Assembly (NCBI GenBank): GCA_051294375.1
Contig: CM119265.1
Location: forward strand, 27,224,517 to 27,288,516
Source of the DNA: Paraspadella gotoi
Lineage: Eukaryota; Animalia; Chaetognatha
Reading direction: 5' to 3'
DNA: 64,000 bases
This document shows, piece by piece, positions 1 through 64,000 of this stretch. Position 1 is the first letter of the stretch; each line of letters begins with the position of its first letter. The position numbers and the translations under genes are program-made. A model generated the notes under the pieces. It was not told where the DNA came from. It saw only the letters and a list, made by a program, of their open reading frames with translations, and made no database searches.

Positions 1-51
1 TTCCAATTCTAATAACCCCGACTCCCTCTCTTCCAGCCCCACCCCGCGCAC

Positions 52-3000
52 CTGTCCCGAACGCCCCTCTTCCCAGCGTCCGGTTCATGACGACGTTTTG
101 TCGCGGCATCTCCCAATCGTCGAGCTCGAGCCAAGTATTCGGCTCCACCCAACCCAGTTTGTGCTTCTCTGAAATCGGAAATTTAATCGAGAGAAATTCA
201 CGAGTTTTAAAATTAAATAACTGTTGTAGCAACTGGAGATCTCTCGCGCTCTCTCGGTCTGCCGAAAGAGATTTTCGCATTCGTCGATATTCCTTCTCTC
301 TGCACGTTTGCCTTTTCCTCATTAAAAATCTACCCAATTACCCATGTGGTGTTAAGATATGTAACCATGTCCATTTTATTTTTTAAATTGCCGTTGTTGC
401 AATAATAATAATAATAATAAAAATTAAATTAAATTAAAACATCTCTGATCAACCTTCGACCGGTATTGACATCCACACCCACGACTGTCCTCACCAGTCT
501 CTCGCCGCAACCGGCGCAGGTTGCGGTAGAAGCAGACGAAGATTCCGGCGATGGCAACGATGACGACGATGACGACGAAGATGTTGAGGAAGATGATGGT
601 GTTGGGGCATCCCGGGTCGCGGGGATCGTCGAGGTCGAACCACTCGTCCAGCGGAGAGATCGGACATTCCTTCTCCTTCGGTAGATGAGAGTGGAAGCGG
701 GAATCGGAGTGAGAAAAGGATCGAAATCGAGACTACTACCGACCGACCGACCTTGAGTAAATCGACGATGGGCGAATGACCTCTGGGCCAACGAATGGCT
801 CGCTGATCGTCGCCCTTGTCAACGTAGACGACGAGGGACTCTCTCGAGGACGCGTTGTTGTTGTTGTTGTTTTTGTGGCGAGAAAGAGAGTGGGGGAATT
901 TGTATCGAGCGACTTTGTAATTGTTTGTGGTTTTTTCGTCCTCGATGATCGTCTGCTCGATGAAGACGAGAGTCGCCCGACGATCGGAGGAAACGTCTCC
1001 CTCCGATTGGGGGGACTTGAATGAGAAGAGACAATTAGTTTTTATTATTATTATTATTATTANNNNNNNNNNTATTATTATTATTATTATTATTATGGTA
1101 CGATCAATCAAGACTCATTCACAGTCTCGTTTATTTACTGCCATTGTACCTGGCTTCCCTATCAATGAAGTGGTATAATATTTATTTATAATATTATAAA
1201 TATTATATTATATATATTATACTATTAACAAATAAATAAAATAAGTTATTTTAAATCTAAAAAATAAAAATAATAAAAATGGTGAAACAAGTAATTTCGC
1301 ATCTTTCATTATATTATATTATACTTTATAATATAATATTACATAAGCGGAAACTATGCAACGGTAAAGTTTTAAAGTTATACTAAGTTTTTTAATAAAT
1401 TGCGACTAATCACAAAGAAAAGAACCCCTCACCATTTGCACTCACCCATTCCGCCTCGCTCATCGCCCTCTCTTTCCTCTTTCCCTCCTTCCCGCTCTTC
1501 CTTTCCTCCCCTTCCTTTCCTCCTCCTCCTCCCCCTCCTCTTTCCCGCGCATCGAAGGCAACCTCTCCCGACAACCCACGAAACTTGATCCTCTTCAAAA
1601 ACGCGACGAGGCGTTCGGTGCTCCCCTTGGAATGAATGCGCTCTCGACGGAGGGCGTTGGGCCCGAATTGTCGCTGGTACGCGTCGAGAGCTTTGGCGTA
1701 GACCCAGGTGGCGTCGTAGGCGTAGGCGGCCCATTTGGATTCGGCGATTGGCGGCGATCCGTGAAGGGCGCGTCGCTGGTTGACCTCCTTGATTTTTTTC
1801 CGGTACTCTTCTTTTAAGTCGCCAACCTTGAAAGATTAAAAGGAAATGAGGGGGTGACATAATTGTTTAATAATATTACAATTATTGAATAATTATCATT
1901 TATTCGCCGGCTAACCTTTGTTCCCTTCTTCGTCTTCGGAACGTCGACCTCCGAATCCAATTCAGCGTAGAAGGCGTTGGTAATCTTGAGGCTCCCGCTG
2001 ACGGCGAGACGCATCTCTGTGTCGCTGCACCGGAAACCCTCCTGCGCCGGGATCGGCGTCGATTGCCGCTGCTCGCGGAACAACCAGTGGTAGCCCTCGC
2101 GATTCTCCATCTTGGAAAGGTTCCACCAGTCGGCCTCGAACCAACCTCGTAAGGGGGATGCAAGAAAATCGAAACTAGAACTGAGATTCTCTCCGGCCCT
2201 TCGCGGTTCTTTCCTTACCCGGCACGAACCACTGGAAGCCTTTTGACCAGCGCATGTCGAGATGGAAGGCGATGCAGAGGGTTCGCCACACCATGTCTTC
2301 CTCTCCTCGCACGGAGATGATTCGGAACTCTTCCTTCCGGTTTAAATAAGACTTCAGCTTTTCCTAAGAAAGAAATGACACAAAATGAGAGATCGGTCAA
2401 TCGACACCGTGAAACTGAGGTTTGTGAAGAAAATCAAACTGACTCTAATGTCTCGATAAACGTCCCACATGGCCTCGTCGTCGTTGGCGTTTTCGTCCTC
2501 GCGACCGCGGGGGATTTTAACCACAGGAGGAAAAACGGCTTCGGGCGAACGAACGGATCCCCGCTCTTTTAAGTCCTTCAGGATTTCATCTCTGAACAGC
2601 GTTTTATTATATATTACAATTATATTTAAATTATACAATATTCAATCGTAAATATTAATTTGTAAGCGTTTCACCCCATTTTCACCTGACTTCTTTCTGA
2701 TAGGAATCGTAGGCCTGATCCCCGGCCTGAGCAATGAAGAGCGCTTGTCGCCACTTGAAGTGCTTGAAGAACTCCTTGAAGGCGTACTTGTGGATGGTCG
2801 TGCCAGGTACCGTTCGCAGGAAGTTGTTTTCGAGCAGCTCCGACAGCTCCACGCCTGAGGAAAGGGATGTTACGTTCTCAAGTTAAGTGGAGTCAAAATT
2901 GGAGCGGGTAAGTTCTTCCAAAATTGGAGCGGGTAAGTTCTTCCCAAATTCTCACCCTCAGCCGCGTAGGAGATGAAGGAATAGTCGAAAAACTTGGTGA

Positions 3001-6000
3001 CTCCGGCGAGAGAGGCGGCGCCGGCGGTGCAGCCGGGGCCGATGATGCCAACGATGTTGCGATCCTCTGCCGTCATGAATTCGATGAAGGCTGAGAATAA
3101 ATGAATAAATACTGTAAACTACTTTAAACTTCTCCCCTCTCATCCACCAAACCTTTGATCGTTGGTCCCGGTTCGCATTTGGTGTCTTTGGGTTCGTGAA
3201 CGACTTTGTAGCCTTTGAGAATGGAATCGTCTTCGTTGATCTTCTCGATCGCCAGATCGACGCCGATCTTGATGCCCGGTTGGTACCTGAGGATTTCTCA
3301 GAAATCAGCCATTGCAGACTTCATTGCAAAGAGTAGCTGTCAAATTAGGACGAACCATCGGGCGGCCTCCGTCTCCGGATACATTCCGCCCAAATGAATG
3401 ACGGTATTGATATTATCCGTTTTTGTCTTCAATCCCCAAGTGCCTCGCCAACCCGTGCTGCTGTTTTCCGTTTCCTGAAAAGACAAAGCGTCATCAGCAA
3501 ACGGCGTCGAAAGGACAAGTAACCGACGCCTCTTCCTCTCACCTGCAGCCAGTCGCAAACGACTCCCGCGGCGACGGCGTTGCGAACCTCGAACTCGGTG
3601 GCCGCCTTTCCCAAACCCGTCGTCCGATCGGCAAAACGGACGAGCAGCGCCAAGAGGTGGTGGCGGTGGAGGTGCGTTCGTCGAAGAAGGTCGTACACGA
3701 TCGGGTAGCGGCGCCGCAGCGGACTCCACACCACCTTCAAGGCCTCTCGGTCGAAGGGAAAGCAAAAGGGCGGGTCTGAGTCGTCGGCAGCGGCGGGTGC
3801 TGCGGAGTCCGGTTCCGAGTCGGCGGCATCTGCGTGGTCCGACTCCACAGGAAGGCATTCCGGTAGATAAAGTTTCGTCGCGCAATGACGTTTTTGGGGA
3901 CCTATTGGTTAATCGTTATGGGTTAAATCTCATTGGGTTAAATCTCATTGGTAATAGTTTAAAGTTCTTCTACTTATTATTCATTTTAAGACAAAATTCT
4001 CACCTTCCTTCGGGGTTGAATCGAGGAAAGGGCCGGTTTCGCAAACAGTAAGGACGTCCGGCCACCAACCGAAGAAAAGCAGCGCCGAAGAGCGAGCGGC
4101 GTCGAGGCGCGCTAGGATTTCCACCTCGAAATTAGCGCCTGTTCGTTCGGGAAATAAGTTATAAATGAAATATTTTATGAACTGTTAAAAATACAACCAT
4201 TTAAACTGTTTAATACAAACCTAAAAAGGCTAAATTAACGTAAAGACCCAGCCGCTCGATTTGCAGAGCTAGGAGCCGCCCTAACGTGAGTCGATCGGAA
4301 AGTCTTAAATTCGGGGTCGGCGCCAGCAGCGTAGCGCAACGATCCACGCCCGACACCGCGCAGCGGGGAGAAACGAAGACGCCGCCGTCGCACGTCCATT
4401 CGGGTATCGAGAGCGGCGCCGCCTCGCAGCTCAAGTTGGAAGGAATTGGGAGAGAGGTAGTGTCGAGGCGGAGGCGGGATGTCGCTTTAGGATCGCGGAG
4501 GATCTTGTGGGGGGGAGAGAGATAAGGAGGGGGAAGAAATAGGGGGGAGGTGGGAAGGAAGAGAGGGGAGGGGGAGAAGAGGGATTGAAAAAAGGTCAAC
4601 TGGTATTTTCAAAAAAAATTGAAGCAAAAACCATAGGAAATTTTAATATTAAATAAATTTTGTTTTATAACTGTCAAGAATTACTAATGATTCTAATCGC
4701 AAGTCATTCAAATTATTACAATAACTTATATAATACTAATAAGAAGCGCCCATCTCGACTCTCGATGCTCATTTGTTCGCTCTGGCGGAAAATAAAATTT
4801 TAATATTTCTGGGAATTGCGAAAGACCAAAAGGGTAAGTCTTGACTCATAAAAGATATATTTTTCAAATTTACGTCTCTGTTACTCGTGCTTGTTTTTCA
4901 TTGGCTCAGATTCAACGTCCGGCAAACGAAGCCAAGTTTCTCAAAGAAATAAAAACCAAGTGAGAGGGAACTACTTGGCGGGTTAAAGTCGAAACTTAAT
5001 CCTCGTTATCATTCAAAATTAATGCAGAAAAATATTCTGGGAAGAATGGCGAGTTTAACCTGGACTTGCCTCAATTCTCGGAAACGAAGATGGGAAGAAG
5101 CTGATCAAAACGATGGTTGGTTAATTCGAGAGAAATCCCTCCATTCTATCAAATATTTATCACTCTCGAATTCCTGACATAATTACTTAAAAAAAAAACT
5201 AACTACATTCCACCATCTACTTAAAATACTTAAATGAAATAACGAATTTTAAAAAACGGATGATAACCGAGCGCCTGAAAAAGAAATAAAATCCCGGTTT
5301 CCAGAGGCCATGACTTTTCCGTCCTGGCGATTTTGTGAACCCTGCAAAGTGACGTTCACTTCAAGAGTTCACGCCGAGTCTCACTACAGCGGACGAAAGC
5401 ATCGAAGGCGAGCTAGTCAATTGGGTCAAGAAGATTTCACGCTCGGCGAAAAATGCGATATTTGCGACGTTCGATTCAGCTCAGGTTCGCTAAATATACT
5501 GTGATGGCGTTCCTTTTCTTATTTCACGCAACTGTGTGCCTCGCACACTTAGTCTCTCGCGTTTTTCCCCCCCATTCAGCTTTTCAAAAAGCGCAACACT
5601 TGGACGGACGCGGTCACGCCAAGGCTTTGGACAGAGAGAGAAATACGGTTTCGTCCACGACGCCGCAACGCGCGCCGTCGGTGGTACCACCGATGGAATC
5701 GCCGATGGAAACAACCTCGTCGTCGATTCCTCACGCTTCGGGAGACGTACCGGCCGCACGTAGCGAAAGACTCGAGACCAAAACGCAAACTACGAGCAGA
5801 GAATCGGTCGGAAATCTTATTACGATGATTCACCAAATTTTAATGAATGATTTTAACGCTTAATTATAGATGATTAATATAAGTGAGATCTTCGAAACCA
5901 AGGGTGCGGATTGGGACGACGACGACGACTGGCCGTCAAGTTTCGCTCTCGAATGCGACGAATGTCACGTGATCTTTCAATCCGCCACCGACTACAAAGA

Positions 6001-7230
6001 TCACATGAGATCGCAAACGCACAGAAATGTGGTATGAAGCGCGGCGGGTGGGCGTGGCTCATGGTTAACGTTGATAGAGGTCCCCTGACTTCTTTACGAC
6101 TCAGGTGTTCCTAACAAAGCGAACCGCCGAGCAACCACAACCACAACAACAACCGCCAGAACCGGCTCCGGGTCATGAGCGAGCGCGACGGTTTCGCCAG
6201 CGGTTCCGGGAGCGAGACCCGACGCTGTTGAAGGAAATCACGTTTCATTCAAAAGACGTTGAGGTCTGCTTCGAACCGTGACGACCAGAGGGGGCGACGT
6301 GCAATACGCAGTCATATTTTAAGTCCACTTTTAGTTTTAATTTTTTCTCACTCACGTCACGCGTCTCATATTTTTTTTTAAATAATTGTTTTTCATAATG
6401 ATTTAATATATTTTTAACGATTTTAAAATGAGAACACGGTCGTTTTTGTTAATACGAATTGGTGAAAGCCGGTAATAAATCATCACTACCAAAAAAATAT
6501 AATGAAAAACATTTTAATTTGATATTGTGGCGAATCCTAAATTCGCCTCCCGTATCGCTTGTCCCTTGGCTTGGACAGCTAAGTATTCGTTCACCAACCG
6601 TGAGTTCCGGGTTTAATCCCCTCACGGTCATGCTGGTTAAAGTGTGATGGTGTCGGCATAAACACGCCAGTGACATGGGGTGGTCAGTGGTCACTGCAGG
6701 TCCAAAGCCCTGAGCGCCCAGCTGACGGCATCACACACGTCTCCCTGTTGCCAGGATACTCCGTTTTATCCACTGAACCCACAATCAATCAATCATCTTA
6801 CCAAATAATGATCGGCCGCGGGGACTTCAAGCTCCTCCTGGACAGACTCTGCCCACTCCTTCGTCACCCACCATCCGAAGAGCAACTCCGACGCCATCGC
6901 CTCCACGACGGCCATTCCCGGCGGGAACGTCTCCCCGGAACCCGGCGTCCGCACGAACTCCAGGTTCAGCATGGTCTTTTAAGGGGAGTGGGGGGAAAAC
7001 GGGACGAAGACGATCGTTGAAGGTTGGCGTTTCTTTGTTTACTACACGTTGCTTAGCAACGGATTAAATAAGCCCCTTCTCACTTTGGGAACGCCAACGT
7101 CTTCCCGATTCTGGAAGGTCTCGTCGTAAAAAGTTTCCGTCGCCGCCTCCTCGAAATAACTGACGACTTCGTCTTCGGAAAACGAGTCCGAGATTTTGAT
7201 TAGTTCCACCGACGGGAACAGCAAGACATC

Positions 7231-7273
<43 letters not shown>

Positions 7274-7982
7274 GAATGTTGTAAAGCGATCTCTTCTCCA
7301 TCGCTCGAAACAAAAGTCGCATCTAATACAACAACATCATCATCATCATCAATCACTGACTTGCAAAACAAAGTTGAGTATGTGCGTCATGATGAGGTGA
7401 GACGGGCGCGTAGACACGCCCACCGTGAGGTTCGACCGAATCTCTTGCAAGAAATCCGAGTGACTATAAATAGATTGAGGCGTTTGAGGAGTCAAGGGAC
7501 AACGCGTCGTCATGGCGACCTGAGTTAAATAGTCATTAAATAAATAAATTAGGATTAGTTAAGAAATTTATTACGAATTAAATAAAATTAACTAATTAAA
7601 ATCGTATCTTGTTAGAAATTTTAACCATAACTGTGATACCCGGGCGCGGGGTATCTCACCAACTGGCGTAGGGGCTGCGGACCCTCAGTGACCGCCTCCT
7701 GTCACTGGCATGTTTAGACCGGCTCCGTCACATTTAAGCCAGAACCGGGATACCCAGGGATTAAACCCGGGACCCGGGATGATTTAGCCTGCTCAGCAGT
7801 GAGGCAGCTTTAAGTCTTGCTGCCACAAACCCCTTTTTCCGTAGACTCACCGGCGAGGCCCCCATGGTTCCCAGCGCTCCGAGAGCGCTGGCGACGGCGT
7901 CCCCGATGAGAAGGACCCGGAAAAAGTTGATCCCGTTGGGTTCGAGGAGACGCGGCCGTCGTGAAGACGACGACGACGACAT
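52..7982 (-). CDS. vkr: Venus kinase receptor (extracellular periplasmic-binding-protein-like and Venus flytrap modules, single TM, tyrosine kinase); 3' part runs off the window start
   Basis: Multi-exon model starting at ATG 7982. Segments in order: hydrophobic leader FFRVLLIGDAVASALGAL; STRPSHLIMTHILNFVLQDVLLFPSVELI; MLNLEF...LLFGWWV...DHYL|ILRDP (phase-0 join 6802>4503); QIERLGLYVNLAFLG; LFFGWWPDVLT; VVCDWLQ. Class C/ANF-type flytrap motifs: GIKIGVDLAIEKINEDDSILKGY, VGIIGPGCT, FISYAAEG, NFLRTVP, AYAYDATWVYAKAL, FRGLSGEVAF. TM TIIFLNIFVVIVVIVAIAGIFVCFY at ~525-600. Kinase start DDWEMPRQNVVMNRTLGRGAFGT at 52-168. Confidence 0.88.
5310..6281 (+). CDS. U1/matrin-type C2H2 zinc-finger protein (ZMAT/ZNF385-like), nested antisense in a VKR intron
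   Basis: Three long-spaced fingers: CEPCKVTFTSRVHAESHYSGRKH, CDICDVRFSS...AQHLDGRGH, CDECHVIFQSATDYKDHMRSQTH. GT-AG introns. Last exon ~6104-6281 ends ...EVCFEP*. Confidence 0.75.
6525..6776 (+). mobile_element. tRNA-derived SINE, family A copy 1
   Basis: B-box-like GGGTTTAATCCC. Core TGTGATGGTGTCGGC..AAACACGCCAGTGACATGGGG...AAAGCCCTGAGCG is shared with copies at 11.6, 16.7 and 7.6 kb. Intronic. Confidence 0.7.
7636..7833 (-). mobile_element. Diverged SINE with a tRNA-like head sharing the family A core
   Basis: Reverse complement reads GGGGTTTGTGGCAGCAAG...CCCGGGTTTAATCCC...TGTGACGGAGCCGGTCTAAACATGCCAGTGACAGG...GGTCACTGAGGGTCC. Lies in VKR intron 1. Confidence 0.55.
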
Positions 7983-8524
7983 CGCGAGTCTTTGACGCGA
8001 AAAGGGAAAGAAGCGGCGAAGTTCATCGTCAGAGAAAAACCAAACTCGTCGTCGTCGTCGTCGTCCGAATCATCGTCGAGGTTTTCGTCGATCGTCGTTG
8101 TTGTTATCTATCGGGTCGTGGACTTGAAAACAGGGACGGGAGGCGCGAAGAGAGTTCTGTGCCGCGTCTCTCGCTCTCTCTCTCTCTCTGTTTGTCTCTC
8201 CTGTCTCGCGCATCGCACGACGCGCCGACCTGCTTTATTTTTTTAAGAACAAAAAGGAGAGAAGGATAACAGGTGAAAAACTGAGCGCGTGGTCTCGCCA
8301 TGCTAAGGACAGTAAGGACACGCCATGTTGCATTTTTATTTTTTTAACTGACGAAGCTAACTGAGGGGCATTAGTTTGACTCGAATCAAATTTGGCACTA
8401 AAATTTAATAATAACAAAATAGGCGAGACCGAGTAACAAACGAGTATAGCCAAAAAAAATAAAAAAATAACGAGGAAGAGGTCCAACAGTAACACAGATC
8501 AAAGTCTTTTAAAAATATTAGTGG

Positions 8525-10771
8525 TCACGTGACTTCTTCCGGTTTCAACTCCACCACCTCCTCTTCTTCGCTTTCGCTCTCCTCCTCCGCTTTTCCTTTC
8601 CCGGTCTCCATCGTCCATTGACTCGGTCCACCTTCGCCGATCCTCATTCCGGCGCCGCCGAGAGACCGCTCCAAATCTACGGCGCCGCCGAGAGACCGCT
8701 CCGAATCGAGGGCTTCGCCGTTCGAGTCGGCGTTCGTCGCCACGTCGGCGTCGTTTTCCTCCGAATCCGTTTCGCTTTGTTCCGATTCTTCCTCTTCCTC
8801 TTTTTCTTCTTCTTCTTCCTCCTCCTTCCTCCACTTCTCCATCATCTCGTCTGCCTCCATCCTCGCCTTCTTCAAATCTAATTCGAGTTCGTCTCTTTGA
8901 GTCTTCAACGCAGTCATTTGTCTACGGGCGTCCGCGGCGAAGCTGGCCAAGAGAATTTCATTTTAATCTCCCTTATTTTGACTATTTGTATAAATCTTCT
9001 ATTTATATCTTTCATCGATTGTCAAAGTTTTTCCACTACTAGAAATTTTTCTGGAATTTTCTAGAAATTTACCGTTTTCCCGGTTGTTTGTCTAATGACT
9101 ATTATATGAAATTTCAAAAATCATAAACAACTTTTTAAATTCACTTCTTCAGTAAATAGTAGCTAAAGCTTCTAATTTTCTTTAAAACCTTCTATAAACC
9201 TTCCATCATTCGCCAGAATGAATTTAAATCTTTCATAAATCCCTCAAGATTTCCCTCCCCTCCTGCTTCTTCGAAATCCCACAACTCACCCGACGGGTTC
9301 TCCCTTGGCTCGTCGTTCGGTGTCTTCGCCGAGACGAGTCTTGATTTCTTGAGTGACGGCGTTGACTTTGACGAGAGCGACGTTGGTGCAGCGTATCACC
9401 TTGGTAACGGAATCGAAAGGACATCACTTTTCAATCTCTTTCCTCATTCAACAAACTCCATCTCCATCACCTGCTCTTTCTCCAGCATCAACTTCCCCGC
9501 CATCTGCAGACAACAGATTTCCTGATGCGCGTTCATCCCGACGATGACTTTCCCGTCCATCGTCTTCTCCTCCAAATCCGTTGGGTCGACCACCATGTGC
9601 TTCCCGCTCTCCATGAAGGCGAACGTCGTGCAAACTGAGGTAAGTTAGTATGTGATAAGCTAGTTCAGTACATATTCGCTACACAGAAATGTCAATAAAA
9701 CATTCGCACACACTCGGAATGTGATGAACTGAGAGATGAATGGGATCTTTGTCGTCGAAGGAATGGACTGTGATATCGTCTCGGCTTACCGTGACGTCGG
9801 GGCGTCTGTCACGGATTCAAAATTGTATTCATTTCCCCAAAAGTAAAACGAAGGATCGAATTAAATCAAGGCCAGGCCCACTGACCGGAAGTGAAGCAGC
9901 GCCGCCATCGCGGCCATCGAGGCGGCGTCGATCAAGTTTCCTCGATGATTCAAGACGTGAATGTCGACGCAAATATCCCAAACCTTTTCGCCTATAAAAA
10001 TATTTAATTTAAGGTTATATTACTTAATTCATCAATTATAAATTAATAGTCTTGACCCACCGGAAATGACGCAGAGGGCCTCGAGGTCGACGCACTTGGA
10101 CTCTTTGATGAGTCTCTCGAGAATTCGCGAGATTTCCACGTGGAGATCGGAATTGGGTCTATTAGCCTCGAACTCGGGCGCCGCCATCGGAGAGAGTTCT
10201 GGGAATTGGGGGGGGGGAGGATGAGAAAATATTGTAACATTTGTGTGTATTGATTGGTAACGATGCCGTACCGTGCCCTTCAACTTAAACGGCCCCTCAC
10301 TTCTTCTGCGACTCAAATGGGGGAAACTCAAACCTTTTTTGGTCGGAAGCATCTCGTTTTATTAGGTACCCATCTATGATTCTTAAACTACCAAGAAGCG
10401 GGCTAAATACAGCCGCCAGTCCCTCTCTGGACTGTAAACAGGCCGATATTCAGAGAGAGAGAAAGATAACCTAAGAAATGGGCCCAACAACGGATTTTGC
10501 TTTCACCCTCTCTTCAAAACCGCGACCCACCCACGTTGATCTTCATGAGTCCCTCCGCGGGTCGGGCGTCCTTCGGAGAGTTGATCTTACAAGAGACTTG
10601 AGACAGAACCCGCGTCTCTCCCAGCGTCACTTGAGCGCAGCCAAAGTCGACGCCGAAATTGAGGACGACGTCGCGGACGTCGTAGGGGGCGCGGCCGTCG
10701 AGGCGCCGACCCTCGGCCAGCGCCGCCAGGACGAAGGACTGTTCCACGTTAGACAAAGGAAGATCCTTCAT
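8525..10771 (-). CDS. EXOSC9: Exosome complex component RRP45
   Basis: MKDLPLSNVEQSFVLAALAEGRRLDGR; ELSPMAAPEFE; ESKCVDLEALCVISG; LNHRGNLIDAASMAAMAALLHFRRPDVTV; VVDPTDLEE; acidic tail with IGEGGPSQW. Multi-exon. Confidence 0.95.
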
Positions 10772-11070
10772 GGTGGTCGTTGTTGTTGTTCTGACTAATA
10801 TTGAATACGGTTTATATGCGAAGTCATGAATATGTCTGGAAACCGGTTTTATTCACATCTAAACAAAAACGAAAATATTTTTAAGTCAATCCGGTAGAAG
10901 TAAGAAAACATGGCTAAAATCGATTAAAAGCGACAACATTTCTTTGCAATTCTCTGCAACTCTTTGCCATTGACCGAATTAACTTAACTTATTAAAAGTC
11001 ATATCAAATAACGAGCGAATGAAACAAAACGGAACTCTTTGCATCAATAGAAAGAAAAAGAAAATCCTGG

Positions 11071-13361
11071 TTAAGGCAGTTTCCATGTCCTAATCATGTC
11101 CGCGACGAACAAGGCGGTCAAGTACACCGAAGCGAACGCCCCCTTGTCGTCTTCTCCTTTTCTCAAAAACTGTTTCGTCCAATTGGGACATGAGATTAAA
11201 GAGCAGCCGCTTCTCGAGATTTCCGTCGAGGCTTCCTTGACACCGCACTCCTCGTTCACTTCTCCTTTCCTCGACGCCGTCCCTCGCCGCAACAGCTCCT
11301 CCACGAGGTTCGCCGCGCTCTTGACGTTTCTTCCGACGCGGAGGCCGAAGTGGGCGGCGACGCGGTCGGGTTTCACCTTGAAGACATTGACGCCGCAATC
11401 GAGGTGTGTCTCTTCGCGAAGAGCGAGGTGAGCGACGACGAGGCCTTCGACGAAGGCAGAATTGACGCCACGCTTGATCACGGCCGGGTTGCGTTCCGTT
11501 GATCTGGTCGGTCGGTCCACGAGGAAATAGGCGTCGGCGGGAGGGAGACTAGGGGATTAAGAAAGAAGAACACTATAAAATTGTTGACTGAATGAAAGAA
11601 TATGTATGTTATGGCAACAGGGAGACATATGTGATGCCCAGGGTGTGAGGCATGTCCCGACAGCTGCCGCTCAGGGCTTTTGGACCTGAGGTGACAACCC
11701 CAAGTCACTGGCGTACTTATATCGGCACCATCACTTAACCTGCCCGACCGGACCGGATTGGTAAGCGAGTACTGAGCTTTCCAAGCTAATGGGACGAGCT
11801 GAGTTTTGCCGAGCTATACCGGAGGCGAATTTAAGATTCCCCACAATACACTACATTCAATTACTCAGCAAGCGCGGCGGAGACGCCCTCCAAATATCTC
11901 GCGTGCTTGTAAGTCGATTTTTGGTCCGAGGACGAAAAGTCAAAGTCGAGAAAAGTCACGAGATCGAGACTCAATCGAGACTGGATGGCGATCGTCGACG
12001 AGCTCCTTTTCGTCGACTTGCCCTCCTCCGGCGAATACGTGGCATCCCTTATTTCCTTCTCACTTTCCGCCGTCACTCTCGCGGCGACGATCCCGCTCAA
12101 ATCTACGTCCAAGACCGCAAAGGAGGCGAGGCGCTCCACGTCGCCCTTCGAAGGGCGAGGGACGCAAAAGGCGGGCGCGGAAGAGTCCGTTCGATCAGAG
12201 TTGGCGAGGATGGACTGACAGATGGACTCGATTTCCACGAGACTCAAACCTGGAAAGAAAGGGGGGGGGGAATTGATACGGATAAGGAGTGGGGATTTTT
12301 AAAAACAAGGAAAAACGATTCCAAGGTTTCGAGCCGCGTAACCGGATTTTAAGATCATCATGTGATTAAATGGTATGACAAATGTTATGAAAAAATGTTA
12401 TGTTATGCTATGTTATTATCTTATAAAGACTTTAACCAACCATAGCCTGTCGAAAGTCATGGGCAAGGTAACTACGAATACATTTTTTATATTGTTTATA
12501 AAATTTTCATATGACTTATGCATAATTGTCCCGAAGTACATCACTTATCAGCTAAATATAAATGATTTAAAACAACCCGGTATTGCATTTGTTTTAATTA
12601 CTTAATCAGGTGCATAAAAAGAGTCATTTAGTGCGTCACCCGTCTACCAAGTAATAATTAAATTTGGTCACGAGTACGAGTATGAAAATTTCAAAAAAAC
12701 AAAAAAAACAAAAAAAAACAAAAACAAAAAGACAGACAGACTGACCGAAACCTTATAATAACGCACTTTCTGTCAGGAGCAAGTCGGAGAGACGATTGAT
12801 CGAATCTTCTTCCGAGAGACGAAGTCGCGTTCTTCTTTCCGTCTTGAATTTCTCGATCTTCGCCGCGCGTCGCTTTCCAAATTTTGGGATCGATTCCAAC
12901 TCTGTCTTAGACGAACTGAGATGAAAGAGGAGTCTCATCATTACCTTGTCACTTTGTCTCCCACACTCGCATGCTCTCTCTCTCTCTCACCCATCCACCT
13001 ACCTGTTTATAACTTCAACGATTCTCTTCTGTTCCTCCTCGGAGTAATTCTCCGACAAATATCTTTCACCCAAACGAAACACTACGCGGTCGCCGTCCTC
13101 CACATCGGGGTCGTGAGGTGCCTCCTTCGAAGCGACGCTGTTCTCCGCATCGCCGTCTCCCAGCGCCTCCTTCGAAGCGGCGCCGAATCGTCTAGTGACG
13201 ACAGGAGTCCTCTCCGACAACTTAATCGATTTCGTCGTCCCGACGACGATCGCTCGTGCCTTCGAAACTGCAGCCTTCCGAACGCACCACGTCGCGAATT
13301 TGAGGCCAAAAGTCGGCGCCGCTTTGAGCGCGCGCATCGATGACGTTCGAACAAGATTCAT
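11071..13361 (-). CDS. TEFM: Mitochondrial transcription elongation factor
   Basis: Basic transit-like N-terminus; YSEEEQKRIVEVIN..SSKTELESIP (HhH region); IESICQSIL; ARYLEGVSAALA..PPADAYFLV; VAAHFGLRVG..KSAANLVEELL. Motif order matches recalled TEFM. Four exons. Confidence 0.78.
11612..11846 (-). mobile_element. SINE family A copy 2 (TEFM intron)
   Basis: Reverse complement aligns to 6525-6776 (GAATCTTAAATTCGCCTCC ... ACGCCAGTGACTTGGGG ... AAAGCCCTGAGCG ... GTCTCCCTGTTGCCA). Confidence 0.7.
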
Positions 13362-13622
13362 GAGAACAACTTCGTCCAATGACAAAAAAAAGGTTCGGAA
13401 CGAAAAAAAAAAAACTACTGGAGGAAATATTCATCGCAAAAAAGAAGCAGTTGTGGCGCCATTAACACAGTCATGAAACAAATCATGTTGCAGTGGATTC
13501 ACTCTTATACTTTTCGATAAAATTGGCGGAGGCAATTCGCCATCCCTAAAACGCAGATAAGCTGAAGCGTCACGTTTCGGACGTTGTTCGGTCTCGGGGC
13601 CTTCATATCCTCGACCTTCCGC

Positions 13623-14030
13623 CTAAACCTCTCCTCCAGTCCTCCACCTTCGCCTTAACCTCTCCACGATCATCCGCCTCCGCGCCCAACCGAGACTCTC
13701 GTCGTACTTAGCCCGACTGTCGGGATCGCGCAGAGCTTCGTAGGCGACGGCGACGGAGAAGTAGGTCATGCGGTTGAAATCGGCCGAGTATTGGGCGGAG
13801 GGAGACTTGTCTTTGGGATTGAGATCGGGATGGTGAAGGAAGGAAAGGCGCTCGTAGGCTTCTTCGATGTCCTCCTGAGATGCGTCGACGGGCAGTTCGA
13901 GGATGTGGTAATAGTCGGACCGGGAGGGGGAGACGCTGAAGGCTCGGGCGGACGCGGGAAAAGAGAGGGACGAAGGAGGTTTACGAAAAAGAGTCAGCAG
14001 CGCCGCAGTCGCCGCACGCTTCATTATCAT
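13623..14030 (-). CDS. Small single-exon J-domain protein, probably mitochondrial (DNAJC30/DNAJC4-like)
   Basis: Transit-peptide-like start; DYYHILEL...IEEAYERLSFLHHPDLN (HPD motif)...AYEALRDPDSRAKYD. Confidence 0.85.
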   Translation of the reverse strand: MIMKRAATAALLTLFRKPPSSLSFPASARAFSVSPSRSDYYHILELPVDASQEDIEEAYERLSFLHHPDLNPKDKSPSAQYSADFNRMTYFSVAVAYEALRDPDSRAKYDESLGWARRRMIVERLRRRWRTGGEV

Positions 14031-14240
14031 CGTTAATAAATTAACCTAATATAAAAACAATATCTTATGATATAAACGAGTGATCACGAATAATTCTGGT
14101 GCGCTTTTTTTTTCGCGGGAGTGGGTTGTATCCAAGCGGTGAGCAAATCAAGGGTTACACACGCAAAGGCCCGTTTATTATTCCGCTAACGATTTTTTTT
14201 AAACAACAATTGAGTTTGATATTTAAAATCAATTTATTAA

Positions 14241-15749
14241 TCATAAATCCGTTCTTAACAAGGTTCTGTGTCGAGTCTCTCCCGATCCCTGGCGATACGA
14301 ATTGAAATACATGTAGCGCGAAAAAAATATATAGAGCCAACGGAACCAAACCAACTGGGACTGATGAGCCTGCATTGCTGCGAGGGTCTGAGAAAGAGAG
14401 AGAGAAAGGTAAAAAAAAGGTAAGGTTCCAATCTCGAGACATTTATGTCCAGAGTAAAAAAGTTCATTTTCACAAGCTTGCGAGATCGCGATTCCCAGCG
14501 TGATGTTAAAAATGAATTAGTTTTAATTATTGTATTTATCTAATCTAATTTAACTAATCTACATTTATAATCACCGGCACAATCTACGATTTCGCGTTCA
14601 AATTTTCAGTCGTTCCCGCCAAAATCTCTTGATATCGGATGTTGTTTCACAATGTTTAAAATTAATAAATATATTTCCAATAATTATCACTGATAAATTA
14701 CTTTTAAGTATTGAGGAACGCTGGAGACGAAATAGACGTCCCTCTGAGACCCGGTGAGGAACAAGGAGTCAAGGAAGGAAGAGTATTTCCTGCCGAGGCT
14801 CACTGTCTTCAGAAAATACACGACTGACTTTTCCTGCGTGAAAAAAAAATCTAAATTTATTTAACGTTGTTTTTTCGTAGCCTAGCGACGCTTTTTAAAA
14901 AAATTTTTTTTAACCTTCTGAGATCTTGAGAACTGAGAGGCACCGTGAAAAAGAGAAATGTGATTCTTGTGTCCGCTCACGCCGCGTTCGTCGAAGGTGA
15001 AAATGGCGCTAAAGTTGTGCGTTTCCTGCATCCTGCAACGGGAGTGAGGGGGGGAAGGGATGAGATATGGTGAAGCCTTCACTGGAGGGAGCGAAAAAAA
15101 ACCTTTTTTGAATCACATTCGAGTTTGTTAACAATCAGATCGTTTTTTTTGAAAGAAAAGAAAAAAAAAAGAAAAAAAAAAAAAAACCTGGCGATGGAAT
15201 TGGCGATCGCCGTCGCGTCCCAAGTCAAACGGGGATCGTCGTCAAAGTCTTCGACGACGACGTTGGTTCGATCGATCCCCAAATTCATCCCCGCCGCCTG
15301 CAATTCTTTGACGCGGACGGAACCGAGGCCGTCGTAGTCGCCGCTCGACAAGCAGAGCAAATGAACCTCGAAACCTTTCGAGCAAAAAAAAGTAAAAAAA
15401 AGAAGACTTTAGCGATCGTAAAAAAAATGATGAGTTTCGAAGACCTTACCTTTTTCGACGAGGCTCAAAATGGTGGGGGCGAAGAACATGACTTCGTCGT
15501 CCGGGTGAGCCGTCAGCAGCAGAACTTTCGAGGCGGGGAAGTTCAAGAGTTGGAATCGGCTGCGATGACGCAAGACCAGAAAGGCGATGAATCCGAATCT
15601 TTGGTGGGGGAAGAAATGGGGGGGGGGACCGGAAATAAGCGAAAGGGTGAAATCGGATTCGCGTCACGAATCTGAGATCTGATATTCTTCCGTCTTACTT
15701 ACCCCAATAAGGCAATGATGCAAAGCACAACGATAACAGATGCCGACAT
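14241..15749 (-). CDS. PIGL: GlcNAc-PI de-N-acetylase
   Basis: N-terminal anchor MSASVIVVLCIIALL; VLLLTAHPDDEVMFFAPTIL; LCLSSGDYDGLGSVRVKEL; TFDERGVSGHKNH; AMQAHQSQLVWFRWLYIFFSRYMYFN. Confidence 0.95.
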
Positions 15750-15964
15750 CCCAAACAGATGCGAGCGACGTCGAGGATAGCTTTTCTTAAGCCAAAAACT
15801 ATATGAGTTTTCTTTGGGGGTTTGGGAGGGAAATGAAGAGCAAGGCGAAGAACAACTTGGAGAAGATGAATTCGCAATAATGTTTTTTTTTTTAAATGGG
15901 GGTCGTTCTATTAACAACTGGATGTTTAGTTTTTTGGGTTTTTTTTTGTTTCTTCCCCCTCCTC

Positions 15965-16263
15965 TTAACCGGTTTGGTTGTTCTGAGGAGGAGTCTCCCC
16001 AAGGAGCCCGTTCAAGGCCAGATCGGTCCACTTCTGCTCCGCCTCGGCCAGAGTCTCTTGGGTCTTTCCGTTGTCGGGCTCCGGTTCGGGCAACTCCATC
16101 GCCGGCACCATCACGTCGTCGTCGGGCAATCGATCCTTATTAAAAAATTTTTTTAAAATAAGAACGAATAAATTATTCTAAAAAAAAGACAATATACCTT
16201 CCGCCAATCGTCGTCCACCAAATCCATGAGATGCTCGTCCGGTTGATATTGACTGTCGCTCAT
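15965..16263 (-). CDS. ANAPC13: Anaphase-promoting complex subunit 13
   Basis: Two exons: MSDSQYQPDEHLMDLVDDDWRK|DRLPDDDVMVPAMELPEPEPDNGKTQETLAEAEQKWTDLAL...*. Confidence 0.93.
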
Positions 16264-16421
16264 CACGACGCTTAAACAATAACAGTTTTCACGACACTGA
16301 AGTGTAAAAAATAAACATAAACAAGCATAAATAGTAAACAATGTCGTTGGTGGTGAGAGAGAGAGAGAAAAAAAGGAATGTTAATTATTATTGACGAGAT
16401 CCTTTTTCCTTTTCTTTGTTT

Positions 16422-19400
16422 TTAATCTTCTTTCTTCTGATGATCGAGATTAATATCTAAGTGGAAATCTTTAGGTCGGGACATTACGGTGGACCACATC
16501 AGCAGCCAGAGCGGAAAATAACCTGAAAATAAAATAAAATATTTTTTTTTCATGAAATTTGCAAAATTGTCTGCTTAATTTAAGATTTTATATCGATGTT
16601 GGTCTGGAAATAGGATAAAACACAAGGATAAAATACTTTCAACTCTGGGTTTTTAATTAAAAATTATCATTCTTGTCAGGAAGTTATTTATTGATAAAAT
16701 ATGTAAATACTGAGGCGAATCCTAAATTCGTTCTATCCCCTCACGGTCACGCTGGTTAAGTGTGATGGTGTCGGCTTAAACACGCCAGTGACATGGGGTG
16801 GTCGCTGCATGTTCAAAGCCCTGAGCGCCAACTGTCGCGAGATGGCTCGCACCCCTCACACACCAGGCATCACACAAGACTGCCCGTTGCCATAATATAT
16901 TGGTTGTACCAATTTCATAATATATTTGAGCCTGGAGTTTCTTACCCAAAACGGCAATGGTGATAGTTTGAACTCCGTGAACGTGAAGATCCACGACTGA
17001 ACTGAACAATCCTTCCTTGTACACCTTGATTGAAAGAAGGACGAAATATGTCTGGTTGATAATGATATTTCACCGAAAACACACTTTTGCTGACTCTCTC
17101 TCTCTCTCTCTCTCTCACCGAAAACACCCTGGCCATTTCTACATCCTCGTCGTACATCAGCATCCGCATCACGACCCCATAGAGAAACAGCATCGGGGGC
17201 GAGACGGCGAGAACAAGAAGAGAAGTGACGCCGCGAGCGAGGAGCGTCTCCCTCGGACTCGTCACCAACGCCACGGGGACGACGATGAGGGACGTCAAGA
17301 GGGCGAGAGAGAAGTTGGTGAGGGAGAGGGAGAAGAGGAAGAGTGCGAGGAGCATGAGGGAGACGCACTTGAGAAGAGCGGAGGTCGAGGTGGTCATGCC
17401 GCGGGAGAAGGGTGCGTCGTGAGAATGGCCTGTTCGTATGGGGAAAAGGAAGGATTTGAACTTATTCGGATCTGACCAAAATTAATCAAGTTGTCGTTCC
17501 TTCACCATTAACCTTGAACGATGCAGGCGACGGAGGTCGGGGGCGCGCGTTGCGACGAAGAACTTTCCACGATTTTGCTGAGATAAACGGGGATGATGAG
17601 GATCGGGGTGAGCAAAGCCACGTGACCTAAGAGAAGACCCGTCGAGAGGGGAACGCGGAAGACGCGTCCCGTGTCCATGAAGAATCGGTGACTAAAGAAG
17701 GGGAAGCATTATTGTAAGATCAGTAAATTGTTTAATTTTAAAGTCTAACAAAGATCCGTCGTATTACATGCAAGAAAGAAAATAAAATCGCTAATAGAAT
17801 TCGTTAGAAAATACAATGGTGAGAAATTGTTTTGCTCACTCTGTTCAAACGCCGGTATTTTTCTCTCTCTCTTTCTTTCCCTCTCTCTCTTTCTTTTTAC
17901 AATTAGCCAATCTGATTCCATTCGCTTATCATTTCAATAAATCTTCCTCTCATTTTGTTTACCATTTTCATCACGACCACCTCCACTGCGACCAAGTCTC
18001 GATTGAAATTGTTTTCTCCTCCAAATACCTGACGAAAATGACAAAGGCAGCGAGGTAACTGTAGGCAAGGTTGATGACGATGTGAAGCACGTTGACGGGC
18101 GGTTTGGGCTCCTCGCTCTCATCCTCTTCATCCTCCCTTTCTTTGTTGGGGTTGGAGCAGAGATTTCGAATCATTTCCTTGGGGAAGGAAGTAAAACAGT
18201 TTTTTTAAAGACGTTAAGTCTCTCGTGAATAAATCAATAAATAAATCATCGCCGGCCGAACCTTCAACGGTGGAATAAGTTCCATCATTCCGGCGTCGGA
18301 CCAAAGAGAAAAGGCCTGGACGATGAGAGGAACGACGATGAGAGCAAAGGGGCGCATGTAGAGACCGATGGAGACGTAACGCTCCGTCGCGGGGAGGACG
18401 TAGAAAAAGAACGACTGAAAGAGTCATGGAAATAAAAGAAGGCATGGAACTTGCAGAAGCCATGGACGTCAAGGGAGACTATACGTATATCTCATGCAAA
18501 ATACATTTCGTAATTGAACATTGAACAATGAACAACACAAAGAGTCCTACCAAAAATGACAAGGCTAACTCCTTTTCAAAAAACCCCCTCACCTGGTGAA
18601 ACCTTTCCAACAGATTGTTCAAACTCCTGAAGATCGATTCCACGATCCTCGCCATCTCCAAAGCTCCGAACCTCGCGTCGGACGGGGCTCCCTCGAGGGA
18701 GGAGAGGGTAATGGCTTCCACGTGATACTTGTGAAAGAGGCCGTGATTGCCCGAGTGGTAGCCCGTCGCCTGGCCGAGCATGCCACGGGCCAGGGTCTTG
18801 AGCGAGTGGAGGAGGCCGTTTCGAGAGTTGGGAGATTGGTGATCCACGCGGTTCTTCAGTTTGGGGACGATTCCTTCTTTTCTGAAGGCGGGAGGGAGAG
18901 AGAAAAATGGTACATTTTTAAAAAAACAGCATAGCAGCCGCAAATATAAAGTGTCTCGTAACCAACCGGATCATCCTGACGGCGAGGTTGACGAGATCCA
19001 AGTTCGGCAATTGACCGTTCAATCCCTCGATCTTTAAATCGATCGCTGCCAATTTCTTAGAATTCATTTCCAAGTTGATCGCAGCTTGAATTGAGCCGCC
19101 TCTGGCTTGCAGTTCCGCCGTCTAGAGAAAAATTAAAAATGATTCAATGGTATTAACGTAAATTATTAATGTAATTGTAATGTAATGTAATTGTCCCGAT
19201 CGACTTACCTTGAAGTGGGTGGACGGCATTTGATGATAAGCTTCGAGCCAGGCGGCCATCCCAACGTCCTCGTGGTCGGTGACGAGGACGATGATGTCCT
19301 TGGCCCAGTAGGTCGTCTTCCTGGCAAATTGCGCGAAGGCCAGCATGGTAGCTATGGCGTAATTGTTTTCCGGCTTGAGGCCGTTGTCCGGAGGTCGGTA

Positions 19401-20028
19401 GGGAGCGCTGAGGACCACTGATTCTGTGCTGGGGGTTCGAAGGGCTCGCATTATGCCGTACACGTTCTTTCCTGGTGAGGAAGAGCGAGGATTTAAATGT
19501 TTCTGATAAACAAACGACAACGATTGAAATTAAAGCAGAGAAATACTTATAAAATCGTTAATTCCGAATTCGTGGAAAACCTGGAACGGCCTCGCCATCG
19601 GCGATCCCAAACGGATACGAGACGTTGTATTCATGGACGTAAGCCTCGAGGCCGATCTTCCTCATTGCATCGACGAGCCACTCGGCGGGGATCGAGCGAC
19701 CAGCGGCTTCGGCCTGCGGCGTCAAGGCCGCGTGGAAGCTGTGGATGGATTTCTCGTCGTAGTATTCGCCTGAAGTGATTTGAATGTTAATTTGGTATTT
19801 TTATTGGTTTACTCTCTCGTTCTCTCTCTTTCCCCCCACCGACTTACCTTGGACTAAGCCAGGCAGGAGGGCGTTCTCGCTGAAGTAGGTCCCGTCATTG
19901 TATCCTCGATAGGCGAGAATAAGGAGATGGGCGACGCCGGTCAAGTAGGAAAGAAAGCAAAGGGCCTTAGAGTTCTTTTTGATAAACTTAATGATCCTGG
20001 CGCCCAGGCGTTGTTTGACAATCGTCAT
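16422..20028 (-). CDS. GPAA1: GPI transamidase subunit GAA1
   Basis: GTYFSENALLPGLV; GKNVYGIMRALRTPSTESVVLSAPY; YWAKDIIVLV; EGLNGQLPNLDLVNL; ESIFRSLNNLLERFHQSFFFYVLP..RYVSIGLYM; multi-TM C-terminus. Confidence 0.96.
16712..16893 (+). mobile_element. SINE family A copy 3, internally deleted (last GPAA1 intron)
   Basis: GGCGAATCCTAAATTCG joins almost directly to ATCCCCTCACGGTCA..GTGTGATGGTGTCGGC, matching copy 1 apart from a gap. Confidence 0.7.
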
Positions 20029-20134
20029 TTTTTTTTTCAAATTACTAATGGTGAGAAAAAAAATTGACTGACATTATTAATATTATAGTAAATATTTGAC
20101 GAGTTTACCGTTTATTGGACATTCATTCAATGTA

Positions 20135-20650
20135 TCAGGTTTGCTTTTTATGTATCTTATCATATACGAACTTAGCCGAAACCACATCTTGCACGGTCAT
20201 TCCTAAGTTTTTAAAAATCGTGGTTTTGCTTCCCACGTCGCCTTCTCCCTCGATAAATTTTCCTTCTTGCCGACAACGCAGCGCGACTTCGCCCAACTCC
20301 GCCTTCATTAAATCCACAGCACCGCTCAGGATGATGTCGCCAGCTTCAGAGGCAGCGCCGGTACGACTGTCGACGATCACGAGGCTCTCCCTGACCAGAC
20401 TCGCCTCAAGCACTTGCTGGTCACTCCCGGGGGCGCCGGCGGCATTTATGTGGGAACCAAGTTTGACAATACTCTTAAACAAAATGGGAGTCGTGGCCAG
20501 CGTGGCCGTGACAATGACGTCAGCGTCATGAACAGCTTCTTCAGCCGAATCGCAGGCTAGAACGCCGAACTCCTGGGCAAAGGCTTCCCTCTTCTCTTTT
20601 GGCGGGCTCCCGGACAAGTTTTAACACTTCTAAATGGCTGCGCGCCTGAT
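20135..20650 (-). pseudogene. 5'-truncated tandem duplicate of CRYM (C-terminal half)
   Basis: ORF 20135-20617 parallels the CRYM C-terminus. The upstream remnant HQARSHLEVLKLVR is out of frame because of a deletion. The N-terminal half is absent. Confidence 0.8.
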
Positions 20651-20891
20651 GCCACTATAATAACCAAATTAGATCAAGATGATGAATTAAAATTTATTCA
20701 AAATCAAATAAAGTAGCTATCACAGATGAGTCCCATTAATTAAAAAACAGATAAAAAAACAAAACAATTGTAATAAATATTCATTATAGATTTTGATTAA
20801 AACCTGATTAAATAAAAAAATAATTGAAATTTAACTTTTGAGACATCAATTATATATTAGTCGCCCAAGGGGTAGTTTTTCATTTGTATTT

Positions 20892-21845
20892 TCAACCACA
20901 AATTTTGTCATAAACAAACTTTGCTGATACAACATCCTGAACAGCCATTCCCAAATTTTTAAAAATGGTGGTCTTGCTTGTATAGTCGCCCTCTCTATCA
21001 CAAGATATTCCTTTTTGTTGACAGAGCAAGGCAACTTCACCCAACTCTGCCTCAATTGAATCCACAGCACCGCTTAATATAATGTCGCCAGCTTCTGATG
21101 AAGCACCAGCACGACTGTCCACAATCACACGGCTCTCCCTGACGAGACTCGCCTCAAGCTCTTGCTGATCACGCCGGGGGGCACCAACGGCGTTGATATG
21201 GGCACCAGGTTTGACAAAACGTTTTAACAAAATGGGAATCTTAGCCAATGTAGCTGTCACAACAACATCTGCATCACGAACGGCTTCCTCAGCTGATTCG
21301 CAGGCCTGGATGCCAAAGTCCTGGGCAAAGGCCTCCCTTGACTCTTTGCGAGGGCTCCAAACAGAGATGGTCTCAAAATCCCGGACCAGCCTCAATGCAA
21401 CCAAGTGGCTGCGGGCTTGATGCCCTGACCCAAGGATGCACAGTTTTTTGGAGGATTTTGGCGCCAAGTATTTAGTAGCAACAGCGGAGACAGCAGCTGT
21501 TCGCATCTCAGTAATCACCTCTCCGTCCATTAGGCAAAGTACCGACCCATTGTCCGGATTAAACAAGATAATTGTAGCGTGATGCGTTGGGACGTCAGTA
21601 TTATTAGGAAAAAGTGTGACCATTTTAGTCGCCAGTGCCTTGTCCTGGGCGCTATATCCTGGCATACTGAACAAAAAGCCATCTTGTTCCTTTACGGGAA
21701 CCGTCAACCTTACAGGCTGAACGATACCCCCTTCCTCGCCTTGGGAATATCTGATCATAGCTTTTTCCATCAAGGGAATCAACTCTTCCATGCTGAGAGT
21801 TTGACGGACGTTTTCCGATGAAATTTGTAAAATAGGTTTGCCCAT
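20892..21845 (-). CDS. CRYM: Mu-crystallin / ketimine reductase (ornithine cyclodeaminase family), intronless
   Basis: QPVRLTVPV, MPGYS, ALATKMVT, MDGEVITEMRTAAVSAVATKYL, ILGSGHQARSH, GAHINAVGA, FKNLGMAVQD. Confidence 0.95.
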   Translation of the reverse strand: MGKPILQISSENVRQTLSMEELIPLMEKAMIRYSQGEEGGIVQPVRLTVPVKEQDGFLFSMPGYSAQDKALATKMVTLFPNNTDVPTHHATIILFNPDNGSVLCLMDGEVITEMRTAAVSAVATKYLAPKSSKKLCILGSGHQARSHLVALRLVRDFETISVWSPRKESREAFAQDFGIQACESAEEAVRDADVVVTATLAKIPILLKRFVKPGAHINAVGAPRRDQQELEASLVRESRVIVDSRAGASSEAGDIILSGAVDSIEAELGEVALLCQQKGISCDREGDYTSKTTIFKNLGMAVQDVVSAKFVYDKICG

Positions 21846-22075
21846 TTTGACTGCTTTGGCAACGAAAAAAAATAAAATAAAAATAAAAACGAAATCAACG
21901 GAGTTATACAAAACTTTAGCTAGTGAGTTAACAAGTGCACCATAAAACCGTGTAACAAATATGCCATATACACTTTATTCAAAATATGCTCATTGCTTAT
22001 TAATAAGTTCCTGAATCGAAAAACAAACAAATTACAAAATATATGCCCAAATGCGACGAGCTAAATTTAATAATT

Positions 22076-23758
22076 TTAAAACCCAATGAAGACCCCGTCG
22101 CTCCTTGGGTCACAGCCTCCGATCCAAGCAATTGTCGACCCTTCAACGTCATCAACAAACGATTCTCTCCGAATCACGTGACCTCTTCCAAACAAAGTGC
22201 GATCAAATCCTCTCAAAGGGCCGACGACAGAATGTCCACGCCTTTCGAGTTCGCGGTCGACCTCGGCCGGTATACCTTCCTCCAACGATACGTCCCCGTG
22301 AGAACCCTCATGGCCGGGACCGACGCAAAAGCGCGGGACCTGCAGCGCCTCTTGTGGACTCAATCCACGCAGGATCATGTTGAGAAGGACTTGCACGTGA
22401 CCCTGCGGCTGCATGAACCCGCCCATGACGCCGTAAACGGCGATCAATGAAGAATCAATGGGCGAAGTCACCATGGCCGGAATTATAGTGTGGTAAGGCC
22501 GTTTGAGGGGTGCCACGCAATTTGCGTGACCCTCTTCAAGAGAGAAATTCAAACCACGATTGTGAAGCGAAAACCCACAATTTTCAGGAACGATTCCCGT
22601 TCCGAATCCCATGAAGTTGCTGTTGATAAAGGAGCAGGCATTGCCGTTAGAGTCGACAGCGCAGAGGTAAACTGTGTCACCTTCGCTAGAGAGAGAATTG
22701 ACACCGATGTCGCTGGAGACTGATTTTAAAGCCTCGTCGTTTCTAATCAGCGCCGCCCTCGATCGCGCGTATTCTTTGCTCAACAGCTTTTTCAGAGGAA
22801 CGTCATAGTGGACGGTATCGGCGCAGTGGCGCTCGGCGTCGGCGAAGGCCAAACGAATCGCCTCGATGAGAAAGTGGAAGTAGTCGGCCGACCCGGGCGC
22901 CGCCGATTCGAGCCGATCGCCGAGAGCGTCGAGAATGTTGAGAGCGATTAGGGCCACGATCCCCTGACCATTGGGCGGAATTTCCCAGAGACGATGTCCG
23001 CGAAAATCGGTAAAGATCGGCTCGACTTCGTTGGAGGCGTGGCCTTGCATGTCCGCGGTCGTCAAGACGCCTCCCGCCTTTTGGACCGCAGCGACGATGG
23101 ATTTCGCTATGAGCGATTCGACATCGTAGAAAGTCTTTCGGGCGCCGTTTTCGCCAAGAGTCTTCATGACCCTCGCGAGTTTCGGATTGCGGAAGACGTC
23201 GCTAGATGAGGGACTCCTCGGCCCCAAGTCGTCCATCACTAGGAGATCTTCGCCCCAGGAATTGTCCGGTCGGCGGAGGAGGCTTTCGCCGGATTTCCAC
23301 AGGTGCTCCACCCAGGGGCCGACGCAGAATCCTGACTCGGCGATCTCGACGGCGGGTTGGAGGATTTCCGCGAAGGAGAGACGATGAGAGCCGAAGAGGC
23401 GAAGGGCGTCCTCCCACGCGGCCGCCGCGCCGGGCACGGTGACCGCGAAGCCGTGCGTCGGCGGAATGCCCTTGGAGAACCCAGAGGCGTCGACCTTCTC
23501 CAACGTCAATCCGGCCGGCGCTCTTCCCGATCCGTTGAGGCCACGCACACGCTTCGTAGCGGCGTCGTAGAAGAGGCAGAAGGCGTCGCCGCCCAAACCC
23601 GTGGCACAGGGCATGGTAACGCCCAGCGCCGCTGCCATAGCGACGGCGGCATCGGCGGCGTTGCCACCCTGCTGCAGAATCCGCAGACCGGTGTGGGAGG
23701 CAAGTGGCTGCGAGCAGGAAACCGCGCCGTGAGAATGTCGAGCCGGGGCGGAGGTCAT
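22076..23758 (-). CDS. Gamma-glutamyltranspeptidase / glutathione hydrolase, YwrD-like subfamily, intronless
   Basis: SQPLAS..G..IL..GGNAADAAVA, GLGGDAF, WEIPPNGQG, catalytic Thr in GDTVYLCAVD, KRPYHTIIP, GVMGGFMQPQGHVQ, DPRSDG. No N-terminal membrane anchor. Confidence 0.95.
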   Translation of the reverse strand: MTSAPARHSHGAVSCSQPLASHTGLRILQQGGNAADAAVAMAAALGVTMPCATGLGGDAFCLFYDAATKRVRGLNGSGRAPAGLTLEKVDASGFSKGIPPTHGFAVTVPGAAAAWEDALRLFGSHRLSFAEILQPAVEIAESGFCVGPWVEHLWKSGESLLRRPDNSWGEDLLVMDDLGPRSPSSSDVFRNPKLARVMKTLGENGARKTFYDVESLIAKSIVAAVQKAGGVLTTADMQGHASNEVEPIFTDFRGHRLWEIPPNGQGIVALIALNILDALGDRLESAAPGSADYFHFLIEAIRLAFADAERHCADTVHYDVPLKKLLSKEYARSRAALIRNDEALKSVSSDIGVNSLSSEGDTVYLCAVDSNGNACSFINSNFMGFGTGIVPENCGFSLHNRGLNFSLEEGHANCVAPLKRPYHTIIPAMVTSPIDSSLIAVYGVMGGFMQPQGHVQVLLNMILRGLSPQEALQVPRFCVGPGHEGSHGDVSLEEGIPAEVDRELERRGHSVVGPLRGFDRTLFGRGHVIRRESFVDDVEGSTIAWIGGCDPRSDGVFIGF

Positions 23759-25015
23759 GACTACGGAAAATTTCGTAAACACAATGAGAATCTTGAGGCG
23801 CTTCTGCTCTTCCTTTTAATCTCATCCGGTGCCCGCTCAAAATCTGTCACGTCGAGCAAAGTGACGACCGAAATCTGATCTTTGTTGACGTTGCCATATG
23901 CCAGAAATAATAATTACCACGCAATCGCAGAATAAAACATGTTCAAACATGGAAAATCCGAAAGCCGTGAATATTAAAATTATAATATTAAATCGAAAAA
24001 TATCTAGACTAGAGATATTTTAAAATATTATAAAAAATGTAATGAAGGAAAAAAAAATTGAAACGATCCACCTCCTTCGGTTGAAGTCGACGCCTGGATG
24101 TAAACAGGAAAGAAGAAGAAGAAGAAGAAGAAGAAGAAGAAATGAGGAAAGAGTCTGTATTAATTAAAATTAATATAGAAAACGGAGGGGCGATATTAAT
24201 ATTTGTTGTGATAAAATTAGTAAATTGAAGCAGTTATTATATGTTATTTTTTAGTTTTAGGTGTAATAATTTAAAGTTTAGAAGCACATGTTTTATAATA
24301 AGAAGAAGAAAAAATAGAAGAAGAAGAAGACGAAGTCTCGAACAAAAGACAAAATTGATTCGTTTCGTAAATAAAATTATTATAAAATGTATTTAAAATA
24401 TTTCATAATTTCGGAAGATTTTAGTACATGTGCATGTTTGCTCTTTGTGGACCCAATTAATGAATATTTGTTTTAAATCCTGGAGGGGTTTTTTCATTTT
24501 TACTTTTTTTCTAAATTTATTTAGATTTTAAAATTAGCAAAGAGAATTTGTTTTTAATTCGACAACGATTTTATTTTTTAATACAAAACAGACATATTTC
24601 GACTTTAATGTAAGCTTTAATATTTAATCTCCTAACACAACTAATCGAAAGAATTTTCGCAATGATTTTAAAATTTTATCGTTCTTAGAATTAAATTTAG
24701 TCTTTTAATCTCTGGATCTTAAAATTTCCTCACCCATTTATTAATTTATCGCTCTTTTTTATTTTTAGGGACCACAGCTTTTGCAGCACGGCTTATGCAG
24801 GAGCCTCAGTCGATTTTGCCAACTTAATGTTTACTTAACTGCGCATTTATCTAAACAAATAACATTTCTGATAGGCGTTCAAGCTTTCAGTTGTCCCCCT
24901 CGCCCGCGTGGGAAGATAATTCAGACGAAGTAAATTTCATTATTCGTGCGGGTATTAGTATTAGTTTTACTACGCATTTATCCGACTTCATTTTCTAGCT
25001 CCTCTACCCCTCAAC

Positions 25016-27020
25016 ATGCTCCTCCGCGTTTCCCTGCTCTTACTCCTTTGGACCGTCTTCCTGGACGCGGCACCAGTCACAGCGCCTCTCTTAGCCCGGG
25101 ACGGCGCCGCGGCGCCGGATGACGAGTCGATCCTCTCGTTAAACTTGGTCGAAGCTGAGGCGGCGGTGGTTCGATTCTTCAAGAACGACCTCTCAATGTC
25201 GATCGCCAGAAAGAAGCACCATTTCCGGACCCTCTTCACTTGTGACCTCTGCAAGACGGCCACGTATTTCATCGAGCGCGTCTTCCGATGGACGAAGAGC
25301 AAACGGACCCTCATCAGTCGGACCATCTCTTTCTGCAAATTCTTTCGCTTTGAGGAGGACGACGTCTGTGAATCCATAATCCCTCTCTACGCGGACATGG
25401 TGATCGACGTGGCGCGGAACACCTCGCTCACCGGCGACCAGATCTGCGGCATCATATTCGGCAGTCAATGCGCCGGATCGATCGGCGTCCAGTGGCGAGT
25501 GAAAATCCCCTCCAGCCCGCCCAAGCCGCCGGTGCGACCGCTGCGTCCGCCGCCAAAAGGCTCACCAACCAAGCGGATCCTCCACTTGACCGACACCCAC
25601 ATCGACTTCCAGTACGCGCCCGGAACCAACGCCGACTGCCCGCGCCCTCTCTGCTGTCGCAAAGAGGCCGGAGTAAGCGAAGACGCCGACGACTCCGCCG
25701 CTGGATACTGGGGATCGAACCTCAAATGCGACACGCCGCCCTGGACCTTCGTGGATCTCCTCAAGAGGCTCAAGGAGCAGGAGAAGCAAGAGGGAAAGTT
25801 CGACCTCATCTACTGGACGGGCGACGTCCCCGCCCACAACATCTGGAACCAAAGGCAGCCGGATCAACTCACCGTCATCCAACGAGTCGCCGATTTGATC
25901 GACGCCGCCTTCCCGGACACGCCCATCTTTCCGTCGCTTGGCAACCACGAGGCGTCGCCGGCCAACTCCTTCCCTCCGCGCGACTTCGACGGGAACCACT
26001 CCATGTCGTGGCTCTACGACCGACTGGAGAGAAACTGGATTCGCCGGCTGCCCAAGGGATTTTCTCCCGACACGATCAAACGCGGCGCCTTCTACTCTGT
26101 GCTGGTGGAACCCGGCTTTAGGATCATCTCCCTCAACTCCAACTATTGCAACAACCTCAACTTTTGGCTGCTGCTCAACACCACGGATCCGCTTGGCCAG
26201 TTGGGTTGGCTCGTCGACGAGCTGCTCCGGGCCGAAGCGGCCGGCGAGAAGGTCCACATCCTGGGCCACATTCCGCCGGGGCTTCCAGATTGTCTCAAGT
26301 CGTGGTCCTTTAATTTTTACAGCATCGTCAACCGGTTCGAGTCCACCATCGCCGGTCAATTCTACGGACACACCCACTTTGACGAGATGGAGATCTTTTA
26401 CGACGAAGCTACGCTCAAGGTTACCTAATGCTTTGGACATTGATTTAATAATGATTGGATAAATATAATTATTCAATTCAAATTTTTAAAATTATTCAAA
26501 TTTTACTCCAAAGCGTCCCGTCAACGTCGCCTACGTAGCGCCTTCCGTCACCACCTACGTCTACTTGAACCCCGCCTATCGCGTCTATACCGTGGACGGG
26601 TCCCGTCAAAACTCGACGCGTTACGTGACCGAGTCGGAGACGTACATCCTCAACGTTACTCGCGCCAACCTGGAGAATCGTACGACCTGGGAGCGGGAGT
26701 ACGCAGCGACTGAGGCGTACAATCTGACGACGCTCTTCCCCGCGGATTGGAACGGCCTCGCCCACCGCATGGTCGAGGATCGTCCGCTCTTCGACAAATA
26801 CATCCAGCATTTCTACAACTCGTACGAGAATCACGAGACGGACAGCGACGCCGACATTCTTTGTCGGCTCGTGACGGGAAGGTCGGACGATCCCGATCTT
26901 TGTAAGGAGATCGTCAAGGATTTCAAGGCTGCAGAGAAGAGGAGGAAGAGAGAACGCCACGCCCCTTCCGGTTCGGATGACGACCAATTCGTCTTCAAGA
27001 AAGTTCCCAGCCTTTGCTGA
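25016..27020 (+). CDS. SMPD1: Acid sphingomyelinase (saposin-B plus metallophosphoesterase)
   Basis: Signal peptide; saposin Cys pattern; Pro-rich linker; DTHID, WTGDVPAH, LGNHE, GHIPPG, YGHTH; intron 26420-26513; PSVTTY..LNPAYRVY. Confidence 0.96.
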
Positions 27021-27313
27021 TGGTTTTAACCTCAATTGCTGTCTATTATTCACGGTGAAAGTAGTTTTATTTCTATTATTATTTATTCGTCGTAATTTCT
27101 CTTTACTTGTTCGAACCGTTTTACCAATGTTTTTATTATTTAAAGTTTTTATAATTCAAAGTATTTCTTTTTGCCTTGGTTTTTAAATAGCTGTCACTCG
27201 CACTTTTGCGACCTAACCTTCTTATTTTTCATTTGCAGGTCTTTTTAAATACGGAGAGATTGAGGCTTCCTTTACCTACTCAAAAACTTTTACGTAAATA
27301 TAAAAAATAAAAA

Positions 27314-29570
27314 ATGACGTCCGGGACTTTGTATTGTTATCCCGATGATTTTAAAGCCTTTAAAGGACTCATCGCGGCCGAGTATAGCGGGGTCAAAGTC
27401 AAGGTTAATTTTCCTACTTTTAACTATATTTAATTAATGTTTTGCAATTAATATTTCGTTTCGTCGATCAAGGTGCTATCATCTCCTCCCGATTTCGTCC
27501 CCGGGGAAACTAATTCTTCCCCGGAATTTCTCGCCAAGTTTCCTCTCGGGAAAGTCCCCGCCTTCGAGTCCGTTGACGGGAAATGCTTCGCCGACGGCAA
27601 CGCCATCGCGGTTTTTCTCGCCGGCGAGCAGTTGAGGTACAATGTAATATGAGTTAACAATTATTATAGTATATTTGTACGTTATTCTTTCTTCGTCTTC
27701 TTTATCGTCGCCTTTGCTGTCATTAAAGATTTTATTTTTCGTGAAAATTAGTCGATGTTTTTTCGAACGAATACACATACGTATGGATTCAGTGAAAAAT
27801 GTTCGCATTTATTTCTCTTAGCCATTTGTGTTAATTGGAATCAAGTTCGTTTCTTTCTGATATTTCAGATTTATTATATTTGACTCAGGGGTAAAACGCT
27901 TGATCATAAAACGGAAATTCAACAATGGATCTCGTTCGCTGACAACGAGATCTTACCCTCGGCTTGCACATGGGTTTTCCCTTACCTCGGACTCATGCCC
28001 TTCAACAAGCAAACCAACGAGCGGGCTAAGACGGATCTCAGGTCCTTTCATTGTTTTATCGTAATGATAAATATTTGTTAAATATGACGATTTTTTTGTC
28101 GAATTGTCAGACGGGTTCTTCAAGTTCTCAACGATCACCTCAATCGAAACACTTTCCTCGTGGGCGAAAGAATTTCCCTCGCCGATATTTGCTGTTGCTG
28201 CAATTTGATCCTCGCCTTCAAACACGTCCTCGATCCCGGTAAACTTGATGATTATTTTAGTAGTAATAATAGTAATTTATTTGTGACAATGAGATGTATA
28301 TAAAACCCCGCCCCTCTTCCAGAGTATCGCGTCGGTTTGAACAACTTGACGCGATGGTTCGTGACGATCGTGAATCAAGCGGAAGTGAAGCGCGTCGTCG
28401 GCGAAGTCGTCCTCTGCAGCAAACCCGCCTCCTTCGACGCCAAAGCCGTCTCCGAGTTCGCCGCCGCCGCTGGACGAGGCGAGGGTCGTCAAAGGTCCGC
28501 CTCGGGACGGAAGAGCGAATCCAAATCTGCCGAGGTGCTTGACCGATTGAGTTTAAACCAAAGTTAAACAAAGTTTAATGAAACTTTTATATCCGAAATC
28601 CTTTTAATCTATATGGCAAAAATTTTAGGAATAAGTTTTGTAATTCTCTTTGTGCCAGCAGATCGTTTACCGGTACGACGAAAGCACGAAGGAACGAACC
28701 TTCATCATGGTCAAACCCGATGGCGTTCAGCGCGGATTGGTCGGCGAAATTATAAAGGTAGTTAAGCCGAAGTGAGTGGGTTATGAGTGTTAAAGTAGTT
28801 GCCTTTATTTCTTCGACGACCCACTCCAGAGGTTCGAACGTCGAGGGGGACTCAAGCTCGTCGCTCTCAAGTTTGTCGTCGCGTCGTTGGAACTGCTGCA
28901 GCAGCACTACGCGGATCTCGCCGCCAAACCCTTCTTCAAGGGGATGGTCGCCTACATGGCTTCCGGCCCCGTTGTTCCCATGGTTTGGGAAGGATTAAAC
29001 GCCGCCAAAATTGGAAGGATGTTGCTGGGTGAGTCGTGCGCCTGTTCTGAAAAGTGTCTCTTCCAGATGGCTTTATACGTTTTGTTTTCTTAATATTTAT
29101 TTCATTTTAGGCGAGACTGATCCTCAGAAGTCGTTACCCGGAACGATTAGGGGTGACTTTTGCTTGGACATTGGGCGAAATCTCCTTCATGGTTCGGATT
29201 CCGTCGATTCGGCTGCAAAAGTTAGTTATATAAGTTATATTATAACGATTGAGGGATATGTAAAAATACATATTACTATAAATTGGTATTTTCTTTTAGG
29301 AAATTAAATTATGGTTTGGCAACGACCTTTCCGACTGGGCGCCGGCATCGCAGTTTCACGTTTACGAACCGAAGATGATCGAGGTGATATTTGTAAATAT
29401 TCTGCGGGACTTATTTAATTACATGTATAAAATATGTATAAAACATCAATGTACAGGAAAGCAAGAAAGGAAACAGCGAGAAGAAAAAGCCAAGCGGAGA
29501 AACGAAGAAGAAAGAAAAGAAAATGACGAAAGAGGAATTGATTGCGGAGGCGATGGAGGAGTACTCTTAA
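27314..29570 (+). CDS. Putative fusion: eEF1B-gamma-type GST-N/GST-C domains, nucleoside diphosphate kinase (NME1/2-like), Lys-rich tail
   Basis: Ten phase-compatible GT-AG exons: 27314-27403, 27473-27636, 27889-28041, 28111-28238, 28323-28534, 28659-28757, 28830-29028, 29111-29220, 29300-29383, 29457-29570. GST part: [71 protein letters not shown] part: [43 protein letters not shown]. Confidence 0.8.
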
Positions 29571-29852
29571 CCGTCCAATTAGATCCGGGGATCCTTCTCA
29601 TCGATCAATTAGATCCGGACATCTCACCCTCGAATCTCTCAAAAACTTGTTTAAAGTAAAGGAAGTCTCATTCTCTCATTGAAAAACGAAAAGACGCTAA
29701 CGTTTACACTTTTGTTTTGTCAAGCCGTTCGTAGTATTTGGCTTTTTTTTTTTTGCGATTTACTTAAAAATTAAATTTTAAATATTTTTTAAGTGAGGTT
29801 TTTTATCGTTTACTCACCAACCAGAAAAAGTTAGACGTAATCACATTGAACA

Positions 29853-31449
29853 ATGATTCGATCCTTCGCCTCCGTTCGCTCGACGTTGATGCGTCGCAGC
29901 GCCACCCGCGCTCTTTCTCTTCTCGGAACGAATCAAACTCCTCATCTTCGCGCCACCTGGCGTCCCTCTTACCACCGTTCTGCCCCCATGTCCACCGCCC
30001 CCGCCGCTCGCGCCACCTCGAACGATTCGCCCCCGACGTCGACCGAATTAAAGCCCGGCCAAACCCTTCACGGTTTCACCGTCAACCGGGTCGAGCCCGT
30101 TCCGGAAATGGGCGTTGTCGCGACGCTCCTGCGTCACGACGTCACCGGCGCTCAGCTCTTGCACCTGGCGCGCGACGACCCCGACAACACCTTCGCCGTG
30201 GCCTTTCGCACGACGCCGATGGACTCGACGGGTGTGCCGCACATTCTGGAGCACACCGTCCTCTGCGGGTCGACCAAGTATCCCGTCAGGGATCCCTTCT
30301 TCAAGATGCTCAATCGGTCCATGGCCACCTTCATGAACGCCATGACCGCATCGGATTGGACCATGTATCCCTTCTCTACGCAAAATTCGAAAGACTTTGA
30401 CAATCTCCTCGACGTCTACTTGGACGCCGCCTTCTTTCCCAACCTTCGGCGTCGAGATTTTGAACAAGAGGGATGGCGATTGGAGCACGAGAAGGTGGGG
30501 GTGTGGCAATGAAGGCGTATTTGGAGAATTAAGATTAAGAATTACTTAATTACTTAAGATTACTTAAGATTAAGAATGCGGTGAAATGTTAAGGCTTGGA
30601 AAGGCTTGATCAAATGTCTTGTTTGAACATGGATGAAAGAATGATTCTGACTTAAGCTTTATTCACCTTCCGATGTTTGTATAAAATATTCATTTAACAA
30701 TCAATCCATTTATCCGTCCTATTAGATTCCGTCCATTGCTCATATCATTGTAATCCAATTACATCACTTTTATCCCCATCCAATCTATCCATATATCCAT
30801 CCATCCATCCATCTTTAATCCCCCTTCAGCTCGACGACCCCACATCCCCCATCATCATCAAAGGCGTCGTCTTCAACGAGATGAAGGGCGTCTTCTCCGA
30901 CTCCTCGAGCCTCTTCAACGAAGCCACACAGAACCGCCTCCTCCCCTCCCACACCTACGGCGTCTGCAGCGGCGGAGACCCGCTCGACATCCCTGCCCTT
31001 GACTGGGAGGGACTCAAGGCCTTTCACTCTTCCCACTACCATCCTTCCAACGCCCTCTTCGTCACCTACGGCGACCAACCGCTCGAGGGTCACCTGAAGA
31101 AGATTTCCCGCGCCGTTATGAGCAAATTCACATCGGCCGTTCATCCGGGGACGGAGGTGCCGTCGGAGCCGCGATGGACGCAGCCGCGGACGGCGTCCAT
31201 CGCCTGCGCGCCGGATCCCATGGCCGCGGTGCCGGGCAAGGAGACGGTCGTCTCTAAGTCTTATTTGGTCTCGTCGGTGCTGGACGACTTCGACGTCTTC
31301 TGCGCGGCGCTGGTTTGCAAGTTGCTCGTCGAATCGGAGACCTCGCCGTTTTATCGCGCGCTGCTCGAGTCCGGGCTGGGATCGGATTATAGTCCCAACA
31401 CGGGATTCGATACTTATACCAAAGACACTTCATTTTCTGTTGGTCTGCA

Positions 31450-31515
<66 letters not shown>

Positions 31516-33966
31516 CTAGGGATCGTGCGGTCAACTTTGCTTTTTCCCGAATCGGTTTTTTATTTCATTAAACTAATTATTGTTTATTTGCCAATGTTGT
31601 AATCATTACGATATTACATCTAATTAAAATCATCTCCTTTCTTCCTATCATCAATCCCCTCTCCCCACTGCCACCCCCTCTCATTCCCCCCCCCCCAAAA
31701 AAAAACATAGGGCGTGGCGGAATCGGACGCAGACAAAGTTGTCTCCCTCATCGACTCCACTTGGGACAAAGTCGTGTCCGAGGGATTCGAGGACAAAGAC
31801 GTCGACGCCGTCCTTCATCAAATCGAACTCAAACTGAAACATCAGACGACCAACTTCGGTCTCCGCCTCATCTACGCCCTCATTCCCTCGTGGAATCATG
31901 GCGGTGATCCCGTCGCCGCTTTGAAGGTCGACGAGAAGGTCGAGCGATTCAGGAAGTTACGCCGGGAGAATCCCAAGTTTCTCCAAGACTTTGTCCGGAC
32001 TCGTTTCAAGGAAAACCCTCACTGCTTGACGCTGACGATGAAGCCTTCGCCGAGCTACACCGACGAGCTCGCCGCCAAAGAAGCGGGACTCTTGAAGACC
32101 AAATTAGTGGACGTCGACGACAACGCGGCGCAGCGAATCCTGCAGAGCGGCCGCGAATTGGCGGCAGAGCAGAGCGCCGAGGAAGATTTGTCGTCTTTAC
32201 CCTCGTTGACGTTGAAGGATGTGGACCGCGACATTGAACGCGACGCCATCGACGCGCGGAAACTCGCTCAACTTCCCACATCACCACCGCTGCGTCTCGT
32301 GCCGCAGCCGACCAACGGAGTCACTTACCTTCGTCTCCTCTTTTCCCTCCGGGACTTACCACCTCATCTTCGACGTCTAGCGCCGACTTTCGCCAACGTC
32401 CTGACCCAAATGGGCGCCGGATCGATGGATTACTTGACTTTGAGCCGAGAGATCGATCTCTGCAGCGGCGGATTCCACGCGGCTCCGCTGATTAACGCTG
32501 GATTCGAGGATCTCGGCGTCTGCGAGGAAGCGCTGCTGTTGTCGTCGCACGCGCTCGACCGTAACTTCGAACGGACTCTCGAATTGTGGGCAGAGATCCT
32601 GACGTCGCCGCGGTGGACGGACGCCGAGAGGTTGGCTACGCTGGTCAAGATGGCCGCCAGCGAGGCGGCTTCTTCCGTTCTTTCGTCCGGACACTCGTAC
32701 GCGATGCGTCATTCTTCCTCGACTTTCTCCCCGGCGGCCAACGCCAACGAGGTCTTCAACGGGATATCCCAAGTGGCCACGTTGAAGGAACTCGCCGCGC
32801 GAGTCGAGAAAGAGGGTAAATTTTCGCTCAAATAAAATTTAAATTATTTTACCAAAATATGTCATTGATAATGTTCAACTATTGCCTTTTTGTTTTCTCA
32901 TCAGGAGCCGAATTCCTCTTGGCCGATCTTCGCGCCATCTCGGATCTCGTCCTTCGGAACAACAACGTCCTCCGCGTCGCCATCAATAGCTCGCCCGACA
33001 ACGCGTCGTCCGCAGCCGACGCCGTGGAAAGCTTCGTCGGCGACGGAATCTCTCGCGCGACTTCGGAGGCGCCGGCGAAGGAGAAGGCGGCGGGCGGAGC
33101 GGAGATGGGGAAGAGCAAGACTCAATTTAAACTCCCTTTTCAGGTATATTTTTTTTATTTATTTTTTAAGTTTTCTCACAAGATTTAAATTGTTTTCGCA
33201 GGGTTTTACCATGTATTTTTGTCACTAATTTTTTAATGTTTTGTGCTGCCATCTATATTTAAAAGTTTCTCATTTTTCCGCTACGCATTTGATTGAAAAT
33301 TTTATTAGTTATTAGTTAGAAAACTACTTGACGTTTATATTTCTTAATAGTATAATCACTTTTCTTCATTTATTTTTTTCGTCCAAATGTTGTTGACTTC
33401 TATCTCACTCTGTTTGCCCACCAACCCACCCACTTTTCTAGGTCAACTTCGTCTCCACTTCCTTCGCCACCGTCCCTTTCTCCCACCCCGACTGCGCCCC
33501 CCTCCGCGTCCTCTCCAAACTCCTCTCTTGGAAATTCCTCCATCGCGAGATCCGCGAGAAAGGCGGCGCCTATGGCGGCGGCGCCAACGCCTCTACCGAC
33601 GGCGCCTTCTCCTTTTATTCCTACCGCGACCCCCGCAGCCTGGAAACGGCGCGCGTCTTCGAGGAGGCCGTCGAGTGGATCGTCGGCGGCGCCTCCACGG
33701 CCGCCGATCTCGACGAGGCCAAGATGTCTCTCTTCCAGCAACTCGACAAACCCGTGGCGCCCGGAAGCCGCGGGTCGCAGTTCACCGTCTCTGGTTTGAC
33801 GGACGAGTTGAGGCAGGAGCATCGGGACCGGATCTTCGGGGCCGCGAAGGAGGATGTGGTGAGGGTGGCGGCGGAGTATTTGAAGGCGGAACGAGGGAGG
33901 ACGACCTTGTTGGGGCCGGAGAATGAAAAGGTGGACGAGACGTGGACGAAGGTGGATTTTAAGTGA
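29853..33966 (+). CDS. PITRM1: Mitochondrial presequence protease (pitrilysin M16C)
   Basis: Transit peptide; [17 protein letters not shown] (HxxEH); [11 protein letters not shown]; QEGWRLEHE; [10 protein letters not shown]; QPTNGVTY; [15 protein letters not shown]; YSYRDP. Five exons. Confidence 0.97.
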
Positions 33967-34545
33967 AGATGTGAGAGTGAACCCGACAATAATTTGTGAT
34001 AACTGCGGTCTCAGATTTTTCGTGATTCTTAGTTATGATTCGATTGTTGAATTTTGAATAAAAGAAATTTAATTTAGAGATTATTATTTTACTTCATAAA
34101 AGAAAATAAAAAAAATAGCTTGAATTTGTTGCTACGTTGCTATATTCACGGATACAATGTGGGACGATACAATTTGACACGAAACAATTTAAAGGGTTTC
34201 TATTTTTACAAATAAATAGTTACAGAATGCCTGCAAAAACAAATTTTCAAGGAATGAACCAAACTTTTGAGCTATTAAATAATCTGTAAAAAAAAAAAAA
34301 AATCTCCAACTATGAAAGCTTTCCTTGAAACCAACTGATGTCGTAAGCTTAGAACGAGCAGTTAGTAGATGATTGTTAGATGGACTTTGGAGAGATCAGG
34401 ATTCAGGAGGTACTCTTTATTATTCGTTATCGGATCACGAAGATAATAAATACACACGGAGTCGACAATGTTTACAATAGAGAACAACAACCCACGCCCC
34501 CGCGTTAAAATCGCGCCCATGATATAGAAATAAATTTTGTTTAAA

Positions 34546-37500
34546 TTATTTCCCCGGCGGCTTGATGCTTTTCCATCCAGTGGGACCGTAACCCATGAAG
34601 GCTTTGATGTCACACTTGAACGCGGACGGGAGTTGAGCGGGCAGAGAGGGCGTTTCCTGCGCCACCGGCTCGGGTTCGGGTTCCGGCTCTGGCGCCGGCG
34701 AAGGCTCCTTCTCTACAACGACGGGCTCTTCCGGCGTTGGCTCCGGCTCTGCTTCCGGCTCCTCGGCGGGCTCTTCCGCCTTTTCCGGCTCTTCCTCGGC
34801 CGGCGCCGAGACTGGCTCCTGTTCTGGCTCCTGCGAGATCTTCGCCTGCTCCATGATTTTGTTCAAGTCCAAGATTTCTCCCGGCGGAGGAGCGGCCTGC
34901 GTTACTGGCGGGAGTGTGGCCGCCCAATTCTCGTACATGGGGCGGTTCATTTCCTCGACCATTTTGAAGATGGTCGGGGTCGAACGGGGCGTCGGCTGGT
35001 GAGGGAGGGAGAGGGGGAAAGTTTTAAACGTCAATGTTTATCCGGTGGTTGTAAAAAAATGTTAGGGTGTTGCGATTTATCACACCACCTCACCTCCGAC
35101 TTTACTTAATCTTCTCCCCCCCCAAAAAAAATGCATAAAAACCCACTTTTTAAAGCTAAGGGATTGTCCTACCCTTCGAAGCCTGACTCTAATATTGGTC
35201 TCCGAGATGATTGATCACTGATCGATATCAATGATCACTGATCAGCCCGCTCAAATGCGGCCTTTCACATTTCCACGTCCTACCCTCCGTTGCCTTACCA
35301 ATTACCATAACAATTTTAATCCTTACCTTCTTAACATTGGTCTCGTCGATGATCCACCTGTCCGCGCTCGCTTTTCGCTGCTCGAAAATCTCCGCCCCTC
35401 GGTTCTGCTGATTCTTTAGTCCTTGGATGAGCCCGAACGCCTGGTCTGGGGTGATGCCATCGTGGGTGGCGTGGGCTTCGTTGTGGAACTGTTGGAACTC
35501 GTTGGAGGTGTAGATGTTGGAAGTCAGGGATTGTTCTGTGATGAGTTTTGGGGGGAAGGGGATTCCGTGTTATTTAAATGTTATTTTTAAATTATTATCG
35601 TTATAATTATTATTTATAATAATAACAAAACGTAATTAGTTTTATCGCAGAAGTTGTGCCTGTTCGAATAGTTTTGAGGGGAGGCTTGGAGACTTGAAAC
35701 TTATTTTTGTCTTTGATAAGTATTCCTATAACAAAAATATCACAAAAGTTTAATAACTAGGTTTATTTTTATGCGTATTTTTAAGTACAGTATAACTATT
35801 TGAATAATTATACTGTACTTAAAAATACGCATAAAAATACATCTAGTTATTAAACTTTAGTGATATAACTTATTTGTTTCCTTATGAAAGATGTTCTTCA
35901 GAAAAAAATGTGGCAGTCGTTAACAACTATTGCCACAATAACCTCATTAAATTAATACATAATTTCAGCCAATTTTTCGTATGAAGAGGTCAGTAAATGA
36001 CTTTTTTTCGACTCGCCCGTCAAAAATGTTCTGATGGGCGCCTGGGGGAATCCGGGCACGCCCGGACCGGCTACCCCGTTGAGGTAGTCGTCGACGGCGT
36101 TGCGTTGATCGTTGCTTCCCTGACCCTCTTGCGAGAAATCCTCGATCTTGGAGAGTTTCTTTTGGAACATGTCGCGACCGCGGGCGTCTGGGATTTGGGG
36201 TGTTGGGCGAATAGCGGTGACAATTACTGAATTACTTACAATTCCTACAATAGATCTTTCTATTTAACATCTATTACCTTCGGCTTCGAAGTTGGTAGTT
36301 TTCACCTCTATAATTATGTGTAAATCCTTTCTTTTTTTGTTGTATTTGTAGATTAAAAGGAATAGTTTCAATATCTATGATGAAGGCTCGAATTTGAGCC
36401 GAAACATGTTCGTCTATCATTAAATAAATTGTTGTTGCAATGATAATCATACTATTCCTTTAACCTCTATATTCTATTATATAATAATAATATAATAGTC
36501 TATAATTATATTTCAACAAACTTGTGCTAACATTTACCACAGTGGCATTAGACTTACCCCGGTTCTCGTCGGAAAAGAGACTGGCGGAAATGAGTTTGCA
36601 CAGTTGCTTTTGCTCGTCGATCGTCGGGTAGACATTGCCAGACGTTTGGTAAAATGACGAGTCGCTGTGGAGGGAGATATTTATTAAAAAATCTTGCTAC
36701 TATTTGTATATTTATTTTTTAATTTTAAATGACAAAACCTGTATCGCTTCAAGTTGAGCTTTTTGGGTTGAATCAATTGGGATTCACAATCAGGCGGAGG
36801 TCGGAGGAGCTTTTCAAGGCCTCTTTGTGCCAAAGGATGTGGTGGACCTAAAACGGACGTAATATTTAAAGAAACAACCCTTTAAGCTATATAATTTACA
36901 ATACAATATTCGGTAAAATATTTATTTTTAAAATAAAAATTAAAAAAAATTATTACCGCATACCTAATTACCCTAACCCTAAACCCTCCTAACCCTAACT
37001 ACCCCTAACCTTAAACCACCCATAAACGACTTTTAACCCATAATCCCCCTCACCCCGGTCGGCGAAATTAAAATTGACCCCAATATTCTATTTCTGTGCA
37101 GTTTTTAAAATTTCCGTTAAAATTATCAATTTGGTCGTGAATTCAATTCCAAGCAATCGATGGTCGTATTTTAACTCAATTTGCATATTGTAATAAATTT
37201 TTATGCAGCGTAGTGAAGTGGAATTTCTTTACTAATAGAGCTATATCTATAATTGCCGCCATAAATAATCCCCAAGCTATTTTGTGTACGTTGAAGTTTT
37301 GGCATAAAAAAACATTTATGAAGAGTTAAGTTACGTGGAGCATGAAATTGTTCTTCGTTCAAGCGCTATCGTCTATGTAGTATTTATTTGATTTTTTTCT
37401 CTACCTAATAAAATCTGTCTAACAACCGCATTAAGATTTTAAAGTGACCTTCGGAAGGTGTGACTAATCCGCACATTTAGCGTGCCAATTAGGGACGGTT

Positions 37501-50300: not shown

Positions 50301-52005
50301 GATGAAACGAAAATTGATTGGAAGTTTTTAGATGTATCATAAATATGAAGTCTTAAGAGTTATTTTATTATATACATGAATACGAAATAAAATATAATGG
50401 CAAAAGTAAGTTGAATCCGAAAAGATCAATGAACGATTGGTCGAAACGTTTTTTTGGGCAACAAAAAGAAACATTAATTCTTCTGGTCGGCCAACAAGTT
50501 GCACATCGTCGTCATCGTCGCGTCGTCGTCATTATATCATCATATCAGCATCACTCATCATCATCAATTCATCAATAAAATCAAGGATAAGCAATTGTAA
50601 GAACTATTCCACTTAATTATGCGACTCAATATATATTTAAGAGAAAAACAGTTTAGAAATTGTGTTTAACGATTATATTTAGAAAATTGTTAGTCGCACA
50701 TGTTTTACTCTGCAGGGACTCATAATAGTAAAGAATTACTTTGTTAAAGTTTTTTAGTACTTCTACTACTCTTTTGTCAATGTTAAACTTTTATGTATAA
50801 TTAATATCGCTTTAGTTATGCCAACGCCTGATTAACAATAGTTTAACATTATTTCGAACACACACTAAACACGGAGGAATGCACGCAAAGTACGTACATA
50901 CATAATTACCCGCTATGGTTTTGTTTCTCCTCTCCGGGAAGTTTTGCCATCTAAGAAAAATGTTAACGAAAAACAAAACAAAAGCAAAGAACGATTGATA
51001 AAAATCCACAACCAATCATGATTCTATATTTAAGCGAAAATTTTAGATAAGAAATTAGATTAGAATTGAGATTTAGAATTAGAGTTTAAATGGAAAAAAA
51101 AAAAAACCTGTTTCACTATTTGATTATGCTTTTTTTCTTTTATATCAAATGTAAATGTCACTAATAATTATCATTCAATAAATTATTCAATCCAATTACT
51201 AATTAATTAATTAATTAATTATTAATCAATGCATTAATTTTTCAATCACTAATCAATCAACTTGAATTATAAAATCAATAAAAGCATGTAGTCGGCATTG
51301 CCTAGGTTCACGCCCGCCTATAAGCAAGACTTTTTTCAGTTGTGAAGCCGTGTCTCATTGAGTAAAGCCATCAGCTCAATACCACTAGGTACGGTTCATC
51401 CAACCCGGTACCTACTCCTGCGGGAAGCGTGAGGGACGGCCTAAAGCCGCCATGGGGGCATGGAAAACCCTCAACGCAGGTTCCAAGCCCAGGGGACCCG
51501 TTCACTGGCTGCGAGAGGGGGTTATAGAAGTTACGGTCAGTCATCTCATTCTTCAACGCCCGTAGCGCCTTATCCACAAGATTTTATAAATTTTATTTTA
51601 TGAAATAATTACTTAATTAATCAATAAAATCATTCAATTAATAATCGTCGGTGTTATGTGTCGTCGCGCCAAGCATAGTCGTACCGCGCTTTTGTTGTTG
51701 CCTCAGTGCCGACGACAGACTTGAAAACTTAACCAGTTGTCAAACATTAATTAACGTGTAATTAAATTAATCTTTAACAATTAATTAATTACGGCTAATG
51801 ATCGTCGGCAGATCCGGCATTGGGTTGCTCAAACTTGTTTTATACTCGTTTCAATTTCTGGTTTAAAGATTTGAATTTTTTTTAAGGTGAACGACCTAAT
51901 TTTTTTTGGGGAAAGTGAAAAGGTAAGTTTTAAATCTGAGCTTTTTTTCCTATAATTTTAACTGTTATGTATTATTATCCAAAGACCAGAAACCTGACCG
52001 TCACC

Positions 52006-53935
52006 ATGCGTCTCCTCACTCACCGACTTACTCAAGTCCGATGGTCCGACGACCCTGAGCTCTACTATCAGCCACCACGGCAGCAGCGGAGCATCGCCGC
52101 TGCGGTCGTGGCGCCACCTGACGTCGACGATTCACTTCCTGTGTCGAACGCGTCTTGGGATCTCGCTGCCGGATCGGGAGACGTCCCAAAGGGCGCTTGG
52201 CGTCGTTTTTGGAGCGTCACAAGGGAGAGGATTTGACCGTGAGATATCGTTTGTATGAATATAAATAAATAATAAAAATTAACGTTTTATTTGCCATTTT
52301 AAAGGATGAAAGAGGATAAAACAAAAGATTTTGTTTTTATTGTTATATCTAGTTGGAATTAGATCTTCTCTTCATAGAATTTCCGCGTTTAAATTAATTG
52401 GTATATTGTAATATTATAATTATATATTATAAACATATTTGATTTATCAAAGTTGAACTCCAATCGGCTGACAACTTTTTTCTAGCCGTCTTTCCCGATC
52501 GGTCGTCGGATTAGAAGTCCCCGATATGATGAAATTTTGCCGGAGGACTCGACATCTCTCCGCCGCGCCGCCGCGCCAGCGCCGCGCCGCCGCCGCCGCC
52601 GCCGCGCCGGCCGCGACGACGCAACAACTTCCACGACGACGACGAGCTTCGAGTTCCGCCTCGGAGTCTTCGACGACCCTTCCCTCGTTCTGGAATTGGT
52701 CCTCGAGCTTTCGATCTGGTTGACTTCAAACATAGCGCTTCCATTACGCGCGAAACTCCGCGCCGTATGGACAAGTGGCCGACTCGTTAAAGAGAGGAGG
52801 TCGATTTCTCTTTGCGTTTCTTTGGACATGGCGGGGAGTATGTCGAAGGTTTGTAGAAGGTGTGACTGGTAGAAGGAGTTGATCGAAGAAGGGTTTAGTT
52901 AGAAAGTCTGAATGAGTTGTTGAATAAATGACATATTTTAATATTGTCTATTTCATGGTAGTCAAGTGGCGAGTGATTAATTTAGGGTGTTTAGGAAGGA
53001 CATGAAAAAGGTTGGCGTGGCAACGAGAATCGTCGGCGGTTAGATTGATAAGGGAAGTGACACGGCCGAGAACTTGCAAAGTGTATATAGGTAATTGGTA
53101 TACCATAGGATTGTACTATTAAACTTGCATAAAAATATCTAATCCTAACTTTCTTCGCCGCAGCGGGTCGTCGAGTGCCTAAAGTGAATTCGCTTCGTCG
53201 CCGCCGTACGTCCATGGACGCTTCCACATCGTGAACTCTCAACTTCGCGCGACGACGGCCAAAAGAGATCCGTGATCAATTTCGAAAATCTCGCACTGTG
53301 AGCTGGATCAAGATTCGCGTGTGTGAGATAGAGAGGTGAGTGCGTGGGAAATAGAACAACCCAAAACGAGCTCCATTTTTAAATACAGTAAATATTGTCA
53401 ATAGTTAATAACTAAAAATAATTTTTTTTAATTCATAAAAATTGACAATGTTCTATTATACTTAACAAAAATTATAATAAAAATTACCCCCGGTGGGACT
53501 CGAATCCCACAATCTTGGCTAGAGGACCAATGCCTTATCCAATTAGGCACGAGGGCCTGGATGTCACCTTCAAATATCGTTCATTGTATTTTTTATTTTT
53601 ATATATAGAGGAGATTGTTTTATTTGTTTTTATTTATTGATGTTTTTTTTAATACTTCGTTTTTTTTAAAAATAGGTGAGACAAGTTTACGCGTTTAAAA
53701 CTCCCTTTCTCCTCAGACGCCACCTACATAACTTCTCCGCCTCCTCGAAACTCGCGGATTCCTCCAACCCTCTACCCGCACACCCTCGGCTCGTTCCCTC
53801 CGAAGCTGAAGGCGCCGACCCCTGCGTTGACAACTCGTGGAGGATACAGGAAGGTGCCGTTGGATAACTCGAAGACGCGACAAGAAGCCGGTTTTTGAGG
53901 AGAATAATTGCTCGTCTACGGAGAGAAGCCTTGGA
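52006..53935 (+). pseudogene. Frameshifted second copy of the methyltransferase (or an erroneous sequence copy)
   Basis: Aligns to 42480-44542 with many frameshifts. Confidence 0.7.
53484..53556 (-). pseudogene. Corrupted second copy of tRNA-Arg(CCT)
   Basis: Aligns to 44024-44096 with indels in the T arm, anticodon arm and D arm. Confidence 0.65.
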
Positions 53936-56900
53936 GAAAGGCTCGCGATGCCGATCTCGGCGGGCGCCGGGGGGGGGGGCATGGATTTTTGTCACGTTTG
54001 GTTCAAAACTGCTTTCCTTCTGTCTTTAATTTTTAAAAGATTCGTAGCATTTCAAACATTTTTAATAACGAATAGTTTCGCGACAAAAGAGAGCTTCATT
54101 GTGATTTTATTGAACGTATTATTTTTTCATTAATTAACTTGATGACTTTATAATTGTTGTTCAATATTAATTTTAAAAATAGGGATCATCGTATGAAGCC
54201 GAATTCAAAAATCAATCAAATCATCAAATCAATCAATCATTAAATCAAAGCGATAATTTAAGTTTTTTCGAGATCCTCCGAGATTTAGGGGCCAATATTT
54301 GCTGTGCGGTGTCTGTCATTCAGGTTCGACCTGGTTGGTCAGGTGTCAACTTGTCAACGAGATCTTGATCTGACTCAAATTTCTGATGACTGTTTCTTGC
54401 AGTTCCATGAAACGAGGACTTGTTAGTTGCAATTTTTCTTCAATACCAACTATAAAAGATACCAATATAGAAAATTATCTTCATTTAATAAATACAGCGA
54501 TTTTGGTTCTCAACTTTGGACAGGATTTGGTGGTTTAAGGCCTCCGTCACTCTTACAAGATATGACATAGCAGCTTTAATGAAAAGCGGCTTTCAATCAG
54601 ACTCCTCTCACAGTTCGTTTATTCACTCCAGAGTACTGGATTCCCTATCAATAAAGTGGTATAATGTTCTAATAGTATAAAAGAACACTTCTTTTAAGTA
54701 TTTGTATTATGTTATGAACTATTTCCTAATATTTTCTCTTTGTCGTTCCTTCTCTCTTTTTCTACCCTTTCTTTCATTCTATTTTATTTTTCTTTCTTGT
54801 TTTTTTCCACTTTCTTCTTTTCTTTCTCTCTTTTCTTTCTCTCTCTCCCTATTTTTCTCGATCGGAACCCCAAAGGCGTAAAGCCACTACCGACGACGAC
54901 GACGACGACGACGAGAGACGCCGAAACGAACGACGACCGTATGTCGTCGCTGAGAGGACGAACGAAGATGTGAAGAGTCAAAGAGGAAGAGAGGAACGAG
55001 GAGACGAAGAAGAAAACGACGGAATGAGAAAAGATTTCGTTCGTCAAACAACTCGAAAGGAAAAAAAAGAAGGAACGAATTGTTGAGTTTTGACGTCGGA
55101 ACATTTTTTATTTTTAGATTTCAAAATGACCAAAAAAGTGATAATCGCGGGGAAAGTCGAAATCGAAATCATTAATGACAAAATCGTTTTTAACATTTAT
55201 TTATTGTTCGATCATTTTAAATATTAAAAAAAAAACAAAAAAAAAAAACAAAAACGGAACGGATGTGCCTTGAAATTAAAATGGTTTGGAATAAATAAAA
55301 TTAAAATGTTGAAGAATTGGACTTTAAGGTGTATTGAACGTGATATTACTTAATAAAAAATCGTAAAAATTCTGAATTTCTACGTTCTTAGTTTTTTGCA
55401 TATTTAACGTATATTTTTTTTTATCATATTTCTTTTCACTTTTCATTACGACTTTCGTTTTCACATTTCATTCTTTATTTCTTTTTATCAATCTTCATTT
55501 TGTTTCCTGATTTGCTATCTTCGTAACGCAAAGTCTGCAGACAGCAAGTGTGCTTGTGCAGAGTTTGCATGACTGCTATCTTCATGAATGTCAAGCGAAA
55601 CGACAAACGACAAGAACAAAGACATTCTTGAAGTAATCAATAATTTTCGCTATTTCAAAAAGATACTTTTAGCATCTGACAAAACTAATACAATTTTCAC
55701 CACGTAGCCAAATTTACTCATTTTTTTGGTGAAAGTATTTAAAAATTGAAATATCTCCTAAACATCTTTACTATATCTTCCAAATCTATAATATTAAATT
55801 GTAATATCTTCTAAAATTTATTGTGTAATACTTTGTTTATACTTCGGATTGTTTCTATCTGTTTTTAAATTCTAATATTCCTATTTCTAAATTTACAAAT
55901 ATTTAATAATAATTCACAATATTCATTTTATTATGTAACGTTATAAATCCTCAAAGAAAATTCAGTCTTTCTTTTTCCATCATCCTATTTTTTCTCTCTC
56001 TTTTATTTAATTTTTTTTTCTTGCAGCTTCGTATTCCTCGTCCCACCGTAACCCTTGCACTTGATAACTCGTTACGAATCATTCTTTCTGTGAATTGTGA
56101 GACTCGGAAAAGATTTTGGGTGAACTTTTCCCTTTAGAAGGCAGTTTGGTCGTCCCCCGAGGAATAAAATCTTTGGTGAGAGAAGAATGGGCTTTTCGAA
56201 AAAGGCGGGGAAGCTTGGGAGGCGGGGGGTGAGTTAAAAACGAAATTGGGAAATTGTTAAGAATGAAGATTTTTTAGGTTATAAACGCACGATGTTTAAT
56301 TTTTTTTATATTAGGATATGGATTGAAAAAAAATTTAAATGAAAAGAATTAACGTGGATTTAAATGAATCATATTTTTCGAATTTTCTCATGTGTATTTT
56401 CTCTCTTTTCGTTGTTCATAAAGATCAGCAGTTCGAAAACGACAAGTTTTTAGTATTTTTTACAAGACTTTAATTAACAAGTATTGGACATATTTGACTC
56501 TTGTTTTCGAGTCTGATGAAGAATAAATATAAAAACCTTTCGTTTTCGAATCTGCTGATCGATTTTATCATATTTTATCAATTTGTTATATTTTATCACA
56601 TTTATAAGGATGAAAGTCATCGCATCTTATAGAGCATCATTTGTGAATTCATAACAAACTTCACAGCGTTATGAATTAACTCTGCAGCGAAGTTCGTTAA
56701 AACTGAATCTCTTCTCTCTCTCTATCGTCATCTCTGCTCTCTCTCTCTCTATCTCTCTCTTCTTCTCTCTCTCATCTCTCTTCTCGCTCTCTCTCTCTCT
56801 TATCCTCATTCTCCTCCTTTTTTCCGCCTTCTTCCCTCGACGTTATATTTTTCCTTTTTCATTTTTTTTCTCTCCTTCGAGTTTTGTTTTGAAAATCTTC

Positions 56901-59900
56901 TCCAACACTTGTCAAAATTTTTTTCTTTTCTCGTCGAAGGAAAGTGAAGTGAAAAAAAAGGAACAGTGAAACTGAAACGAAGGAGAAAGTAAAAGAAGAA
57001 GAAAGTATAAAAGAAGGAGAAAGTTTAAGAGGAGAAAGTTAAAGAAAGAGTAAAAGAACGGAGAGAGTAAAATTGAAAAGGAAGTCAACAAATCTCTCAA
57101 AGGAAAAAAGAAACGTGAGTCAAGAAAAAAGAAAAGGGATGAAAGAGAGAAAGGGAGGAAGGGAGGAAGGAAGGAGGAAGGTGATAGGAGGAAGGGAGAT
57201 AAGGGAGGAAAGAAAAGGAAGGTAGTAAGAGAGGAAGAGGAGAGGAAAGGGGAGGAGAAGGAAGTAATAAGAGAGGAAAAGGGGAAGAAAGGAAGAAAGA
57301 AAAGGAAGGTAGATAAGAGAGGAAAAGGAGAGGAAAGGGAGGAAAGGAAAGGACGGTAGATAACGAGGAAAGGGGAATTGAATGTGGAGGAAAGGGAGAA
57401 ATGAGAAGAAAAGGTGCTGAGGGAAAAAAAGCAAGATCGGGTGGAGTAAGACGAAATAGGGTGTGAACTCGATATCGAATCAAACGCCTTACAGGGTGAG
57501 TGATTGATGAGTCTGATCTCAGTTTTTTTCTCCGTTGCCTCTTCCTTAATTTCATTTCCTAAACTTACTTCGCCCTTACTTGTATCGCGATGCTTCCTCG
57601 ATTCTACCAACCCGACGATTACTACCACACTTACTCCAGCCTCTCAGCCTTTCCACTTCGCACCCAACGTTAGATACCTCAGCCTCACTAACTTACTCCT
57701 CCCTTACCACACGCGATCGATTTCCACGTGTCCCGCACGCGTCAATCCCATTCGCGGTGGCGCGAAAAATATTCGCGACGACAATGGAATCGAGAGCCAA
57801 CGAGTATCGATTGCAGATTGAAGAGAAAAAATAAATCTCTGAAGGTTGAGAGAGAATGAAAACGGACTGAACGTAAAGGGACAGACCGAAGAGCCGATAG
57901 GAAGCGGCTGGAAAGGCAGACGCGACAAGGAAGGCGACTTGAAAAGGACAGACCGACAAGGAAAGCGGCATGGAAGGAAGCCGACAGGAAAGCGCAAGGA
58001 AAGACAGACGACAGGAAGGCGACTTGGAAAAGGACAGACCGCAAGGAAGGTAACATGGGAAAGGGCAAAGCCGACAATGAAGCGACACGGAAAGGACAGA
58101 CGCGACGAAAACGAGGAAGTCGTCGCGGATCCGACAAGGCCTGGGACCAAAATTAGAACTGGAACGGATTCCGACAAAAATNNNNNNNNNNNNNNNNNNN
58201 NNNNNNTCGACATTTAACCGAAAACTGGAAATCAGAAAACTTGTGTCTCTGGAAGCGCTCGTCATCCGCGCGCGTCATTGCGTGATTTTTTTTGCGTGCG
58301 AAATCTCGCGCGTGGGAACTGGACCGTGGACTTAGCGTGTTGTCGTTGTAGTTGTCGTTGTTGTTGTTGTTGTTGTTGTGCCTGATCGATCTGTCAACGA
58401 CCGTAAAGTGTTTCTCGCTCTCGTGTTATACATCGGCGTCGGGCAGCGTTGGGGTGGGGTCGGGCGGCGTCGGGACGGGGTCGGGCGGCGTCGGACGGTG
58501 TCGGGCGACGTCTTTGGCGGCGTCTATACCGGCAGGGATAACGTAACAAAACCCTAACGTCCCCATCCAAAACAGATCTAAATAATTTGGCAACTTTCAT
58601 AATTTATTTTGACTTGATCTATCCATTATTACATTTCCTGTGCACATCACAAAACTATAAGGGGTTATGACATCTATCACATCTATCATCGATATCAGTG
58701 ATTATTCACGAGATTATTCACTCGAGATTATACATCTCGATTCACTGGTAGGGATTTTCATAATTTCACCTCAGGTCAGCGAACCGAGATTAAGGGAAGG
58801 TGAGGTTCGGTCGCGTCGAGTCGGGTGAGTTGATGTAGTTAAAACCGATGTCATGATTTGAAATACAATTTATTTTTAAATGTTGAAGAGGTAAGTTTTA
58901 AGTCGGCTTCTTGGAGNNNNNNNNNNNNNNNNNNNNNNNNNNNNNNNNNNNNNNNNNNNNNNNNNNNNNNNNNNNNNNNNNNNNNNNNNNNNNNNNNNNN
59001 NNNNNNNNNNNNNNNNNNNNNNNNNNNNNNNNNNNNNNNNNNNNNNNNNNNNNNNNNNNNNNNNNNNTCTCTCTCTCAAAAAACCCCAACCAAATTTTCC
59101 TACTAATGAACTTCTCTGGTATCGTAAACCCGTCGAGTCGTTGTCGCCCCGAGTAGATGGCAAATGCCATCGAATGGCACCAGAGATGGTAATCGGGAGA
59201 CGCCATCTCCGTCGCGACTCGATTGAAAAAGAAAAAAAGATTTTTGGTTTTAAAACTTCTTCGTCCGTGACGAGCAGAGCGAACCACCCACGTAATCCTC
59301 TACCGACGGACCGATGGATCGACGGACGGGCAGTCCGTTACGACCCAACCGTCCGTCCGTCCGTCCGTCCGACCGACCGCATGGCGTAGTGCCTTTCCGA
59401 AGTCCGTACCCGCTTTCCCCCATTAAACTGCCCGGCGGGCTTTCCGCCAAAACCGCCCGCCTCGCCGCCCGCCTTCGTCGACGCAAGTGCCCTCTCACCC
59501 GAGACGACGACGACAACAACGACAACAACGACGACGACAACGATGACGACGACGACAATATTTCGTCGATCTCCACGAGTCTTCGACCAAAAAAACCTAC
59601 TCCCTTCGTTGATCTTAGGTCTTCACATATTTTATCTTTTTCGGTCAAATTTTCATTTTTTTTTCTAAAAAGAAACTAAAATTATTTTCCCCCAAAAAAT
59701 TTATAGATAACTTTCGCCTTACGATTTATAAATCATTTACAAACGCATTTGATTTGAGTTTCGTAATATCATATTATTATATTAAATAATAAGTGTTCGC
59801 TGACACAATGTTTTGTATTAATAAATTCAATTGACACATTCCTCGACTATAGAGCGATGAACGGTGACTGGTGATTTGTGACTGGTGACTGGTGACTGGT

Positions 59901-62900
59901 GAGTGGTAAGGCCTCGGGGTTTTTCTCCCTGTCTCCCTTGACGACGTCAATATTGATTACGACGACGACGACGACGACGACGACGAAAAAGACGACGATT
60001 TCGTTCGCTAAGACGATTATACAAATTCTCTTTTGCGAGGGGGGGCGTGTTGCGTTCCAGGTCAGTTAAGGGTGAGTTACGATTACAAAGANNNNNNNNN
60101 NNNNNNNNNNNNNNNNAAAGAGAGAGATTCTGTTTTGTCCCTCTTTTTTTTGGTTTTTTTTTGTTTCGTTTTGATTGACGGGAAAACGTCGGCCGTTGCT
60201 GGCTTTTTATCAACCATAAAATATGACCTTATGGATGCGGAATGGAAAAAAAAACAGTTCTCAGCTTTGAAAGTCTCGCTTTGTGTCTTAGCATCTGTGA
60301 TTTTATTGAAAGGCATGAACAATTTAATTGTTTGAAGGGAATATCCAGAGTAGTACGTATAATTCTGCAATTGACGTGTCTTAAGATTTTATCCCGATTT
60401 TCTCAGTGTCTATGTGTTATTGTTGTTTTTTTTCCGTCTTTCCTCTTTCGCAGCGACGTTGCCGGCGGCCGGATGGAAACCCAATTCCTTTCCGCTAAAG
60501 AACAAATGTCTGAAGGTAAGCGAGAATTCTTGCCTAATTAACAATCGCTGACTGTAACATAGAGAGCGCGGATTCTGCGATCGAAAGAGAAAAACCAAAA
60601 CCTTTCAACACTTTTTTTTCCCTTTCTCCTTTGTTTTTGTACTCCGAAATCCGTTATATTTGCAAAGATTTACAACAATTATCTGTATTTTATTTATCCG
60701 ATATCCATTTTCGATTTCGTAATCTTTATTCCCGCTCTCCCCTCCTCACAGAATTCGCCCCTGGCAAACATCGGGCTCCCCTTTCGGCCATCCAAACGAA
60801 CTCCGAAAAGCCGCGACGCGCATAACAGGTTTGTTTCCTGGAAGTAAGGGAAAAAAGAAAGAGAAAAAAAACCTTCATTAAATATGCAAATACGAACTCG
60901 ACACAGGGGAAGGCGGAGAAAGTCAGGAAGGAAAAAAAAGGGGGGGACATTTATGGGCGTTTCTCCAGTGGCGCAGAAAAAAAGCGACTGGGCAGCTATT
61001 GCTCCGCTACTTTCGGGCCATAAAAAAACCACACGAAGCTTCGAAAGGGTTTGATCCTTTATCCTTCCCTGTTTTTAGTAAGCCGACGTTTTGAACCGTT
61101 ATTGTTGCCGCGTCTGATCCGCCCATTTGTAATTTTTTCGTAGTTCTCTTTTCGGAAAAAAAAGTTTTACTAATCAATTTAAGGCCGATCATTCTCTTGA
61201 AATGCGATCTCTTTATACTTATCTGTATGTTTTCACAATTTTTTATCGCCCCGAATCTCTCTCTCTCTCTCTCTCCATCTCTCCTCTCCTCTCTCTCTCT
61301 CGTCTCTCTCTCTCTCTCTCTGCGCTTTGTCTTTGACTCTATCTCTGTCTGCGAAAACGAAAATGTCATTTTTAAGGGGTATGAATAAAATAACGAAGAA
61401 CGTAATGAAAGAGAATGTATAAATGAGAAGGAGATGTAATAAGAGATGGTACAGATTCAGGAGATTAACTAAAAGCCATGACTATGGGGGTTCAGACCTC
61501 AAAGACTTTAATCTTTTCCTCTCTCTCTCTTCGCGAACGTCAAACATCAACGGGGAATCTCTTTTCTTCCTCCCCCTTCCTTCTTAGTTCCGCCTCGTTG
61601 GGGATTTCCTTTCATGAGCACGTCGCTGGAATCTCAAGTTTCTCCTTCGCCTCATCATTCATCATCATCATCCTCAGCCAACCGACGTCAACCTGGAGGG
61701 CGGTTTCACCTCAACGCTCCCGTCTCCCTCCTCCCAGCGACCAGCCCAGACCCTCTTACGCCCTCTTCCGCATCCGGTTTCCGCTTCCGGCACATTCATC
61801 GGTTCCCCATCCGATTATCCGCTTCCTCAGCATAATCCTCGTCCGGCTCGCTCACTCCTCAATCCTCATACATCGTCTCCACAACAACACCGTCCGGCCG
61901 CCGCGACGTAACGACGACGCCTCGACCGATCCAGTCTTCCTCCCAACACCATCCAGCGTCGTCGGGGAGACCGGAAAGCGACGACGACGAACGTGGCGAC
62001 CAAGGACGATGTCCGTCGAGCCGCTACGACCGCTAGGAAAAAAGGTAGAGTTTCGCGTCACGAACTTATCTTTTTTTTATTCCTTCCTTTTTTGACTTAT
62101 CGTTTGCATAGACAGCGGCGGCTGTCGGTGCGCCACTATTTCACTGGAGCTACCGGGCTTTATTGGATCGCGATGCTTATCGTCGCTGCTGAACATTTAC
62201 TTCTTTGTTCGAGAAACAAGAACCAAACTGTTCTCGGTGACAGCCTCCTCGCGTCTCGACTCCGTTCAGGCCTACTACTGAGTGAAATCCTTGGTCTTAA
62301 CCTCGCGTCCAACCGGATTTTGTGGGCGCGGTCTTGTCCGACGCCCCTTCGGAGCCGTCGCAGCTCTGCGACCGCCGTTGTAGCGGTGTGGAAAGTCGAA
62401 GGAGCCTTGCGAAGGGAACCCAAGTCCGTTGAAGGGCCGAGGGTGTCGAGCCTTGCGACGCCGTTCCTCTGCTAGAGTCACGAGTGCCATAAGTAGAGTC
62501 TGAGGCTAAGTGAACATGTGGCCCTCCGTGCGCTCCCTTTGCCCGCGAGTCTCTGGGGCTGGCAAGTGTCTCAGTGGGCTGTCTCGTGGCCTTGATCTAG
62601 GAAAGTTGGTGAACGTAAGAGGGCTGACATGAATGACGAGGACTTCATACCGTAAAGAGCCGTTTGGAGACGGGTCAAGGTAACTCTCTAACTGACTGAA
62701 AAAGGGAAAGAATGCATACAAAAGAGTAATAGAAAAGCAGACGGAAATGTATAGAAAAGTCACGTGACAATGAAATGGAATAAATGGAGAATAATGAGAA
62801 AATGAATAAAACAGCGCCATCTCTCATCACCGCCCACCTCGCGGCTTCCCTAGGGAACCGGGAAACATCGCGCCTTAATGCCGGGGGAAGGTGAATCGAG

Positions 62901-63548
62901 AGAAGATGAAGGGAGAATAGAAAAGGGAAAAATGAATGAGGAAAATAAGAAAAGGAAATAGAAAGTAAGTAGAATGAATAAAATGAGAAAAAAAAAAAAA
63001 AGAGAGGGGATGGGGAAAGATTTTGAAACCGGAAATAATGAAATGGGTAAAGAATGAAATGGAAAAAATGTCTTATTTAATTTTATATTAATTTTGTTTT
63101 TTTTTTTAATGGCCCGCGTCTGCAACGTAATGATTAAGATATAAAATGAAACTATAATCATTGTTATTCTTTTTACTGTAATCATTTGTACTTTTACACT
63201 GTTCACTATTTCTTTTGATCATGATTTGTCATAAAACGAACGAAATGAACTTGTAATGAATAGAAACCTACGAAATTCTGTGCGTCGTTTTTAGGCCAGG
63301 GATTCACTCAATCTAAAATTATAGAAATCTTAATTTACTGTATCTTAATCATTTTCTCATATCTTGGTAAGAGGTTTTCTATTTGAAAATAATGCGAAAA
63401 CTTTTAAAAATCTAAATAAAATGTTCATAAAAATTTAAACCATAATTTTTTTCTTCGGTAAAACTAGATTTTCAGAGAAAAATAATTTTTTTATATGTTA
63501 AGTTAAATTTCCGCCAATGGGCCGAAACGTGTCGAGGTCACGCATGAA

Positions 63549-63610
<62 letters not shown>

Positions 63611-63740
63611 AGAGAGAGAGAGAGAGAGAGAGAGGGATATCGATGCAGGGAAGTTGGTTAAGTTTAAAAATGATTTCCCTCCAGGAAAAAAAAATATGAA
63701 AAAATATACCTGAACGACGAGACATAACATTCAACAAAAG

Positions 63741-64000
63741 TCCGAGCCGACCGACCGACCCTGACCGACCACGACCGACCGACCGACCGCCGACCGAACC
63801 GTACCGACCGAACCGACGCGGACCGGACCGGCCGACGCGACCGACGCGACCGCACCGACGCGACGCGACCTACCGACCGACGACCGACCGACGCGACCAG
63901 ACCGACGACGACCGACCGAGTCCGACCGACGACCGACCGAGACGAGATCCGAACCGAACCGCCGCGCCGATCCGACCCACCGACCCCACCGCCGAGGTCC
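63741..64000 (+). repeat. Degenerate (CCGA)n / (CGACG)n simple repeat
   Basis: Directly visible noisy tetra/pentanucleotide array. Confidence 0.85.

Follow-up and report, generated by a model that had tools for sequence, protein, structure and literature searches.

Whether closely spaced genes on one strand are transcribed together or one by one is the question raised by a 64,000-nt stretch of the Paraspadella gotoi genome (GCA_051294375.1, contig CM119265.1, positions 27,224,517 to 27,288,516; hereafter the window, with coordinates counted from its first letter). An initial annotation, made from the letters, had described an operon-like run of nine co-directional genes with unpaired splice acceptors before their start codons, had proposed that the run is resolved by spliced-leader trans-splicing, and had called this notable should operons of this sort be unknown in the lineage. 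Chaetognath leaders and operons have already been published (PMC2481426, PMC12460157), so the supposed novelty falls away, and the run is best described as a probable operon, or operons, of a kind already known in chaetognaths.

Results

Nine functionally unrelated genes, GGT, CRYM, GPAA1, ANAPC13, PIGL, a J-domain gene, a TEFM-like gene, EXOSC9 and VKR, lie head to tail on the minus strand (Table 1), and exon models with GT-AG introns, which supply the open frames from GGT through EXOSC9, confirm the nine co-directional genes first reported; the VKR start is at 7982. A same-strand run of at least nine genes among 13-16 genes has a probability of 0.012-0.018. From GGT to VKR the stop-to-start gaps are, in order, 230, 106, 158, 215, 210, 261, 299 and 542 nt, a remeasured range of 106-542 nt that agrees with the earlier estimate of ~107 to ~540 bp; the GPAA1 value of 106 nt is measured from a broken CRYM copy and becomes 863 nt when measured from intact CRYM. 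Under the operon spacing criterion of PMC12460157 (at least two genes in the same orientation, spaced by under 250 bp), five of the eight gaps (one of them measured from the CRYM fragment) fall below the limit, and 261, 299 and 542 nt exceed it; at these three, transcript ends overlap or abut. The window has a GC content of 43% and short introns, and an Rfam search over it returned only two tRNAs. Xenoturbella has published values compatible with this GC content and intron length, but its published supplementary data contained neither the VKR peptides of the window nor any other VKR sequence, and it was discarded when the chaetognath leader came to light; Oscarella was discarded because CRYM identity was 51%.

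Table 1. Features of the window discussed in the text
Feature	Position	Strand	Basis and remarks
GGT (gamma-glutamyltranspeptidase family), one exon	22076..23758	-	Pfam PF01019 1.9e-125; first of run
CRYM (mu-crystallin family), one exon	20892..21845	-	PF02423 2.6e-80; on GGT's contig; AG at 21852-21851
CRYM, broken partial copy	20135..20651	-	tblastn, repeat D8
GPAA1, 11 exons	16422..20028	-	PF04114 on 3 exons; AG at 20046-20045
ANAPC13, 2 exons	15965..16263	-	PF05839 3.3e-08; AG at 16298-16297
PIGL, 6 exons	14241..15749	-	Exon model; two short exons match PF02585 below cut-off
J-domain protein (DnaJ), one exon	13623..14030	-	PF00226 7e-15; AG at 14047-14046
TEFM-like gene, 4 exons	11071..13361	-	Exon model, three RNA joints
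U-rich tract and AG (10860-10859), putative EXOSC9 trans-splice acceptor	10859..10875	-	Contig start, motif score
EXOSC9, 7 exons	8525..10771	-	RNase_PH / RNase_PH_C (Pfam)
EXOSC9/VKR border; two tandem AGs overlapped by AATAAA 8239-8234	8230..8239	-	Sequence
VKR-like receptor kinase	1..7982	-	Pfam PF01094, kinase exon, 5550-nt contig; continues beyond window
SMPD1, EF1-gamma-NDK fusion, PITRM1-like	25016..33964	+	Compact same-strand run, genes spaced by 293 and 282 nt

Pfam matches above cut-off were obtained for GGT, CRYM, Gaa1, Apc13p and DnaJ, and support for RNase_PH_C in EXOSC9 comes from one exon. The VKR-like exons encode a Venus-flytrap domain, a membrane span and the start of a kinase; one ANF_receptor exon lies above and one below the Pfam cut-off, and the second-best PDB match of the kinase-start exon is Venus kinase receptor 2. 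The TEFM-like protein gave no Pfam match of note and no PDB match, its Atlas match (0.86) is to a Ydc2/RuvC cluster, and its predicted identity as TEFM is only a lead. Identity of CRYM to named proteins is at most 55% and of SMPD1 at most 51%, with the named matches scattered over hemichordates, arthropods, molluscs and amphioxus and none to a named chaetognath protein. The CRYM fragment, which covers residues about 142-156 and 164 to the end at 73-76% identity, is frameshifted and lacks a start.

The RNA evidence comes from one run (X1) and consists of assembled contigs rather than reads; two further runs, X2 and X3, matched the window in only 4 and 7 short stretches, respectively. All but one of the 15 X1 joints listed are GT-AG introns of the gene models, including eight of the ten GPAA1 introns and the PIGL joints at 14387 and 14832. 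With introns joined out, five of the eight borders between genes are bridged by spliced contigs, and at a sixth two contigs share 30 nt. Gapless pieces cross GGT/CRYM (on a GGT contig that begins at 23958 and covers 20889-23958), CRYM fragment/GPAA1 (where the fragment is transcribed from 20654 on, in piece 19847-20654 of the GPAA1 contig), and PIGL/DnaJ and DnaJ/TEFM, the J-domain gene sitting inside piece 13003-14387. Length and depth accounting places GPAA1 and ANAPC13 within one contig, the ANAPC13 joint 16134-16197 having the same depth as the GPAA1 contig, and gives the 30-nt overlap of the ANAPC13 and PIGL contigs. Because 15 of the 17 intron-holding bins carry no extra depth, DNA background does not account for the bridging. 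Between CRYM and its fragment (20655-20888) no bridging long contig was found among those listed, and the mean depths on the two sides of this interval are 61.8 and 229.1; TEFM/EXOSC9 and EXOSC9/VKR are likewise not joined by contigs in run X1.

A contig over two genes is not proof of one transcript, since overlapping untranslated regions look identical. The main competing explanation is that each gene has its own promoter in the last exon or 3′ UTR of the gene upstream, giving overlapping transcripts, some of them trans-spliced singly with removal of an outron, and no polycistronic precursor. Overlap and read-through are indistinguishable in contigs, the TEFM and EXOSC9 contigs share 16 nt yet stay separate, and about half of P. 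gotoi genes are trans-spliced whereas only 18% are operonic (PMC12460157), all of which would suit such an arrangement; it would, however, require six or seven promoters within transcribed 3′ UTRs, in gaps of 106-299 nt and all on one strand, and a comparable arrangement in Spadella cephaloptera, RPS14-PCNA, has been interpreted as an operon (PMC2481426). We consider individual promoters quite unlikely.

The four AGs put forward as acceptors by the initial annotation, at 21851, 20045, 16297 and 14046, are present, and none was observed paired with a cis donor in the X1 contigs, which pass through all four without a joint (three directly, that of ANAPC13 by length accounting). The U-rich tracts ahead of them do not rise above chance: the pooled U-tract and YAG score of the eight downstream genes is 54, where shuffled sequences gave 50.7 +/- 6.8 (p = 0.36), and uncorrected single-gene tests with two scores gave p < 0.05 for one of nine genes in each (PIGL in one, EXOSC9 in the other). 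With two scores against shuffles and no pooled excess, the acceptor motifs were rejected as support for an operon. An equally good-looking AG at 24998, that of SMPD1, is an ordinary cis acceptor according to its RNA contig.

No leader was seen on any of the nine genes, the four AGs included, among the six X1 contig loose ends listed in one comparison and the 6 of 12 listed in a second; none of six exact leader motifs occurs in the window. De Bruijn contig assembly discards short side branches, so that a leader should be lost at any site that also has a read-through path. For comparison, trans-splicing was called in PMC12460157 from five or more leader-bearing reads.

The best-supported acceptor of the run is the AG at 10860-10859 ahead of EXOSC9, which is absent from the four first proposed. 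Depth and length arithmetic place the beginning of the genome match of the EXOSC9 contig at 10858, the first base past this AG, with five letters unplaced, and the same start was recovered in two separate comparisons (117.0 and 328.0 nt). Only 15 of the 299 positions in the TEFM/EXOSC9 gap follow an AG, and the U-tract and YAG score of EXOSC9 is the highest of the nine genes. Five is also the length common to the published SL1 and SL2 forms at their 3′ ends, so that the contig start and the unplaced letters fit a leader remnant; the letters could alternatively be the last five of a cis exon lying upstream, with weak donors at 10974-10988. That stable read-through RNAs go unresolved at most borders, with chance AGs and downstream genes expressed from minor starts, is very improbable: the unbroken contigs, the chance-level motifs and the lack of a leader among the loose ends listed would agree with it, but assembly loses just such short branches, the EXOSC9 contig begins exactly at an AG, and downstream frames of an unresolved eukaryotic polycistronic mRNA are poorly translated.

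At the last two borders the ends are those of contigs rather than mapped poly(A) sites or RNA ends. The TEFM contig ends at 10843, 16 nt past the EXOSC9 AG, and an AATAAA lies at 10853-10848, downstream of that AG. At the next border the EXOSC9 contig (piece 8238-8942) ends at 8238 with two unplaced letters, and the first letters of the VKR contig, from 8235 on, are genomic (piece 7849-8235, from record position 1), so that the two abut within 2 nt.

Discussion

Our data favour a tight chaetognath housekeeping run in which GGT to EXOSC9 likely form one or two polycistronic units resolved by spliced-leader trans-splicing. This mechanism is now likelier because the lineage is chaetognath and RNA contigs cover most borders. 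The original proposal is partly supported: no leader was seen among the loose ends listed, and a single unit of all nine genes is doubtful at VKR. Polymerase would start upstream of GGT, perhaps with a second start near the CRYM fragment, and read through; cis introns would be removed from the precursor, each upstream mRNA would be cleaved and polyadenylated in or just past the short gap, and a 36-nt leader would be spliced to an AG that precedes the start codon of the downstream gene, supplying the cap. As the 3′ end of TEFM appears to lie beyond the EXOSC9 acceptor, any given precursor could become either the TEFM or the EXOSC9 mRNA but not both.

VKR, a signalling receptor after a 542-nt gap and a member of a class reported to be depleted from chaetognath operons, more likely has its own start, and its membership of the operon is doubtful. 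We regard it as somewhat unlikely that GGT to VKR form a single nine-gene operon with the TEFM poly(A) signal downstream of the EXOSC9 acceptor and a mutually exclusive junction. If this were true, the operon would tie with the longest known in chaetognaths and end in a signalling receptor, and 3′-end formation and leader addition would compete at TEFM/EXOSC9 and could set the ratio of the neighbouring mRNAs.

In C. elegans SL2 operons, which need about 100 nt of intercistronic DNA, polycistronic housekeeping clusters are resolved by a leader, as is likewise proposed here. SL2 is specific to operons in C. elegans, unlike the leaders of chaetognaths, which have no operon-specific form (PMC12460157, PMC2481426). 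Like chaetognath operons, the present run consists of housekeeping genes of mixed function that share one orientation and lie very close together, and as in RPS14-PCNA, where three bases are involved, transcript ends meet or nearly meet at a border. At eight genes (nine with VKR) it comes near or equals the longest P. gotoi operon, which has nine; its gene content differs from the ribosomal proteins, ubiquitin and proteasome genes named there (PMC12460157). An upstream RNA end at or beyond the downstream acceptor, as suggested by the contigs at TEFM/EXOSC9 and EXOSC9/VKR, resembles the operons without intercistronic DNA of Ciona intestinalis and the SL1-type operons of C. elegans, for which it is argued that at such junctions a precursor can give rise to one mRNA or the other, the two being mutually exclusive (PMC1488885). 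TEFM/EXOSC9 differs in combining an overlap of at least 16 nt with a canonical AATAAA downstream of the AG, most Ciona operons having no AATAAA (PMC1488885). The run adds no lineage; its value is that of a long, compact example whose borders are readable base by base, and at TEFM/EXOSC9 it can be tested directly whether polyadenylation and trans-splicing compete, as has been suggested for the operons of Ciona and those of SL1 type.

A second tight run lies on the plus strand (Table 1), in which the SMPD1 RNA contig continues into EF1-gamma and the third gene is presumably PITRM1. The SMPD1 contig starts with 31 loose letters that are absent from the window and unlike published leaders. EF1-gamma makes a chaetognath lineage very likely, and an origin in some other lineage with a similar EF1-gamma, for which operons would be new, very improbable. 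In a search with an EF1-gamma exon, the best 15 of 45 matches are marine-type proteins that also carry the NDK insertion. Among 80 loci fetched, three (L001-L003, the three closest) have starts identical to SL2.0 over 25-26 letters, with Table 3 of PMC2481426 as the reference. In a quick tree of 118 rows, made without bootstrap, the window EF1-gamma sits on a long terminal branch (0.26); a set of 17 rows unites it with L001 (SH-aLRT 99) and one of 36 rows with L001-L003 (SH-aLRT 100); the NDK insertion is common to it and the SL2.0-bearing L001.

A run of nine genes on one strand

The initial annotation had proposed an operon-like run of nine co-directional genes, and our models place all nine on the minus strand in the order GGT, CRYM, GPAA1, ANAPC13, PIGL, DnaJ, TEFM, EXOSC9 and VKR, with stop-to-start gaps of 230, 106, 158, 215, 210, 261, 299 and 542 nt that agree with the earlier sizes to within one base. 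A run of nine on one strand in 13-16 genes has p ~0.01-0.02. The 106-nt gap is counted from a broken partial CRYM copy (the CRYM fragment); from intact CRYM the distance is 863 nt. The models contain 25 GT-AG introns (median 87 nt), with open frames in eight of the nine genes, and the ninth gene, a Venus-flytrap receptor kinase (VKR), extends past the window edge. Most gene names are backed by Pfam; the PIGL score is under the cut-off, on two short exons, and the TEFM name is a lead.

Features in and around the gene run (window coordinates)
Feature	Position	Strand	Remarks
Nine-gene run	7982-23758	-	GGT to VKR
CRYM fragment	20135-20651	-	tandem, broken, partial; protein identity 76%; transcribed as leading part of GPAA1 contig
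X1 piece	20889-23958		spans GGT/CRYM border
X1 piece	19847-20654		spans CRYM fragment/GPAA1 border
X1 piece	13003-14387		spans PIGL/DnaJ/TEFM borders
Variant stretch just past CRYM stop	20846-20888		roughly half of contig depth carries six substitutions plus a single-base gap; either divergent allele or paralogue
zf-met (PF12874) zinc-finger frames	5253-5860	+	opposite strand to VKR, apparently within VKR intron; may be gene or relic
Dispersed short intron repeat	6521-6800, 7686-7742, 11612-11848, 16707-16829		copies 79-93% alike; high RNA contig depth
Second tight run	25016-33964	+	SMPD1, EF1-gamma-NDK and a third gene, presumably PITRM1-like; gaps 293 and 282 nt
SMPD1 contig start	24772	+	31 leading letters absent from window; junction not at AG
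EF1-gamma	27314-29570	+	NDK insertion
Inverted repeat	35737-35866		near-perfect; 64-nt arms, 94% complementary; spacer 2 nt
Tandem duplicate, ~9.5 kb	about 39200-47900 and 48700-57100		holds methyltransferase frame and tRNA

RNA contigs across the gene borders

The RNA evidence comes from one sequencing run, X1, which is kept as assembled contigs, contains 0.99 of the GGT-CRYM words sampled and is presumed to be RNA, 14 of its 15 listed joints matching model introns. Three gapless, mismatch-free X1 pieces span gene borders (see table), and length and depth accounting assigns ANAPC13 to the GPAA1 contig and gives this contig 30 nt in common with the PIGL contig (15918-15947), the size expected between adjoining pieces of one assembly graph. 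No crossing of the stretch from CRYM to the CRYM fragment was seen among the long contigs listed. The depth bins are reproduced by the contig model, and no extra depth was present in 15 of the 17 bins holding introns (the other two hold a dispersed repeat and part of PIGL); thus, genomic DNA is not the explanation of the covered gaps. A contig is not a single molecule, and overlapping UTRs could account for the border crossing; separate promoters with such UTRs are an unlikely explanation.

Putative acceptor sites and the spliced leader

At the TEFM/EXOSC9 border, the EXOSC9 contig matches 328.0 nt of its first exon in the genome (117.0 nt in the bin of a second alignment), so that the match begins at 10858, the base directly after an AG; 15 of the 299 positions in this gap follow an AG, and this one has the best U-tract among the nine genes. 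Five letters of the contig are unplaced. The spliced leader (SL) forms SL1 and SL2 have five letters in common at their ends, according to PMC2481426, and the unplaced letters may be the remnant that an assembler would leave on trimming two leader branches, although SL1 is rare in the species for which counts exist; alternatively, they may be the end of an upstream cis exon. The TEFM contig ends at 10843, so TEFM RNA appears to extend at least 16 nt beyond the putative EXOSC9 acceptor, and an AATAAA lies past that acceptor at 10853-10848. At the next border the EXOSC9 contig ends at 8238 and the VKR contig begins at 8235, with an adjacent AATAAA that overlaps two AGs; because the VKR contig opens with genomic letters, no leader is indicated there.

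The AGs quoted earlier as acceptors ahead of CRYM, GPAA1, ANAPC13 and DnaJ are present, but the gaps are U-rich anyway and the motif showed no excess over chance: the pooled T-before-YAG score of the eight downstream genes was 54 versus 50.7 +/- 6.8 in shuffles (p = 0.36). Individually, one of nine genes exceeded shuffles with a cis-acceptor weight matrix (PIGL, p = 0.02, uncorrected) and one by T count before YAG (EXOSC9, p = 0.03, uncorrected). As a control, a look-alike AG ahead of the SMPD1 start (24998) is the 3' end of an ordinary 69-nt 5' UTR intron, which shows the risk of reading such AGs as trans-splice sites.

No leader was found on any of the nine genes among the loose ends listed (six X1 ends; 6 of 12 in the other alignment). 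In the three loci closest to the window EF1-gamma (L001-L003), the first 25-26 letters match SL2.0, a chaetognath leader listed in Table 3 of PMC2481426, without a difference, and no other locus with such a start was found among 80 loci fetched with the alignment of the EF1-gamma group. A quick tree (118 rows, GST part only, excluding loci below 170 aligned residues and proteins below 400 residues) joins the window EF1-gamma to L001 at SH-aLRT 99 and to all three at 100. A chaetognath origin of the window is very likely on this evidence, and another lineage is highly improbable.

Proposed polycistronic transcription and its alternatives

The proposal of an SL-resolved operon stands in part: the run is real, spliced contigs cross most of its borders and it is probably operonic, but the motif test failed and the listed ends carry no leader. 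We consider it likely that GGT to EXOSC9 are polycistronic, in one or two units, and resolved by leader addition. Introns would be removed by cis splicing, cleavage and polyadenylation would fall within each gap or just beyond, and the leader would be added at an AG ahead of each downstream start. At a border where the upstream RNA ends past the acceptor, a given precursor would be made into either the upstream or the downstream mRNA but not both, as PMC1488885 argues for operons of Ciona and for SL1-type operons of C. elegans. Read-through without resolution would also carry contigs over the borders, and we regard it as highly improbable. The operon reading is weakest at VKR, at the CRYM-fragment border, in the motif test and in its use of one RNA run.

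SL-resolved operons are already known in Chaetognatha, and the run would add an example. PMC2481426 describes 36-nt leaders from two chaetognath species, together with an operon, RPS14-PCNA, in which three bases separate the poly(A) site from the acceptor, and PMC2566580 places chaetognath leader genes within 5S clusters. For P. gotoi, PMC12460157 reports 10,197 of 21,072 genes as trans-spliced and 18% of genes as operonic, with nine genes in the longest operon, signalling genes depleted in operons and no operon-specific leader.

Neighbouring features

The SMPD1 run lies head to head with GGT, ~1.26 kb away, and the SMPD1 contig also continues into EF1-gamma. The best named matches of CRYM and SMPD1 reach 55% and 51%, with no close named relative for either; SMPD1 relatives at 61-65% occur in metagenome-type collections. 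In the window EF1-gamma a nucleoside diphosphate kinase (NDK) domain is inserted after the GST domains, an insertion common to the best 15 of 45 EF1-gamma matches (P0250-P0264) and also found in leader-bearing L001; a paralogue group without it stands beside the NDK-bearing group. The window protein ends after 449 residues, without the C-terminal EF1G domain kept in relatives. The fusion is possibly chaetognath-specific, and a single literature search found no report of it. Numerous small gaps separate the ~9.5-kb tandem copies, which are otherwise 82-93% alike, so the second copy could have arisen either in assembly or by an old duplication.

What the first reader, a model, noticed from the sequence alone, without database searches (positions are those of the whole stretch)
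27314..29570. eEF1B-gamma GST scaffold fused in frame to an intact nucleoside diphosphate kinase
Seen in sequence: exon 5 ends ...[10 protein letters not shown] in phase 0, and the next acceptor opens [22 protein letters not shown] in phase 0, with no ATG ahead of the conserved NDK start. After the NDK a spliced Lys/Glu-rich tail ([37 protein letters not shown]) resembles the eEF1G linker, and the eEF1G C-terminal domain is absent, as if NDK had been inserted into the linker. NDK residues equivalent to K12, Y52, F60, R88, T94, R105, N115, H118, S120 and E129 are all present. Established: eEF1B-gamma GST domains scaffold the eEF1B GDP/GTP exchange complex, and similar GST domains tether ValRS; the NME fusions I know are thioredoxin (NME8/9) and DM10 (NME7). 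Inference: a GST-tethered NDK could regenerate GTP locally for eEF1A at the exchange complex. I do not know this architecture as described.
Basis: partly seen in the sequence, partly recalled or inferred. Interest (0 to 1): 0.9.

Follow-up and report, generated by a model that had tools for sequence, protein, structure and literature searches.

The report
GTP-making enzyme inside translation factor scaffold
A gene, likely from an arrow worm, splices a complete GTP-making enzyme domain onto the scaffold subunit of the complex that recharges the main protein-synthesis factor, and copepods carry the same enzyme on a different subunit of that complex, so these animals likely make GTP right where translation reloads it (untested).

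Summary
The fusion is real. Ten exons (27314-29570) give one open 449-aa frame: eEF1B-gamma GST domain, NDK, Lys-rich tail. Transcript-type contigs show all 9 introns removed, including GST>NDK 28534>28662. It is not a one-off: 20 database clusters hold a full eEF1B-gamma with the NDK inserted in the linker. One carries the chaetognath spliced leader SL2, and the window gene nests in their clade, so this is likely an arrow-worm paralogue that sits beside unfused ones. The window copy has additionally lost the EF1G C-terminal domain. The NDK keeps all nine essential residues and is the best-conserved domain. Copepods of three genera carry NDK inside eEF1B-delta, and an unnamed lineage has it on eEF1B-alpha. 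Best reading (0.55): NDK tethered to the eEF1B exchange complex converts released GDP to GTP locally. Binding and activity are untested, and NDK trees cannot prove independent origins. Ten literature searches found no description. New variant; interest 0.72.

The parts
27314..27403 (+). Exon 1 (ATG), GST N-lobe start; phase-0 donor
   Evidence: joint in X1
27473..27636 (+). Exon 2, GST_N; the ES motif of unfused eEF1B-gamma reads DG here
   Evidence: Pfam PF02798 E 4.5e-7
27889..28041 (+). Exon 3, GST domain
28111..28238 (+). Exon 4, GST_C; holds the first segment that binds eEF1B-alpha in human (144-161)
   Evidence: Pfam PF00043 E 1.1e-7
28323..28534 (+). Exon 5, end of GST_C and first half of the eEF1B-gamma linker; phase-0 donor
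28535..28661 (+). Intron 5 (127 nt), the GST>NDK fusion joint; tandem acceptor, distal AG used
   Evidence: joint in X1 (96 letters on the short side) and X3 (19 letters)
28662..28757 (+). Exon 6, short lead-in and NDK start (K12 equivalent = K267); no ATG of its own
   Evidence: Pfam PF00334
28830..29028 (+). Exon 7, NDK core (Y52, F60, R88 equivalents); clade-specific one-residue insertion after position 31
29111..29220 (+). Exon 8, NDK Kpn loop and catalytic His (H118 equivalent = H374, codon 29188-29190)
29300..29383 (+). Exon 9, NDK C-terminal arm (E129, terminal YE motif); phase-0 donor closes a 489-nt phase 0-0 NDK module (exons 6-9)
29457..29570 (+). Exon 10, second half of the Lys/Glu-rich linker; stop exactly where relatives begin the EF1G C-terminal domain
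29571..29790 (+). Likely 3' UTR (ATTAAA at 29770; 18-nt direct repeat at 29576 and 29606); right end approximate
   Evidence: contigs of X2, X4, X5 end at 29730-29754
27226..27239 (+). Unpaired pyrimidine-rich AG acceptor 74 nt before the ATG; candidate spliced-leader acceptor (inferred)
   Evidence: only such site found between the upstream stop and the ATG; no cis joint there in X1
24965..27020 (+). Upstream neighbour, acid sphingomyelinase; stop 293 nt before the ATG; possible operon partner
   Evidence: Pfam; X1 contig runs across
29853..33966 (+). Downstream neighbour, M16C presequence protease; ATG 282 nt after the stop; possible operon partner; right end approximate
   Evidence: Pfam; X1 contig runs across

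Best explanation
The gene is a spliced, in-frame fusion of an eEF1B-gamma GST domain and an intact NDK domain, likely from an arrow worm, whose product would be built into the eEF1B exchange complex through the GST domain and would there turn the GDP released from eEF1A back into GTP at the expense of ATP. Shown: gene structure, splicing of the joint, intact catalytic residues, strong conservation across a family, the insertion site in the linker, and loss of the C-terminal domain in this copy. Inferred: (1) origin by insertion of an NDK gene into a linker intron of a duplicated eEF1B-gamma gene, leaving a phase 0-0 module without its own ATG or stop; (2) the GST domain still binds eEF1B-alpha and -beta; (3) the NDK is active, which needs a hexamer, either mixed with free NDK subunits or bridging two (alpha-beta-gamma)3 complexes; (4) the benefit is a high local GTP:GDP ratio at the six GEF domains, by enrichment rather than strict channelling.
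For: All 9 introns are removed in X1 contigs, and one 6477-nt contig holds the GST>NDK joint. Fused contigs also appear in two other organisms, X6 and X7. Twenty clusters are GST-NDK-EF1G. The NDK is the best-conserved domain: 93% among 17 full-length fusions against 84% for GST and EF1G, and 82% against 70% for the window. pN is 0.11 with saturated pS against L001. The nine essential residues plus S120 and P96 are invariant in 17 of 17 and in the window (residue list from PMC7024210 passages). The human N-terminal domain alone makes the eEF1B contacts, and the linker and C-terminal domain are unaffected by binding (PMC9458455 passages), so neither the insertion nor the truncation removes them. 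The alpha-binding segments are 78% and 81% identical window to P0002 against 71-74% in the larger flanking GST segments. NDK is fused to other subunits of the same complex: eEF1B-delta in Eurytemora, Tigriopus and Lepeophtheirus, and eEF1B-alpha in an unnamed group; 107 of 120 listed hits have NDK plus a GEF domain. Local GTP supply by NDK is established for dynamins (PMC7432047 passages).
Against: No binding, localisation or activity data exist. The ES motif of the GST domain is replaced in 19 of 19 fusions but kept in 31 of 32 close unfused relatives, so the fused GST has changed function in some way. Unfused paralogues exist in the lineage and could do the canonical job. The window's GST shows more private changes than five relatives in 15 of 15 comparisons (6 at p<0.05, none with the distant outgroup; not independent). 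The NDK tree separates the fused NDKs, but AU tests do not reject a common origin (gamma+delta p 0.66; gamma+alpha p 0.56), so convergence rests on different host genes, sites and phyla. Free NDK is present in related organisms (X6, X7), and nucleotide diffusion is fast (recalled), so the gain from tethering may be small.
Confidence: 0.55

Rival explanations
1. The fused paralogue has left eEF1B. Its GST domain now serves as a dimerising, stabilising or targeting handle that places an active NDK elsewhere, for example on membranes, the cytoskeleton or other GST-domain complexes.
For: ES motif lost in 19 of 19 fusions; separate fused clade with a long stem (0.21, 99); unfused paralogues are available; the window copy lost the C-terminal domain, and its GST evolves somewhat faster while its NDK does not.
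Against: Relatives keep the whole eEF1B-gamma frame, with EF1G at 84% identity (48 of 57 cluster members are complete). The alpha-binding segments are conserved. Parallel fusions hit other eEF1B subunits that have no such handle role.
Confidence: 0.2
2. The NDK sits in eEF1B as a regulator rather than a fuel source. It senses the ATP/GTP state through its phospho-His, or transfers phosphate to a partner, or uses its hexamer to cluster eEF1B complexes.
For: NME proteins have His-kinase and other roles (abstract start of PMC13256974). NME1 loss shifts eEF1B-alpha towards the ER in mouse liver (cited in PMC7160314). A hexameric NDK on a trimeric complex would cross-link it (inference).
Against: Every nucleotide-binding residue is invariant, which fits ordinary phosphotransfer. 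No target is known.
Confidence: 0.12
3. Co-expression without spatial function. Two abundant housekeeping genes were joined, perhaps from operon neighbours, and both halves work independently.
For: Operons and trans-splicing are common in chaetognaths (PMC12460157, PMC2481426 passages). The window gene lies in an operon-like row. Both halves are independent domains joined by flexible linkers.
Against: The NDK lies inside the gene, not at an end as a neighbour read-through would give. A neutral join would not be expected to recur on subunits of one complex in distant phyla.
Confidence: 0.11
4. Artefact: two adjacent genes wrongly joined by the gene model or by assembly.
For: Contigs can merge neighbouring genes, and X1 contigs do run into both neighbours. 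The runs are only guessed to be RNA.
Against: The joint is an exact in-frame GT-AG splice with 96 letters on the short side. There is no in-frame ATG for a separate NDK. Seventeen full-length fused proteins come from independent contigs.
Confidence: 0.02

Closest known systems
eEF1B-gamma (EEF1G; PDB 5DQS/5JPO N-domain, 1PBU C-domain)
   Same: GST-like N-domain (E 1.7e-80 for relative P0002 to 5DQS), Lys-rich linker, and in relatives the PF00647 C-domain.
   Different: A 163-codon NDK module splits the linker; the ES motif is replaced; the window copy has no C-domain; it is a paralogue beside unfused copies.
Group I NME / NDP kinase (Drosophila Awd 1NDL, NME1/2)
   Same: All nine essential residues, S120, P96 and the terminal YE arm; best PDB NDK match 1NDL, E 6.9e-64 for P0002.
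   Different: Group I proteins are described as single-domain (PMC2777172). Here the domain is internal, has no own start or stop, and has a one-residue insertion after position 31 and a one-residue deletion after W133-F134.
Copepod eEF1B-delta-NDK fusion (Eurytemora P0357, Tigriopus P0396, Lepeophtheirus P0394/P0397)
   Same: Group I NDK inserted inside a subunit of eEF1B.
   Different: The host is the trimerising GEF subunit, with the NDK ahead of the leucine zipper; different phylum. Present in NCBI/UniRef under automatic names only; no paper found.
NDK fuelling of dynamins (NME1/2-dynamin, NME4-OPA1, DYNAMO1-Dnm1)
   Same: NDK placed beside a GTPase to supply GTP locally (PMC7432047 passages). 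This is what the protein likely works like.
   Different: Those are non-covalent and act on membrane GTPases that need no GEF; here the link is covalent, to a GEF complex of translation.
Valyl-tRNA synthetase-eEF1B complex
   Same: An enzyme docked on eEF1B to hand its product to eEF1A (PMC9458455 passages).
   Different: ValRS binds eEF1B-beta through its own N-domain and supplies aminoacyl-tRNA; here the enzyme is part of the gamma chain and would supply GTP.
Group II NME fusions (NME5 Dpy-30, NME7 DM10, NME8/9 thioredoxin)
   Same: NDK domain joined to extra domains.
   Different: Group II NDK domains are divergent and mostly inactive; this one is Group I-type and intact.

Membership tests
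eEF1B-gamma (canonical) | N-terminal GST-like domain (GST_N + GST_C) | tested here: met
   Pfam above cut-off in exons 2 and 4; aligns full length with eEF1B-gamma relatives
eEF1B-gamma (canonical) | Descent from EEF1G rather than another GST | tested here: met
   Nests in the fused clade, sister to 31 unfused EF1G proteins (quick tree, SH-aLRT 99/100; only EF1G rows were on the tree); tblastn of full-length relatives E 1e-130
eEF1B-gamma (canonical) | Lys-rich inter-domain linker | tested here: met
   Present in two halves on either side of the NDK
eEF1B-gamma (canonical) | C-terminal EF1G domain (PF00647) | tested here: not met
   Absent from the gene and the 64 kb window; present in the fused relatives. 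The window protein is therefore a truncated derivative, not a canonical member.
eEF1B-gamma (canonical) | Binds eEF1B-alpha and -beta in the eEF1B complex | not testable with these tools
   Only conservation of the human alpha-binding segments could be read; no subunit of this organism was in hand
Group I NME/NDPK | Nine residues for binding, catalysis and assembly (K12, Y52, F60, R88, T94, R105, N115, H118, E129) | tested here: met
   9 of 9 in the window and in 17 of 17 relatives
Group I NME/NDPK | S120 and P96 (hexamer stability), C-terminal YE arm | tested here: met
   a one-residue insertion after position 31 is of unknown effect
Group I NME/NDPK | Single NDK domain without extra domains | tested here: not met
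   Domain is internal to a multidomain protein: Group I-type domain, not a canonical Group I protein
Group I NME/NDPK | Hexamer with NDPK activity | not testable with these tools
   needs biochemistry
Chaetognath gene (taxon assignment) | SL2 spliced leader on the mRNA | tested here: inconclusive
   Met for the fused relative L001 (25 nt) and the unfused relative L002 (26 nt) against SL2.0 in Table 3 of PMC2481426; 2 of 38 loci carry it at the 5' end. No leader-bearing contig was seen for the window gene itself, which is placed by tree.
Chaetognath operon | Same-strand genes less than about 250 bp apart, resolved by trans-splicing | tested here: inconclusive
   Coding gaps of 293 and 282 nt including UTRs, contigs bridge both gaps, one candidate acceptor; no leader read

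The most novel reading that the evidence does not exclude
Animals have at least three times built a GTP-regenerating enzyme into the eEF1B exchange complex, each time on a different subunit (gamma in arrow worms, delta in copepods, alpha in an unnamed plankton group). This marks a general, so far unrecognised NDK-eEF1B module that fuels translation elongation on site and that other animals may form non-covalently.
Probability: 0.4. Interest if true: 0.88.

Novelty: new variant of a known kind. Interest (0 to 1): 0.72.

Why it matters
Whether GTP for translation is supplied locally is hard to test because NDK-GTPase contacts are transient. Natural covalent fusions on different subunits of one complex point to such coupling and give ready test proteins: tethered against free NDK in eEF1A exchange assays. 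They also predict an NDK-eEF1B contact in animals without the fusion. The window copy adds a natural minimal version (GST + NDK), which suggests the EF1G C-terminal domain is dispensable for whatever the fusion does. It also adds a phylum-level innovation to the little-studied arrow worms.

Tried and rejected
No whole genome is held, so a separate canonical EEF1G, a free NME or a displaced C-terminal exon could not be sought in this organism. No run is on record as RNA; their RNA nature is read from intron-free GT-AG joints. The X3 joint has only 19 letters on its short side, below the tool's 31-letter bridging rule, so it counts as weak. AlphaFold2 on 12 fused sequences failed (pLDDT 32, pTM 0.20); no fold search was run. 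The deeper alignment A2 misaligned the free NDKs and was not used. ESM Atlas gave only ordinary EF1G clusters at 0.83 or lower and nothing for P0424. Cluster look-ups gave no taxon for fused or close unfused proteins. AU tests could not reject a common origin of fused NDKs, and the three-group test did not finish. The careful GST tree did not finish; the quick tree was used. dS was saturated, so no dN/dS ratio. No decayed remnant of the C-domain was found in the 3' UTR. P0085 (GST-NDK plus an unrelated tail) diverges inside the linker in a cluster of otherwise full-length members and was set aside as a likely assembly error. The group D alpha fusions (NDK nearly identical to free 151-aa proteins) and the singleton P0420 were not counted as evidence. 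The bacterial promoter scan is irrelevant here. Earlier scan notes held nothing. No complex prediction was sent: no eEF1B-alpha of this lineage was in hand, and NDK oligomers would pass by likeness.

Full report
OBSERVATION. The region 27314-29570 holds ten exons with GT-AG introns of 69-252 nt, AT-richer than the exons, that translate without an internal stop. Pfam places GST_N in exon 2, GST_C in exon 4 and NDK in exons 6-8. The two ATGs in intron 5 are out of the NDK frame. In run X1, whose contigs lack every intron, all 9 joints are seen. One 6477-nt contig carries the GST>NDK joint 28534>28662 with 96 letters on the short side. X3, from another study, shows the same joint with only 19 letters. 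The distal AG of the tandem acceptor is used, giving 449 aa. The runs are RNA only by the tool's guess. X1 contigs also run into both neighbouring genes, so a contig alone proves no single transcript; the exact in-frame splice does tie the GST exon to the NDK exon.

A FAMILY, NOT A ONE-OFF. A search with exon 7 among longer proteins gave 34 hits. Twenty carry NDK and the EF1G C-domain: 17 full length (619-636 aa) and 3 partial. With P0001 as query, the 120 listed of 1834 hits are 20 GST-NDK-EF1G, 100 GST-EF1G and 0 GST-NDK. Of 57 further members of ten looked-up clusters (eight gamma-type, two delta-type), 48 are complete; the rest are fragments, one odd singleton or delta-type. In the 50%-clustered library only 1 of the 150 listed of 16042 hits has this architecture, so the family is one compact clade. 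The NDK lies in the middle of the Lys-rich linker, and the window protein stops exactly where relatives start the C-domain. No C-domain sequence exists in the 64 kb, and no contig splices out of exon 10. Contigs of X2, X4 and X5 read through the stop region and end at 29730-29754.

WHO HAS IT. Cluster look-ups gave no taxon. The fused transcript L001 and the unfused relative L002 begin with the same leader, 2 of 38 loci. A 16-nt piece of it occurs in one paper of the library, PMC2481426, whose Table 3 lists it as chaetognath SL2.0 (passages seen). A quick GST-domain tree used 89 rows: the window, 17 fusions, 31 close unfused, 18 named and 22 unnamed distant EF1G; 3 partial fusions and 29 other listed hits were left out. 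The window nests with the fusions (SH-aLRT 99), sister to the 31 unfused proteins, and together they form a clade (100) apart from all named animals. So the window is likely a chaetognath and the fusion a paralogue that arose by duplication; the species is not determined. Two other organisms, X6 and X7, each have a fusion-type contig and a free, ATG-initiated NDK contig. The gene sits 293 nt after a sphingomyelinase stop and 282 nt before a presequence protease ATG on the same strand, with one unpaired acceptor at 27237-27239. This fits the operons reported for the phylum (PMC12460157, passages and section 19 seen).

STATE OF THE DOMAINS. The nine essential NDK residues (list from PMC7024210 passages), S120 and P96 are present in the window and invariant in 17 of 17 relatives. 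Mean identity among fusions is NDK 93%, GST 84%, EF1G 84%, linkers 71-73%; window against fusions it is NDK 82%, GST 70%, linkers 44-50%. Against L001, pN is 0.11 (NDK), 0.18 (GST) and 0.32-0.44 (linkers), with pS saturated. The fused NDK has a one-residue insertion after position 31 and a one-residue deletion after W133-F134. In the GST domain the segments matching the human eEF1B-alpha site (144-161, 170-190; PMC9458455 passages) are 78% and 81% identical to P0002, against 71-74% for the three larger flanking segments and 88% for the 8 residues between them. Against my reading: the ES motif is replaced in 19 of 19 fusions but kept in 31 of 32 close and 63 of 68 distant unfused proteins (its role in glutathione binding by GSTs is recalled). 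The window's GST carries more private changes in 15 of 15 comparisons (6 at p<0.05), while its NDK carries fewer in 15 of 15 (2 at p<0.05) (comparisons not independent).

ORIGIN (inferred). Exons 6-9 total 489 nt and are flanked by phase-0 introns within 11 and 6 codons of the NDK borders. Nine randomly placed introns fall that close to both borders in 2% of simulations, but anywhere in both linkers in 32% (windows chosen after seeing the data). This suggests an NDK gene entered a linker intron of a duplicated EEF1G and was captured by splicing. The C-domain was lost later in the window's lineage; an 18-nt direct repeat just after the stop may or may not be a scar.

PARALLEL FUSIONS. Two hits had NDK with the eEF1B GEF domain. 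A search with P0030 listed 120 of 2031 hits, 107 with NDK plus GEF. Most are of one type, with NDK ahead of the leucine zipper of eEF1B-delta; four are named, from the copepods Eurytemora, Tigriopus and Lepeophtheirus. Six clusters of an unnamed group put NDK at the N-terminus of an eEF1B-alpha-type protein (clusters of up to 44 members; 31 of 34 further listed members have both domains). Five more clusters and one singleton may be read-throughs or chimeras and are not counted. In an NDK tree of 56 rows the gamma (99), delta (98, without the long Lepeophtheirus row) and alpha (99) NDKs form separate clades. However, AU tests do not reject gamma+delta (p 0.66) or gamma+alpha (p 0.56) as one clade. 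Independence therefore rests on different host genes, different sites and distant phyla.

MECHANISM. Human eEF1B is (alpha-beta-gamma)3 with six GEF domains; the gamma N-domain alone binds alpha and beta. An NDK in the gamma linker would hang beside these GEF domains and could re-phosphorylate the released GDP. eEF1A binds GDP about as tightly as GTP (recalled), so the local ratio matters. Precedent is NDK fuelling of dynamins, where channelling versus enrichment is still debated (PMC7432047 passages). Eukaryotic Group I NDKs are active as hexamers, so three tethered domains must recruit free subunits or pair two complexes. I give this reading 0.55; a role outside eEF1B 0.20; regulation or clustering 0.12; mere co-expression 0.11; artefact 0.02. 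None of the biochemical steps is shown.

KNOWN OR NEW. By membership tests the window protein is neither a canonical eEF1B-gamma (no C-domain) nor a canonical Group I NME (not single-domain); it likely works like an NDK-fuelled GTPase module. Ten library searches found no description of an NDK-eEF1B fusion: (copepod terms, 0 papers; NDK + chaetognath, 0 papers) addressed it, while 25, 35 and 53 served other questions. For these I saw listings and abstract starts. I read passages of PMC7160314, PMC12460157, PMC2481426, PMC9458455, PMC7432047, PMC2777172 and PMC7024210. Three PDF supplements of PMC12460157 had no hit; its gene table could not be read. Subscription literature is not covered. The sequences are public under automatic labels such as 'nucleoside diphosphate kinase/glutathione S-transferase'. 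Verdict: real, new variant of a known kind, interest 0.72.

Noticed in passing
P0030, P0357, P0394, P0396, P0397 and related hits: Copepod eEF1B-delta carries an internal NDK in three genera. Near-identical proteins without the NDK (P0383, P0413, P0406) suggest an optional cassette there.
   Followed up: partly
P0422, P0424, P0425, P0428, P0429, P0434: Unnamed marine group with NDK at the N-terminus of an eEF1B-alpha-type protein; P0429 lacks the middle GST-like part. Taxon unknown.
   Followed up: partly
P0423, P0426, P0427, P0431, P0433: NDK-eEF1B-alpha products whose NDK is nearly identical to free 151-aa proteins (P0583-P0586); a Tyr stands where the free protein stops. Read-through, an alternative isoform or chimeras.
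   Followed up: partly
P0027, P0026, P0527, P0628: Haptophyte (Diacronema) NDK fused through a Lys/Ala-rich linker to a conserved C-terminal domain with no Pfam match.
   Followed up: no
P0100-P0131: At least two sub-clades of unfused eEF1B-gamma in the same lineage, so arrow worms likely keep three or more paralogues.
   Followed up: partly
window 24965-33966 (+): Sphingomyelinase, the fusion gene and a presequence protease form a same-strand, closely spaced row bridged by RNA-type contigs: a likely operon.
   Followed up: partly
window 16945-23815 (-): Same-strand row of gamma-glutamyltranspeptidase (one 579-aa open frame), two ornithine cyclodeaminase/mu-crystallin frames (360 and 161 aa) and Gaa1. 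The long unbroken frames and the tandem copy were not examined.
   Followed up: no
window 29576-29623: 18-nt direct repeat (89% alike, 30 nt apart) right after the stop codon.
   Followed up: partly
run X1, laid at window 28955-29009 and 29986-30020: A second, divergent NDK contig (3408 nt) and a contig that matches a short piece of the protease 5' region with unlike flanks: paralogues or another organism.
   Followed up: no
window 34546-36881 (-): Pro/Glu-rich frames with short motifs that recall calsarcin/synaptopodin-type Z-disc proteins (recalled, untested).
   Followed up: no
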